Assembly (NCBI GenBank): GCA_964499275.1
Contig: CAZCKO010000006.1
Coordinates: 1 to 57,869 of the forward strand
Reading direction: 5' to 3'
Length of the DNA: 57,869 nucleotides
Source of the DNA: an uncultured Rhodospirillaceae bacterium
Lineage (GTDB): Bacteria; Pseudomonadota; Alphaproteobacteria; MPNO01; UBA2964
In this document: piece by piece, positions 1 through 57,869 of the stretch
How positions within the stretch are numbered: position 1 is the stretch's first letter
How the letters are laid out: every line of letters begins with the position of its first letter
Notes under the pieces: model-generated
Seen by the model: the letters and a program-made list of their open reading frames with translations, nothing else
Database searches by the model: none
What the model was told of the DNA's origin: nothing
Translations under genes and position numbers: made by a program

Positions 1-1158
1 CCCAACATTTGGATCATTTTGTATGGCAGATACCATATCAATGATCGTTTCCAGCTTCTGGTTCATAAAACCCGGAGCATCGAGTGGATTTGTTACTCGT
101 AAATCATCACCTAAAATTTCTCTAAACTTGGCCGTTGCCTCAGAAGAATAATCCGGCAATGGAACACCATGACGATCAGCAGCATCCAAAGACAAACCTC
201 GCACGCCACCCGAGTAAACCAAGACACCAATGTTATTTTTCTTTGGTAAACCAGCATTAACCAAGAGCTCGATTAAATCGATGGCCGCGTCGCCACTTTC
301 TACCCGAATAACCCCCGCATCGCCCGCCACAGCATCAAATGCCTCAATTGCTCCTGCCATTGAGCCTGTATGCGCCAATGCTGCCGCTCTTCCTCCAGCG
401 GAAACCCCCATCTTGAGTGCAACAACAGGCTTTCCGACGTCGCGTGCACGGCGGCAGGCTGCCAGAAAGTCCTTTGGCTGCCGAACAGATTCAATGAGAC
501 AAAAAACCAGTCTTACGTCAGGGTCATCAACAAAATAATTTATATAATCCGCCGTGGTCAGACCGACCTCATTCCCGCTTGTGACAATGTAGCCAACGTC
601 AATACCGCGATCAATTAGCGTCCGTCCGATGCCGGGCGTCGTGGTTCCACTTTGTCCTACCATGGCAACGGGACCCGTAACCAACTCTCGAATTCGGTCG
701 TCAGGAAGCGACAGTGACCTTCCTTTTGCTGATAAGCTGCCAAGGCAATTGGGACCGCATACCGCCATCTCAGTTTCTTCAATAACGCCGCGGAGCTCTT
801 TTTCTAATGCGACACCCCTATCTGTTCCGAGTTCGGAAAATCCTGCTGCATAAATGGTCGCACTGCGGGTGCCCATAGAAGCCGCCTCACGCAAAATTTC
901 ACTGACAGAAGCCGCCGCCCGCATAACAACAAGATGATCCGGAGCTTCAGGAAGATCCGACAGACCAGGATAACATGTCACTCCCCAAATTTTTTTTAAA
1001 CGAGGATTCACTGGCCAGACAGGCCCTTTAAATTTAAAGCGCTTGTAGTTAGCAAAAATACGCGCTGTCCAATCCATTGGGTTTTCTCGAGCACCAAGGA
1101 TTGCGACACTTTTGGGATTTAACAGGGCATCAACTTTACTCGTAGGCTCTCCTCCCAT
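1..1158 (-). CDS. acetate/acyl-CoA ligase (ADP-forming) family, CoA-binding domain protein; 3' end runs off the window
   Basis: Not in ORF track; manual translation from ATG at 1158: MGGEPTSKVDALLNPKSVAILGA...VWPVNP...AAGFSE...GPNCLG...GQSG...SGNE...AHTGSMAG...NPLD, the AcdA/SucD-like motifs; frame stays open to base 1. Confidence 0.88.
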   Translation of the reverse strand, partial: MGGEPTSKVDALLNPKSVAILGARENPMDWTARIFANYKRFKFKGPVWPVNPRLKKIWGVTCYPGLSDLPEAPDHLVVMRAAASVSEILREAASMGTRSATIYAAGFSELGTDRGVALEKELRGVIEETEMAVCGPNCLGSLSAKGRSLSLPDDRIRELVTGPVAMVGQSGTTTPGIGRTLIDRGIDVGYIVTSGNEVGLTTADYINYFVDDPDVRLVFCLIESVRQPKDFLAACRRARDVGKPVVALKMGVSAGGRAAALAHTGSMAGAIEAFDAVAGDAGVIRVESGDAAIDLIELLVNAGLPKKNNIGVLVYSGGVRGLSLDAADRHGVPLPDYSSEATAKFREILGDDLRVTNPLDAPGFMNQKLETIIDMVSAIQNDPNVG

Positions 1159-1306
1159 ATCTTTTCTTTCTTTTCTCTTCCTTCTTTAAACATTCTGCCC
1201 AGATATTCGCGCAGCCTTTACCTGTTTGCAACGGGTTGCCAGCCATTGACAGAATTTTAACCGGGCGTAGGGTAATATTTCAGGAAGAAACAATCCGGTT
1301 GAGAAC

Positions 1307-2488
1307 ATGCTAAATCCTTTGGCAAAAAAAGATATTGCCATAATTGGCTATGGTGAGGTCAAGAATGTACGTCGCTCGGGGCGTTCGACCTACGATGTTG
1401 CTGCCGAAGCAACTTCTCGGGTATTAGAATATACGGGCCTTAGTACCAAGGATATAGACGGTATGTCGACTGTCCTTCCATCCAGCGAGGCCGGCAATAA
1501 CTTTTGGTCCAACTACCTTGGGGATCATCTGGGATTACAAACTTCCTGGACCCAGACAACTGATATCGGTGGGGCATCTATGCCCGGGAATGTTGCTCGC
1601 GCCGCTGCTGCCATCCAGTCAGGCTATTGTGAAACTGTGCTATCCATTGCGGCCGCCGTCCCGACAACAAGACGGGTCGACGACCAACGTTCCTACAGAT
1701 CAGAATTTCGTAATCCAACCGGGATACAGGGTCCACCAGGTGCATTCGGGTTGATAATGCACCGTTACATGCATGAGTATAATTTAAAGTTTGAGGCTTT
1801 AGGCAAACTTGCCGTGGCGCAGCGAAATGGTGCGCTTGTGAATGACGTCGCTGTGGAAGGACTGCGCAAGCCAATAACAGTCGACGACTATCTAAATGCT
1901 CGCATGGTTTCAACTCCATTGCGTTTGCTGGATTCGGTGATGCCTTGCGATGGCGGAAACGCAATCATCATTACCTCAACTGATAGGGCCAAGAAATTAG
2001 GGCTTAAAAAAATTGCCCATCCAATTGCTTATGCGGAGCTTACGAACTTCAATATTCATGACCAGTTGCCAGATATTACAGAGACTGGGTTTGGTGTGGC
2101 AGGGCCACAAGCTCTCGAAAAAGCGGGCATGTCAACAAATGATATTGATATGTTCCACCCCTATGATGATTTCCTAATTGCTGAAATGCTGCAACTTGAA
2201 CAGATAGGGTTTTGCTCGCGCGGAGAGGGCTCTGACTATTTACTATCAACTGATATCTCGCCCACCGGGACATTACCAATTAACACAGGCGGCGGCCAAA
2301 TTTCGGCTGGTCAACCGGGATTAGCGGGGGGACAGCTCAATATAATTGAAGCATTACGTCAGCTGTTTGGTGAGGCAACTGACCGTCAAGTGCCTAACCC
2401 CTCCACCGCCATGTGCACCGGAATTGGCGTTATTCCATATGTCCGCAATTGGGGTACCAGCGCCGTACTCATTTTGGAGCGAGGATAA
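1307..2488 (+). CDS. thiolase-fold protein (SCP-x/Ltp2-like, non-canonical active site)
   Basis: IAIIGYGE, RLLDSVMPCDGG, YDDF and LPINTGGG motifs; stop overlaps start of the DUF35 gene (TAATG). Confidence 0.85.
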   Translation: MLNPLAKKDIAIIGYGEVKNVRRSGRSTYDVAAEATSRVLEYTGLSTKDIDGMSTVLPSSEAGNNFWSNYLGDHLGLQTSWTQTTDIGGASMPGNVARAAAAIQSGYCETVLSIAAAVPTTRRVDDQRSYRSEFRNPTGIQGPPGAFGLIMHRYMHEYNLKFEALGKLAVAQRNGALVNDVAVEGLRKPITVDDYLNARMVSTPLRLLDSVMPCDGGNAIIITSTDRAKKLGLKKIAHPIAYAELTNFNIHDQLPDITETGFGVAGPQALEKAGMSTNDIDMFHPYDDFLIAEMLQLEQIGFCSRGEGSDYLLSTDISPTGTLPINTGGGQISAGQPGLAGGQLNIIEALRQLFGEATDRQVPNPSTAMCTGIGVIPYVRNWGTSAVLILERG

Positions 2489-2904
2489 TGGTAGAACGTG
2501 ATAAAAAACCCCGCCCGGCGCCCACGCCAACTAATGTTACGCAGCCTTTTTGGGATGCCATTAATGAACACAAATTCCTCCTCCAGTATGATCCAGTCGC
2601 GGACAAATATCAGTTCTATCCGCGCGGTTTGAGTGTATATACAGGAAAACAAAATTTGGAGTGGCGAGAGGTTTCTGGAAAAGGGACTATTTATTCATAT
2701 ACTGAAACAGTGATTCCGGCGAGAGGTTTTGAAGGAGAAGAACCTTATTTGATCGCCGCTGTAAATCTTGAAGAAGGCGTGAGGATAATGAGCCTACTGC
2801 ACAACTGTCCTACCAAATGCGTCGAAATTGGTATGCCTGTTAGACTTTGTTGGGATAAAATAAATGTTGATTTCGAATATTTTGCTTTTGAACCGGACCA
2901 ATAA
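2488..2904 (+). CDS. DUF35 / ChsH2-like OB-fold protein
   Basis: PFWD, SGKGTIYSYT, PY..A.V.LEEGVR and IGMPV motifs; ATG at 2488 is coupled to the upstream stop (track start 2413 is too long). Confidence 0.85.
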   Translation: MVERDKKPRPAPTPTNVTQPFWDAINEHKFLLQYDPVADKYQFYPRGLSVYTGKQNLEWREVSGKGTIYSYTETVIPARGFEGEEPYLIAAVNLEEGVRIMSLLHNCPTKCVEIGMPVRLCWDKINVDFEYFAFEPDQ

Positions 2905-2910
2905 TCAACA

Positions 2911-4071
2911 ATGAGTTCATTAAGTTTTCTTGTAGATAGTCCGGAAGACGAAAAATTTCGGGCTAAAGTTCGCAACTGGTTGGCAGAAAACCTGCCGGAA
3001 AACCTTCGCGGCTGGTCAACCCGCCCGCCTAGAGACATGATCCAACCTTGGCACTTTAAACTATACGAACAGGGGTGGATTGCTCCTCACTGGCCCAAAG
3101 AATACGGGGGAATGGAGGCAAGCATCTCCGAACAGCTTATTCTCCAGGAGGAACTTGGCCATGCGGGAGCTCCGATTCTATCCCGTCAAGCGTTAGGGCA
3201 CATCGGACCTATCTTAATGCATCACGGCACCGACGCGCAAAGATCTGAGCACTTGCCCGGGATGCTCTCAGGGGAAGTAATGTGGTGTCAGGGTTACTCT
3301 GAACCAGGCGCTGGCTCTGACCTCGCAAGCCTTAAAACCCGGGGTGAGGTTGACGGCGAAGAAATTGTTATAAACGGCCAAAAAATATGGACCACAGGAG
3401 GCCACTTCGCCGACTGGATGTACGCCCTTATTCGGACCAACCCTGATGCCCCCAAGAAACAGGGTGGCATTTCAATGGTACTTATTGATTTAAAAACTTC
3501 AGGCATAACCATTCGCCCAATTAAAACGATCGCAGATGATGAAGAGTTCGCAGAGGTTTTTTTTGATGACGTTCGTATCCCGGTAAACAACCTGGTTGGT
3601 GAGTTCAACGAAGGCTGGTCGGTCGCAAAGGCACTCCTCGCATCCGAACGCATTGGGAATGCCAACCCTCAAATGGCTCTTCAATGTTTGGATAAGTTAC
3701 AGCGTGTCGCAAATGCAACGGGAGTAATGAATAACCCGGTTTTTAAGGATAAGGTTATTGGTCTTGAGCTAGATGTTCTAGCCCAGTCAGCGGTTTTTTC
3801 TCATGCTGTCCAGCAGGCCAAGGCAGGAATGAATATAGGGGCAGGCTCTTCCTTTATGAAGATTGTCGCTACGGAGAACATTCAACGCATCGCCGACTTA
3901 ATGTTTGAAGCAGCAGGAGGTCATGCAGCGGACGTGGAACCAATCGAAACAAAAGAGGGCTCTGTAGACGTCTCCGTCCTGTGGCGTGAGGTCCGGCGTA
4001 TAACAATTTATGCTGGATCTAGTGAAATCCAGCGCAATATCACTGCGAAACGGGTTCTCGGCCTACCCTGA
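2911..4071 (+). CDS. acyl-CoA dehydrogenase (FadE-like)
   Basis: WCQGYSEPGAGSDLASL, INGQKIWTT, TIYAGSSEIQRNI. Confidence 0.93.
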   Translation: MSSLSFLVDSPEDEKFRAKVRNWLAENLPENLRGWSTRPPRDMIQPWHFKLYEQGWIAPHWPKEYGGMEASISEQLILQEELGHAGAPILSRQALGHIGPILMHHGTDAQRSEHLPGMLSGEVMWCQGYSEPGAGSDLASLKTRGEVDGEEIVINGQKIWTTGGHFADWMYALIRTNPDAPKKQGGISMVLIDLKTSGITIRPIKTIADDEEFAEVFFDDVRIPVNNLVGEFNEGWSVAKALLASERIGNANPQMALQCLDKLQRVANATGVMNNPVFKDKVIGLELDVLAQSAVFSHAVQQAKAGMNIGAGSSFMKIVATENIQRIADLMFEAAGGHAADVEPIETKEGSVDVSVLWREVRRITIYAGSSEIQRNITAKRVLGLP

Positions 4072-4082
4072 GATTTTATGAG

Positions 4083-4925
4083 TCAATTTTTTGCATATTG
4101 CTGTTCCATAAAGACAGGCTCTTCGCGTGCGCCGTCAGCAGCAGCATCCGGATGAATATTGGGGTCCCACAATTTTCCAACAAATCGACAACCGTTAGCC
4201 GCGTCAGAACGATCAGAAACCAGCCAAACCGCAAGTGGGTCCATAATATCAACCGGCAGAAGTACTTTGCTAGGATCTTTCGGCCTGTTTGGATCAGCAT
4301 CTGCTGATCCTCCAGGTAATAGTGCGTTAACAGTAATTCCTGTTCCGTCAAGATCTCGAGCCCAGATCAGCGTCTCTGATTCTACCGCTGCCTTGGTAAC
4401 CCCATATGGTGAATTTTTCGGCCCCGAGAAGTTTCGCCTTGAAGTGGAAATATTGATTATTTTACCGGAACCTTTTTCACGAAAATGTTCAACAGCGGCC
4501 CGAGCCATAAAGAATGTCCCAATGACATTTACCTGCACCGTTTGCTGATAAATTTCCGGATCCGTCTCGTAAAAAGGTAGAGAGTTTCCCTGTGGCGGCA
4601 AACCTGGTCCCCGCATCAGCCTTCGGGCGTTATTAAAAACGACATCGCAACGCCCGAAAATCGTGAAGGCTTTTTTTACTGTATCGCGGCACTGATTAAG
4701 GTCTAAGATATCTGTCGTCGCTGCTATAGAATTCTCAGCTCCCACGGCTTCATTAAGTTCTGAAGAAGCCCGAATGCACCCCTCTTCATCAGTCGAGGCA
4801 ATTACCAAACGAGCCCCACACTGAGCCAATGCTTTGGCCATAGAAAACCCTAATCCCCTATCACCACCAGTCATAATTACAACTCGTCCACCAAGAGAAA
4901 GCTCGGGAATTGGAAAGGTAGGCAT
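4083..4925 (-). CDS. SDR family oxidoreductase
   Basis: TGGDRGLG, NNA and catalytic YGVTK. Confidence 0.9.
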   Translation of the reverse strand: MPTFPIPELSLGGRVVIMTGGDRGLGFSMAKALAQCGARLVIASTDEEGCIRASSELNEAVGAENSIAATTDILDLNQCRDTVKKAFTIFGRCDVVFNNARRLMRGPGLPPQGNSLPFYETDPEIYQQTVQVNVIGTFFMARAAVEHFREKGSGKIINISTSRRNFSGPKNSPYGVTKAAVESETLIWARDLDGTGITVNALLPGGSADADPNRPKDPSKVLLPVDIMDPLAVWLVSDRSDAANGCRFVGKLWDPNIHPDAAADGAREEPVFMEQQYAKN

Positions 4926-4926
4926 A

Positions 4927-5448
4927 TTAATTCGCTCCGTAGTTCATTTTAAGGGCATCACTTGCCCGCCTTTCTTCATCAACAACTAAACCATGTCCGA
5001 GTGTAATGCGGTTCATCATTGCAAAACGAGCGCAAACGATAATTGCTTCATGAAAAGACTGTTCATCCCAACCCGCGGCTAACACAGCATCGGCGTTAGC
5101 CTTGGTGATCCTAGAAGGTGTAAGTGTCAAAATTCTTACATATTCTAGAAGTGGTTTGAGTTCCTCTCGAACCGGCGCGCCATCAATGCTCTCTGCTAAA
5201 GGCTCGAAAACCCCCGGATCGGTTCCGAGGTTTACAGCAACACGGGAGTGACCCGCATAACAATACTCGGAATCATTCAGTTTAGATACATAAGCGGCAA
5301 TCATTTCTTTATCGGCTGCAGTTAACTTTCCCTCACGCCTCATAAAGGCACGGGAAAATTTTTGTAAACCCTTATGAGCCTCCGGGTTAAAGACTTCCCA
5401 TAACTTGCGGACACCAGCATCTGCTGGTAGTGATGGTAAAAACGGCAT
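4927..5448 (-). CDS. AhpD/carboxymuconolactone decarboxylase-like (peroxidase-related) protein
   Basis: EMIAAYVSKLNDSEYCYAGH and MMNRI motifs. Confidence 0.8.
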   Translation of the reverse strand: MPFLPSLPADAGVRKLWEVFNPEAHKGLQKFSRAFMRREGKLTAADKEMIAAYVSKLNDSEYCYAGHSRVAVNLGTDPGVFEPLAESIDGAPVREELKPLLEYVRILTLTPSRITKANADAVLAAGWDEQSFHEAIIVCARFAMMNRITLGHGLVVDEERRASDALKMNYGAN

Positions 5449-5473
5449 TAGATACCTCAGCTTATAATTAGTC

Positions 5474-6418
5474 CTAATTTCCTATTGAGCGCGAAGGGCT
5501 CCTAGATTGCAAGACGTTAGTCTCGCAGTTTCTTTGCTCCCCCAAGATGACAAGCGCTATCCCACCAAGAATTAGAACCAGACCGGCACCAAGGGTTATT
5601 GTCATTACTTCCCCTAAAAACATAACACTGGTTGTTAGGGCCACCATTGGTCCTCCGAGTAGACCAACCGACGTAGTTAACGCCCCCAGCCGTTGAATTG
5701 CTGATGCAATGGACCACAGTCCTAACGCGGTCCCGATAGCCCCGCCATAAAGGAGCAACCCGTATAATTCTATTGACCATATTGGGGTACGGTGGTCTTC
5801 AACCCATATTGAAAATGGTAGGGTTACAGCGGTAGCAAGGAGTAACTGCCATGGGCCAAGTTGTAGCGGCGTGAGATGCCATTTATGACCCCGCATTTGA
5901 AGTATTGCTATCGACCAAGAGATCGCGGCAAGGACACACATACCGCTTCCTAACCAGGCTCCCCTATCTGACCAGTTAAGTTCTAACGGATTAAACAAAA
6001 TTGCTAAACCGCTGAGACCCAGCACCACTCCACATGCTTTCATCACTGTCAACTTCTCTCGAAATATTAAAACTGCAGCCGGTGCAACCCATAGGGGTGT
6101 CGAGTAGCCAAGCAACGCGCCACGTCCTGCGGGAATGAATGTCATCGCTGTGTGAACGAGGGATACATAGAACCCCATCATGCAAAATCCGACGCTTAAA
6201 ATGGCGGGAAAATCCGATCGGGTAGGAAGTTTTAACTCCCCGCGCACTGCTAGTATGGCCATAAGTACGAGGGCGCCGAGGAAAACCCTTGCACTGGCGA
6301 ACCAAAGTGGAGGTAAATACTCCACGCCCATAGACATGACCGGCCACAACCAGCCATAAGAGAGAATTCCGGCAACTAGGATACAGAAGCCGGATTTTTG
6401 GCCCGTGGGAAACTTCAT
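5474..6418 (-). CDS. DMT/EamA family transporter
   Basis: About 10 hydrophobic segments in two EamA repeats (PPLWFA..R, TPLW, FLGE). Confidence 0.9.
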   Translation of the reverse strand: MKFPTGQKSGFCILVAGILSYGWLWPVMSMGVEYLPPLWFASARVFLGALVLMAILAVRGELKLPTRSDFPAILSVGFCMMGFYVSLVHTAMTFIPAGRGALLGYSTPLWVAPAAVLIFREKLTVMKACGVVLGLSGLAILFNPLELNWSDRGAWLGSGMCVLAAISWSIAILQMRGHKWHLTPLQLGPWQLLLATAVTLPFSIWVEDHRTPIWSIELYGLLLYGGAIGTALGLWSIASAIQRLGALTTSVGLLGGPMVALTTSVMFLGEVMTITLGAGLVLILGGIALVILGEQRNCETNVLQSRSPSRSIGN

Positions 6419-6655
6419 TTAATACCCAAGAAAATTTATAAAATCACTGAAACCTAAACAACCTAGTCAAACTGACTTAATCATTAAGGGTAAGCCATCC
6501 ACTTTCCACTATATTTAAGCTACCGAATAATGAAAATCTCACAGAAATATAGCGTAATCTCCATTCTTTTGAAGACATAGCGCTAATGGACCGTTATAAG
6601 ATGGTAAATTTTTCCGCGGCGAATGAAATAACAATCTTTTTGTAAAAGTAGCTAA

Positions 6656-8491
6656 ATGCCCCTACGAACTTGGCAACAAGACATCATCAATCAATTCCCA
6701 TCGATCGTTAAAGAACATCGACGATTTATTCTGAAGGCGCCGACAGGAGCTGGAAAAACTGTGCTCGCAAGTGAGCTTATTAAGCGCTTTTACCAGGACC
6801 AAAAAGTAATCGTTTTGTGCCACCGGTTGGTATTGCTAGAGCAACTCGAGGGGGCTTTGCGTGACGAACATAACGTCAGAAAATTAACCGTATCCGATAC
6901 GGGGCCCGCTTTCGAAGGCTATAATATCCTCCTTTCCACGAGCATGCGCGCCAAGGATGTATTGGCTGATGCCATCCCAAAAGCCGATTTAATTATCGTC
7001 GATGAAGCCCATCGCGTTTCGCCAAATGGTAAGGGCTACAAACGTATTCTCGATGATTTTAAAGAACATGGTAAAGATAAGGCCCAACTAATCGGGCTAA
7101 CCGCTTCACCCGAGCGGCGGACCGGTGACCAACGAGATCAATTAAATTTAGCCTTCGATGCTATTATTGACTGTGCTGACATTGAGAATTTGATTTCAGA
7201 GGGTGTGTTAGTTCCTCCAGTATACCGGACCCATTTTGTACATGACCTTGACCTGAGTGGAATCGATATCAGTTCTGGCGATTTTCCGGTCTCAAAACTG
7301 GCCCCCGCTATCGTCAAATCATCTATGATCGACTATGCAATGACCAGCTACGCCCAAGAGCGTGAGAAGGCAACACCGCGACCCATTTCCGCTTGGTTCT
7401 GCGCGGATATCAGTGTTGCGGAGGAGACGCTATTCCGTATACGCCAAGCTGACATTACAGCAGAAATTGTGACCGCAAAAACACCTATAAAGGAGCGCAT
7501 GAAGCTCCTAAAAGGCCATGAAACCGGTCAAGTAGAGGCTATGGTATCGGTGGGCGTGTTGGCAGAAGGTTGGGATAATCCTCACTGTAATATCATTGTC
7601 CATCTTAGACCAACCCTGTCAAAAGTACTTTGGGGCCAATCGGTTGGCCGTGGTCTCCGTTCTGCACCCAAAAAAGAAAAATGTGTAATTATTGACGTAA
7701 GTTCTAATTGGACGACCTTTGGTCCTGTTGAGAAACTGGAATGGAGCCTTTGGAGCCATCGAAAATCGTATATGCAGTTTACCAACCGTTTTAATTGGGT
7801 AGGCCAACAACAGGACGGTGAAGCAGGAAGAGATTCTTACCTACTTTGTGAAAATAAACTCTCTAATAAAACGCGTTGTTCTTACATATACAAAAAGAAT
7901 TTATATGAAGATGATACTTGCCCGGTATGCGGCACCTACGCGGCCATCGACATCTATAAAGAGCAAACTCAGGATGGTTCGTTAACGGAAAACCGTCTTC
8001 ACACACTTTTCTTCGACCGAGTTCCTAGAGTTTTCGATGAAATGAATCTTTCAGTATGGCGAAACCTTGGGGGTACTGCTTGGCGTACCGCCACGCCCAA
8101 AGAACAAGTTTTTCTAGCATTTTGTATGGCATTTGACGTTGTTTCCGGTGAAACAACTCGATCAGAATCGGATTATTGGGATATAGCGTTGAAAGCCGAA
8201 ACTAGGATCCGTGAATACCTTGTGGAAAATGAAATCCAAATTATCAAAAACGATGAATTTGATCTTTCCATTATTTCTGATGGTATGCTCACAGGTCGTG
8301 AAATAAGAACTGTCCAGGCCCATTACGGGATCCTGATCTGCGGAACTGCCTTCGAGGAACATGAATTAGATGAAAGCGAACGAAAATATCAAAAGGCCAT
8401 CAGAATTGCCGAACGTTTAGCCGTCATGGGATGTTCCAGCCAAGATAACCTGCCGTATTTTAATGCCTCAGAACATTTAGCATCGCTGTAA
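6656..8491 (+). CDS. superfamily 2 DEAH helicase (RadD/YejH/Res-like) with C-terminal Cys4 cluster
   Basis: LRTWQ, APTGAGKT, DEAH, GLTASP, LAEGWD, QSVGRGLR; later C..C..CPVC. Confidence 0.88.
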   Translation: MPLRTWQQDIINQFPSIVKEHRRFILKAPTGAGKTVLASELIKRFYQDQKVIVLCHRLVLLEQLEGALRDEHNVRKLTVSDTGPAFEGYNILLSTSMRAKDVLADAIPKADLIIVDEAHRVSPNGKGYKRILDDFKEHGKDKAQLIGLTASPERRTGDQRDQLNLAFDAIIDCADIENLISEGVLVPPVYRTHFVHDLDLSGIDISSGDFPVSKLAPAIVKSSMIDYAMTSYAQEREKATPRPISAWFCADISVAEETLFRIRQADITAEIVTAKTPIKERMKLLKGHETGQVEAMVSVGVLAEGWDNPHCNIIVHLRPTLSKVLWGQSVGRGLRSAPKKEKCVIIDVSSNWTTFGPVEKLEWSLWSHRKSYMQFTNRFNWVGQQQDGEAGRDSYLLCENKLSNKTRCSYIYKKNLYEDDTCPVCGTYAAIDIYKEQTQDGSLTENRLHTLFFDRVPRVFDEMNLSVWRNLGGTAWRTATPKEQVFLAFCMAFDVVSGETTRSESDYWDIALKAETRIREYLVENEIQIIKNDEFDLSIISDGMLTGREIRTVQAHYGILICGTAFEEHELDESERKYQKAIRIAERLAVMGCSSQDNLPYFNASEHLASL

Positions 8492-8547
8492 TTAACGATA
8501 AATAGCAAGCAGCCAATAGTTTTCTTTGCTAATATCACAAAAATAAA

Positions 8548-8576
8548 GGACCGCCGCCCCTTAGGAGCGGCGGCCC
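8548..8576 (-). terminator. intrinsic terminator of nrdAB (possibly bidirectional)
   Basis: GC-rich hairpin GGACCGCCGC...GCGGCGGCCC followed by a T-rich run on the minus strand, between convergent genes. Confidence 0.7.
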
Positions 8577-8620
8577 TGCTAATTGCTCCGGTGCCTACTC
8601 TAGAAAACTACTCTAAGCAA

Positions 8621-9583
8621 TCAGCTATCCCAAACCTCATCCCAACTTCCAAGTGTGGCCGCCTTAGAATACTCAGTCGCCCTATTTTCAAAGAAATTTG
8701 CGTGTTCAACGCCATTCAGGATTTCATCCAGCCAAGGAAGAGGATTTTTCTCAATACGGAATATAGGTTGCAGACCGAGCTGCGAGAGACGCCGATCAGC
8801 TATAAAGCGGATATAGTCCTTTACTTCTGCCGCCGTTAATCCCTCCGCTGGTCCAAGTTCAAATGCTAAATTGATAAAAGCATCTTCATGGTCAACTACG
8901 GTATTACAAGCGAGATAAATTTCGCGCTGTAATTCAGCAGTCCAAATTTCCGGGTTTTCCGATACAAAGGTACGAAATAATTTAATCATAGATTCACAGT
9001 GCAAGCTTTCATCGCGTACCGACCAAGAAACGATTTGTCCCATACCTTTCATTTTATTATGGCGTGGAAAATTTAGGAGGATTGCAAATGATGCGAAGAG
9101 CTGTAGACCTTCAGTAAACGCTGCAAATACTGCCAGAGTCATGGCAATATCCCTCTTACTCTCGCAGTTAAAACCCTGCATATAGTCGTATTTATCTTTC
9201 ATCTCCTTATATCGGAGAAACGCCTCATACTCTGTTTCTGGCATACCAATAGTGTCTAGAAGATAGGAATACGCCGCGATATGTACTGTTTCGATATTGG
9301 AAAACGCAGCCAACATCATTTGAACCTCAGTCGGTTTAAAGACTTGAGTGTAATGCTTCATATAACAATTATTGACCTCGATATCCGCTTGAGTAAAAAA
9401 GCGGAATATTTGTGTCAGCGTATGCCGTTCTTCTGCATGTAACTTATTATGCCAGTCTTTGACGTCATCCGCCAAAGGCACTTCCTCCGGGATCCAGTGG
9501 ACTCGCTGCTGCGTCAACCAAGCGTCATAACACCACGGATAGCGGAATGGCTTGTACACAATTTTTTCTTCCAACAGCGACAT
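8621..9583 (-). CDS. nrdB: class I ribonucleotide reductase beta subunit
   Basis: HWIPEEV, FFTQAD, ETVHIAAY, EGLQLFASF, RDESLH, NFFENRATEY; likely start MSLLEEK at 9583. Confidence 0.96.
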   Translation of the reverse strand: MSLLEEKIVYKPFRYPWCYDAWLTQQRVHWIPEEVPLADDVKDWHNKLHAEERHTLTQIFRFFTQADIEVNNCYMKHYTQVFKPTEVQMMLAAFSNIETVHIAAYSYLLDTIGMPETEYEAFLRYKEMKDKYDYMQGFNCESKRDIAMTLAVFAAFTEGLQLFASFAILLNFPRHNKMKGMGQIVSWSVRDESLHCESMIKLFRTFVSENPEIWTAELQREIYLACNTVVDHEDAFINLAFELGPAEGLTAAEVKDYIRFIADRRLSQLGLQPIFRIEKNPLPWLDEILNGVEHANFFENRATEYSKAATLGSWDEVWDS

Positions 9584-9610
9584 ATTACCTTTTCCTAGTA
9601 AAAATTGCAC

Positions 9611-11518
9611 TTATTGACAGGAGAGACATTCCTCGTAGTCGTTTTCGTTTTCTGAAGTATTTTGGGGTACCACCTCAGCTGCCGGCACATGAATAGCATC
9701 GGGTGAGGGCACAGGCATAACACCATCGACCATCATTTCACTTACCTCTTGCTTCTGGGAAACAGCTTCAGCACGTTGAATTGACTTTGAGCGGCAGTAA
9801 TACAAACTTTTCACACCTTTCTTCCATGCCTGCCAATGTATCTGATGTAAAATTTTCTTTTCTACATCAGCCGGTAAAAACACATTCACAGATTGAGACT
9901 GGCATATAAACTCCGCCCTATCCCCAGCTAGATCTATGATCCAGCGTTGATCAAGCTCGAACGCCGTCTTAAATACGTCTTTTTCATCATCGGTCAGGAA
10001 ATCGAGATGCTGAACCGATCCCTCATGAGTTGTGATTGAAGACCAAACTTCTTCAGTATCCTTATCTTTTTCTTCAAGCAAGGCCTTTAAATATTTGTTT
10101 TTGACGCTGAAGGATCCTGACAGTGTCTTGTGTGTAAAAGAGTTTGCCGCAATTGGCTCAATCCCTGGTGATGATCCACCACAGATTATTGAAATTGACG
10201 CTGTTGGCGCAATTGCCATCTTGCTCGAAAATCGTTCCATGATTCCATAATCAGCAGCATCTGGGCAGGCACCACGTTCCTCTGCCAATTTCACTGACGC
10301 TACATCTACCTGCTCTCGAATATATTTGAAGATTTTTTTATTCCATACCTTTGCCATAACAGATTCAAGCGGAATATTTTGCGATTGAAAGAACGAATGG
10401 AGTCCCATGACCCCAAGACCGACAGAGCGCTCGCGCATTGCAGAGTAACGTGCCCGGGCCATTTCATCCGGTGCATTATCAATAAAATCCTGGAGGACAT
10501 TGTCGAGAAATCGCATCACATCCGGAATAAATTGTGGATCATCTTTCCAATTGAACCAAGTTTCTAAATTCAGTGAACAAAGACAACAAACAGCCGTGCG
10601 TTCCTGACCATCCTTATCTGTTCCTGTTGGAAGTGTAATTTCACTACACAGATTCGACATTTTAACTTGTAAATTAGCAAGCTTATGATGTTCCGGAATC
10701 GCTTTATTAACGTGGTCAATGTAAATGAAATAAGGTTCGCCTGTTTCAACTCGAGCTGTCAGCAAACGAACCCAAAGAGAGCGAGCGGGAACTGTGCGGA
10801 CGACGTGGCGATCTTTAGGGCTTCGTAACGGCATTTCACCGTCTTCTTCTACCAAACGCATAAACTCGTCTGTCAAGAGAATGCCATGATGAAGGTTTAG
10901 TGCCTTACGATTGGGATCACCCCCCGTAGGACGACGCAACTCTATAAACTCTTCAATTTCAGGGTGATCAATTGGCAAATAGATAGCAGCGGAGCCTCGC
11001 CTAAGTGAACCTTGGCTAATGGCAAGGGTCAGTGAATCCATCACCCGAATAAAAGGAATAATGCCAGAAGTCTTTCCATTAGCACCAACCTTTTCGCCTA
11101 TAGAGCGCAGGTTACCCCAATAACTACCAATTCCACCACCCTTGGCAGCCAACCACACATTTTCGTTCCAGAGCCCGACTATGCCTTGGAGACTGTCGTC
11201 GGCCTCATTAAGAAAACAAGAAATCGGTAAGCCGCGTTTCGTACCCCCATTTGAAAGTACCGGCGTGGACGGCATAAACCAGAGATTACTTATATAGTCG
11301 TAGAGACGCTGCGCATGCTCCGTGTCATCTGCGTAATGCGCAGCAACACGGGCAAATAAATCCTGATAACCCTCGTCCGGCATCAAATATCTATCTGACA
11401 GCGTTTCCTTACCAAACTCTGTCAGTAATTCATCGCAGCCTTTATTAACTACTACCCGAATACCTCGTTCCGTCTGAAGGACTTCAGGTGTTACATCTCC
11501 GTTAACAATATCAAGCAC
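9611..11518 (-). CDS. nrdA: class I ribonucleotide reductase alpha subunit (no ATP cone)
   Basis: STPVLSN, ISCF, SNLCSEI, APTASIS, LYYCR and C-terminal CLSCQ; GTG at 11518 follows a GGGAGG RBS. Confidence 0.96.
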   Translation of the reverse strand: MLDIVNGDVTPEVLQTERGIRVVVNKGCDELLTEFGKETLSDRYLMPDEGYQDLFARVAAHYADDTEHAQRLYDYISNLWFMPSTPVLSNGGTKRGLPISCFLNEADDSLQGIVGLWNENVWLAAKGGGIGSYWGNLRSIGEKVGANGKTSGIIPFIRVMDSLTLAISQGSLRRGSAAIYLPIDHPEIEEFIELRRPTGGDPNRKALNLHHGILLTDEFMRLVEEDGEMPLRSPKDRHVVRTVPARSLWVRLLTARVETGEPYFIYIDHVNKAIPEHHKLANLQVKMSNLCSEITLPTGTDKDGQERTAVCCLCSLNLETWFNWKDDPQFIPDVMRFLDNVLQDFIDNAPDEMARARYSAMRERSVGLGVMGLHSFFQSQNIPLESVMAKVWNKKIFKYIREQVDVASVKLAEERGACPDAADYGIMERFSSKMAIAPTASISIICGGSSPGIEPIAANSFTHKTLSGSFSVKNKYLKALLEEKDKDTEEVWSSITTHEGSVQHLDFLTDDEKDVFKTAFELDQRWIIDLAGDRAEFICQSQSVNVFLPADVEKKILHQIHWQAWKKGVKSLYYCRSKSIQRAEAVSQKQEVSEMMVDGVMPVPSPDAIHVPAAEVVPQNTSENENDYEECLSCQ

Positions 11519-11751
11519 GCCTAAACCTCCCCTTACACTACCAACTACTACGCTTTTCGATCCCATCTTTTGATTCGTTGGGATAAACCCACTCCTCGAA
11601 CCCGCTTTATGTTTGAGCAAATTAGAAGACTCAACGACCCAGCACCCGACTAAGCTTTTGAAGCCTAACTAAAAGCAGACGGGGCGTTACACTTTCCTTC
11701 CCTCAACATGACGGAACGGCGACAAGTGTGCCCTAAGCTGACTCGTCACGT

Positions 11752-11798
11752 CAACAATAATTAGTGTCTTATACCCTTATACCTACTATATTTTGTGC
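11752..11798. promoter_or_regulatory. tandem NrdR boxes upstream of nrdA
   Basis: caaCaAtAatTaGtgt (11752-11767) and ctaCtAtATtTtGtgc (11783-11798) resemble acaCwAtATaTwGtgt; 31 bp apart. Confidence 0.75.
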
Positions 11799-11880
11799 AT
11801 AAATAGGTGGATGTATTCATAAAAAGTGATTTATAGCCTGTGGAAAACTAACGCTTTTGCTGTGGAAAACCTGTGGAAAA
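11794..11880 (-). promoter_or_regulatory. cluster of DnaA-box-like 9-mers
   Basis: TGTGCATAA at 11794 and TGTGGAAAA at 11839, 11861 and 11872; all match TTWTNCACA on the minus strand. Confidence 0.65.
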
Positions 11881-11979
11881 AATTTTAATTTTAATTTTCT
11901 TTTAACAAATTTTGGCTCAACTTAGACAGCTAAATAACAATTTAACCAAAATTCCGTCCGCAGCTGAACCAGATGCTCC

Positions 11980-13008
11980 CTATTTTTCTCCACTCATGGC
12001 CTGCTCCAATCTTGAAAAAACACTGAATGCATTCTCTGAGAATATTTGGGCCTTTTGGTTACCTGATATATCCGCTGCATCGATATATCTTTTTGTATCG
12101 TCGTAGTTAAAGCCGGTTTCCGGATCAACCCCGCGAACAGCTCCAACCATTTCTGAAGCAAAAAGAATATTTTTCGTTGGTATCACTTCAAGCAGGCAGT
12201 CTATTCCAGCCTGATGATAGACACATGTGTCAAAATACACGTTGTTTAGTAACAGCTCATCTAAAGTTGGACGCCCCATGTCTTGTGCTAATCCACGGAA
12301 CCGGCCCCAATGATAGGGTACCGCACCACCGCCATGTGGAATTATAAACTTTAATGTTGGGAACTCTTTAAAAAGGTCTGACATTAACAGCTGCATAAAT
12401 ACTGTGGTATCACCACATAAATAATGCGAACCGGTGTGATGGAAATTAGGATTACATGATCCGCTAACATGTAACATTGCTGGTACATCCAATTCGACCA
12501 TTGCCTCGTAAATTGGATACCACCACTTGTCAGTGATGGGCGGGTCGGTCCACATCGCTCCTGATGGGTCAGGGTTAAGATTGAGCCCAATAAAACCCAT
12601 TTCATTGACGCAACGCTTTAGTTCAGGAACACTTTTCTTTGGCTCAACGCCAGGATATTGGGGCAACTGACATACTGGCACAAAATTCTCCGGGTAAAGG
12701 TCACATGCCCTTCGTACCATATTATTGCAAATAGTTGCCCAATATTCGCTGGTTTTTGCAGTACCAAGATGGTGCCCCATTCCGACCGCACGAGGGGAAA
12801 AAATTGTTACATCAGACCCACGTTCTCGTTGTAGCTTAATTTGAGCGGGCTCCAAACGCTCTCGCATTTCATCATCACTACAACTAAAGTTTGCCTCCGA
12901 CGGAACAAAGTTTGGGTCATTGTCCACCCCGGCGAGTTGGCTCTTGCGGTAATCCGTTAGTGCATCGGGCTCTGTCGTATAATGGCCGTGGCAATCAATA
13001 ATCATCAC
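11980..13008 (-). CDS. ligJ: 4-oxalomesaconate hydratase (amidohydrolase fold)
   Basis: MIIDCHGHYTT, IFSPRA, IIPHGGGAVPYHWGRFRGLA, FDTCVYHQ, FASEMVGAVRG typical of LigJ. Confidence 0.9.
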   Translation of the reverse strand: MMIIDCHGHYTTEPDALTDYRKSQLAGVDNDPNFVPSEANFSCSDDEMRERLEPAQIKLQRERGSDVTIFSPRAVGMGHHLGTAKTSEYWATICNNMVRRACDLYPENFVPVCQLPQYPGVEPKKSVPELKRCVNEMGFIGLNLNPDPSGAMWTDPPITDKWWYPIYEAMVELDVPAMLHVSGSCNPNFHHTGSHYLCGDTTVFMQLLMSDLFKEFPTLKFIIPHGGGAVPYHWGRFRGLAQDMGRPTLDELLLNNVYFDTCVYHQAGIDCLLEVIPTKNILFASEMVGAVRGVDPETGFNYDDTKRYIDAADISGNQKAQIFSENAFSVFSRLEQAMSGEK

Positions 13009-13073
13009 TCATTCTCCTGTCTTACTTATCAACAATTTCAGCTAAAGCACCACCGAACACGAAATCGGTCACA

Positions 13074-13982
13074 TTAATAGGATGGAGCGGGGTCTCCCTG
13101 CTTATCATCACCCTTGCCAGCACGCCCAGAGAGCTCCAACCCTTTATCTAAGCCAGGGGTCGAACGAACTGGGGCGGCCATTAAGAAAGTATACCCTTCT
13201 TCCAGAATTCTCTGGACATTTCCAGCGTTAACGTGTGGATGTCCTACCGCCACTTTATTTTCTTTACAGGTGTTAACGATTTCGGCCATAGCCTCCAAAA
13301 CTATCGGGTGCTCATACTGACGGGGATAGCCCAGCTCCTGGCTCAGGTCCCCCTCACCAATGAGAACTGCGCCCACCCCTGGAACGTTTTGCAAAATATC
13401 TGATAGGACAGCCATACCTTTAGTGTCCTCGATCATTAAAATCACCAGAATTTCTCCTTCTGGAGCTAAAGGCCACACATCTGCTCTCTGATAATAATCT
13501 TGCTGACTAAGACCCCAATAACGGGTAGCCGCCGTAGGTCCGTCACCGCGAATGCCAGCCGGCTCATATAACGGTGCGTCACTCATTCTAGGGTAGCGAC
13601 AAGCAGCAACCGCGTTATAAGCCTCTTCAACAGAGCTGATATGGGGCCAAACGACCCCATATACTCCCAGATCAAGTGCTTGCTTGGCTTGCCACTGAGC
13701 CATTTCATTTCCGTTGGGCGGCACTCGAATCATTGGCGTTACCGGGGGTGCCAGTGAACCTGAATTAGCAATTTGCGATCGGTTCAGCATATATTGCAAA
13801 CAATCACGCAATACCGGACCGTCCCAGGGATTGTGCTCCATCTCAAAGACAATACCGTCGTAGCCAGTATTCGTGCTATAGGCAATTGCTGAAGGTATAT
13901 CGGGAGTAGAGAATGCGGTGAAGGCAGGTCTTCCCTCTTCAAGTGCACCAATTACACCATTAAGTCTCGGATTGTCTGCCAT
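13074..13982 (-). CDS. HpcH/HpaI family aldolase
   Basis: FEMEH, RVP, QALDLG, MIED, IGEGDLS; start MADNPRLNG. Confidence 0.85.
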   Translation of the reverse strand: MADNPRLNGVIGALEEGRPAFTAFSTPDIPSAIAYSTNTGYDGIVFEMEHNPWDGPVLRDCLQYMLNRSQIANSGSLAPPVTPMIRVPPNGNEMAQWQAKQALDLGVYGVVWPHISSVEEAYNAVAACRYPRMSDAPLYEPAGIRGDGPTAATRYWGLSQQDYYQRADVWPLAPEGEILVILMIEDTKGMAVLSDILQNVPGVGAVLIGEGDLSQELGYPRQYEHPIVLEAMAEIVNTCKENKVAVGHPHVNAGNVQRILEEGYTFLMAAPVRSTPGLDKGLELSGRAGKGDDKQGDPAPSY

Positions 13983-14225
13983 GTGTCTCCCCTGGAATTT
14001 TAGTTGCAGCAATCTTAGTGTACTGGCACATAAGCAGTCAGACAATCCGGCAACAGCCCCTATCACAAATTTAATTCGAGGCTTAACTCTTAAAAGTTAC
14101 TTTCGAGGATTGTATGAATGAATATAATGAGAAGATAGCACGCTTAAAATTTATTTGAGACCATTAGCGGTGTCGAAACACGCTTTATACTGGAAATTAA
14201 TCTCAACCCTAAATTCGAAAGAGAT

Positions 14226-14813
14226 ATGGCTATGATTGACTTATACGCATGGAAGTCGGCAAACGGCCGTCGCCCTATCATCATTTTGGAAGAAACCGGG
14301 CTTCCATATAATTTAATTCCCATTGACCCGCATGGTGGTAAAAATCAAGAACCTCAATATTTAAAAATAAGTCCGAGTGGCAAGGTACCCTGTCTGGTCG
14401 ACCCTGATGGTCCTAATGGCTTAACAATACAAATCATGGAGTCAGCAGCTATACTGGAATATATAGCAGAGAAAACAGGGAAATTTCTTGGTAAGCGTGA
14501 TACACGCTGGCAGGTGAAGCAATGGCTTTATTATCTTGCCACTAATGTTTCCGTGAGCTTTTCTAATTTAAATCATGCGCAAGACCTTGAGGGGCAATGT
14601 CGTCTCCTTCTCAAGAAAATGGATAGGCACCTCGAGAATAACCAGTATTTTGCCGTTGAATATTCAATCGCCGACATGATGGTCATCGGACGATTCGGAA
14701 CATTTGGGTTCAAATTTATAGACCTAGATGAATATCGACACTTAACGCGTTGGGTGAAACTTATGATGCAACGGCCAGCGGTCAAAAAATCGATGGAAAT
14801 TCCAATCGGTTAA
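14226..14813 (+). CDS. glutathione S-transferase (YfcG/Nu-like)
   Basis: SPSGKVP, ESAAILEYIAEKTG, YSIADM, RPAV. Confidence 0.88.
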   Translation: MAMIDLYAWKSANGRRPIIILEETGLPYNLIPIDPHGGKNQEPQYLKISPSGKVPCLVDPDGPNGLTIQIMESAAILEYIAEKTGKFLGKRDTRWQVKQWLYYLATNVSVSFSNLNHAQDLEGQCRLLLKKMDRHLENNQYFAVEYSIADMMVIGRFGTFGFKFIDLDEYRHLTRWVKLMMQRPAVKKSMEIPIG

Positions 14814-14879
14814 ACAATCATATAGATTCCAAAGATCCTATAGAAAGAAACAAGGGCCGCAAATAAGTTTGACGAATGC

Positions 14880-15752
14880 TTAGTCGTTGAAACCATACAA
14901 GTGAGCGGGATTATCAACTAGGATCCTGCGACGGATTTTCTCATCGGGTGCATGTAAACTTAACAAATCCAACAAATCACCGTCATTAGGCATGTAACCA
15001 TCAATATTAGGATGTGGCCAGTCTGTCCCCCACAAAACGCGATCAGGTGCCGCGGCTATACACGCTTGAGCGAAAGGGACCGCATCATGAAAAGGCTTAC
15101 CTTGAGTGGATATGCGTTCAGCCCCACATATTTTGACCCAAAAATCTTTTTTTTCCTTTAGTAAACCTAAAAGAAGCTGGAAGGGTTTTTGATCAATACC
15201 GTCTTCGGTCTTTACACGCCCCATATGGTCGATCACCACTGGAAGGGGTAGGTCGACTAGAGTTTGAGCATGCTCGACAATATCTGGTGCCTCCATGTAA
15301 ATTACAACATGCCAACCAAATGGCGCGACACGGTCAGTGATCCTTCTTACCGTTGTAAAATCTGGTGCGTTACCAATGTGGCGCGCGAAGGAAAATCGTA
15401 TTCCTCTTATTCCGCCCTCATTTAGCGTATTAAAATCCTCATCGCTGAAGCTATCATCGACGATTGCAACGCCGCGATAACGACCACTGGAGCGCGCAAT
15501 CGCATCTAATGCCGCTGTGTTATCTGTACCATGACAAGTAGCTTGGACAATGACCGCTCTCTCTATACCCAAAACCTTTTGTAACCCCTGCATAGTTTCA
15601 AATGATGCATCAGGCGGTGTATAGGACCGATCTGGAGAAAAGGGAAATCGCTTCGCTGGGCCAAAGACATGGCAGTGTGCATCACAAGCTTTTGGAGGAA
15701 CGACAAAGTTTGGAGATTTAGTTTTGGGATCTGGACCCTGACAGTAATTCAT
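14880..15752 (-). CDS. 2-pyrone-4,6-dicarboxylate lactonase-like amidohydrolase (LigI family)
   Basis: CDAHCHVFGP, VQATCHGTDN, IDHMGR, WGTDWPHP, PNDG, DNPA.LY. Confidence 0.85.
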   Translation of the reverse strand: MNYCQGPDPKTKSPNFVVPPKACDAHCHVFGPAKRFPFSPDRSYTPPDASFETMQGLQKVLGIERAVIVQATCHGTDNTAALDAIARSSGRYRGVAIVDDSFSDEDFNTLNEGGIRGIRFSFARHIGNAPDFTTVRRITDRVAPFGWHVVIYMEAPDIVEHAQTLVDLPLPVVIDHMGRVKTEDGIDQKPFQLLLGLLKEKKDFWVKICGAERISTQGKPFHDAVPFAQACIAAAPDRVLWGTDWPHPNIDGYMPNDGDLLDLLSLHAPDEKIRRRILVDNPAHLYGFND

Positions 15753-15808
15753 GGAAACAATTTTATATATAAAGCAATATTTTAACCAACGATGGTGCCT
15801 AGTCTGTT

Positions 15809-16297
15809 TTAGAGTTTATTCAATTTTACAAATTCAGAGAATGCGGCCAAAGTCTCAGGACTACAACGGTGCTCCATACCTTCAGCGTCTGCCCATGCTG
15901 TCGCCTCATCCACACCGACCGCCCTTAGTAACGCCACTACTATATGATGACGTGCCCGAGAGGCTTCCGCCATATGGCGTCCTTCTTTGGTTAGAAAAAT
16001 TGAACGGTACGGCTCTGCATTGACCAGACCCATTTGCTTTAGCCTGGAGATCATCTTGTTGACAGTCGCTCCGGTAACACCAAGCCGCCTTGCAATATCA
16101 ACCGCCCGAGCCTCACCTTGCTCATCGATTAAATCCGCAACAAGCTCCACATAATCTTCTATAATTTCTGTTTCCCGTGCTTGGCGAGCACGCTTGAAAT
16201 GACTTGCTTGACGATCAGGCGTCATGTGAGCAGAAATTGCGCCTGTCCCCTCAGGCGGCGTCGATAGCTGTTCTTTGGAATGTTCGGAATCATTCAT
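15809..16297 (-). CDS. mntR: manganese-dependent transcriptional regulator MntR
   Basis: EDYVEL, wHTH, PYRSIFLT, DAEGMEH as in E. coli-type MntR. Confidence 0.92.
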   Translation of the reverse strand: MNDSEHSKEQLSTPPEGTGAISAHMTPDRQASHFKRARQARETEIIEDYVELVADLIDEQGEARAVDIARRLGVTGATVNKMISRLKQMGLVNAEPYRSIFLTKEGRHMAEASRARHHIVVALLRAVGVDEATAWADAEGMEHRCSPETLAAFSEFVKLNKL

Positions 16298-16326
16298 AAA
16301 AATACAATAGTTCAGGGATTAGAGTG

Positions 16327-16370
16327 TTGACAATGACTTAGTTGCTTCTACTATTCTTAGCTAAGGCTAA
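16327..16370 (+). promoter_or_regulatory. sigma70-like promoter with overlapping MntR box
   Basis: TTGACA (16327), 16-nt spacer, TACTAT (16349); palindrome TTAGC-TAAG-GCTAA (16357-16370) resembling ATAGC-N4-GCTAT. Confidence 0.7.
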
Positions 16371-16443
16371 CTTTTAATTGCTGTCGACAGGGCAGTCCAG
16401 AGGTTGGTTCAAGGACATTTACAACAAATTATAGGGCCAAGAG

Positions 16444-17655
16444 ATGACATCGCTCGGCATAGTTGCACGTCGAGGATTTGAACAGACCGCAAAGTGGGCT
16501 GCCGGGTTCGGACTAATCCGACTTTCGATTTTGTTGTCACTAACCGTACTCTCCGCCTGTTCAACCGATGCGGCTATGATTATGGTCCAAAGCCTGTCGG
16601 ATGCCTTCCTTCAAGTAACCGTATTTGTTGCTGCAACACTTGTAATATTTTATTTTCTTGAAGCTTGGTACAAAATTGATGTCACTTCTCTACTTTCCCG
16701 TTTTCAGGTTTGGCAGGTCCCAATTGCCGCAGGATTAGGTGCTCTACCCGGCTGCGGCGGGGCTATAATGGTTATCACTCAGTATATTCGTGGAGGCATT
16801 AGTTTTGGATCGGTCGTCTCTGTTTTAACTTCGACCATGGGTGATGCCGCTTTTTTACTCCTTGCGACGGCACCTGAAATTGGATTAGCCATCTTTGGTA
16901 TCGGATTTCTCGTTGGTATTGCATCTGGCTACACTGTCGATGCGATCCATGGAAATGGATTTCTTCGCCCGAAATCTGAAAACCATAAGGAGACCTCAAA
17001 CTCCTATACCCGTCGTATAGATTCACGTTGGTGGCGTTATTTATGGACCATATTCCTCATTCCCGGCCTAATTTTTGGAGGATTTGTTGCTTTCCAGGCT
17101 AACACGTCTGCCATCTTCGGTGTCTTCATGGGAATTGAAACAGTCGTTTGGGTTGGTTTAGGTGGAGCTATCGTATCCTTGATGCTCTGGGGTATAACTC
17201 CACCTACCTCCAACAAAATAAGCTCAAAGGCTTCTGACACATTGGGCTGGGCGTCCGGGAGCACTAGGCGCCTAGGTGATGCGCCTGCCCGTGTGGTTGG
17301 CGACACTTGTTTTGTAACTGTCTGGGTAGTCTTTGCATATCTGATATACGAGCTTGGCATTTATTTTTTAGATATTGACCTTAAACAAATATTTCAAATC
17401 TGGGCGCCTCTAGTGCCTTTTATCGCCATACTTGTGGGCTTTATCCCAGGCTGTGGCCCGCAACTTGTCGTGGCAACAATGTATCTGAATGGACTAGTAC
17501 CATTTTCTGCTGAAGTCGGAAACGCTATCAGTAATGATGGCGACGCCCTTTTTCCAGCTATAGCAATGGTACCGAAAGCAGCTGTTATCGCGACCTTGTA
17601 TAGCGCCCTTCCCGCCCTACTGGTTGCTTACTGCTATTACTGGCTTTTCGAATAA
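16444..17655 (+). CDS. putative manganese transporter (MntX/DUF2899-like)
   Basis: Polytopic membrane protein with duplicated PGCG and GDA motifs (MGDAAF, NDGDALFP); divergent from mntR. Confidence 0.82.
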   Translation: MTSLGIVARRGFEQTAKWAAGFGLIRLSILLSLTVLSACSTDAAMIMVQSLSDAFLQVTVFVAATLVIFYFLEAWYKIDVTSLLSRFQVWQVPIAAGLGALPGCGGAIMVITQYIRGGISFGSVVSVLTSTMGDAAFLLLATAPEIGLAIFGIGFLVGIASGYTVDAIHGNGFLRPKSENHKETSNSYTRRIDSRWWRYLWTIFLIPGLIFGGFVAFQANTSAIFGVFMGIETVVWVGLGGAIVSLMLWGITPPTSNKISSKASDTLGWASGSTRRLGDAPARVVGDTCFVTVWVVFAYLIYELGIYFLDIDLKQIFQIWAPLVPFIAILVGFIPGCGPQLVVATMYLNGLVPFSAEVGNAISNDGDALFPAIAMVPKAAVIATLYSALPALLVAYCYYWLFE

Positions 17656-18981
17656 TTAAAGCCCACTGGGTATTGGCCCTAGGGCAGAGCGCAATTGCTC
17701 ATCCACCCATTTTGCATGTCCTAAGGTTGCATCATCGGTATCACGTCGGCCAACCATCTGAAAGCAAAGCGGCATTCCACTTGGTCCTTCAAATATTGGA
17801 AAATTAACCGATGGTGTATACATCTGTGTCCAAAGTCTTGCAAAAGTTGCCGTACGGACCTCTTCCAGACCAATTGGCGGCTCACCTGGTAAACTTGGAG
17901 ATAGAATTAGGTCCCAATTATCGAAAAGCTTATCCATTTCAGATCGAGCAGCGTTCATCTTCTTTCCAGCATTCCGGTAATCCTCTTCGGTGAGACCCTT
18001 AACCCACTCGATCCTCTCGCGATTATGATCATTAAAACTTTCATAATGGTCACGAATTTCTGTTTTCAGCATTAAGGCAGCTTCCCAAGCGTTTATTACT
18101 GCTGCATCCGGAATAATATCCGTAAATAAAGGGGGCAAATCAAAGTTCCTCACAACAGCACCAGCGCCCCTCAATATTTCTGCTACTTTTTCTATAGCCT
18201 TTTGCATCGCCGGTTCTGCCTCATCCCATAATGGGGTCCGCAAGACACCTATTCGCAAATTATTTTTCGCATTCGATTCTGGCATACTTCCAGTTTGCAC
18301 TTGCCGAAGTACGATCAAATCCTCAATTGAACGGGCAAAGAGACCAATCGTATCAATCGATTTCTTGCAGTGGCGAATCCCGCCGCGATCAATTCCATCC
18401 AGGCTAGCTTTATAACCGTATACACCACAGTTTGCAGCTGGACCGATTACTGAGCCCCCTGTTTGCGTGCCGTTTGCAATCGGGACCATATAGTCTGCCA
18501 CTGATGCTGCTGAGCCACTTGAAGATACCCCGGGGGTCCGAGCAGGATCATGTGGGTTGAGTGTTTGACGAGGCTTAGGGCACGCAAACTCAGTTGTTAG
18601 GGTTTTTCCTAATATTACCAGTCCGGCATCACGCAATTGTGCGACACAGGTAGAATCCACATTAAATTCTTTCCCCAGGTATGGGGGGAAACCATGCCCA
18701 GTCGGCATATCTTTAGTATCAAAGATATCTTTTATACCTACAGGTACACCATGCAGTGGGCTGCGCCGGGGCAAATTATCTAGTGCGCAGGCCTGCTCGA
18801 GAGCATATTCAGGGTCTAGATGATCCCATGCAAAAATTTCACCATCTCGCGCTTCAATCCGGTCAAGACAATCACGTGTGAGTTCCTCGGAAGTAATCTC
18901 ACCCGCTTCAAGTTTAGCGGCGGCCTCTGCAGCGGTTAGCCCGTTCAATGCCAAAGGCCCCTTATCCTTAAGGTCAACCAT
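17656..18981 (-). CDS. amidase signature family protein
   Basis: GVPVGIKD, GKTLTTEFA, TPGVSSSGSAA, GTQTGGSV. Confidence 0.9.
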   Translation of the reverse strand: MVDLKDKGPLALNGLTAAEAAAKLEAGEITSEELTRDCLDRIEARDGEIFAWDHLDPEYALEQACALDNLPRRSPLHGVPVGIKDIFDTKDMPTGHGFPPYLGKEFNVDSTCVAQLRDAGLVILGKTLTTEFACPKPRQTLNPHDPARTPGVSSSGSAASVADYMVPIANGTQTGGSVIGPAANCGVYGYKASLDGIDRGGIRHCKKSIDTIGLFARSIEDLIVLRQVQTGSMPESNAKNNLRIGVLRTPLWDEAEPAMQKAIEKVAEILRGAGAVVRNFDLPPLFTDIIPDAAVINAWEAALMLKTEIRDHYESFNDHNRERIEWVKGLTEEDYRNAGKKMNAARSEMDKLFDNWDLILSPSLPGEPPIGLEEVRTATFARLWTQMYTPSVNFPIFEGPSGMPLCFQMVGRRDTDDATLGHAKWVDEQLRSALGPIPSGL

Positions 18982-19050
18982 TTAACGCTCCTTTCAATTT
19001 TAACTGCCCCCGATTACATCTTCATTCACAACTAAGCCAAACTGTGTACT

Positions 19051-20625
19051 TTAGCTTCTCAGCCTGAAACGCTGTATCTTACCGGTAGCCGTTTTGGGTA
19101 AATCATCAACAAAATTAAACCAGCGAGGATACTTGTAGCGTGCTAACCCCTCCTTACAGTGCTCAAGAAGTTCTTCTGCCAGTTCATCCCCTCCAGTAAC
19201 CCCCTCTGCAACGATAACGAAGGCCTCTGGCTTGATTAGCTTATTTTTATCCGCACGCCCCACTACCGCTGCTTCAAGTACATCAGGGTGCTCAATCAAC
19301 TTGGCCTCAATCTCAAACGGAGAGCACCATATACCGCCAACCTTCATCATATCATCGTTACGGCCACAATAGACAAAATAGCCGGCTTCGTCTTGATAAT
19401 AGGTGTCTCCGGTATTGATCCAGCCACTCTTTATAGTCTCAGCGGTCTTATCCGCATTATTCCAATAAGATTTTGCAATCGAATCACCGTGGATCCAAAG
19501 AGCACCGCTAGCACCTTGGGATACGATCTTGTCTTGTTCACCGACTATTCTTGCTTGATATCCAGGCACAAGCTTTCCGCTTGCTCCGGGCTTAACATCA
19601 TCGGCAGAATTAGAAATAAAGATATGCAAAATCTCGGTAGAGCCTATCCCATCAAGAATTATACTGCCTGTACTTTCTTTCCAGCGCCGAAAAATATCCC
19701 TAGGAAGAGCCTCTCCCGCTGAAACACAAAGGCGGATGGATTTAAGGTCAGGCCTTGAATTTTCAAGAGCTTGAAGCTGGGCTGCGTAGAGGGTCGGGAC
19801 ACCGAAATAAATTGTAGCTTTATATTTTTCAATCACTTCAAAGGTCATTGCAGGGTTGGGCGCAGACGATGAAAGTATTGCAGTGGCACCCACCCACAAG
19901 GGAAATGTCATTGCATTTCCTAGCCCATAAGCGAAAAATAGCTTCGCAGCTGAAAAACAAATATCTTCGCTGGTAATACCAAGCACCCCAACCGCATAGT
20001 GAATACAGGTGACAGGAATATCCTTATGTGAATGCACTGTACCTTTTGGCCTGCCGGTTGATCCGGACGAATATAGCCAAAAACAGTCCTCTTCTGCGGT
20101 GGCGGCAACCGCCCCTAATTTCGTTTGTGCTTCTTCTGCTAAATTAGCGAGGGAGGCGTCCCCTTCAGTCGATAGAGAGGGAATAGATCCAGATTTAACC
20201 GCTTCCAATGCCCCACCAACTTCCTCCGAATATTCCGGACTATAGACCACCAAACTGCAGCTCGAATCTTCAATCATATACCGATAATCATTACTGCGAA
20301 GCAGAGTATTGAGCGGTACAGGTACAATTCCAGCCTTAATGGCTCCCCAAAATATATAAAAGAATTGTGGGCAATCCTTTACGACCATTAAAACACGATC
20401 ACCCTTCGACAAACCCAACTTAATTAGAGCGTTGCCGTACCTGTTGACGTTCTCGAAAAGCTGTATGTAACTGACACAACCGAAATCGCCCTGGATCGCA
20501 ACCTTATCACTTCGCCCTTCGGTTAAATGCCGGTCTATAAACGGAACTGCAACATTAAAATTTTTCGGAAAAGTTATCTTTGCAGGTACTTGGCCGTAAT
20601 CCACAGTGATTTTATTATCTGCCAT
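19051..20625 (-). CDS. benzoate-CoA ligase
   Basis: FWLYSSGSTGRPKG, SAAKLFFAYGLGN, DGIGSTEILHIFISN, PKTATGKIQRF. Confidence 0.92.
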   Translation of the reverse strand: MADNKITVDYGQVPAKITFPKNFNVAVPFIDRHLTEGRSDKVAIQGDFGCVSYIQLFENVNRYGNALIKLGLSKGDRVLMVVKDCPQFFYIFWGAIKAGIVPVPLNTLLRSNDYRYMIEDSSCSLVVYSPEYSEEVGGALEAVKSGSIPSLSTEGDASLANLAEEAQTKLGAVAATAEEDCFWLYSSGSTGRPKGTVHSHKDIPVTCIHYAVGVLGITSEDICFSAAKLFFAYGLGNAMTFPLWVGATAILSSSAPNPAMTFEVIEKYKATIYFGVPTLYAAQLQALENSRPDLKSIRLCVSAGEALPRDIFRRWKESTGSIILDGIGSTEILHIFISNSADDVKPGASGKLVPGYQARIVGEQDKIVSQGASGALWIHGDSIAKSYWNNADKTAETIKSGWINTGDTYYQDEAGYFVYCGRNDDMMKVGGIWCSPFEIEAKLIEHPDVLEAAVVGRADKNKLIKPEAFVIVAEGVTGGDELAEELLEHCKEGLARYKYPRWFNFVDDLPKTATGKIQRFRLRS

Positions 20626-20689
20626 CTTTATGATCCTTTTTCAGTAATTAAATTCTATAGTGCTGAGAGATAAGACAAAAGAGAGAAGC

Positions 20690-21889
20690 ATGAATGAAAA
20701 TCAACCCATCATAATTGCCGGTGGGGGTATCGGCGGGTTAGCGGCTGCGCGAATGCTGGCGATTAAAGGACGACAGAGTATTGTATTGGAACAAGCTCCG
20801 GAATTTGGAGAAATAGGGGCTGGTATCCAACTCGGACCGAATACACATCGCATGTTTGACAGGTTGCAAGTCACAAAAGATATGCACGAAATTGGTTATT
20901 TTCCTGAGCATATAATCATGATGGACAGCCTAACTGGCGAAGAGGTGATTCGTATGCCACTGGGACGACAACTTGAATCACATTTTGGTAAACCTTACGC
21001 TGTTATCCATCGTGCTGATTTACATAGTGTGCTTTTGAACGCATGTATGGAAATGGATGAAATAGATCTGAGAACCAGTGCAAACGTGACCAGCTACAGC
21101 AGCAGGCCTCAAAGTATTATTGTAGAAACGGCTGATGGTAACACGTTTGAGGGGTCAGGCCTAGTAGGTGCAGACGGGCTATGGTCAAAAATACGAGCAA
21201 AAATAATTGGTGATGGTGACCCTGTTGTTTCTGGCCATATCGCCTATCGTGCTGTTCTGCCCGTTGACGAAGTACCACACAGTCTCAGTAAATGGATGGA
21301 AGATGTAGTATTATGGGCCGGGCCGCGTAATCACCTGGTGCACTATAAGCTGCGGCGGGGGGAATTATTTAATATTGTGGCAGTATTCCATAGTAAGAAA
21401 TACGTAGAAGGATGGGATGAGTTTGGAGACCCAGATGAGTTGTATAGCCATTTTAAAGAGGCAAGACCAGAAGTACGGGCTCTACTCAAAAAGATCGATG
21501 TCTGGAAAATGTGGGTCCTCTGCGACCGCATACCTAAAAAAGAATGGACCAAGGGCCGCGTTACCCTGCTCGGCGATGCCGCTCACCCCATGCTACAATA
21601 TCTCGCGGCTGGCGCCGGCATGGCAATGGAAGACGCCGTTTGCCTGGCTGACCTGATAGATCAATATGAAGGCGATATCGAAAGGGCTTTTTCCGACTAC
21701 CCTAAAAAGCGTTACATACGTGCGGGGCGCGTACAACTAACTGCTAGGTATTACGGCGAAATTTATCATGCTGAAGGTGTTACCCGTGAGTTGAGGAACC
21801 TGATGCTCGGGGGCGAAAAAAAAGGCAATCCATATGCAGGTGTCGAATGGCTTTATGGAAAAAATACCGGTTTACCAGGTGGAGGTTAG
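20690..21889 (+). CDS. 3-hydroxybenzoate 6-monooxygenase-like FAD monooxygenase
   Basis: GGGIGG, GEIGAGIQLGPN, DGLWS, VSGHIAYR, GDAAHPMLQY, ARYYGEIYH. Confidence 0.85.
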   Translation: MNENQPIIIAGGGIGGLAAARMLAIKGRQSIVLEQAPEFGEIGAGIQLGPNTHRMFDRLQVTKDMHEIGYFPEHIIMMDSLTGEEVIRMPLGRQLESHFGKPYAVIHRADLHSVLLNACMEMDEIDLRTSANVTSYSSRPQSIIVETADGNTFEGSGLVGADGLWSKIRAKIIGDGDPVVSGHIAYRAVLPVDEVPHSLSKWMEDVVLWAGPRNHLVHYKLRRGELFNIVAVFHSKKYVEGWDEFGDPDELYSHFKEARPEVRALLKKIDVWKMWVLCDRIPKKEWTKGRVTLLGDAAHPMLQYLAAGAGMAMEDAVCLADLIDQYEGDIERAFSDYPKKRYIRAGRVQLTARYYGEIYHAEGVTRELRNLMLGGEKKGNPYAGVEWLYGKNTGLPGGG

Positions 21890-21954
21890 ATAGAGTACTA
21901 AACCGCCCCTTCCACGCCACAAATCACGGTTAAACTCTGCAATCTTAACGCCTA

Positions 21955-23379
21955 TTAGTTAAATTTAACATACTCATAGTCAAAAGCGTGTCCATCTATA
22001 CCACGTCCGGGTGGTGCCACCCAGCTCGCTATTTTTCCTGGGTCTGTGCATGGCTTCTGCAAGGAAATTACGAACTCACGATCGGCCTGAGAAGGCAACC
22101 ACTGATCATGCCCCTTTTCCCATTCATCTTTCGAAATTACTTTACCCTCCGACGTTATAATCGCTTCAGCAAAAGTGCCAATCGATCTATGAAAGCCTCG
22201 ATGCGGTAGCGTTAACTCAAATTCAATTTTATGCCGCTTAATAGCTTTGTTCCAACGAGATACGCCAATTTGACAATCAGTCACGTAATCATCTCGCAAA
22301 CGCTCATTGACCGCTAACAGAGAGTTAAAATCAACATCCTTAATTACACCATCTTCGAACATCGTAACCTTGTCTACACCATCTTTTAATACATGGTCAT
22401 CATCAATTTTAGACTCTTCAAACCTGCCTTTTAATCCTGCGGTATAATAATTAGCTGCATTGGTTGAGATCTCCTGACCAAAAAGGTCGAGTGAGACACT
22501 GTAATGAAAATTAAGATATTTTTGCAGCGTTGGAAGATCGATGGCTCCTGCCGCTCTAATTTTTTCTGGATCATCGGTCTTGAGTTCATTCATCACCTCA
22601 CATGTTCGCGTGACGACCCGCATGACACCCGTCGTTCCTATAAACATATGATGCGCTTCTTCTGTCAGCATAAACTGGCAAGTCCGTGCCAAGGGGTCAA
22701 AACCTGATTCGGCGAGTGAGGATAACTGAAATTTCCCATCACGATCAGTAAAAAATGTGAACATGAAATATGATAACCAATCAGGGGTTTCTTCATTAAA
22801 AGCTCCTAGAATACGGGGCTTGTCAGGATCACCGGAATGGCGCTGAAGCATCATATCGGCCTCTTCCCGCCCATCTCGTCCGAAGTAAGCATGCAACAAA
22901 TAAACCATCGCCCAAAGGTGCCGACCTTCTTCGCAGTTAACCTGAAATAAATTGCGGAGGTCATAAAGCGAGGGTGCGGTTAACCCAAGAAGCCGCTGTT
23001 GTTCAACTGAGGCGGGCTCTGTGTCACCTTGTGTTACAATCAATCTACGAAGAGAGGCTCGATATTCTCCGGGAACCTCATTCCAAACTGGCTGACCTTT
23101 ATGCTCCCCAAAGGGAATTGTGCGGCCCTCTATTGGGGGTGCCAGAAAAATACCCCATCGGTATTCCGGCATTTTAACATACCCAAAATTTGCCCAGCCT
23201 TCAGCTTCAACGCTAATAGCTGTACGCAAATAAACGTCATAATTTTGTGTTCCCTCCGGACCGAGTTCCTTCCACCAATTAATGAAACTAGGCTGCCAAC
23301 TTTCTAGTGCCCGCTGCAAGCGACGGTCGTCAGCGAGCCCTACGTTGTTGGGAATTTTAGCGTTAAGATCAACTGCCAT
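21955..23379 (-). CDS. boxB: benzoyl-CoA 2,3-epoxidase subunit B
   Basis: KIPNNV, QGDTEPASVEQQ, EEGRHLWAMVYLL, DRDGKFQL, TEEAHH diiron motifs. Confidence 0.96.
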   Translation of the reverse strand: MAVDLNAKIPNNVGLADDRRLQRALESWQPSFINWWKELGPEGTQNYDVYLRTAISVEAEGWANFGYVKMPEYRWGIFLAPPIEGRTIPFGEHKGQPVWNEVPGEYRASLRRLIVTQGDTEPASVEQQRLLGLTAPSLYDLRNLFQVNCEEGRHLWAMVYLLHAYFGRDGREEADMMLQRHSGDPDKPRILGAFNEETPDWLSYFMFTFFTDRDGKFQLSSLAESGFDPLARTCQFMLTEEAHHMFIGTTGVMRVVTRTCEVMNELKTDDPEKIRAAGAIDLPTLQKYLNFHYSVSLDLFGQEISTNAANYYTAGLKGRFEESKIDDDHVLKDGVDKVTMFEDGVIKDVDFNSLLAVNERLRDDYVTDCQIGVSRWNKAIKRHKIEFELTLPHRGFHRSIGTFAEAIITSEGKVISKDEWEKGHDQWLPSQADREFVISLQKPCTDPGKIASWVAPPGRGIDGHAFDYEYVKFN

Positions 23380-23381
23380 TG

Positions 23382-25091
23382 TCAAACTCTCTTCTTATCA
23401 AATTCACTTCTTTGGCCAGTACCATAGAGTTTCAACGCACCTTCGGGACCCGCAGCATTTGGCCTTTGGAAGATCCAGTTTTGCCACGCACTCAGTCGCC
23501 CAAAAATTTTAGTTTCGATAGTCTCCGGACCAGCAAAGCGTAGGTTGGCCTCTAAGCCTGTTAAGCCATCCGGGGAAAAGCTCGCTCGTTCTTCTATGGC
23601 AAGGCGCACCTCATCTTCCCAATCGATATCGTCAGGAATGAAGGTCACAAGCCCCGCCTCATCTGCATCTTCTGCCTCCAAGGCCCTCCCTCTCAACAGG
23701 TTAGCTCCATCCAGTTTATCGGGTTCCCCAATGAGACGTGTTTCTAATCGTGTCATGCTATTCGACATTCGAAATGCGCCAAAATTCATAACCGTCAGGC
23801 GGACCGTAGGAGCCGGCAGGTTGCTCCCTTCCATTTGTCCATCCAACATATAGGAGCGATCTGCAATAAAAACCAATTCGAGCAATGTCCCTACAAAACA
23901 ACTACCCGGCTCAATGAGCGCAATGAGGCTGCGGGCTGAAACATCAATGCGTTTTAGAGTACGTTTTAAGTAGAGTGTGATTTCCCGGACTAACCAGTCA
24001 CCTTGGTTGGCGTCTAAAAGCTTGTCATAATTTTCTATAAGTTCACCATTACCCGTACTCTGAAAAACCCAGGTACCTATTTGGTTTTCATTCAAGCGAA
24101 GGTGAAGAATGGCAGCATCAAGCTCACGAGCCAAAGCTAAAGGCCAAAACCTGACCCCCTGTTCCTGGACGCCTTCAGCATCTAATGGCGGAGGACATTC
24201 TGGCCCTGCAATGAGAAAAGAAACAACGCCTTGTTCTCTGTCAAATTCAATCGTCAAATGATCGTAGGATATCTTATTATCATCCTCACTAAACTGCAGG
24301 GGCGTCAATTCGATACCCTTTTTATTCTTTGGCCGATCCGATTGGGAGGCGAATTCTTCTGCTCTTTCAGAGACTGTCTCCTCAAATTTTGACCGAGGAA
24401 CAGTTTCATCTATCAGGTTCCAATCTACTGCACGCTGGCCTCTCATACCTTCAGTAGTCGTACAAAATACATCTGAACGATCATGCCGAACTTTACGTTT
24501 ATCAACCAACCGGGTCAGTCCACCGGTGCCGGGAAGCACTGCCAACAAGGGTAATTCCGGTAAAGACACCGTAGAGGCTCCATCGTCAATTAACATGATA
24601 TACTCTGTTGCCAATGCCAGCTCATAACCCCCGCCAGCTGCGGTTCCATTGATTGCACAGATATATTTTTGGCCAGAATATTCCGTCGCATCTTCGATAC
24701 CATTTCTCGTTTCGTTGGTGAACTTACAAAAATTGACCTTATGATCGTGTGACGACAGCCCTAGCATTCGTATATTAGCACCTGCACAGAATACGGCTGG
24801 GTGATCTGAACAGATAACCACACAACCAACTTCTGGATGTTCAAACCGCAATCGTTGAACGGCATCGTACAGTTCAATATCAACACCAAGGTCATAGGAG
24901 TTAAGTTTTAACTCGTAACCAGGCTTTAATGTTTCAGCCTCGTTAACAGCCATTGCAAGACGGGCAACATTTTCATTTATCGTTAAATTCCAGTGTTTAT
25001 ATTGATCTGGGCTAGTCCCGAAACCAACAACCGGCTCCGCAACTCCATCGGAAAAGGATCCGGGCTTTCCAGCAGTGTCTTTTGCACCCAT
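23382..25091 (-). CDS. boxC: 2,3-epoxybenzoyl-CoA dihydrolase
   Basis: LKLNSYDLGVDIEL.DA.QRLRFEHP, KVNFCKFTNETRN, WQNWIFQRPNA; likely start MGAKD at 25091. Confidence 0.95.
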   Translation of the reverse strand: MGAKDTAGKPGSFSDGVAEPVVGFGTSPDQYKHWNLTINENVARLAMAVNEAETLKPGYELKLNSYDLGVDIELYDAVQRLRFEHPEVGCVVICSDHPAVFCAGANIRMLGLSSHDHKVNFCKFTNETRNGIEDATEYSGQKYICAINGTAAGGGYELALATEYIMLIDDGASTVSLPELPLLAVLPGTGGLTRLVDKRKVRHDRSDVFCTTTEGMRGQRAVDWNLIDETVPRSKFEETVSERAEEFASQSDRPKNKKGIELTPLQFSEDDNKISYDHLTIEFDREQGVVSFLIAGPECPPPLDAEGVQEQGVRFWPLALARELDAAILHLRLNENQIGTWVFQSTGNGELIENYDKLLDANQGDWLVREITLYLKRTLKRIDVSARSLIALIEPGSCFVGTLLELVFIADRSYMLDGQMEGSNLPAPTVRLTVMNFGAFRMSNSMTRLETRLIGEPDKLDGANLLRGRALEAEDADEAGLVTFIPDDIDWEDEVRLAIEERASFSPDGLTGLEANLRFAGPETIETKIFGRLSAWQNWIFQRPNAAGPEGALKLYGTGQRSEFDKKRV

Positions 25092-25375
25092 TTTCATTAT
25101 TCCTTTGCTAAACCCATAGGTTTGATCAACACCGTCACCAGCCCCTTTTATTTCCTCACAGAGACTTTTAAAAGTTAAGCTTTCACTCTTTATTATATAG
25201 TGTTTCAGCCCAGTTTTCCGAGAAATTAAAACTTCGATTGCTAATTGTTGACTAGTCACGTATGTATATATTAACAGGTTTGGCGCCGTCAACGACAGTA
25301 GCTAATGGGTGCAAATAATAGCTTATATTATTTGTTTCATGACAAAATTTATCAGTTCATGAACCAAAAAGAAAA

Positions 25376-26965
25376 ATGAATACTTATACCGGCAGCACCA
25401 AGAAACTCAAAAAAGATAGAGGGTCACCAGATACAACTCTACGTGATTGGATTGCCAAAAACGCTCAGGATAATCCCAATAAGGTATTTATCCAGAGTGT
25501 AGACCAAAATAAAGCGATTACCTTTGGTCAGTTCAAAACGGTCTGCGACCGCATAGCAAATTTCCTTCATTCAAGAAATTTCGGGCCGAATGACCGGATA
25601 GCGATGCTATCAAACAACTCGATACAGCATCTTTGCGTTTACATTGGCGGTATGGCTTACGGCATAACAGTTTGTACAATTCATGTTGAAATGAATGCCA
25701 TTTATTTTGAAAAAATATTAAAGGCGCTAAACCCTAAACTAATACTTTTTGACGAATCCGAAACACGGGTTGACGCAGATAATTTGAAAACCAGCACACA
25801 GGGGGAGTGGTTCAAGCTGGGCAACTGGGGCTCAAATAGTAGCAAGGGTGGTTTTTACGAAGAATTAGAAAAACACCCTGCTCAAGCATTAGAACCGATT
25901 AGTCGTTGGGAAGATGACGCCTCAATATATTATACCTCGGGCACCGCTTCCGCTCCCAAGGGCTGCATCGTTACATTTCGTGAATTAATAACAAATACCC
26001 CCCCAACTGCTGAAGGGCTTGGATTAACAAAAAATGACCGGATCCTTGAATTTAGAGCATTTAATTGGATATCAGCGCAAGTTCTTAGTGGTTTAGCACC
26101 ATTATCCAAGGGTGCCACCATCATCCTGGCCCAAAGGTTTTCGCAGAGTCGATATTTTGACTGGATAAGAAAATATAAGGTGACCATCGGGGTATGTAAT
26201 CCGACCGGACTTGCAATGTTTTTAAATCGACCAATAGCAGTCCATCAGAATGACATTCCGCACCTCCGTTTCATGACATCGTCTTCAGCACCGCTGATGC
26301 CAGAAACATGGAAGCAGTTTGAAGAACGTTACGGTATTCCTGTCGCTCAAGGTTACGGGTGCAGTGAGATAGGTTGGATAGCAGTCTCTGATGAGAACAG
26401 CCGCAAGTTTGGCACTGTTGGCAAGCCATTAGAATACCACAAACTTACTGTCATCAATTCAGACGGTGGGATAGTTCCCGATGGTGAGGTGGGCGAAATC
26501 GAATTGGGTGGCTTTGAAATTAATCAGTATCGTTATCTTGACGAATTCGGTGAGGAAAAAATACACGCACATAATAGACTTCGGACAGGTGATCTCGGCA
26601 TAGTGGACGAGGACGGCTGCGTCATCGTCACCGGCAGAGCTAAAGACCTAATTATTCGTGGAGGTGTTAATATTTCGCCAGCAGAGGTCGACAACATACT
26701 TTTACAAATGCCGTCACTCGGCGAAGCAGCGACCATTGGTGTTCCAGATCCAATTTATGGTGAAGAAGTTGTTTGCTATGTCGCCCCGAAACCAAAGAGC
26801 AAACTTACACCTGAAGACGTTTTGGAACACTGTACGGAAAGATTGCCTAAATTTAGGGTGCCCAAACAGGTTATTGTACGCCCTAAATTACCCAAAACTG
26901 AGCGGGGTAAGATGAACCGTTTGTTGCTTCAAAAGGAATGGCAGGAAGAATTCGGCACAAAATAA
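25376..26965 (+). CDS. AMP-forming acyl/aryl-CoA ligase, paralog 1
   Basis: YTSGTASAPKG, GYGCSE, RTGDLG, GRAKDLIIRGGVNI, PKTERGK. Confidence 0.9.
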   Translation: MNTYTGSTKKLKKDRGSPDTTLRDWIAKNAQDNPNKVFIQSVDQNKAITFGQFKTVCDRIANFLHSRNFGPNDRIAMLSNNSIQHLCVYIGGMAYGITVCTIHVEMNAIYFEKILKALNPKLILFDESETRVDADNLKTSTQGEWFKLGNWGSNSSKGGFYEELEKHPAQALEPISRWEDDASIYYTSGTASAPKGCIVTFRELITNTPPTAEGLGLTKNDRILEFRAFNWISAQVLSGLAPLSKGATIILAQRFSQSRYFDWIRKYKVTIGVCNPTGLAMFLNRPIAVHQNDIPHLRFMTSSSAPLMPETWKQFEERYGIPVAQGYGCSEIGWIAVSDENSRKFGTVGKPLEYHKLTVINSDGGIVPDGEVGEIELGGFEINQYRYLDEFGEEKIHAHNRLRTGDLGIVDEDGCVIVTGRAKDLIIRGGVNISPAEVDNILLQMPSLGEAATIGVPDPIYGEEVVCYVAPKPKSKLTPEDVLEHCTERLPKFRVPKQVIVRPKLPKTERGKMNRLLLQKEWQEEFGTK

Positions 26966-27023
26966 ATTTTAAGAATACAGCGTTTGTTTGTGCCCCTGCC
27001 TGCTACCGTGATAAAATACTCTT

Positions 27024-28580
27024 ATGAAGAGTACCCAATCAACAGAATACAAATCTGTTAGAACCTTAATTGCTGAACAGTCAGAAAAATACGGCAATAA
27101 ACCGTACATGGTGTCAATTGACCAGGCAGATAAAACTCTGAGCTTTGAAGCGCTTTTTAGGCTTGGCAACAGCATGGCTCAATTTTTTGCCGAGCGGGGC
27201 CTTAAGGCTAACGACCGTATACTTTTACTAGCAGAAAATTCTATAGAATTTATTGCCGTTTTTCTTGGGGTTCAACGGTGTGGTGGTACAATCGCCACAG
27301 CTAATGTAGAGATGAACAGATCCCATATCAGTGAAATTTTGCATGCGGTAAATCCCAGCCTGGTATTGGCACAAGATGGACTTGGCCTAGAAGAATTGCA
27401 AGATCCTAACATGTCTGCAGAATGGATGTCGCTCGGTGAATGGCATCCAGATGCCATCTCATCCGGCTTTTTCCATAAAATTTCAAATTATCCCGATGAC
27501 AAAGACCTAGACGAAGTTTGCTCAGCCGACGACATCGCTGTTATTTTTTATACTTCTGGGACAGAGGCCAAGCCCAAGGGGGTGATGCAACCACATTCAG
27601 CCGTTTGGCCCAACTATGATGCGACAGCGGAATGCGTTCAATTGGACCAAAATGGCCGGATCGTGGATTGCCGTTCCTATACGTGGTTATCATCACAGAA
27701 TATGAGCCTTGGAGGACCGCTAGCACGCGGTGCTACAGTTTACATGGCGAAAAAATTTTCACGTAGTCGCTATTTTGACTGGATAAAAAAATATAAAGCT
27801 ACAATGGGAGTTTCCGTACCAACAATCTTAAATATGTTTCTCAACGAACCTGTTGAAATTCATGGTAGAGAAATTCCTCACCTGCGCTTTATTATGACCT
27901 CTTCAGCACCGATGCTTCCCGAAAACTGGATCAAATTTGAAAAACGTTATGGAATAACAATCAGCCAGTCTGCTGGTTGCTCTGAGGGAGGGCTAATGTG
28001 CAGCCACGTGGGAGCAGATCGAAAAATTGGCACTATCGGATTTCCACTTAAATATCAGAACATTCGGCTTCTCAACGAGACCGACGATGAGGTTCCGCGG
28101 GGTGAACCCGGCGAGATAGTTGTATCTGGTCTGCAAAAGAGTTGGGGTTATTTACACCCAGACGGGAGAATAGAAAAACTACCACGAGAGCATCGAACTG
28201 GTGACCTTGGACAAATTGATGAAGCCGGCCACTTGACGGTAGTTGGACGTCTCAAGGATTTAATAATTCGGGGTGGAGTAAATATTTCTCCTGTCGAAAT
28301 TGACAACATCTTGTCGCAACACCCAGATATTGTAGATGCAGCAGCTTGCGGCATTCCAAACCAAATTTATGGTGAAGAAGTAATATGCTATGTCATAGCT
28401 CAAAAAGATAGCGAACTTAAAGCGGGGACGGTTATTTCTCATTGCCGTAAATCTTTGGCACTTTTTAAAACGCCTAAAGAGGTAATTTTTGTTGACCATT
28501 TACCGAAGAATGAGCGGGGCAAACTGGATCGGAAAGCGCTCACCCTATTATGGGAAGGAGATAACTTAGAAACGAAGTAA
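27024..28580 (+). CDS. AMP-forming acyl/aryl-CoA ligase, paralog 2
   Basis: YTSGTEAKPKG, SAGCSE, RTGDLG, GRLKDLIIRGGVNI, PKNERGK. Confidence 0.9.
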   Translation: MKSTQSTEYKSVRTLIAEQSEKYGNKPYMVSIDQADKTLSFEALFRLGNSMAQFFAERGLKANDRILLLAENSIEFIAVFLGVQRCGGTIATANVEMNRSHISEILHAVNPSLVLAQDGLGLEELQDPNMSAEWMSLGEWHPDAISSGFFHKISNYPDDKDLDEVCSADDIAVIFYTSGTEAKPKGVMQPHSAVWPNYDATAECVQLDQNGRIVDCRSYTWLSSQNMSLGGPLARGATVYMAKKFSRSRYFDWIKKYKATMGVSVPTILNMFLNEPVEIHGREIPHLRFIMTSSAPMLPENWIKFEKRYGITISQSAGCSEGGLMCSHVGADRKIGTIGFPLKYQNIRLLNETDDEVPRGEPGEIVVSGLQKSWGYLHPDGRIEKLPREHRTGDLGQIDEAGHLTVVGRLKDLIIRGGVNISPVEIDNILSQHPDIVDAAACGIPNQIYGEEVICYVIAQKDSELKAGTVISHCRKSLALFKTPKEVIFVDHLPKNERGKLDRKALTLLWEGDNLETK

Positions 28581-28600
28581 AAACCTGTTCATTATAAAAA

Positions 28601-29611
28601 CTAGTTTTCTTTTTGGATAAGTTTGGAAAGTAAATTTCGCGCCTGAATGGTTGGATGATCCATCGCAACATCGATTTGATGGGCCTCAGGAAACTGGTCT
28701 ACCCTGCGTTGTTGAGCCTCACAAATTGCCACATCCTCTTGGAACACTTTGCGAATAATGCTCAGATCTTTCTGTATAGCCGAATCATCAAGTCCAAAAT
28801 CACGGGCATTTGACCAAAAATGATGAGTTGTCGTAAGTGTCTCGGGAGTAATGGCATGAGCATTATGAACGCTTATACCATGTTCCCGATTGCCCTCGAG
28901 CGCACCCGTACCCGCCTGTGCCGCACCCACATCAAACATGATGGTTGCAGGCGGGGTATAAATCCAACGGTTCCAGCTATCGCCTTTACCCCTAATCTTT
29001 GCCGCCTTCGCCCATAATGGGGGAGGGTCATCGTTAGGAAACAGGCGCTCACATTTTAAAACATTATCTTCGCGGGTAACGGTTGGTTTAACACGTAATT
29101 TAGCAGAGTTGCCTAGGGTATCAGGATGTACATATGGGGAGTGGGTTTGATCCAGCTGGATATCGATATAAGCCTGATAGTTACATTCTACATAGAAGTA
29201 ATCATCTATATTTGCCCAGTCATTACTATCGAGAAAAAAGTAGTCTGGAATCAAACTCTCGTCCGCTTGACTAGCTTCACCCATCCAGATCCAAATCCAG
29301 CGATTCTTAACTACAACTGGGTAAGACCGCACGGAGGCTCCGGAAGGTATCAATTCTTGTGTAGGGATTGAGATACATTGGCCAGTTTTATCGAAACGAA
29401 GCCCGTGATAACCACATTCTACTTCATTACCCTTAAGCCTCCCAACCGACAGTGGCGCACTTCGATGACAACAACGATCTTCAAGGGCCCCCACTTCACC
29501 ATTTTCACCCCTAAAAAATACGATTGGCTCATCACAAATTGTCCGGGGTAGAAGTCCATGATTAAGATGATGATCCCAACCCGCGACATACCAAGCATTT
29601 TTTAAGTACAT
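28601..29611 (-). CDS. Rieske non-heme iron oxygenase, VanA-like
   Basis: YLKNAWYVA, Rieske CCH...CGYH, mononuclear Fe site D..H..YVH, ITPET...HFW, F.ED...EAQQ. Confidence 0.88.
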   Translation of the reverse strand: MYLKNAWYVAGWDHHLNHGLLPRTICDEPIVFFRGENGEVGALEDRCCHRSAPLSVGRLKGNEVECGYHGLRFDKTGQCISIPTQELIPSGASVRSYPVVVKNRWIWIWMGEASQADESLIPDYFFLDSNDWANIDDYFYVECNYQAYIDIQLDQTHSPYVHPDTLGNSAKLRVKPTVTREDNVLKCERLFPNDDPPPLWAKAAKIRGKGDSWNRWIYTPPATIMFDVGAAQAGTGALEGNREHGISVHNAHAITPETLTTTHHFWSNARDFGLDDSAIQKDLSIIRKVFQEDVAICEAQQRRVDQFPEAHQIDVAMDHPTIQARNLLSKLIQKEN

Positions 29612-29711
29612 TTTGGACCCTGCGTTAATTATTTCACCAACAAATTCAACCAACCGGAGTAGTAATTTTCGAACTAGTTAAAGAAGGCTGTCCAACTGAT
29701 AATACAGAAAT

Positions 29712-29737
29712 AAAAAGAGCGGCTCAATGAGCCGCCC
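29712..29737 (-). terminator. intrinsic terminator downstream of the UbiD gene
   Basis: Inverted repeat GCGGCTCA-A-TGAGCCGC followed by a T-run on the minus strand. Confidence 0.65.
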
Positions 29738-29759
29738 TATTCTTAAAACTCTTTTTATT

Positions 29760-31349
29760 CTATCTCCCGGTCCGAGCGAGCGAATGTACCCACCCCTTGT
29801 TGGTCATATAGGACTTAGCATGCTCAATTTGTTCATCGGAAAAGAACTTATCTGGAAAAACTTGATCTACTGGGTAAACGGGACGAAGAAAATCACTCTC
29901 GTAACCATAAGGGACGGTTGCATCAATACCCATTCCACCTTCAAATTGGGTATTTGACGCCGTCCATTCACGCTCACCCGCTGTCATGCGCTCAGCTGGC
30001 ATAAAGGTTTGGCCACGACCACCCGGTATCGGGTTAAGAATATCTGTCTGGGGATTGACGCGCGTTGTCAAATTCCAGATCACGTCATCCATATCATAAA
30101 TATCAGTATCTTCAGACATCGCGATTACCAAGCGCGACCCTTGTGAACAACTGAGGATGGCTGAGAGGAAATTACGCTGCCACCCCTCATCTATCTGACT
30201 ACGTTTTTTGACTTGAATGATGGCACCACCCCAATCCGTCATCGGGTAAGGAATATTACAATCCAGAATAATTCCCGGTTGCATGCGCTCACAAAGTTCA
30301 TACATCGCGGCCTCACGGACTGTCGTATCTATATTTTGACAATCCATCGTATGGACGCCTAAAGGAAAAATGATTGGTTTAGATTCCTTTGCACGCATGG
30401 TAACCGCGGTTACATGAAAGGTAGGTGCTTTGTAGGCTTTACCCATGTAGCCGGCCCATTCTGGGTGAAAATGAAATCGTCCTTGAACTCCGGCTTCTTC
30501 TGACTCGGCGGTCTCATATCGTCGATCCCGCGGATGCAAGTAGCCCTCGAGGGTAATTTCAGCATCTGCCAATGCATATGCGCCCGGTATAGTTTTTGCT
30601 TCCACCATCCGAACTGGTTCACCGATCAAACGACCGGCAACGCCCAGTTCATCGCACCCCGTAGGCAAGATTACATAGTCAAATCCGGCACCTGCCAAAA
30701 GATTTGGGCCATAGGGTATGCCAAAATTCATTGTAAGAGGAATGGGTTCTTCATCACGATAATGCTTGGCCATAACCTGCCAACCATGAGACCCTGGTGA
30801 AATTTGAAACGTACCAACATTACCCCACCTGAAATTCATCCGGTTATACGCCATATCTGTGCCACCTTCGAAATACTCTCCAGCAAAAAGACGTTGGCCA
30901 GAACCCACTGTAAGCTCCGATTCATACGTGGTGTGCCGGATTGGCATCATATACTCATTGACCTCAGTTGGATTTAAAATCACCTCCTCATGGCTTGGCG
31001 CGTCCTTTGAATCAACAATCACTGGCGGCAACGGGTTGCGAATTGCATTAGCAATCGCAAGTGTCATTTCTCGCATATCTCTAACGCCGAACAGCTTACA
31101 CATAACGCCATGATCAGCGAAAAGGTTGGTCACTGCACGATGGTGAGGCTTCCCTTTGACGTTGTTAAATAGTAGCGGGCAGCTACCATCGAGGTGTTTT
31201 TGAACACCCGTTATTTCTAGATCAGGGTCAACCTCCGTATCGGTTTCTATGATGTCGCCCTCCTTTTTTAGGAAGTCTATAGTACTGCGCAAATCACGAA
31301 GTGAGTCAGTTATAGGTGCTGGTTCAAGTTCTTCTCTGGCAGTGGCCAT
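29760..31349 (-). CDS. UbiD-family prFMN decarboxylase, phthaloyl-CoA decarboxylase (Pcd/PhtDa) type
   Basis: Long blocks YNRMNFRWGNVGTFQISPGSH, QGRFHFHPEWAGYMGKAYKAPTFHVTA, WTASNTQFEGGMGIDATVPYGYESDF and C-terminal SLARTGR match my recollection of denitrifier phthaloyl-CoA decarboxylases; 529 aa. Confidence 0.85.
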   Translation of the reverse strand: MATAREELEPAPITDSLRDLRSTIDFLKKEGDIIETDTEVDPDLEITGVQKHLDGSCPLLFNNVKGKPHHRAVTNLFADHGVMCKLFGVRDMREMTLAIANAIRNPLPPVIVDSKDAPSHEEVILNPTEVNEYMMPIRHTTYESELTVGSGQRLFAGEYFEGGTDMAYNRMNFRWGNVGTFQISPGSHGWQVMAKHYRDEEPIPLTMNFGIPYGPNLLAGAGFDYVILPTGCDELGVAGRLIGEPVRMVEAKTIPGAYALADAEITLEGYLHPRDRRYETAESEEAGVQGRFHFHPEWAGYMGKAYKAPTFHVTAVTMRAKESKPIIFPLGVHTMDCQNIDTTVREAAMYELCERMQPGIILDCNIPYPMTDWGGAIIQVKKRSQIDEGWQRNFLSAILSCSQGSRLVIAMSEDTDIYDMDDVIWNLTTRVNPQTDILNPIPGGRGQTFMPAERMTAGEREWTASNTQFEGGMGIDATVPYGYESDFLRPVYPVDQVFPDKFFSDEQIEHAKSYMTNKGWVHSLARTGR

Positions 31350-31678
31350 TTCTATCTCCTATTAGATCTTTTCGACATAAATTCCCGATGAATTTCTCTC
31401 GATAATATATCACCTCAAATAATGAGGTGCCCCTCGCGGAGCTATTTTTTACGTGGCTTATTAAAGAAATGCAAGTCCACAAAATCCCCACCAATTGTCA
31501 GAAAAGCCATATAAAACTCGTAGAAATAATACCTCAAAATGATTGAAATTTAGTTTTCTGACTTGAGGGTTAAAATCTTAAATCATTTCAACCAAACCAA
31601 GGTTGATTTTGCGTTGGTTGACTAACCGGGCAAACCTCTACACAACATATGCTGAATTAAACATGGGAAAGAATATTT

Positions 31679-32278
31679 ATGAAAAAGGAAATACTCCCTC
31701 ACCCAATTCGAAAATTCATTGACAATATCCGTTCCTATTTTTTCTAGGACATGGAAGGTGAAGATTTGTGGCGGCTCGTCGCGAATGATTTGAAAATTTT
31801 ATTAGGCGAGAAAAGTCTAATTGAGCAATCCAAGACCTGGCCAGACACCAAAATAGGGGATGGGCCGCCTTCTAATCTACTTTTTTACGAAGATCCCAAA
31901 TATGGTTTTGTTTTGAACGCTCTCGTTAAGGGGCCAAAGTCAGTGACTAATATTCATGATCATGGGCCCAGTTGGACACTTTACGGGGTACTTGACGGCG
32001 GTGAACATATCAGGCGGTTTCGGCGAGTGGATAATAATCCGCAGGAGGCAGGCCCAGCGGTATTAGAAACAAATGGTGAATTTGATGTCGTCCCAGGATA
32101 TATCGATATTGTTCCACCCTGGGAAATTCATCAAGAGTCTAATGGAGATCATCGAACCATCGGATTCATAGTTCGCAGCCAGCGATCCGGAACGTTTGAA
32201 CAATATCGCTACAACATCGAAAACGGTGCCATTGCCGTAAACAACGGACCAACACAAATTCCCTATGACCTGGCTTAA
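31679..32278 (+). CDS. cupin/cysteine dioxygenase-like protein; in-frame TAG at 31745-31747 separates a 22-codon N-terminal part from the ORF restarting at 31751
   Basis: IHDHG.SWTLYGV..G.E and PPWEIH cupin motifs; upstream in-frame ATG at 31679. Confidence 0.7.
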
Positions 32279-32553
32279 ATTCCGGCCGACCACAAAAAAT
32301 CGGTTCGACAAAAGGCTCAGAAAATTTATTATTTAGCATAAATTTTGCATTAAACATTTAGCTTGATAACGTCAAAAACGAAAAAATTTCCAAATATTGG
32401 AATATTTAAGAGGTATTAACTTTTTAAAATAGCGTTAATATTCGATTGTACCCCCTATTAATTAGATGCTAGCATTTTATTAAGACCTTAGAGAGTTAAG
32501 TCTATCGTCTTTTATTTTACTTTAATTTCAGTCCAAATCAGGGAGAACTGATA

Positions 32554-33585
32554 GTGATTAAAACTTTTAAATTAACCCTAGCGGCTACAGCGGCATTAAC
32601 GCTAATGGCTACGCCTACCGTTGCTGCCGATTATTTTTCTGGTAAACAAATTACCGTGCAGGTTCCTTCAGGCTCTGGCGGCACCTACCACGTTTATTGT
32701 CAGCTCGTACAAAGAAATATTGCACGCTACATTCCAGGTAACCCAAAAACAGTTATCCAAAATATGCCTGGAGGAGGAGGAGCTAAATCCGCAGCCTATA
32801 TGATGAACGTTGCCCCCAAAGATGGTAGCTTCATTGCAATGGCTGCCCCTGGTGTTATCACGACGCCAATGGTCCGGAAAGTGCGTTATGATGCCCGTAA
32901 GTTCAATTGGTTGGGTGCTCCTGCAGCCCGTGCCGCAGGCGTATTCTTTTGGCACACTCATAACGTAAAAAACTGGCAAGAACTCAAAACCAGACCAACC
33001 ACGATTGCAACGAGTGGATTTGCTTCGTCCGGTTCAATATTTCCGCGCTTAGTCAATGCTGTTCTTGGAACAAAGATGCAGTTGATCTACGGATATAAGG
33101 GCGGCGGACGTATGAACGTCTCTGTTGAAAAAGGCGAGACTATGGGTCGCAATAATTTCTTATCCGGTTTTACAGGGGTCCGGCCTACATGGTTACCGAA
33201 AGGTTTGGTTAAGCCTGTAATTATGTATGGGCCAAAATCACCGAGCAAATTTGCTAAAGGCGTGCCACGTCTTGATGACCTTCTTAAGCCAGGTACTATG
33301 GAAGCGAAGATGTATGAAGTGCTCGGCATGAACCTCAAAGTCGGCCAAGCGTTTTATGTCCCACCGGGAACACCACAAAAGGTAGTAAAGATTTTAAGAA
33401 AATCGTTCACGGAAATGATGTATCATCCTAGCTTTATCGAAGACATCAAAAAACGTCGTGTAGAGCATTCACCAGTAACAGCTAAACAAATCAACAAGTT
33501 GATAAAAGCTGGTTTCGATGCCGCAACACCAGACGTAATAAAAGCTATTAAAACTCGCGTGTTTACGAAGAAAAAGAAATCTTAA
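32554..33585 (+). CDS. tripartite tricarboxylate transporter substrate-binding protein (Bug/TctC)
   Basis: Signal peptide, GGTY, NMPGGGG, APKDG, GYKGG...E.GE, PPGTP. Confidence 0.87.
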   Translation: MIKTFKLTLAATAALTLMATPTVAADYFSGKQITVQVPSGSGGTYHVYCQLVQRNIARYIPGNPKTVIQNMPGGGGAKSAAYMMNVAPKDGSFIAMAAPGVITTPMVRKVRYDARKFNWLGAPAARAAGVFFWHTHNVKNWQELKTRPTTIATSGFASSGSIFPRLVNAVLGTKMQLIYGYKGGGRMNVSVEKGETMGRNNFLSGFTGVRPTWLPKGLVKPVIMYGPKSPSKFAKGVPRLDDLLKPGTMEAKMYEVLGMNLKVGQAFYVPPGTPQKVVKILRKSFTEMMYHPSFIEDIKKRRVEHSPVTAKQINKLIKAGFDAATPDVIKAIKTRVFTKKKKS

Positions 33586-33607
33586 ATTGATATTATCAAC
33601 TTAATTT

Positions 33608-33636
33608 AAGGCCCCTCGTAAGAGGGGCCTTTTTTT
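33608..33636 (+). terminator. intrinsic terminator
   Basis: AAGGCCCCTC-GTAA-GAGGGGCCTT followed by a T-run. Confidence 0.88.
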
Positions 33637-33640
33637 GCTT

Positions 33641-33970
33641 TTATAAATTACCGGTGGATTTCCCAGAAAGGGCAACCCAAAATCCACTGCCCACATCAGA
33701 AATTGGACGACATTGCAATACAGTTCCCACCTTAATAGCCTTTAGAAGGTAACGCCCGATAGGTTTAAAATTGGTTTCGCCACTATTTTGCGTGGCCTTA
33801 TCAATTCTAATAATCACAGACCTCGGCTCAACAAAACGTCTACGTTCTAACATCCTTTCAATACTTGCTATCGAATGCGCTAAGTCCAAGCCACGCAGAT
33901 TAAGCTCAAATTGCGCATTATCCCGCATGCCTGTTAAACGACGGATATCCTCATCTTTTAAATACGGCAT
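33641..33970 (-). CDS. small Smr-domain-like hypothetical protein
   Basis: ELNLRGL..A start and G.F.V.L end resemble Smr; the central IHG.G motif is absent. Confidence 0.5.
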   Translation of the reverse strand: MPYLKDEDIRRLTGMRDNAQFELNLRGLDLAHSIASIERMLERRRFVEPRSVIIRIDKATQNSGETNFKPIGRYLLKAIKVGTVLQCRPISDVGSGFWVALSGKSTGNL

Positions 33971-34224
33971 ATCTCATTTCCCAGACCGCTTCGCGGGGCA
34001 TACCTTATAATACCTGTTATGCCTATTCGCTAAAATTATATCTGACATTCCGATCACCTTAGACAGTAAAAAGTGTCGATTACAATGACCCTTTCACATC
34101 ATAGAATTTAAGGTCAGTAACTCTTTCCAAGTTTAAGCTATATAAGAATATAACGGATACTGTTGCAGTGGTTCGAGGCCTACAATAGCCTTATAGACAT
34201 GCAGCTTGAGAGAGGGATTTCTAG

Positions 34225-34821
34225 ATGTCGAGGGTAACGCCAAAATCAAGATCAGATTTGCAAGAATTAGAAGACGTATTTGAACGGGCAGAAAAAGCGT
34301 TAGGCTTTATTCCTAATAGTTTTTTTATTATGGGTCGACGACCAGAAATGTTACGTGCATTTTCGCGCCTATCACGTGAAGTAATTGGTGTCCCTGGCCG
34401 CGTATCACAAGAACTCAAATGGTTAATTGCGCATATCGCGAGTCGATCCTCGGGCTGCCAATATTGCATGGCACACACAGCCAAATCTGCAAGTGGAGCA
34501 GACCAAGGAAACACAGAAAAAATTAAAGCATTATTTGAATACGAAAGAAGCACCCTTTTTAGTAATGCCGAAAAAGCGGCACTCACCATCGCACAGGCAG
34601 CTGGTACCACACCAAGCATGGTATCAGACGCCGATATTGAAAATTTAAAGAAGTATTTTGATGAAGATCAAATCGTTGAAATTGTTGGGGTCATCTGCCT
34701 TTTCGGCTGGTTAAACCGGTTTAATGATACAATGGCGACCAACCTGGAAAATGAGCCCATGAACTTTGCAGCTAATCACCTTGCCTCTACCGGCTGGGAA
34801 GTTGGTAAACACGGCGCATAA
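34225..34821 (+). CDS. AhpD/carboxymuconolactone decarboxylase family protein
   Basis: GFIPNS, S..SGCQYCMAH, FGWLNRFND. Confidence 0.85.
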   Translation: MSRVTPKSRSDLQELEDVFERAEKALGFIPNSFFIMGRRPEMLRAFSRLSREVIGVPGRVSQELKWLIAHIASRSSGCQYCMAHTAKSASGADQGNTEKIKALFEYERSTLFSNAEKAALTIAQAAGTTPSMVSDADIENLKKYFDEDQIVEIVGVICLFGWLNRFNDTMATNLENEPMNFAANHLASTGWEVGKHGA

Positions 34822-34895
34822 AAAAAGGGACACTAGCCCTTTCGCGCTTCGTCCGTTAAAACGCATAAATTCAATTCAAAATTAAGGGGAATGAA

Positions 34896-35888
34896 ATGGC
34901 AGATATAAAACTGACCATGGCAATCAATGAATATGATCATGTTCAGGACATGGCTACCGGTCGCGTAAAACCAGAAGGTATAAACCTTACAGTAATCAAC
35001 CATGGGCCGGAAGAAATATTCCATCGGTTTCTTTTTAGTCAGGAATGGGAAATATCCGAAATTTCGATGGGTATGAGCACCTCATGGATTTCTCGCGGGA
35101 ATGCCCCATTTGTCCTGATCCCTATATTTCCGTCTCGTGTTTTTCGGCATTCCTCTATTTATATACTTGAGGATGGACCTATCAAATCTGCCGCAGACCT
35201 CAAGGATAAGCGAATTGGTATTCCGGAATGGGGCCAAACAGCGGGGATTTATACTCGAGGTTGGATGGAACATACTGCCAAGGTTCCGCTAAGTAGCGCC
35301 ACCTGGTTTCAATCAGGTATCAATGACCCTGGTCGTCAGGAAGCATCTCAACTTAACCTACCTGAAGATATCAGCCTAACAATTGTTACTGACCGATCAC
35401 TTATGCAAATGATGTTCGACGGCGACCTGGATTGTGCCTTCTCTGCTCGTCCTCCCAAAGAATTTATTGCGAATGACCCAAGAGTGACTCAGCTTTACCC
35501 TAATTACCGCGAAGAGGAAGAAAATTACTTTAACGATACAGGCATTTTTCCGATTATGCATACTATCGCCGTTCGTCGCGATGTCTTTGAAAAGAACCCA
35601 TGGGTCGCTCAAAATTTGATGACCGCCTTTGAAGCGGCCAAGTCACGTAGCTTCCAACGGATTTCTAATTTCACTGTTTCGCAACTTCCTGTTGCCTGGG
35701 CTTATTATGACGGGCTGGAAAACAACCGAAAAATGTTTGGCGACGAACAGTGGCCATATGGCATAGAGGCAAATCGTACAACTCTCGAAGCTTTTCTGCA
35801 GTTTGGATTCGAACAAGGAACGTTGCACAAAAAGCTAGAGGTTGAGGACCTTTTTCCTGAAGAAGTCCGGCACCACTTTAAACTCTAA
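34896..35888 (+). CDS. 4,5-dihydroxyphthalate decarboxylase-like protein
   Basis: L.MA..YDH....G.V.PEGI.L, EIF.RF, FPSR.FRHS, G.PEW.QTA, TGIFPIMH, WPYGIEANR.TLE. Confidence 0.78.
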   Translation: MADIKLTMAINEYDHVQDMATGRVKPEGINLTVINHGPEEIFHRFLFSQEWEISEISMGMSTSWISRGNAPFVLIPIFPSRVFRHSSIYILEDGPIKSAADLKDKRIGIPEWGQTAGIYTRGWMEHTAKVPLSSATWFQSGINDPGRQEASQLNLPEDISLTIVTDRSLMQMMFDGDLDCAFSARPPKEFIANDPRVTQLYPNYREEEENYFNDTGIFPIMHTIAVRRDVFEKNPWVAQNLMTAFEAAKSRSFQRISNFTVSQLPVAWAYYDGLENNRKMFGDEQWPYGIEANRTTLEAFLQFGFEQGTLHKKLEVEDLFPEEVRHHFKL

Positions 35889-36016
35889 TTTTATTTATTC
35901 CTCAAATACACGTTGAGAACCAAAAAACTCAATTAATTTGTTGAATGGGTAGGACGCCTGCACTTGGGGTAATTCATTATGTTTGTTATCGTCTTTTTGC
36001 AACGAAGGAGGGGCTC

Positions 36017-37153
36017 ATGATCATAATAAATAATGGCATCGTCGCAGACGTTCTCGAAATGAAAGACTGTATTCGTGTTCAGGAAGAAGCATTTAAAAAA
36101 ATTCCAAGTGGGGGCGCAATTCACCGGCCCCGAATTGACATGTATATGCCTGCAGAACGCGAAGATGGCTACTTTCGCTGGGGCACGATGGAAGGTGCAA
36201 ACGATGGATTTTTTGCAATCAGAATGAAATCGGACGTCATGTACTGGCCAGAGGATGAGAGTGGAAACTGGACAGAAGAAAAATATTGCCGTGAACCGGG
36301 AACCTATTGTGGCATAGTATTGCTGGTCAATACCAAAAATGGGGAACCGCTAGCCTTTATAAATGATGGGCACATCCAGCACATGAGAGTGGGCGGCGGC
36401 GCCGGGATTGGTGTTAAATATTTATCACGTGAAAACTCCCATGTCGTTGGAATGCTAGGGTCAGGGGGCATGGCCCGAACCTTCCTTGAGGCCTTTTCTT
36501 GCGTCCGGGATATTCAGCATTGCAAAATCTATAGTCCAACGTCAGAACATCGTGAAGAATACGCCGAAGAAATGACCAGAAAGATGGGCTTTGAGGTGAT
36601 CGCTGTAGACAGCCCTCAAGAGGCTGTGAATGGTTGTGATATACTATCAACTTGTACTGATTCGATGGTACCCGTCTACGACCCGGAATGGATTGAGCCG
36701 GGAATGCACGTCACTAATCTGGGCCGCCGTGAAATAAGCGATAACGTAATAAGTAAATTCGACGTTGTTATTCGTCAGGGTACTGCAGGTCTACAGATGA
36801 AGCAAACCGAACGCTTTCAGGCCGAGCGCGGTCTCAGTCCGGCAGCATTTATTGGCGGTACAACGGAACAAATGAAAAAAATACCTGCAAAAAATCCTAA
36901 TCCCGGCTTTGGAGGCGATGATCCAGAGTTCAATGATCGTGGCAAAGGCGGTGATAAGCCCGACTTTGCCGCACTTATCGCGGACCCGACTCTTGGGCGA
37001 ACAAGTCCAGAGCAAGTTACGTTTTACCGTAACGTGGGAAACCAAGGACTTCAGTTTTCATCGGTAGGTGGACACGTGTACAAAACATGTATGGAGCGAA
37101 AGCTAGGAATGGAGATTCCAACAGACTGGTTTTTACAGGACATTAGGGATTAG
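36017..37153 (+). CDS. ornithine cyclodeaminase/mu-crystallin family protein
   Basis: G.PLA, RVGG, GSGGMA, PGMHV, G.GLQF; ATG at 36017 follows an AGGAGG RBS. Confidence 0.85.
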   Translation: MIIINNGIVADVLEMKDCIRVQEEAFKKIPSGGAIHRPRIDMYMPAEREDGYFRWGTMEGANDGFFAIRMKSDVMYWPEDESGNWTEEKYCREPGTYCGIVLLVNTKNGEPLAFINDGHIQHMRVGGGAGIGVKYLSRENSHVVGMLGSGGMARTFLEAFSCVRDIQHCKIYSPTSEHREEYAEEMTRKMGFEVIAVDSPQEAVNGCDILSTCTDSMVPVYDPEWIEPGMHVTNLGRREISDNVISKFDVVIRQGTAGLQMKQTERFQAERGLSPAAFIGGTTEQMKKIPAKNPNPGFGGDDPEFNDRGKGGDKPDFAALIADPTLGRTSPEQVTFYRNVGNQGLQFSSVGGHVYKTCMERKLGMEIPTDWFLQDIRD

Positions 37154-37190
37154 CTCAAAATGAAACTTAAAGCATCATTAGAGCTTAATA

Positions 37191-37622
37191 CTACTCGTCG
37201 CGATAAATTTTTTCCATCCGTTCATGGCGCTCTTGAGCCTCCAAGCTGAGCGTAGCAATCGGGCGTGCTTCCAGACGCCTAAGCCCTATTGGCTCGCCAG
37301 TCTCTTCACAATAACCATATTCGCCATGCTCTATTCTTTCCAAGGCCTCATTAATTTTTTGCACCAATTTCCTTTCGCGATCACGCGTTCTTAGCTCGAC
37401 TGCTCTGTCAGTTTCTGCCGAAGCACGATCCGCTATATCAGGGGCCTGAAGCGAGTCCTCCTGTAGACTCTGTAATGTCTGGCTTGTATCACGAAGGAGT
37501 TCTTTTTTCCAACGAAGAAGTCGTTGTCGAAAATACTCGCGCTGTTTAGCGTTCATAAAAGGCTCTTTGTCTGATGGCCGATAATTTTTAGGTAGTTTCG
37601 TTGGCATATCACTCCCAGACAC
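37191..37622 (-). CDS. dksA: RNA polymerase-binding protein DksA
   Basis: FMN..Q.EYFR, DIADRA, RTRDRERKL, YGYCEETGEPIG..RLEARP. Confidence 0.95.
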   Translation of the reverse strand: MSGSDMPTKLPKNYRPSDKEPFMNAKQREYFRQRLLRWKKELLRDTSQTLQSLQEDSLQAPDIADRASAETDRAVELRTRDRERKLVQKINEALERIEHGEYGYCEETGEPIGLRRLEARPIATLSLEAQERHERMEKIYRDE

Positions 37623-37943
37623 TCAAAATTCGGCGCGGAGTATATGAATCGTGTGCCCTAACTGCAAGGCCCACAAAAAAAATTCCTCAAATTACCGAAA
37701 TTTACGAAAAACGGTATTTATTGAATAAGTATGGGTGAATAGGGTTTATTCAACGTATAAAGGACCATTTTCGGACAGAAACTTCACAAATTAGCTGAAA
37801 GACTTTTTCTCATTTAATTTATTTAGTATCTTTCAATTAGGGATACAGCTTTTCCTGAACAAACTTGCCGAAGTTATAAGTAAACATGCGAAACCCATGG
37901 AGTGTTTCTGATAACCTGAATTAAACAAACCACGGAAATTTGA

Positions 37944-38123
37944 ATGAACGAAGAATTTGTTCCAGGTGTTTTAGTCCGACATCCCCAAGAACATGATTGG
38001 GGTATAGGTCAAGTTCAATCATCCATTGGAAATCGCATTACAGTTAATTTCGAAAATAGAGGTAAACAAATTATTAATAGTAATATTATTACTCTTATTT
38101 TGGTGTGTGACGACTTCACCTAA
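37944..38123 (+). CDS. DUF3553 family small protein (59 aa)
   Basis: Below the track cutoff; manual translation MNEEFVPGVLVRHPQEHDWGIGQVQSSIGNRITVNFENRGKQIIN..., with the typical HP..DWG.GQVQS...TVNF..G motif. Confidence 0.82.
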   Translation: MNEEFVPGVLVRHPQEHDWGIGQVQSSIGNRITVNFENRGKQIINSNIITLILVCDDFT

Positions 38124-38218
38124 TTTCATCTTAAATGGAGGTACCGGTGGCTACGCGACATCCGAATATAATTTTATATTACAGACCTGATGGAATAGGT
38201 TTAATTTGACGATAAGAT

Positions 38219-39913
38219 ATGACCGATAAAGAATCTATAAAACGACACTCACATCCGGGACGTGGCGGGCAAGGGGCCTCATTTCCTAAGGGTCGTCAGG
38301 TCGACCCTGATGCACATGATCAAATTCGTGAATTGCTAGGCAATAAACCCCGTACACGTGAACTTCTGATTGAACATCTTCATTTGATTCAGGATGAATA
38401 TGGATACCTGTCTTCAAGTCACCTTGTTGCGTTGGCTGAAGAAATGAAAATGGCACTTACTGAAGTCTATGAGGTTGCCACATTCTATGCCCACTTTGAC
38501 GTTATAAAGGATGACGAAACAGCGCCTCCAGCTACGACAATTAGAGTTTGCGATAGCGTAACTTGTGAGCTGTTTGGTTCTGAAAAATTGATTGAGGAAC
38601 TTGCAAAAAATGTGAATGAAAATGTTAGGGTATTACGTGCACCCTGCATGGGCGCTTGTGATAAAGCTCCAGCTGTAGCCATTGAGCATTATCAAATTGC
38701 ACCGGCCACGGCACCAAATGTATTGGAAGCTGCGAAGAAACCAGGACCAAAAGCTCTCCCGAATTATGTTGATTTCCATAACTATGGAACTGAAAACGGT
38801 TACGTCTTGCTAAGGGAGTGTCTCGCCGGCCAACACACACCTGAGGATTTGATCACTATTTTGGATGAATCAGGATTGCGTGGCCTGGGAGGAGCTGGGT
38901 TTCCATCAGGACGCAAATGGACATTAGTACGCGACGAAGCTGGACCAAGATTAATGGCTGTCAATGCAGACGAAGGAGAACCAGGAACATTCAAAGATCG
39001 TTGGTTTCTTGAACGTGATCCTCACCGATTTTTAGAAGGTATGCTGGTAGCAGGCTGGGCAGTAGAGGCTGAAGCTATTTACATCTACCTTCGAGATGAA
39101 TATCCGGAAATTCGAAATATTCTTTTAAAAGAAATACCAAAGCTTGAGATGGCTGGTCTCATCAAACCACAACAAATCTATCTCAGGCGCGGAGCCGGGG
39201 CCTATATTTGTGGCGAAGAGTCAGCAATGCTGGAATCTATAGAGGGCAAACGCGGGTTACCTCGCCACAAGCCTCCCTTCCCTGCCCAAGTTGGCTTGTT
39301 TGGAAGACCGACACTCATACACAACGTTGAAACCCTTTACTGGATAAGAGACATTGTTCAAAAGGGAGCTAGTTGGTTCACTCAAAAGGGACGTAACGGC
39401 TCGAAAGGTCTGCGCACATTCTCAGTTTCTGGCCGTGTCAAGAATCCCGGGGTAAAAATTACTGATGCAGGGATTACTGTACGCGAACTTATCCACGAAT
39501 TTTGCGGCGGGATGCAGGAAGGCCACACTTTTAAGGGGTATCTGCCGGGTGGTGCTTCCGGAGGCATCCTACCTGCAAACATGGATCGTGAGCGGCTAGA
39601 TTTTGGTACGCTTGAGCAATATGGATGCCTTATTGGTTCTGCTGCTGTAATAATTTTGTCTGAGGAAGATTCAACAAGTGATGTTGCAATCAATCTTCTT
39701 AAATTTTTTGAGGATGAGAGCTGTGGGCAATGCACCCCCTGTCGTAACGGTTGTGAAAAAGCGGTTAAACTTCTGGAGGAACCAAATTGGAATAGACCAC
39801 TTTTAGAAGAGCTCTCTAAAGCAATGATCGACGCTTCAATTTGTGGTCTAGGCCAGGCCGCAACAAACGGCCTCAATTCTGTCTTCAAGTATTTTCCTGA
39901 AGATATTAAATGA
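38219..39913 (+). CDS. NAD-dependent formate dehydrogenase beta subunit (NuoE-NuoF-like fusion)
   Basis: EVATFY, C....C...C.G.C 2Fe-2S ligands, GLRGLGGAGFP, NADEGEPGTFKD, YICGEE, ESCGQCTPCR. Confidence 0.9.
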   Translation: MTDKESIKRHSHPGRGGQGASFPKGRQVDPDAHDQIRELLGNKPRTRELLIEHLHLIQDEYGYLSSSHLVALAEEMKMALTEVYEVATFYAHFDVIKDDETAPPATTIRVCDSVTCELFGSEKLIEELAKNVNENVRVLRAPCMGACDKAPAVAIEHYQIAPATAPNVLEAAKKPGPKALPNYVDFHNYGTENGYVLLRECLAGQHTPEDLITILDESGLRGLGGAGFPSGRKWTLVRDEAGPRLMAVNADEGEPGTFKDRWFLERDPHRFLEGMLVAGWAVEAEAIYIYLRDEYPEIRNILLKEIPKLEMAGLIKPQQIYLRRGAGAYICGEESAMLESIEGKRGLPRHKPPFPAQVGLFGRPTLIHNVETLYWIRDIVQKGASWFTQKGRNGSKGLRTFSVSGRVKNPGVKITDAGITVRELIHEFCGGMQEGHTFKGYLPGGASGGILPANMDRERLDFGTLEQYGCLIGSAAVIILSEEDSTSDVAINLLKFFEDESCGQCTPCRNGCEKAVKLLEEPNWNRPLLEELSKAMIDASICGLGQAATNGLNSVFKYFPEDIK

Positions 39914-39934
39914 TATTGAAATTCGGCCCCGTGA

Positions 39935-40801
39935 ATGAATAATCTAATTAACGGACCTGACTGGAAGCCGAAAAACCCAAAAATACCGCCTCCACCACTT
40001 ACTTGTGATACCCATGCCCATCTCTACGGGCCCTTCTCGCTGTTTCCTATAAACCCAGATAAAGGCGACGGCCCGGAAACCAGTTACGAACAATACAAAA
40101 ATATGCTTGATGTGCTTGGTATAGAACGTTCCATCTTGGTACAAGCCCGTGACTATGGCGGTATCGATCCTGTAACAGTCGATGCAATCGAACGATCTGA
40201 CGGCACCATCCGTGGCATTGCCGCAATGCCACTCGAAGTCCTTGAAAAGAATCTTGAGTTTCTTATTTCCAAAAATTTTTGTGGAATTAGACTTTCCAGC
40301 TTTTCGCCCGGGGCGATCCGCTTAGATGAACTAGAGAGAGTGGCACCGCTGATGAAAGAGCTGGGTTGGACAACCCTCATCCATTTAACAAAAATTGAAG
40401 AAATCCTTGAACTAGCACCAAGGGTACGGAATTTATCAAATAACATATTATTTGATCATTTAGCCCGGGTTCGAGGTGCCGACTCCATTAACAGCCCTAG
40501 TTTTCGAACTTTAATAGAATTACTCAGAGATACCGACCATTGTTGGGCTAAAATTTGCAGTTGGTATCGATTATCCGTATTGGGCGCTCCCTATGAAGAT
40601 ATGACACCCTTCGCCCAAAGGCTTATAAATACTCGGCCCGACCGCCTTGTTTGGGGCACGAACTGGCCTCACCCGAATTCAATGGTCCCAATTCCGAATG
40701 ATGGGACTTTATTGGATCAGTTTATGGGCTGGGCTAATGACGAAAAAACGCAGGAACAAGTTTTAGTCGACAATCCCGCACACCTTTTTGGATTTGAATA
40801 A
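39935..40801 (+). CDS. LigI-like amidohydrolase (second copy)
   Basis: CDTHAH, FDHLAR, WGTNWPHP, PNDG, DNPAHLFGF. Confidence 0.82.
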   Translation: MNNLINGPDWKPKNPKIPPPPLTCDTHAHLYGPFSLFPINPDKGDGPETSYEQYKNMLDVLGIERSILVQARDYGGIDPVTVDAIERSDGTIRGIAAMPLEVLEKNLEFLISKNFCGIRLSSFSPGAIRLDELERVAPLMKELGWTTLIHLTKIEEILELAPRVRNLSNNILFDHLARVRGADSINSPSFRTLIELLRDTDHCWAKICSWYRLSVLGAPYEDMTPFAQRLINTRPDRLVWGTNWPHPNSMVPIPNDGTLLDQFMGWANDEKTQEQVLVDNPAHLFGFE

Positions 40802-40991
40802 CAGTATCCCCTCAAAAATTAATTATCATGGAACATATGAATATTTGTGAACGAAGTACGGTGTCAACGAGGTCCAGACACAAACAACTTGGGCACACAG
40901 GATTTAGATGATTTTTATTGAGGAACAACACTTCAATTGACCCTTTGATGAACGGAAACTATTTTGCGTTTAAGATTTGTTTCAGGCGGAG

Positions 40992-43760
40992 ATGATGGCA
41001 GACCAAATTGAATTTATACTCAACGATAAAACGGTATTAGCGGAAGCCGATGAGACGATATGGCAAGTAGCCGCGCGAACTGATATTGAAATTCCACATT
41101 TATGCTATTCACCGGAACCGGGGTATCAAGCAGACGGCAATTGTCGCGCTTGCATGGTCGAAATTGAAGGTGAGCGCGTACTGGCCGCTTCTTGTATCCG
41201 TAAACCAGCTCCGGGTATGAATGTAAACACCCTCAGCCAGCGTGCTAAAAATGCACGCAGAATGGTTTTTGAGCTTTTGGTGTCCGATCAACCAGACCGG
41301 TTTACCCATCATGACGATAACTCCCGGTTCTGGCATTGGGCAGATCAGGTAGGGATCGGGTCTAGTCGATTCCCGGCTAAGAAAATGCCGAAAGCCGACC
41401 CAAGCCATCCTGCGATGGCTGTCAATTTGGATGCCTGTATAAATTGTACTTTATGTGTACGAGCTTGCCGAGAAGTTCAAGTTAATGACGTAATTGGGAT
41501 GGCCCAACGGGGTTCACAATCACAGATTATCTTTGACCTAGATGACCCGATGGGCGAAAGCACCTGTGTTGCTTGTGGTGAATGCGTGCAAGCTTGTCCC
41601 ACGGGGGCACTTCTGCCTAAGACTGTCGCTGGCACCTCAACACCAGGGCGTATTCGGGCGGACCATACAATCGATTCTGTCTGCCCATATTGTGGCGTCG
41701 GTTGCCAACTTACATACCACTTAAAAAACGATAAACTACTATATGTTACTGGCCGTGAAGGGCCGGCAAATGAAAATCGATTATGCGTCAAAGGTCGATT
41801 TGGTTTTGATTATGTAGACCATCCACACCGGTTAACTGTGCCGCTTATTCGAAGAGATGACGCCCCAAAGAATGCAGTGGAAGACATAGATCCCTCTAAT
41901 CTTTTAACTCATTTCCGTGAAGCCAGTTGGGAAGAAGCACTTGATAGGGCTGCAGGCGGTCTTCGACAGATCCGCGACAAATTTGGTGGGGCAGCTCTCG
42001 CAGGGTTTGGCTCAGCCAAAGGCTCCAATGAGGAGGCCTATTTATTTCAAAAACTAGTCCGGACCGGTTTTGGAACAAATAACGTTGACCATTGCACTCG
42101 ACTTTGTCACGCCTCCTCGGTTGCTGCATTGATGGAATGTATTGGATCAGGGGCGGTGACTGCCCCCTTTACTGCAGTGCGAGACGCCGAGGTCATCCTC
42201 GTGATTGGTGCCAATCCGACAGAGAACCATCCCGTTGCCGCAACGTTTTTTAAACAAGCTGTCAAAGACGGAAAAACCCTCATTGTTATGGACCCGCGCG
42301 GTCAAACATTGAAGCGTCACGCAACCCATATGTTGCAATTCAAACCAGGAACAGATGTTTCCATGCTGAATGCAATTATGCATGTGATAGTAGAGGAAAA
42401 ACTTTACGACGAAGACTATATCCAAGCCTATACTGATGGCTTCGAAGAATTAAAAAAACACCTCCAAGGTTTCAACCCTGAGAAAATGTCTGAGGTTTGT
42501 GGAATTGATGCGGAAATACTGCGCAGCGTTGCTCGTGTTTATGCTAATTCCGATGCTTCCATCATTTTTTGGGGCATGGGAGTGTCGCAACACATCCATG
42601 GTACAGATAACGCGCGCTGTCTGATCGATCTCTCTCTCATGACAGGCCAGGTGGGGCGCCCAGGAACGGGTTTGCATCCGCTTCGTGGCCAAAATAATGT
42701 CCAAGGAGCATCGGATGCAGGACTTGTCCCAATGTTCTTTCCCGATTACCAAATTGTTACAGAAGAAAAAGTTCGGAAAAAGTTCGAAACCTACTGGCAA
42801 TCAAAGCTTGACCCAAATAGAGGACTAACTGTCGTCGAAATTATGGATCAAGTTTTCAATGGCAATATCCGCGGAATGTATGTGATGGGCGAGAACCCCG
42901 CGATGTCTGATCCGGACGCGCAGCACGCTCGTGAAGCACTCACCAAATTAGAAACACTCGTTGTTCAAGATTTATTCTTAACCGAAACCGCCTTTCATGC
43001 AGACGTAGTGCTGCCAGCATCAGCATGGCCAGAGAAAGACGGAACTGTTACGAACACCAACCGACAAATCCAAATGGGTAGAACTGCTTTACCTCTGAAA
43101 GGTGACTCCCGACAGGACTGGTGGATTATTCAGGAAATGGCCCGCGGCCTTGGTCTCGAATGGAATTACAAACATCCACGTGAGGTATTTAAGGAAATGG
43201 CGGAAGTCATGCCCTCAATGAACAATATAACTTGGGAAAGGTTAGAGCTTGAAAGCGCTGTCACGTACCCATGTGATTCGCCAGACATGCCTGGTAACGA
43301 GATAGTGTTTGGAGATGGGTTTCCGACAGATACTGGCCATGGAAAAATGGTCCCCGCTGATATTATACCGCCAGCGGAACTTCCAGATGAAGACTATCCC
43401 ATGGTTCTGACAACTGGTCGACAGCTCGAACATTGGCATACCGGAGCCCTGACCCGGAGGGCGACCGTTCTAGATGAGATCGAACCTGAAGCAGTAGCCT
43501 GTCTAAATGCCCGTGACCTCAGGGACCATGGGTTTTCGCCAGGTGAAATGATCCGCGTTGCGACCCGCAGGGGCGCCGTAGAACTTAAGGCTCGTGTCGA
43601 TCGGGCAGTTCCACAGGGTGTTGTCTTCATCCCATTTTGTTACGCTGAAGCTCCAGCCAATTTTTTAACTAACCCACAACTTGACCCATTCGGAAAAATC
43701 CCCGAATTTAAATTCTGTGCAGCACGAATAGAAAGTTCCCCGTCAGTATCTTCGGAATAA
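40992..43760 (+). CDS. formate dehydrogenase alpha subunit (Mo/W-bis-PGD)
   Basis: 2Fe-2S and 4Fe-4S motifs, CPYCGVGC...C, active site DHCTRLCH, LRGQNNVQG, GKIPEFK. Confidence 0.94.
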   Translation: MMADQIEFILNDKTVLAEADETIWQVAARTDIEIPHLCYSPEPGYQADGNCRACMVEIEGERVLAASCIRKPAPGMNVNTLSQRAKNARRMVFELLVSDQPDRFTHHDDNSRFWHWADQVGIGSSRFPAKKMPKADPSHPAMAVNLDACINCTLCVRACREVQVNDVIGMAQRGSQSQIIFDLDDPMGESTCVACGECVQACPTGALLPKTVAGTSTPGRIRADHTIDSVCPYCGVGCQLTYHLKNDKLLYVTGREGPANENRLCVKGRFGFDYVDHPHRLTVPLIRRDDAPKNAVEDIDPSNLLTHFREASWEEALDRAAGGLRQIRDKFGGAALAGFGSAKGSNEEAYLFQKLVRTGFGTNNVDHCTRLCHASSVAALMECIGSGAVTAPFTAVRDAEVILVIGANPTENHPVAATFFKQAVKDGKTLIVMDPRGQTLKRHATHMLQFKPGTDVSMLNAIMHVIVEEKLYDEDYIQAYTDGFEELKKHLQGFNPEKMSEVCGIDAEILRSVARVYANSDASIIFWGMGVSQHIHGTDNARCLIDLSLMTGQVGRPGTGLHPLRGQNNVQGASDAGLVPMFFPDYQIVTEEKVRKKFETYWQSKLDPNRGLTVVEIMDQVFNGNIRGMYVMGENPAMSDPDAQHAREALTKLETLVVQDLFLTETAFHADVVLPASAWPEKDGTVTNTNRQIQMGRTALPLKGDSRQDWWIIQEMARGLGLEWNYKHPREVFKEMAEVMPSMNNITWERLELESAVTYPCDSPDMPGNEIVFGDGFPTDTGHGKMVPADIIPPAELPDEDYPMVLTTGRQLEHWHTGALTRRATVLDEIEPEAVACLNARDLRDHGFSPGEMIRVATRRGAVELKARVDRAVPQGVVFIPFCYAEAPANFLTNPQLDPFGKIPEFKFCAARIESSPSVSSE

Positions 43761-43768
43761 TGTTTGGT

Positions 43769-44140
43769 TCAGGATGATTTTGCAGTTTTAAGCAAATCTG
43801 CAAAGTCTGAAATTTCTTTTTCTACAGCCTGTCCGGCTTTCGTCTCCATTGAACGGTATCTATTTAAGGCGTCGAACCCTGCTTTAGTTACAAGGGCACC
43901 ACCTCCACCTCGGCCACCTGAACTAGTAGCAATCAATGGCACCTTGAAATCGTTATTCATCGCCTCAATCAATTTCCAAGCTCGGCGGTAAGACATACCC
44001 ATGTAACGGGCAGCCCCCGTAATAGAACCAGACTTATCAACCGCCTCCAAAAGTGCTACTTTTCCTGGACCAAGCGCCACAGCGGCCCCAAGTAGGATTC
44101 TGAGTTTAGGTCTAGATTTATCTTCTCTTGCTTCAGTCAT
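43769..44140 (-). CDS. ModE-like regulator, DNA-binding domain only
   Basis: GPGK..LL......GSITGAAR.MGMSYRRAW, GGRGGGGA; no TOBE domains. Confidence 0.88.
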   Translation of the reverse strand: MTEAREDKSRPKLRILLGAAVALGPGKVALLEAVDKSGSITGAARYMGMSYRRAWKLIEAMNNDFKVPLIATSSGGRGGGGALVTKAGFDALNRYRSMETKAGQAVEKEISDFADLLKTAKSS

Positions 44141-44165
44141 AAACATAATCAAACAACCTGTTAAA

Positions 44166-44795
44166 CTAGCTCGTCAAGTTAGAACCGATTAGTTTTGTTG
44201 CTTTCACTAGATCTTCTTGTGTATTTACATTGAAGAAGGGGTCTACTGGATCCAGTTGCCATTCCGTTCGGATTAACTTGTAACGCTGTGTCCACAAATC
44301 AACCTTCCTGACCCTTTCTTTAACCAGAGCCTCACGAAGATCAGCTGCTAGTTTAACTGGCCATAGACCGAATACAGGTTGGTCACGCCCGCCAGATACC
44401 GCACAACAAACTTCTCCATTTTGTTTTTCAGTTTCTGACTTCATTCTTAATACCATATCCGATGGGATAAAGGGCGCGTCGCAGGCGAAACTGGCCAGCC
44501 ACCGGCAATCTGGATGATTAATTCGCAGCCACTCCAAACCAGTTAGAATACCAGCCAAGGGACCAGAAAAACCGCTCACAACATCATCAACTACTGAAAG
44601 ACCATATTCTTTGAAACGGGCGGGATCCCTATTCGCGTTTAGAATAAGCTCATCAACCTGTGGCCGAGCACATTCGATTACTCGGGTAAGTAAGGTTTTT
44701 CCTGCAAGAACCTGGAGACATTTATCACCACCTCCCATGCGGCGCGATTGACCGCCCGCTAATAACAAACCGCAAACGCCAAATTTATCTTCCAT
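44166..44795 (-). CDS. mobA: molybdenum cofactor guanylyltransferase
   Basis: LAGGQSRRMGGGDK, GPLAGI, CDAPF, FFNVNT. Confidence 0.94.
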   Translation of the reverse strand: MEDKFGVCGLLLAGGQSRRMGGGDKCLQVLAGKTLLTRVIECARPQVDELILNANRDPARFKEYGLSVVDDVVSGFSGPLAGILTGLEWLRINHPDCRWLASFACDAPFIPSDMVLRMKSETEKQNGEVCCAVSGGRDQPVFGLWPVKLAADLREALVKERVRKVDLWTQRYKLIRTEWQLDPVDPFFNVNTQEDLVKATKLIGSNLTS

Positions 44796-44797
44796 AA

Positions 44798-45379
44798 CTA
44801 ACCAAATTCCTGCCGAGCAAGCACATGAATAGATTCATGACCAATGACGCTTCCTATTAACTTATAACCTTCCGAATCCACTCTGGAAAAGTTATTCGAT
44901 ATTGTAATATCATGGTCAAACTCACCAGGAGTTATATCCTGTATATTTTCTAAATCACCGCAAATAATTTTTTCAGCACGTGTTTTAAGCATGGCCTCTA
45001 TCAACCTTAAATACTCAGCATCAAAACCATCTCGTGCCAATGCAAAATAAAACTTGGTCCTTTCCGCGTCCGCTATGGCTAGCACACCTAAACTGGACAA
45101 TTTATTTATAAAATTAAAACGATCTCCAAAATCTTCGCTGACAACCAAAAAACCCATATTATCTCGCAGCAATTGTTGAAGCGATAAAATATTCCTTATG
45201 TGTTGTTCAAAACGAGATAATAAATTTTGAGATTGGCCAACGTAGGCAATACATCGGCCGTTTTGGTAAATTTTAAGCCTAAGATAGATACCGCTTCGGT
45301 TTAAGTCTTCTACTGTAGTGGGATCAGTCGGAAAATTCCCAGGCCCAATAGGGCCACTCCAATGGAGTTCTAAATCCAT
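44798..45379 (-). CDS. GIY-YIG nuclease-like hypothetical protein
   Basis: SGIY...YVGQSQNLLSRFEQH and a later conserved-type Glu (LIEAML). Confidence 0.6.
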   Translation of the reverse strand: MDLELHWSGPIGPGNFPTDPTTVEDLNRSGIYLRLKIYQNGRCIAYVGQSQNLLSRFEQHIRNILSLQQLLRDNMGFLVVSEDFGDRFNFINKLSSLGVLAIADAERTKFYFALARDGFDAEYLRLIEAMLKTRAEKIICGDLENIQDITPGEFDHDITISNNFSRVDSEGYKLIGSVIGHESIHVLARQEFG

Positions 45380-45400
45380 TTTCGGAATACCTATTTTGAA

Positions 45401-46273
45401 TTATCTAGAGGGACCAGAATTATGAACATTAGTTGATATTCCTCCATATTGACCGTTTGTATTGTTATCAAAAATAATTCGATCTTCTCCTGCGAGTGCT
45501 ATGAAACGTTTGCCGCGCGCTCGGCCAACCAGGGTGAGATTTGCTTGGCGTGCCAAGTCCACACCCCAGGCCGTAAAGCCGGACCGTGAAATCAAAATTG
45601 GGATCTCCATCTGAACAGTCTTAATCACCATCTCACTGGTAAGGCGGCCCGTTGTATAAAACATCTTTCCGTCGGGCTCGATATCGTTAAGAAACATGTA
45701 ACCAGCAATTTTATCGACAGCATTGTGACGTCCAACGTCTTCCATATAAATCAGAGCCTTGTCCTCTTCACATAATACACAACCATGAATAGCACCGGCT
45801 TCCAAATACAAACTAGGAGTTGAATTGATTGTCTTCGACAACTGATAAAGCCAAGACACATATAATTTAGCAGAGGTATCTAATTCTATATCCTCAAATT
45901 TTTCCATGACATCGCCAAAAACCGTACCTATTGCACAACCAGACGTGCGTGTTTTTTTCTTTAGCTTTCGTTCATAATCGGTTTGTCTCTTGGTCCGAAC
46001 AACAACGGTATCAATCTCTCCATCAAAGTCGACGGCGATAATCGTGTCATCTTGCTGCAACATATTTTGATTTAATAAAAACCCTATCGCCAGACACTCG
46101 GGGTAGTCTCCAATTGTCATGATAGTAACTATTTCTTGATCGTTTAAAAACACCGTCAACGGGCGTTCAACCGTCACTGTCGTTCTAATTTGACTCCCAG
46201 CCTGATCGACGCCGCTAACACTTTCAGTTAGTCTCGTATCCTCGGGATTTGGAGCAAGAAGGTAATTGGTCAT
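45401..46273 (-). CDS. fdhD: formate dehydrogenase accessory sulfurtransferase
   Basis: ERPLT, SGC, GAIHG, EDVGRHNAVDK, GRLTSEMV.K. Confidence 0.93.
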   Translation of the reverse strand: MTNYLLAPNPEDTRLTESVSGVDQAGSQIRTTVTVERPLTVFLNDQEIVTIMTIGDYPECLAIGFLLNQNMLQQDDTIIAVDFDGEIDTVVVRTKRQTDYERKLKKKTRTSGCAIGTVFGDVMEKFEDIELDTSAKLYVSWLYQLSKTINSTPSLYLEAGAIHGCVLCEEDKALIYMEDVGRHNAVDKIAGYMFLNDIEPDGKMFYTTGRLTSEMVIKTVQMEIPILISRSGFTAWGVDLARQANLTLVGRARGKRFIALAGEDRIIFDNNTNGQYGGISTNVHNSGPSR

Positions 46274-46332
46274 TGGCTATTTATGAACTGTCATCACTCC
46301 GTGAGCAATAGCATTCGCTGTCCCCTTTATTT

Positions 46333-46380
46333 TTAAGATAAAGGCGCTATATTCTTTTGTATATAACGCTTTTATCTTAA
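46333..46380. promoter_or_regulatory. ModE box within an extended inverted repeat between divergent fdhD and moaA
   Basis: CGCTATAT-TCTTTTG-TATATAACG (TATAT-N7-TATAT) at 46345-46368; 20-bp arms match at 18 of 20 positions. Confidence 0.8.
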
Positions 46381-46399
46381 TTGGTCCAAAGGCAAGTTA

Positions 46400-47404
46400 A
46401 TGGATAACCCTCTCATCGACCCCCATGGTCGTACCGTAAATTACTTGCGTGTATCTGTAACTGACAGGTGCGACTTTCGTTGTGTCTATTGTATGTCAGA
46501 GGATATGACCTTCCTTCCAAAACAGGATGTTCTAACATTGGAAGAGATTGAAAGGATATGCTCTGCTTTTGTCTCACGAGGGGTCACAAAATTACGTTTG
46601 ACAGGTGGGGAGCCACTCGTTCGGCGCAACGTCATGTCATTGTTTCGAAAGTTGTCACGGCACTTAGAAAGTGGTGACCTTAAAGAGCTTACGGTCACGA
46701 CCAACGGCAGCCAGCTCAATCGTTTCGCAGGGGAACTTTCAGATATTGGCGTAAAACGCATCAATGTATCTCTGGATACGCTTGATGACGAAAAATTTTC
46801 TTCAATTACTCGTTGGGGTCGACTGGAAAACGTCAAGGCTGGTTTAGAAGCGGCAAAACGGGCAGACATTGCCATAAAAATTAATACCGTTGCCCTCCGG
46901 GGTGTCAATGACAACGAGTTGGACGAGTTAGTTCGGTGGTGTGGAGATGAGGGTTTCGATCTCACCTTCATTGAGGTGATGCCAATGGGTGAAATAGGGG
47001 ATAGCGCCCGACTTGATCAATACATGCCTCTTTCAATGGTACGAGCTAAACTTAATGAGACTTGGACCCTCAAAGATATTGATTATCAAACTGGTGGCCC
47101 TGCCCGCTATGTAAAGGTAAAGGAGACCGGCGGCCGGATTGGCTTTATCACCCCTCTTACACATAACTTTTGCGAAAGCTGCAATCGTGTACGCCTAACT
47201 TGTACTGGTATGCTTTACATGTGCCTCGGTCAGGAGGATGTCGCAGACCTAAGAAGCCCGGTTAGGATAAATGACAATGGCAATGGCCTAATGAAGGCTA
47301 TTGATGAGGCGATTGGTCGAAAACCAAAGGGGCATGACTTCATAATAGACCGCAGAAGACGGGAACCCTCCGTACCTCGTCACATGAGCATGACCGGTGG
47401 ATAG
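46400..47404 (+). CDS. moaA: GTP 3',8-cyclase
   Basis: [33 protein letters not shown]...CL and C-terminal GG. Confidence 0.97.
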
Positions 47405-47413
47405 AAATAGTTA

Positions 47414-47430
47414 TTGAGAACCTTTCTTAA
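47414..47430. promoter_or_regulatory. possible Irr box (ICE) upstream of hemA
   Basis: TTGAGAA-CCT-TTCTTAA versus consensus TTTAGAA-N3-TTCTAAA. Confidence 0.4.
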
Positions 47431-47526
47431 AATACCTGCGGCAAGATGGCCTCTTAACATTTGGAAGAATTAGAGGTTTTATATACGCTATTATGGCGGT
47501 CAGAGACTCATAACTGGAAGACCGGG

Positions 47527-48741
47527 ATGGATTACGAGAGATTTTTCGGTGAGGAGATAAATAAGCTCAAAGCGGAGGGAAACTACCGCGTATTTGCTGA
47601 GCTAGAACGCCATGCCGGCTATTTTCCAAATGCCAGCCGTCATATCGATAACGAAAAAAATGAAGTCACGGTCTGGTGTAGTAACGACTACCTCGGGATG
47701 GGGCAACATCCAGATGTCCTGGCAACTATGAAAAATACGATCGACCAGGTTGGCGCTGGCTCCGGGGGAACACGAAATATTTCGGGTACAACTCATCAGC
47801 ACGTCGTTTTGGAAGGAGAACTAGCTGACTTGCATCGTAAAGAAGCGGCACTCCTCTTAACGTCCGGCTATGTTGCCAACGATGCGGCACTCTCGACGCT
47901 AGCTTCCCAAATCCCGGACTGTGTTCTCCTCTCCGATGAATACAATCATGCCTCAATGATCGCGGGAGTACGTCATAGTGGTGCCGAAAAGCGAATTTTC
48001 AAACACAATGACGTGAAACACTTGGAACATCTGCTTAAAGCAATTGAACCAGAACGCCCAAAAATCATTGTATTTGAATCTATTTATTCTATGGATGGGG
48101 ACATAGCGCCCATTGCCGAAATTTGTGACCTCGCTGATGAACACAAAGCTATGACATATATTGATGAGGTTCATGCGGTTGGAATGTATGGACCTCGAGG
48201 AGGTGGCGTTGCCGAACGTGAAGGCCAAATGGATAGGATCACAATCATTCAAGGAACACTGGCAAAAGCATTTGGTGTTGTGGGGGGCTATATTACCGGA
48301 TCGGGGCCAGTAATCGATTTCATCCGCTCCAAGGCGAGTGGGTTTATTTTTACTACTTCCTTGCCACCAGCTGTTGTGGCCGCTGCGACGACTAGTGTCA
48401 GATATCTTCGGGATCACGGACATAGTAAACGTAAAGAACATCAGGAACGGGTGGCGACACTTAGACACCTTTTGTCCAAGGCTGGTTTGCCCGTTATGCC
48501 CTGCGCTTCACATATAGTTCCCGTTATAGTTGGGGATCCGATAACGTGCAAACAAGTAACGGATGATCTCTTGGATCGATATGGAATTTATGTCCAACCA
48601 ATCAATTATCCAACGGTACCAAAGGGGACAGAGAGACTTCGCCTCACCCCCTCACCGATACATACTGATGAAGACATCGATCATCTTGTAAATGCGCTTA
48701 TTGAAATTTGGGGTAGGCTCGCTCTTAAATGGGCAGCCTAA
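47527..48741 (+). CDS. hemA: 5-aminolevulinate synthase
   Basis: [40 protein letters not shown]; start MDYERFF. Confidence 0.96.
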
Positions 48742-48797
48742 TAAATTAACCACATCATATTGAGCACTCATTAAGGGCTAATGTTGTTAAACGTTTT

Positions 48798-49337
48798 ATG
48801 ACAATTACAAGCGATCCTCCAGACTTTATACTTCCCGATCTTCTAGCTCCTGATTTAAATATTGTTTTTTGTGGAAGCGCCGCAAGTACTGTATCGGCAG
48901 CAAAAAAGGCATATTACGCTGGTCCGGGAAATAAATTTTGGGCGACTATTTATGAAGTAGGTCTTACTCCCCGAGTATTATTACCCCAAGAATATCCTGT
49001 CCTCTTAGAGTTTGGTATCGGCCTAACTGATTTGGCCAAACAAGCCTATGGAAGCGATCGATCAATACCAAATGATGCAGACAATCCAGAGCGCCTTCAT
49101 AAATTAATAATAGGATTAAAACCAAAAGTGATGGCATTTGTTGGCAAAAGATCCGCGAAGGTCTTTTATAATATGAAATTTGGTTTAAAAAATATGAATT
49201 ATGGACATCAAAATAAATTCATCGGCCAGACAGCCCTTTACGTCCTACCCTCACCGTCGGGTCTAGCTAACCGATACTGGGATACTGAACCCTGGCAAGA
49301 CTTAGCACAGTCTGTAAAAAATAATTTAAGCTATTAG
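48798..49337 (+). CDS. mismatch-specific uracil/thymine DNA glycosylase (Mug family)
   Basis: LPDLL..DL.IVFCG, YA.PGNKFW, GIGLTDL, LPSPSG. Confidence 0.88.
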   Translation: MTITSDPPDFILPDLLAPDLNIVFCGSAASTVSAAKKAYYAGPGNKFWATIYEVGLTPRVLLPQEYPVLLEFGIGLTDLAKQAYGSDRSIPNDADNPERLHKLIIGLKPKVMAFVGKRSAKVFYNMKFGLKNMNYGHQNKFIGQTALYVLPSPSGLANRYWDTEPWQDLAQSVKNNLSY

Positions 49338-49799
49338 AAATTCTGCCTCCACTTCTATGGCTACATTAAACGGCATTGATGAAACACCAGCCACTGTGCG
49401 AGCATGAGAACCAATTTCCTGGCCAAAGACTTCAACCATTAATTCAGATGCTCCATTCACAACAGCCGCAACTTCAGCAAGGTCCGAAGTTGCGTTGACA
49501 TAGCCTTTTAGCTTGGCCACCTTGGTAACTCTGTCGAGATCACCATCTAATGCCTTCTTTGCGTGGGCAATAACATTTAGCGCAGACATCCGTGCTGCCT
49601 CGTAACCTTGTTCGATGGAGAATTCCCTCCCTACTTTCCCTATATATGGCATCTCGCCGTTCCATTGTGGTACCTGACCAGAAATATATAGGAATGGGCC
49701 CGCTATATTAGACCCTTTTATTTTTGCAACCCTTGGTTCCAGTGCATCCGGTAATAAAATTCCCAGCTTTCGAATCCTATCTTCAACTATATTTGGCAT
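49326..49799 (-). CDS. RidA/YjgF family protein
   Basis: YISGQ, NGASEL, HART..GV..MP.N..IEVE. Confidence 0.88.
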   Translation of the reverse strand: MPNIVEDRIRKLGILLPDALEPRVAKIKGSNIAGPFLYISGQVPQWNGEMPYIGKVGREFSIEQGYEAARMSALNVIAHAKKALDGDLDRVTKVAKLKGYVNATSDLAEVAAVVNGASELMVEVFGQEIGSHARTVAGVSSMPFNVAIEVEAEFLIA

Positions 49800-49932
49800 C
49801 GTGTACTCCTTCGTTACTATTTAATTAAATTATCTTAATTGGGTATCCGCTGATAGATTATTAACTATATTTTGGTATAGTTTTTTTTACACTTAGGTTC
49901 CTGTGCCCAAGAATTAAATTTATGGCAGAGTT

Positions 49933-50145
49933 ATGAGTATTCCTTTAAAACGTTCAGTTGTTATTTCTGGGCATCAGACGAGCGTCTCCCTTGAAAAGCC
50001 TTTTTGGGAGGCTTTGAACCAAATAGCTACAGACCGAAATTTATCAATAAATAGGTTAGTTTCTGAAATAGACCACGGGAGAGAGAGTAATTTATCCTCC
50101 GCATTGCGCGTATATGTTCTCAATACATTAAAAAATAAAGGCTAG
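49933..50145 (+). CDS. ribbon-helix-helix domain protein
   Basis: KRSVVISGHQTSVSLE..FW..L...NLSSALRV. Confidence 0.88.
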   Translation: MSIPLKRSVVISGHQTSVSLEKPFWEALNQIATDRNLSINRLVSEIDHGRESNLSSALRVYVLNTLKNKG

Positions 50146-50218
50146 TATCTCGCCTTTCAAAAACTCGAAAATATCGGGGTCTCCCGACGCCCTCAACATT
50201 ATCTATTAATTTTTGAAT

Positions 50219-51589
50219 TTAATTGGTTAGTCTTACAACTTTACCAGGGTTCATTATATTTTCTGGATCGAGGGCACGCTTTAAGTTGTGCATGATATCC
50301 AACGCATCACCAAATTCTTCTTCCAAATATTTTTGCTTGCCCATACCAACGCCATGCTCGCCTGTACAGGTGCCCTCCATAGCAATAGCACGCGAGATCA
50401 TACGCTCATTAATCCGTTGTGCGTTAAGAAAGTCTTCGGGACATTCAGGATCAATCAAGAAAATAACATGAAAGTTGCCATCGCCTACATGCCCCAAAAT
50501 TGTCGCAGTCGCTGAGCTTTTATCAATATCTAAACGTGTTTTTTCTATACATTCGGAAAGCCTAGAAACGGGAACGCAAACGTCTGTCGACCAGGCCTGC
50601 GCGCCCGGTTTTAATGCCAGTGCCGCATATAAGGCATTATGACGAGCGTGCCATAGTTGATTGCGCTCTTCTATTTTTTCTGCCCATCGAAAACTTTTCC
50701 CTCCAAAATCCGTAGCTATTGACTGTACTAGCTCCGCCTGCTCACGAACGCTTGCCAACGACCCATGAAATTCCAAAAATAATGTAGGGGATACCTCATA
50801 ATTTAGAGAAGAATATTGGATACATGCTTGCATCTGCAGTTTGTCCAACAGTTCAACCCGAGCAACCGGGATGCCGGATTGTATTGTTAAGACAGAACAA
50901 TCTACCGCCGATTCTACAGAGGGAAACGAACAAACCGCAGAGGTGATCGACTCTGGAATACCATGCAAACGAACCGTAACCTCGGTGATGACCCCCAACG
51001 TCCCTTCTGCACCGACAAACAAACGTGTTATATCATAACCCGCCGCCGATTTTCTGGCTCGGCCACCTGTCTTTATAACTTCACCATTTGCCAAAACAGC
51101 TTTTACGTTTAAAACATTTTCACGCATGGTGCCGTATCTAACTGCATTGGTGCCCGATGCCCTAGTAGAAGCCATACCCCCAATGGTCGCATCTGCACCA
51201 GGGTCAATAGGGAAAAATAGACCCGTATCACGCAGGTATGAATTGAGCTTCTTACGAGTAACCCCTGCTTCCACGATGGCATCCAGGTCTTTGTCATTAA
51301 CTCGAAGAATATTATTCATTCTCGACATATCAATACAGATACCACCATGCACGGCCCCAATACCGCCTTCAAGAGAGGTTCCCGCGCCAAATGGAATTAC
51401 GGGCGTTTGATGCTTAGAACAAATTCTCACAATTTGTGAAATTTCCGCCTCAGAAATTGGGTGTACTACCGCGTCAGGGGCTTTTAGTGAGTGGTGTGAT
51501 TCGTCTTTAGCGAATTGCATTCTAGTCGCTTCAGCCGTCGATAGCCGATCGCCCAATAAAATCTTTAGATCATTTAGTAAATTGATCAA
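50219..51589 (-). CDS. FAD-linked oxidase, D-lactate dehydrogenase (cytochrome)/GlcD family
   Basis: PFGAGTSLEG, PIDPGADATIGG, GHVGDGNFH, TGEHGVG, NPGK. Confidence 0.9.
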   Translation of the reverse strand: MINLLNDLKILLGDRLSTAEATRMQFAKDESHHSLKAPDAVVHPISEAEISQIVRICSKHQTPVIPFGAGTSLEGGIGAVHGGICIDMSRMNNILRVNDKDLDAIVEAGVTRKKLNSYLRDTGLFFPIDPGADATIGGMASTRASGTNAVRYGTMRENVLNVKAVLANGEVIKTGGRARKSAAGYDITRLFVGAEGTLGVITEVTVRLHGIPESITSAVCSFPSVESAVDCSVLTIQSGIPVARVELLDKLQMQACIQYSSLNYEVSPTLFLEFHGSLASVREQAELVQSIATDFGGKSFRWAEKIEERNQLWHARHNALYAALALKPGAQAWSTDVCVPVSRLSECIEKTRLDIDKSSATATILGHVGDGNFHVIFLIDPECPEDFLNAQRINERMISRAIAMEGTCTGEHGVGMGKQKYLEEEFGDALDIMHNLKRALDPENIMNPGKVVRLTN

Positions 51590-51663
51590 AATAACTCACT
51601 CATTACCTAATTGTTACGTCATCCATTTTTACTTTCATCATCTAGGACCTTTAAACGATGCTC

Positions 51664-52068
51664 TCAGTCGAACATTACAATACAATCGATCTCGACATTA
51701 ACCCTAGGTCTATGAGGAATGCCGCCGATACAGGTTCGGGTAACTTTTTCGCCCTGCATGAATTCCGTAAAGGCAACATTGAATTTCGGAAAGTCTTCTA
51801 CGTTTCGTAGGCAAACACGCATATTCACAACGTTAGCGAAACTCGCACTGGCTTCATTGAGAATTTCCTCAAGGTTTTTCAACGTTTGCCGCGTTTGCTC
51901 TCCTATATCATCTGAGACAATCTCCCTAGTCTCAGGATCCAGCGCTACCTGCCCCGAAAGAAATAGCATATTGCCCCACCGTATTCCCTGAGCAAGTGGG
52001 GACGGCGTAGATTTATCAGTAAAGCCTGTCGTTGGGGTGTTCGCCGACGTTATAATTTTCTTGGGCAT
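51664..52068 (-). CDS. RidA family protein (candidate 2-aminomuconate deaminase)
   Basis: LFLSGQ, EQT.Q.L.N, RTCI, VEID; directly downstream of the 3-HAA dioxygenase. Confidence 0.8.
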   Translation of the reverse strand: MPKKIITSANTPTTGFTDKSTPSPLAQGIRWGNMLFLSGQVALDPETREIVSDDIGEQTRQTLKNLEEILNEASASFANVVNMRVCLRNVEDFPKFNVAFTEFMQGEKVTRTCIGGIPHRPRVNVEIDCIVMFD

Positions 52069-52082
52069 ATTTTAAAATCTCT

Positions 52083-52601
52083 TTAAATTTCAAAAGGGTT
52101 GGCCATTACACTTTTACATGAACGACAAGTCCGTCGTTCTAAGGAATTAAAAAAATTTTTATAAGCTTTAGAAACTGGATCTAACCGGTAATCACTGACG
52201 ACGAATTGTTCTTCATGCAAGAAATGATCACATTGGGGACAAAACCACTGAAACCTGTCTATTTCACCCTCTCTACGTTGACGCTCGATCACCAACAGAA
52301 ACGCATCAGGCGGAAAGCGGGGGGAGTGTGGAATACCGGCAGCCGTGTATATACTGCAACCTTCTTTTACAACCACAACATCTTCTTTTCCATCAGGTAA
52401 CCGATAGTGAAGTTTCATTTCTCCTTTGATCATGTACATGACCTCATCAGCCGGATCTATATGAAACTCGCTCCGATATTCCCGACCGCGAGCAACAAAA
52501 GCCAATGACTCGGGTTGCTGCCAAAGCACGCGCACTCTATCGCCCGTTTCTGCAAGTTCGGCTGCAATGGAATTCAAATCCCCTATCGGCATTGGCAACA
52601 T
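52083..52601 (-). CDS. 3-hydroxyanthranilate 3,4-dioxygenase-like protein
   Basis: R.EFHIDP.DE, PHSP, IERQR and rubredoxin-like CPQC...CRSC. Confidence 0.82.
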   Translation of the reverse strand: MLPMPIGDLNSIAAELAETGDRVRVLWQQPESLAFVARGREYRSEFHIDPADEVMYMIKGEMKLHYRLPDGKEDVVVVKEGCSIYTAAGIPHSPRFPPDAFLLVIERQRREGEIDRFQWFCPQCDHFLHEEQFVVSDYRLDPVSKAYKNFFNSLERRTCRSCKSVMANPFEI

Positions 52602-52629
52602 TAGTAATCTCCTTAACTCACTCTGCGGT

Positions 52630-53418
52630 TTAGATCCGCGTCGATACCGAAGTGATATCGGCAACAAACATATGACCCGGCGCATGGGTAATTGCTAGCG
52701 GTGGCCTGGCATTGGCAAGTGCGATTTGTGGTGTAACACCACATGCCCAAAATACTGGCACTTGTCCATCCTTGATAGTTACAGGCTCCCCAAAATCGGG
52801 TTGGTCCAAATTCTTGATCCCGAGGACACTTGGCTCTCCGATATGCAGTGGGGCTCCATGTGCCATAGGGTAATGTTTAGTAATACCTGCGGCACGCTCG
52901 GCCTCCTCCGCTGTGAATGGGCGCATTGACACCACCATTGTACTTTCAAATCTACCTGCAACTTTGCACGGGACTGAGGTGCGATACATCGGAACAAAAC
53001 CAGTTTCTGCAATATGCGGTAACAAAAGACCTGCTTCCAATAGGGCTTCTTCAGCAATAAATGAACAACCCAACAAAAATGTAACTAAATCTTCTTCCCA
53101 TAAATCTGTAACATCAAAAGGCTGGTCTACAAGAGCGCCATTAAGAAAAACATTATAGCGGGGTAGGTCTGTTCTAACATCTGCACCGGACGCTATTACT
53201 TGTGTTTTAAAATTGCCCTTTGGTAATTTTTCTAAAATAGGGCAAGGCTGGGGGTTCAATACACAAAATTTCTCGAAATCTTTCGCGTAGGCTTTAGGGA
53301 GGATCACCATATTCGCTTGCACAAAGCCCGGCGCATGACCCGAGGTTGGCCCAGCAAATGTTCCGTCACGGCAGCCGGACCGGATTATTGTAGGAGAAAG
53401 CGGATTAAATTTCTTCAT
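52630..53418 (-). CDS. putative hydro-lyase / D-glutamate cyclase-like (DUF1445)
   Basis: TSG.APG.VQAN, NP.PCP, LGCSF, HGAP, FWACGVTPQ, THAPGHM. Confidence 0.88.
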   Translation of the reverse strand: MKKFNPLSPTIIRSGCRDGTFAGPTSGHAPGFVQANMVILPKAYAKDFEKFCVLNPQPCPILEKLPKGNFKTQVIASGADVRTDLPRYNVFLNGALVDQPFDVTDLWEEDLVTFLLGCSFIAEEALLEAGLLLPHIAETGFVPMYRTSVPCKVAGRFESTMVVSMRPFTAEEAERAAGITKHYPMAHGAPLHIGEPSVLGIKNLDQPDFGEPVTIKDGQVPVFWACGVTPQIALANARPPLAITHAPGHMFVADITSVSTRI

Positions 53419-53534
53419 TATCCTATAGGCATACCTCAAAGAGTTGGAATTCGGAACCATTTCTTTGGAAACTTGAACCTAATTTCAAGCTACGTTAGAA
53501 ATTAAGGAAAGGGCAATTTCGGGAGAGAAATTCC

Positions 53535-54221
53535 ATGAGATTTGTAGACTATCCATCCCCGAATTTTGGCGATCGAGCTCGTGGTAGTGTTATAAATAAA
53601 CTGATTTTACATTATACCGGCATGCAAAATTCTGAGGTTTCGCTTTCTCGCCTTTGTGATAAAGCGTCAGAGGTGAGCGCTCATTATTTCATAGATGAGA
53701 GTGGTGAAATTTTTCGCCTTGTCCCGGAAGAAAAACGAGCGTGGCACGCTGGGGTTAGTTATTGGGCGGGAGAAACTGACATCAACAGCCAGTCAATTGG
53801 CATCGAACTACAAAACCCAGGCCATGAATGGGGTTATAGAAATTTTCCTGACCCTCAAATCTTAGCTCTTATCGAACTCGCAACTAAGATTCTATTGGAC
53901 CATAAAATACCCAAGAAAAACGTCTTAGGACATTCCGATATATCCCCCGAGCGGAAAGTAGACCCAGGGGAACTTTTCCCGTGGAAAAGACTAGCATTAA
54001 AAAATATTGGTTATTGGCCAAAATTAGAATTTAAAAAATTAGATATCAAATTATCAAATCAAGAAGCCAACCAAATTCTCTCTTTGATGGGCTACAACCC
54101 GAACTCATCTTTTCATGCAAAGCTCACCGCTTTTCAACGACATTATCGCCCCTTGAAAATAGATGGTTTTATGGACAAGGAGACGGCACACTTGCTCTCC
54201 GTTAGCGCGAAGAATACTTGA
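53535..54221 (+). CDS. N-acetylmuramoyl-L-alanine amidase (AmpD/AmiD family)
   Basis: SPNF, LHYT, SAHY, RAWHAG, SIGIE, GHSDI.P.RK.DPG, AFQRHY. Confidence 0.93.
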   Translation: MRFVDYPSPNFGDRARGSVINKLILHYTGMQNSEVSLSRLCDKASEVSAHYFIDESGEIFRLVPEEKRAWHAGVSYWAGETDINSQSIGIELQNPGHEWGYRNFPDPQILALIELATKILLDHKIPKKNVLGHSDISPERKVDPGELFPWKRLALKNIGYWPKLEFKKLDIKLSNQEANQILSLMGYNPNSSFHAKLTAFQRHYRPLKIDGFMDKETAHLLSVSAKNT

Positions 54222-54253
54222 CCTAGAAAACTTATACGTCCAAGTTCAGCCTG

Positions 54254-54641
<388 letters not shown>

Positions 54642-54910
54642 TTTTATAGTTTTGTTAGGGATTTTGATTCTAAGATGTTCGAAAGCGACCATATTACAGA
54701 CTATTCGAAAATCTGATTTTAGTAAGACGGACAAACCAATTGCTGCTTGGCGCTTAAATCCCTCAAAAAACCAAGTTTCGTGCAAACTTTTGCCTAATTA
54801 TTAAAATAATGTACCTAATAATATGCCAACCATTATGAATAAAAACCCAACTTAGTGTAATGAAATGACGGAATAGGACCAAAATGAGTATTAATTAATG
54901 ACAAATCATA

Positions 54911-54965
54911 CCATTAGTTTCCATTGACATCCCATGAAATCCCATTATAACCCATTATAGCCCAT
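54911..54965. repeat. 10-bp-periodic (C)CCAT repeats overlapping the dcw promoter; probable MraZ binding array
   Basis: CCAT at 54911 and 54921, CCCAT at 54931, 54941, 54951 and 54961; TTGACA at 54924 and TATAAC at 54946 lie inside. Confidence 0.75.
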
Positions 54966-55044
54966 AGATTAAATTGTGAATGCTATGCGGTTAAGAGGTC
55001 TCTTAAGGGGTAGAGACACCGCGGATTTTAAAACGGGGGTTTGG

Positions 55045-55515
55045 GTGACGTCTTTCCTATCCACTTTCATAAACAAGGTTGACCGTAAGGGTCGAGTGTC
55101 GGTTCCAGCACCTTTTCGTGCTGCATTATCCGATGCCAGTTATCAAGGCGTTATCGCCTACCCCTCCCTGAAAGACCCGGCAATCGATGTATTTGGTCGT
55201 AGAATTCTTGAAGAGCTGAACCAACGGCGATTAGACAAGACATTGTCTGAAGGTGAATTTGAACAAGCTTTACTCGGAACAGACACTATCGTCGATACTA
55301 TTATGGCAATGGCACACGAGCTACCGTTCGATGGAGAGGGAAGAATTTTACTGCCGGGTTTACTAGCAAAAGAGGCCGGAATATCGGACCGGGCTACTTT
55401 CGTTGGTCGAGGCACACGTTTCCAAATTTGGTCACCAGATAATTTCGAATCAAATCATACCAATGCAATAAAAACCCTCAGAGCCAAATTGAACAAAAAT
55501 AGGGCTGAAGCCTAA
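55045..55515 (+). CDS. mraZ: transcriptional regulator MraZ
   Basis: FLST..NKVDRKGRVSVPA.FR, D.EGRI; likely GTG start at 55045. Confidence 0.93.
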   Translation: MTSFLSTFINKVDRKGRVSVPAPFRAALSDASYQGVIAYPSLKDPAIDVFGRRILEELNQRRLDKTLSEGEFEQALLGTDTIVDTIMAMAHELPFDGEGRILLPGLLAKEAGISDRATFVGRGTRFQIWSPDNFESNHTNAIKTLRAKLNKNRAEA

Positions 55516-56498
55516 TGGTCGGCTCACACCGACCTGTCCTTCTAAAAGCGGTTATCGCCGCCATCAAGCCTCATCCACATGCGATCTATATTGACGGCAC
55601 GTTTGGTGGCGGTGGATATAGCCGAGCCCTACTTGGTTCAGCTAATTGTGAAGTATGGGGTATCGACCGAGACCCACAAGCTTGCATCCGTAGTAAAGCA
55701 CTTACAAAAGAATTTGAAGGACGCTTTAAAATCATTCACGGAAACTTTGGGTACATGGACCAGCTGCTAGCCGCACATAAAATTTCAAGAGTCGACGGCA
55801 TAATGCTCGACCTCGGTGTTTCATCTTTCCAAATTGACGATCCGAATAGAGGGTTTTCTTTCCGCCACGACGGGCCCCTCGATATGAGAATGTCAATAGA
55901 TGGACCAACCGCTGCAGATATAGTCAACGAAACCCCACAAAATCAACTGGCTGATATAATATTTAATTATGGGGAGGAGCGGCAATCCCGCCGTATCGCG
56001 AGCGCGATTGTCTCGGCACGCTCCAAATCCCCCATCGTGCGTACGTTAGAGCTCGCCAAGATCGTGAGAGATTGTTTTGCTCCAGTTAGACCAGGGGCCA
56101 AGACTATCGACCCCGCCACACGTACATTTCAGGCGTTGAGAATATTTATTAATGACGAATTAGGTGAGCTTGAAAGGGGTTTAACCGCCGCGGAATCCCT
56201 GCTTTGTGAGGGTGGGAGGTTAGCAGTTGTTAGTTTTCACTCACTTGAAGACCGAATTGTCAAAACATTTCTGCGTAATCGGTCGGCAACAGCCTCTAAA
56301 GGGTCCCGTCACAGTCCAGAAAATGAAACCGTAAAAGGTCCCTCTACATTTATTGAATTAAATCGAAGACCAATACGTCCTGAACAGCCCGAGACTATCA
56401 CAAACCCGAGAGCACGTTCAGCACGGCTTAGAACTGCAGAGCGCACCAATGCCAAGCCACAGATAATGGAACAGCATTGCTACGGAGATATCAAATGA
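55515..56498 (+). CDS. rsmH: 16S rRNA m4C1402 methyltransferase
   Basis: H.PVLL, DGTFGGGGYS, DLGVSS.Q, PLDMRM, SFHSLEDRIVK, NPRARSARLR. Confidence 0.97.
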   Translation: MVGSHRPVLLKAVIAAIKPHPHAIYIDGTFGGGGYSRALLGSANCEVWGIDRDPQACIRSKALTKEFEGRFKIIHGNFGYMDQLLAAHKISRVDGIMLDLGVSSFQIDDPNRGFSFRHDGPLDMRMSIDGPTAADIVNETPQNQLADIIFNYGEERQSRRIASAIVSARSKSPIVRTLELAKIVRDCFAPVRPGAKTIDPATRTFQALRIFINDELGELERGLTAAESLLCEGGRLAVVSFHSLEDRIVKTFLRNRSATASKGSRHSPENETVKGPSTFIELNRRPIRPEQPETITNPRARSARLRTAERTNAKPQIMEQHCYGDIK

Positions 56499-56854
56499 TC
56501 CGGCGCGCCACCTCATTTTGGATGTTCCTTGCTATCGCTGCTGGTATTGGGCTTTTTGTCCTGAAATATGAAGTCAAATCAATGGAGGAGAAGCTCGCCA
56601 AAATTCATGAAAAGACCCTAAATAATTTGGAAGCTACTCATGTTCTGAAAGCCGAGTGGAGTTATCTGAACCAGCCTTCCCAATTAGAAGACTTGGGGCG
56701 GCGTCTACTCGACCTCCAGCCTGTTGAGGCTTCCCAAACCATTCCTTTAGAAACTATTCCGTTGCGCCCTGTCCAAAAAAGTAGCGAAGGAACTCATCCC
56801 CCGGCGGCCGATCAGGTCCCCCCCCAGTTCGCCAAAATAAGGCGTGAACAATGA
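56495..56854 (+). CDS. ftsL: cell division protein FtsL
   Basis: Single TM segment, coiled coil, LKAEWSYLN.P; ATGA overlap with rsmH. Confidence 0.85.
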   Translation: MIRRATSFWMFLAIAAGIGLFVLKYEVKSMEEKLAKIHEKTLNNLEATHVLKAEWSYLNQPSQLEDLGRRLLDLQPVEASQTIPLETIPLRPVQKSSEGTHPPAADQVPPQFAKIRREQ

Positions 56855-57869
56855 TCGGCCGCCAACCCCTCTTTCCCAAAAAACGCAGGCGTGACCCGCC
56901 TGTTTCGTCAAATGTGGAAATGGGAAGGAGCCGCCTTCTTATTACAGGCGCAATCTTTTCTGTAGCCTTTATCGTTGTCACGGGTCGCCTAATTGGAGTG
57001 ACAATGTTTGTGGAGAAAAGCCCACCTCAATACTCACGATCGTCTAGTAAAGCTTTTCTTAATATAAGTCGTGCAGATATTGTTGATCGTCACGGAACCT
57101 TGCTGGCTACTAATCTGAGAACTGCATCACTTTATGCAGAGCCCCGTATTATATTGGACGCTAGAGAAGCTACTAATAAACTGACAAGTGTTTTACCCAA
57201 CCTAGATCGACATTTGATATACCAAAAACTAACGCAAGATCGACCCTTTACATGGATCCAACGCCACCTAACTCCACGACAAAAATACGAGATAAATAAG
57301 TTGGGTATTCCTGGGCTCGACTTTCACACCGAAGAGCGCAGAGTTTATCCAAACGCCACTTTAGCATCTCATATCCTAGGTCATACCGATATAGATAATA
57401 AGGGGCTGGCGGGTATCGAACGCCATATGGATACTCTACTGCGAAAAAATCAGGGACCCCTCGAACTATCGATTGACATTAGAATTCAACATATTTTGCG
57501 TAAGGAGCTTGCTTCCGCAGTAGGTGAATTTAAGGGGATCGGTGGCGCTGGGATAGTCATGAATGTCAGGAATGGCGAAGTTATGGGTATTGTTTCATTA
57601 CCCGATTTTGATCCAAATATCCCTGCTAATATTGAAGTGGATACACTTTTTAATCGTGCAACCCTGGGCGTTTATGAAATGGGTTCCACATTTAAGATTT
57701 TTACAACCGCAATGGCTTTGGATACTGATAGAATCTCCATACGTGACGGTTATGATGCAACCCACCCAATACGAATTTCTCGATTCATAATCCGTGATTA
57801 CCATGCACAACGGAGATGGCTTTCTATTCCTGAAATATTTATTTATTCATCAAATATCGGTTCCGTTAA
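56851..57869 (+). CDS. ftsI: peptidoglycan transpeptidase FtsI/PBP3, truncated by the window end
   Basis: Not in ORF track; manual translation shows a TM anchor, RADIVDR.G, R.YP, G.AGIE and the SxxK motif YEMGSTFK; ATGA overlap with ftsL. Confidence 0.93.
   Translation, partial: MIGRQPLFPKKRRRDPPVSSNVEMGRSRLLITGAIFSVAFIVVTGRLIGVTMFVEKSPPQYSRSSSKAFLNISRADIVDRHGTLLATNLRTASLYAEPRIILDAREATNKLTSVLPNLDRHLIYQKLTQDRPFTWIQRHLTPRQKYEINKLGIPGLDFHTEERRVYPNATLASHILGHTDIDNKGLAGIERHMDTLLRKNQGPLELSIDIRIQHILRKELASAVGEFKGIGGAGIVMNVRNGEVMGIVSLPDFDPNIPANIEVDTLFNRATLGVYEMGSTFKIFTTAMALDTDRISIRDGYDATHPIRISRFIIRDYHAQRRWLSIPEIFIYSSNIGSV

Follow-up and report, generated by a model that had tools for sequence, protein, structure and literature searches.

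Could an uncultured marine alphaproteobacterium convert phthalate-type aromatic dicarboxylic acids to benzoyl-CoA with the aid of CoA ligases and then open the ring with oxygen? This question is raised by a stretch of 57,869 nucleotides (hereafter the window; contig CAZCKO010000006.1 of the uncultured Rhodospirillaceae assembly GCA_964499275.1), for which a sequence-only reading had proposed such a route between positions 19051 and 33585. Open reading frame (ORF) calls and family profiles found all the genes named in that reading at the positions it gave. Based on gene families and their neighborhoods, the cluster probably directs these diacids to benzoyl-CoA by means of ligases and a phthaloyl-CoA decarboxylase (Pcd), with an oxygen-dependent ring opening to follow. 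Further genes were also found: those of a 3-hydroxybenzoate 6-monooxygenase, a Rieske oxygenase, a cupin-like protein and a member of the 4,5-dihydroxyphthalate decarboxylase family.

The UbiD protein of the cluster

The UbiD-family protein encoded by pcd (29760..31349, reverse strand) was identified as an orthologue of the prenylated-FMN (prFMN)-dependent phthaloyl-CoA decarboxylase. It matched the solved Thauera enzyme (PDB 8pmk and 8oz5) along its full length (residues 17-529) with an E value of 5.9e-243 and 810 bits, the next-best UbiD in the PDB reaching only 166 bits, and it is 66.3% identical to the plasmid-encoded Pcd of Aromatoleum aromaticum EbN1. In a FastTree phylogeny of 110 rows, with a UbiD paralog from the same genome (37% identical) as the root, it was nested inside the Pcd family, which is tight (internal branches of at most about 0.2, compared with about 2.1 for the outgroup branch). 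By sequence, the protein is therefore a member of this family, beyond mere membership of the UbiD superfamily, and the label "Pcd-type" given to it previously was appropriate.

A second Pcd-family copy, 68.4% identical, is located on contig C21, and in genomes of the host's family such copies are kept side by side, two per genome. Because the genome contains this second copy and 28 further UbiDs, the substrates of its Pcds may have diverged. The prFMN cofactor would be provided by the single UbiX of the genome, which is unlinked; no UbiX gene was found near pcd, whereas all known anaerobic phthalate clusters contain one, according to a statement in a review (PMC13040137).

Proposed activation of the substrate

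Divergent from the box genes are lig1 (25376..26965, forward strand; PF00501 and PF13193), encoding an AMP-forming acyl-CoA ligase and candidate phthalate (aryl-dicarboxylate) CoA ligase, and lig2 (27024..28580, forward strand), encoding a second AMP-forming ligase that the ligase tree places in the same Pcd-associated clade. The two proteins are 41.7% identical. Neither scored above the cut-off of any NCBIfam equivalog in the profile scan, and the closest solved structures of both are oxalyl-CoA and malonyl-CoA synthetases (E about 1e-54 for Lig1). Other lineages have ligases encoded 138-1166 bp from Pcd to which Lig1 is 48.7-49.0% identical, and Lig2 is 61.9% identical to a metagenome ligase (L054) encoded 30 bp from a Pcd gene; Lig2 also groups with a paralog from the same genome whose neighbor on contig C48 is the Pcd-like UbiD with 37% identity.

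In the ligase tree, 49 of the 66 rows form a clade that includes Lig1 and Lig2 (SH-like 100, stem 0.98). The 30 ligase rows from the window's Pcd clade all fall within it, as do 14 of the 19 Pcd-adjacent ligases of other lineages, several of them just 30-151 bp from Pcd; of the 17 ligases of the genome, it contains only 5. The benzoate-CoA ligase of the cluster, which is 24.6% identical to Lig1, falls in a separate clade. Two ligases flank Pcd in complete genomes from a different family of this order.

No close relative of the EbN1 CoA transferase pair was detected in the window or in the rest of the genome, where the best matches are 24-34% identical, in contrast to Alphaproteobacteria with a genuine transferase pair, in which identity to that of EbN1 is 56-61%. 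As the genome lacks a close transferase relative and the Lig1/Lig2 clade recurs beside Pcd elsewhere, activation by ATP-dependent ligases instead of a class III CoA transferase, as first proposed, is supported by these comparisons. In the putative route, Lig1 and/or Lig2, however the work may be divided between them, would use ATP and CoA to convert the diacid to its thioester, and the Pcd orthologue would immediately decarboxylate the labile phthaloyl-CoA to benzoyl-CoA.

Proposed ring opening

The genes boxC (23382..25292, reverse strand), encoding a 2,3-epoxybenzoyl-CoA dihydrolase (TIGR03222, 870.8 bits, cut-off 712, residues 89-636), and boxB (21955..23385, reverse strand), encoding the oxygenase subunit of benzoyl-CoA 2,3-epoxidase (TIGR03225, 838.8 bits, cut-off 499), adjoin each other and diverge from lig1-lig2, which lie 83 bp away by ORF calls. 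As the profile match begins at residue 89 of BoxC, the true start codon of boxC may lie downstream of 25292. These are the sole boxB and boxC matches in the genome, in which benzoyl-CoA reductase subunit B has no match, in agreement with the ring opening by BoxBC suggested by the sequence-only reading. BoxB would convert benzoyl-CoA and O2 to the epoxide, and BoxC would open the ring hydrolytically. The benzoate-CoA ligase family gene (BCL; 19051..20625, reverse strand; TIGR02262, 614.7 bits, cut-off 375) would, by its family assignment, supply benzoyl-CoA from free benzoate, channeling this compound into the same route.

BoxA (TIGR03224) was not found above the cut-off in the 96.6%-complete genome or in five related genomes, one of them a 4.1-Mb single-chromosome MAG (best score 71 bits, cut-off 459). 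BoxB is thus left without its known reductase, and another electron donor would have to be presumed. Similarly, the profile NF008868 (PRK11903), which we take to be that of the BoxD-type dehydrogenase, gave at most 117.5 bits for a cut-off of 444, so that no canonical BoxD was detected.

Accessory genes

A flavoprotein gene of the 3-hydroxybenzoate 6-monooxygenase type (20660..21889, forward strand; NF006021 equivalog, 503.4 bits, cut-off 459) occupies the same position in related loci, with 78-95% identity. The VanA/DdmC-type Rieske mono-oxygenase component (28601..29653, reverse strand; PF00355 and PF19112), whose closest solved structure is the dicamba O-demethylase DdmC (E 2.3e-50), has its gene beside pcd in the majority of loci of the window's Pcd clade, and no reductase gene for it was found within the cluster. 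Divergent from pcd is a conserved cupin-like ORF of 175 aa (31751..32278, forward strand), which stays beside pcd in the clade with 63-86% identity and has no Pfam or NCBIfam match; its atlas features resemble those of cysteine-dioxygenase-like cupins, which is a lead only. Any roles of these three proteins in the route are conjectural.

Uptake of the diacid might be aided by the TctC-like periplasmic carboxylate-binding protein (32554..33585, forward strand; PF03401, 37.9 bits, cut-off 27, a partial match to residues 258-320 only), the N-terminus of which looks like a signal peptide on inspection of the letters. The genome holds 19 genes similar to this one and nine TctA genes. Outside the originally described interval, the 4,5-dihydroxyphthalate decarboxylase-family gene (34896..35888, forward strand; PDB 9jp7, E 3.7e-57, 197 bits, residues 3-322) is syntenic with the cluster in related loci, with 75-94% identity.

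Terminator-like hairpins were located between pcd and the Rieske gene (29716..29738, reverse strand; a 10-pair stem with seven GC pairs, followed by a T run) and 3' of the TctC-like gene (33608-33631); these are consensus matches, and the total number of such sites is no higher than in shuffled sequences. One seawater RNA library contained contigs 90-97% alike over boxB, boxC, the Rieske gene, pcd and the TctC gene, a weak hint of expression that does not in itself show transcription.

Conservation of the arrangement

The order pcd, Rieske gene, lig2, lig1, boxC, boxB recurs in the marine alphaproteobacterial Pcd clade of the window (26 rows, SH-like 99), in which a ligase lies within 4 kb in 17 rows and a CoA transferase in none. 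In 18 genome loci with Pcds 85-98% identical, this order continues through the 3-hydroxybenzoate 6-monooxygenase gene to BCL wherever the flank allows. Judging from these loci, the arrangement is a lineage trait common to many marine MAGs and no one-off. Its conservation in related genomes, together with the recurrence of the ligase family beside Pcd in unrelated lineages, implies a linkage beyond chance. Across the Pcd tree, ligase and transferase neighbors substitute for one another, the minimum number of label changes being 16 for ligase and 8 for transferase, and none of 500 shuffles gave values as low. Not every Pcd-family gene has an activating enzyme nearby, since neither type was present within 4 kb in 18 of the 109 loci with enough flank.

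GC content is uniform across the window (0.43-0.49), no transposase family was found among the 50 window ORFs scanned against family profiles, and the dksA-side flank is conserved in related loci. Together, these data suggest that the cluster is not a recent mobile insert.

Comparison with known systems

The pht/Pcd cluster of denitrifying Betaproteobacteria (Thauera chlorobenzoica, A. aromaticum EbN1 and Azoarcus sp. PA01) shares with the window the key enzyme and the benzoyl-CoA product. In EbN1 a conjugative plasmid carries it, beside an IS5 transposase, with genes for UbiX, Pcd, a TRAP transporter and two class III CoA transferases, whereas the window, in a chromosomal setting, lacks the transferases and a linked UbiX and has two AMP-forming ligases, a TctC-type binding protein and adjoining boxBC genes. 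The aerobic hybrid pathway of denitrifiers, for which the primary paper is reportedly that of Ebenau-Jehle in 2020, is built likewise: phthaloyl-CoA is decarboxylated without oxygen, and the product enters the oxygen-dependent Box route. Its activating enzyme is a CoA transferase, and its box genes are perhaps apart from the pht genes; in the window, by contrast, activation would depend on ligases, whose genes form one contiguous block with pcd and boxCB. This route, from phthaloyl-CoA through benzoyl-CoA to the Box pathway, is mentioned in PMC11451385.

While denitrifiers use a CoA transferase followed by Pcd (PMC13040137), the sulfate reducer Desulfosarcina cetonica is described as activating phthalate with an ATP-dependent CoA ligase before Pcd acts (PMC13040137 and PMC9516798), and it is through this published description of its ligase that we liken it to the window. 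D. cetonica is, however, a strict anaerobe, and for anaerobic phthalate degraders in general benzoyl-CoA is stated to undergo reductive dearomatisation (PMC9516798), whereas the window's genome has no reductase subunit B match and carries boxBC next to the ligases. Syntrophorhabdus aromaticivorans likewise combines a ligase with a UbiD acting on an aromatic diacid CoA ester, but its isophthalate:CoA ligase is described as PaaK-like (PMC9516798), whereas Lig1 and Lig2 come closest, among solved structures, to oxalyl-CoA and malonyl-CoA synthetases, and its decarboxylase acts on isophthaloyl-CoA, whereas the window UbiD is of the ortho-phthaloyl type.

Three other alphaproteobacterial genomes (G398, G128 and G282) also have Pcd-family genes no more than about 6 kb from boxB/boxC; unlike the window, they have a CoA transferase pair 56-61% identical and Pcds 77-81% identical to those of EbN1, these Pcds fall in the EbN1 clade of the tree, and no ligase is present there. 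Since a Pcd of the transferase type is linked to boxBC in such Alphaproteobacteria, what sets the lineage apart is only that ligases take part in the linkage. In open-access papers and bioRxiv, our search returned no description of the linked arrangement in Alphaproteobacteria, consistent with its earlier presentation as undescribed.

Nature of the substrate

Although o-phthalate or a close ortho-dicarboxylated acid is the substrate that we favor, plain phthalate would not call for two different ligases, nor for a Rieske oxygenase and a 3-hydroxybenzoate hydroxylase, which counts against this explanation. It is conceivable, though rather unlikely, that the natural substrate is a substituted or more carboxylated ortho-dicarboxy aromatic acid, such as a hydroxy- or methoxy-phthalate or a benzene tricarboxylate from oxidised aromatic organic matter, with plain phthalate at best a side substrate and the Rieske oxygenase and the 3-hydroxybenzoate 6-monooxygenase handling the substituents. 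The retention of two Pcd-family copies and of two such distinct ligases would fit this idea, as would the conserved oxygenase beside pcd, 40-45% identical relatives of which occur near Pcd in some other lineages, and the synteny of the 6-monooxygenase equivalog and the 4,5-dihydroxyphthalate decarboxylase-family gene. So would a very large decarboxylase-type arsenal: the 2.74-Mb genome contains 30 UbiD genes, 16 places resembling the 4,5-dihydroxyphthalate decarboxylase-family gene and 32 Amidohydro_2. Moreover, the Pcd family is near-universal in the order (37 of 40 sampled genomes) yet diverse (66-100% identity), so that a purely man-made substrate is hard to reconcile with it. On the other hand, about two thirds of the residues are identical to those of enzymes with demonstrated activity on o-phthaloyl-CoA, a preprint states that the PA01 enzyme does not accept the iso- and tere- isomers (bioRxiv 10.1101/2022.07.29.502009), and the close divergent arrangement of boxCB and the ligase genes suggests that the product is unsubstituted benzoyl-CoA.

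It is improbable that these genes are mere neighbors in a general aromatic-acid region, with ligases activating unrelated acids and a Pcd substrate made elsewhere or not a CoA ester. In favor of this reading, further aromatic-catabolism genes are plentiful in the window (an HpcH-type aldolase, a GST, a 3-hydroxyanthranilate dioxygenase-like cupin and three Amidohydro_2), related loci differ in what lies between pcd and the ligases, some having one ligase only, and unrelated genes flank Pcd in the five scanned loci without ligase or transferase. Against it, the ligase clade recurs close to Pcd in independent lineages, often within 30-151 bp, the neighbor labels are ordered on the Pcd tree beyond all 500 shuffles, and synteny is kept throughout the window's own Pcd clade.

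In summary, the sampled genomes of the same order contain 7-38 UbiD genes each, and the order of the host is unusually rich in aromatic-acid decarboxylases. Within it, the region described here is probably a chromosomal, vertically inherited catabolic cluster, whose substrate would be o-phthalate or an ortho-dicarboxylated aromatic acid very close to it.

Gene content and layout of the cluster

In the uncultured Rhodospirillaceae genome G000 (2.74 Mb, 146 contigs, 96.6% complete) the window is contig C6, and its close relatives are recorded as marine MAGs under the labels Rhodospirillaceae, Rhodospirillales or Alphaproteobacteria bacterium. The gene list, built from the ORF list and from scans with NCBIfam and Pfam, contained all the genes that the sequence-only reading had named between 19051 and 33585, and four more. 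On the minus strand lie a gene of the benzoate-CoA ligase family (BCL, 19051-20625; TIGR02262, 614.7 bits for a cut-off of 375), boxB (21955-23385; TIGR03225, 838.8 bits) and boxC (23382-25292; TIGR03222, 870.8 bits), both box genes also over their cut-offs, followed by a VanA/DdmC-type Rieske oxygenase gene (28601-29653) and the UbiD decarboxylase gene, pcd (29760-31349). The plus strand carries a 3-hydroxybenzoate 6-monooxygenase equivalog identified with NCBIfam (3HB6H, 20660-21889), two AMP-forming ligases without an equivalog in the NCBIfam/Pfam scans (Lig1, 25376-26965, and Lig2, 27024-28580), a 175-aa cupin-like ORF without a family (31751-32278) and the gene of a TctC-like binding protein (32554-33585). 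Just past position 33585 there is also an AhpD/CMD-like gene, and a relative of 4,5-dihydroxyphthalate decarboxylase is encoded at 34896-35888 (plus strand). The latter had no match in Pfam and just a 21-bit SsuA match in NCBIfam, and was identified by a PDB search (9jp7, E 3.7e-57); its assignment as a TctC-like gene was ruled out, as it is unrelated to TctC.

The layout of the ORFs suggests four transcription units, namely boxC-boxB divergent from lig1-lig2, pcd, the Rieske gene, and the cupin-like ORF with the TctC-like gene. The called starts of the divergent boxC-boxB and lig1-lig2 pairs are separated by 83 bp. Terminator-like hairpins, which are consensus matches only, were located 3' of pcd and of the TctC-like gene; the counts of promoter-like and terminator-like sites were no higher than in shuffled sequences, and an Rfam scan of 15000-38000 gave no match at the gathering score. 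Directly downstream of BCL, on the same strand, there is an amidase-signature gene (17656-18981, minus strand) that scored under every equivalog cut-off. The window also contains three Amidohydro_2 genes (11980-13008, 14880-15752 and 39935-40801), two of which resemble 4-sulfomuconolactone hydrolase, below the model cut-off.

Identity of the UbiD decarboxylase

The product of pcd has the three-domain UbiD architecture, with PF20695, PF01977 and PF20696 each over cut-off. Its best solved relatives are the Thauera phthaloyl-CoA decarboxylase (Pcd) structures 8pmk and 8oz5, which it matches end to end (E 5.9e-243, 810 bits); the next UbiD enzyme in the PDB, a protocatechuate decarboxylase, scored 166 bits. 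The protein is 66.3% identical to the plasmid-encoded UbiD of Aromatoleum aromaticum EbN1, whose neighborhood represents the textbook arrangement of UbiX, Pcd, two CoA transferases and a TRAP transporter.

A Pcd tree (FastTree, SH-like support) was built with 110 rows, comprising the window, 18 genome loci, the loci retrieved from individual genomes, 79 of the 80 metagenome loci, EbN1 and an outgroup; L053, of 463 aa, was left out as too short. In this tree, where the single outgroup is the closest G000 paralog outside the Pcd family (37% identical to the window Pcd) and where the enzymes of D. cetonica/sulfate reducers and isophthaloyl-CoA decarboxylase have no rows, all 109 Pcd-family rows, EbN1 included, fall on one side of a long branch to the outgroup and form a compact family. 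The window belongs to a marine alphaproteobacterial clade of 26 rows (SH-like 99), and EbN1 to a separate clade of five (SH-like 100). The mean column identity was 80% in an alignment of 19 diverse Pcd sequences. Because the window row sits within this compact family, the enzyme does not fall outside the Pcd clade, and its earlier assignment as a Pcd-type UbiD holds in that it groups with the EbN1 Pcd in a FastTree phylogeny with one outgroup.

According to PMC13040137, every known anaerobic phthalate cluster includes a UbiX-type prenyltransferase. In contrast to those clusters, UbiX is unlinked in G000: none was found among the window ORFs scanned with Pfam, and the single UbiX of the genome is located on contig C85.

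Ligases adjoin the decarboxylase

The two AMP-forming ligases lie 1.2 kb (Lig2) and 2.8 kb (Lig1) from pcd. No class III CoA transferase was found among the window ORFs scanned with Pfam, and G000 has no close relative of the EbN1 transferase pair, the best matches being 24-34% identical and on other contigs. In three genomes of another alphaproteobacterial family (G398, G128 and G282; loci L041, L043 and L044), Pcd is 77-81% identical to that of EbN1, both class III CoA transferases are present at 56-61% identity, and boxB/boxC lie within about 6 kb of Pcd. Within a 4-kb radius of the 109 Pcd-family loci we found a ligase in 31 cases, a transferase pair in 22 and neither in 18, the other 38 having too little flank; ligase and transferase neighbors swap repeatedly across the Pcd tree.

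A ligase tree (FastTree, SH-like support) of 66 rows, 49 of them from near Pcd genes and 17 from G000, omitted ORFs of less than 430 aa, such as the ligase of locus L097, and long-branch joins were flagged among the background ligases. Lig1 and Lig2 fall into one clade of 49 rows (SH-like 100). This clade takes in every one of the 30 ligase rows of the window's own Pcd subclade and 14 of the 19 Pcd-adjacent ligases of other lineages, several of them only 30-151 bp from Pcd, and just five of the 17 G000 ligases. Of the five Pcd-adjacent ligases of other lineages that fell outside, three are benzoate-CoA-ligase-like and two are long-branch rows. The identity to Pcd-adjacent ligases of other lineages is 48.7-49.0% for Lig1 and 61.9% for Lig2; the identity of Lig1 to the BCL of the cluster is 24.6%. 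In finished genomes from another family of the same order two ligases flank Pcd. The nearest solved structures for Lig1 and Lig2 are the oxalyl-CoA and malonyl-CoA synthetases, which are dicarboxylate enzymes, though distant ones (E about 1e-54). Together, these comparisons constitute good evidence, not proof, that the Pcd substrate is supplied by Lig1, Lig2 or both. The ligase-type activation put forward from the sequence is thus backed by two ligases that adjoin pcd and belong to the Pcd-associated clade, and by the lack of a close transferase pair in G000.

At five Pcd loci without a ligase or a transferase (L045, L061, L062, L115 and L118) the 10 neighboring ORFs scanned belong to unrelated families, and no third type of activating enzyme was recognised among them. 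The largest soil-type Pcd subclade (L061, L068, L074 and L086) has neither a ligase nor a transferase nearby. The Pcd neighbors at L061 are a 1168-aa MFS/spermidine-synthase-like/TPR protein, an SLT transglycosylase and an alpha/beta hydrolase, and ORFs of comparable length occupy the matching positions at L068, L074 and L086, as judged by size comparison only.

Conservation of the linkage

The order pcd, Rieske, lig2, lig1, boxC, boxB, 3HB6H, BCL is repeated, wherever the flank permits, in 18 genome loci whose Pcd proteins are 85-98% identical to that of the window, with some insertions and with some loci retaining one of the two ligases. The contig scan with a single Pcd protein reached close relatives only, at the same 85-98%; a genome search and an alignment against metagenome contigs reached further. 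The order of the cluster is repeated on metagenome contigs L048, L049 and L051, and contigs from marine runs of other studies span lig1-lig2 and Rieske-pcd in one piece. Contigs from X20, a seawater RNA-library run, included none on BCL, 3HB6H, lig1 or lig2, which is not evidence that these genes are silent. The dksA-side flank is also conserved in related loci, the GC content is even across the window, and no transposase family was found among the window ORFs scanned with NCBIfam and Pfam. The linkage is therefore conserved among related genomes, as the order is kept both in the 18 genome loci and on metagenome contigs.

Components of the Box route

G000 contains one copy each of boxB and boxC, both in the cluster, and no match to benzoyl-CoA reductase subunit B. 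The Box-type components proposed at the outset were borne out, as boxB, boxC and the benzoate-CoA ligase each exceed their NCBIfam cut-offs. The best match to BoxA (TIGR03224) reached 25.9 bits in the 96.6% complete G000 and 71 bits in five related genomes, among them a single-chromosome MAG of 4.1 Mb, for a cut-off of 459. For NF008868 (PRK11903), which we take to be the model of the BoxD-type 3,4-dehydroadipyl-CoA semialdehyde dehydrogenase, the best score in G000 was 117.5 bits with a cut-off of 444; seven places in the genome are like general aldehyde dehydrogenases. The absence of a BoxA match over the cut-off and the low score with the BoxD model imply that, if the route runs as proposed, BoxB would need another reductase and the BoxD step probably another aldehyde dehydrogenase. 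In six genomes (G000, G309, G169, G398, G282 and G401) boxB and boxC are present and no BoxA is over the cut-off.

The BoxC reaction releases formate. A formate-dehydrogenase-like set, made up of a NuoF-like protein, a molybdopterin subunit, FdhD, a MobA-like protein and MoaA, is located at 38219-47404, 5-13 kb downstream. Speculatively, this set may or may not be related to the formate produced by BoxC.

Proposed pathway and its substrate

In the pathway that we propose, the TctC-like protein would bind a phthalate-type diacid (nine TctA permeases are encoded in G000), Lig1 and/or Lig2 would convert it to its thioester, and Pcd would decarboxylate the thioester at once to benzoyl-CoA, which BoxB and BoxC would epoxidise before opening the ring. 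Phthaloyl-CoA is described as very labile (PMC13040137). The comparative evidence supports the overall reading of a ligase, Pcd and BoxBC route, and we consider it fairly likely that the cluster acts in this way on o-phthalate or on an analogue very close to it.

The alternative is that the substrate is a substituted phthalate. Four conserved neighbors, namely the Rieske oxygenase, 3HB6H, the cupin and the relative of 4,5-dihydroxyphthalate decarboxylase, have no role in the breakdown of plain phthalate, and G000 has a second Pcd copy. It is mainly because of these extra neighbors and this second copy that we retain the alternative, which we nevertheless regard as improbable.

Distribution and age of the Pcd family

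Pcd-family genes, defined by at least 66% identity to the query, were found in 10 of 400 other Alphaproteobacteria sampled evenly across families; within the window's own order, 37 of the 40 other genomes searched had them. The window-type copy (at least 87% identity) was seen in the window's own family only. A database search with Pcd returned 1191 matches at E <= 1e-20 among 8000 candidates scored; the best 120 of these matches are all 67-93% identical, and their sources name MAGs of several phyla. From the divergence of the family, its vertical pattern within the order and the synteny that is kept in open-water bacteria, we infer that it is probably much older than industrial phthalate.

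The second Pcd-family copy of G000 (C21:30955-32532, equivalent to L023:9956-11533) is 68.4% identical to the window copy. Its neighbors encode two TauD-type dioxygenases and an alpha/beta hydrolase, and at a distance of 8 kb there is a ligase gene from the Pcd-associated clade. In another family with finished genomes, the counterparts of this copy have two flanking ligases.

The genome of G000 carries 30 UbiD (PF01977) genes, including, besides the window copy at 29760-31349, those at C38:20748-21341, C32:12835-15095 and C4:35173-61314. Among 40 other genomes of the order the number of UbiD copies is 26-38 in four families and 7-14 in a fifth. Places similar to the 4,5-dihydroxyphthalate decarboxylase-family gene at 34896-35888 number 16 in G000, which further has 19 TctC-like genes and 32 Amidohydro_2 genes. 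Our search of the open-access PMC and bioRxiv literature found no account of a comparable UbiD expansion for a marine order of Alphaproteobacteria. A tentative idea, which we think has a rather low probability of being correct, is that the cluster forms the final funnel in a larger, order-wide system, in which the decarboxylase set would strip carboxyl groups stepwise from benzene polycarboxylic or carboxyl-rich aromatic acids of marine organic matter, and the ligase, Pcd and Box genes would take the final ortho-diacid to central metabolites. Phthalate catabolism through Pcd would then be an old natural trait and not a recent response to plasticisers.

Relation to known systems and implications

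A few denitrifying and sulfate-reducing bacteria are known to decarboxylate phthaloyl-CoA, a capacity usually viewed as a recent adaptation to man-made plasticisers. Denitrifiers combine Pcd with a CoA transferase and feed reductive or Box routes (PMC13040137, PMC11451385), a sulfate reducer combines Pcd with a ligase (PMC13040137, PMC9516798), and a syntroph uses an isophthalate ligase and a decarboxylase (PMC9516798). An estuarine study states that the known degraders were restricted to Beta- and Deltaproteobacteria, to which it adds Gammaproteobacteria (PMC8269228). Our search of the open-access PMC and bioRxiv literature found no description of the cluster in Alphaproteobacteria. The parts of the cluster and its logic are all known already; what appears to be new, judging from gene content, is the ligase form in putatively aerobic marine Alphaproteobacteria, physically joined to boxBC, with no linked UbiX and no BoxA.

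In summary, our work places the key enzyme of phthaloyl-CoA decarboxylation in uncultured marine Alphaproteobacteria of open waters, within a conserved cluster on the chromosome, where ligases are predicted to supply its substrate and the oxygen-dependent Box route to receive its product directly. The near-universal presence of Pcd in this order and its diversity among the phyla represented in metagenomes argue in favor of a natural pool of substrates and of an age well beyond that of industrial phthalate. The order includes finished single-contig genomes, possibly from cultured strains, and the prediction can thus be tested at the bench. If confirmed, it would provide an aerobic, ATP-driven route for the fate of phthalate in sea water, a candidate family of phthalate CoA ligases, and a BoxB system operating without BoxA, as well as a lead on the role of an unusually large set of prFMN decarboxylases in marine carbon turnover.
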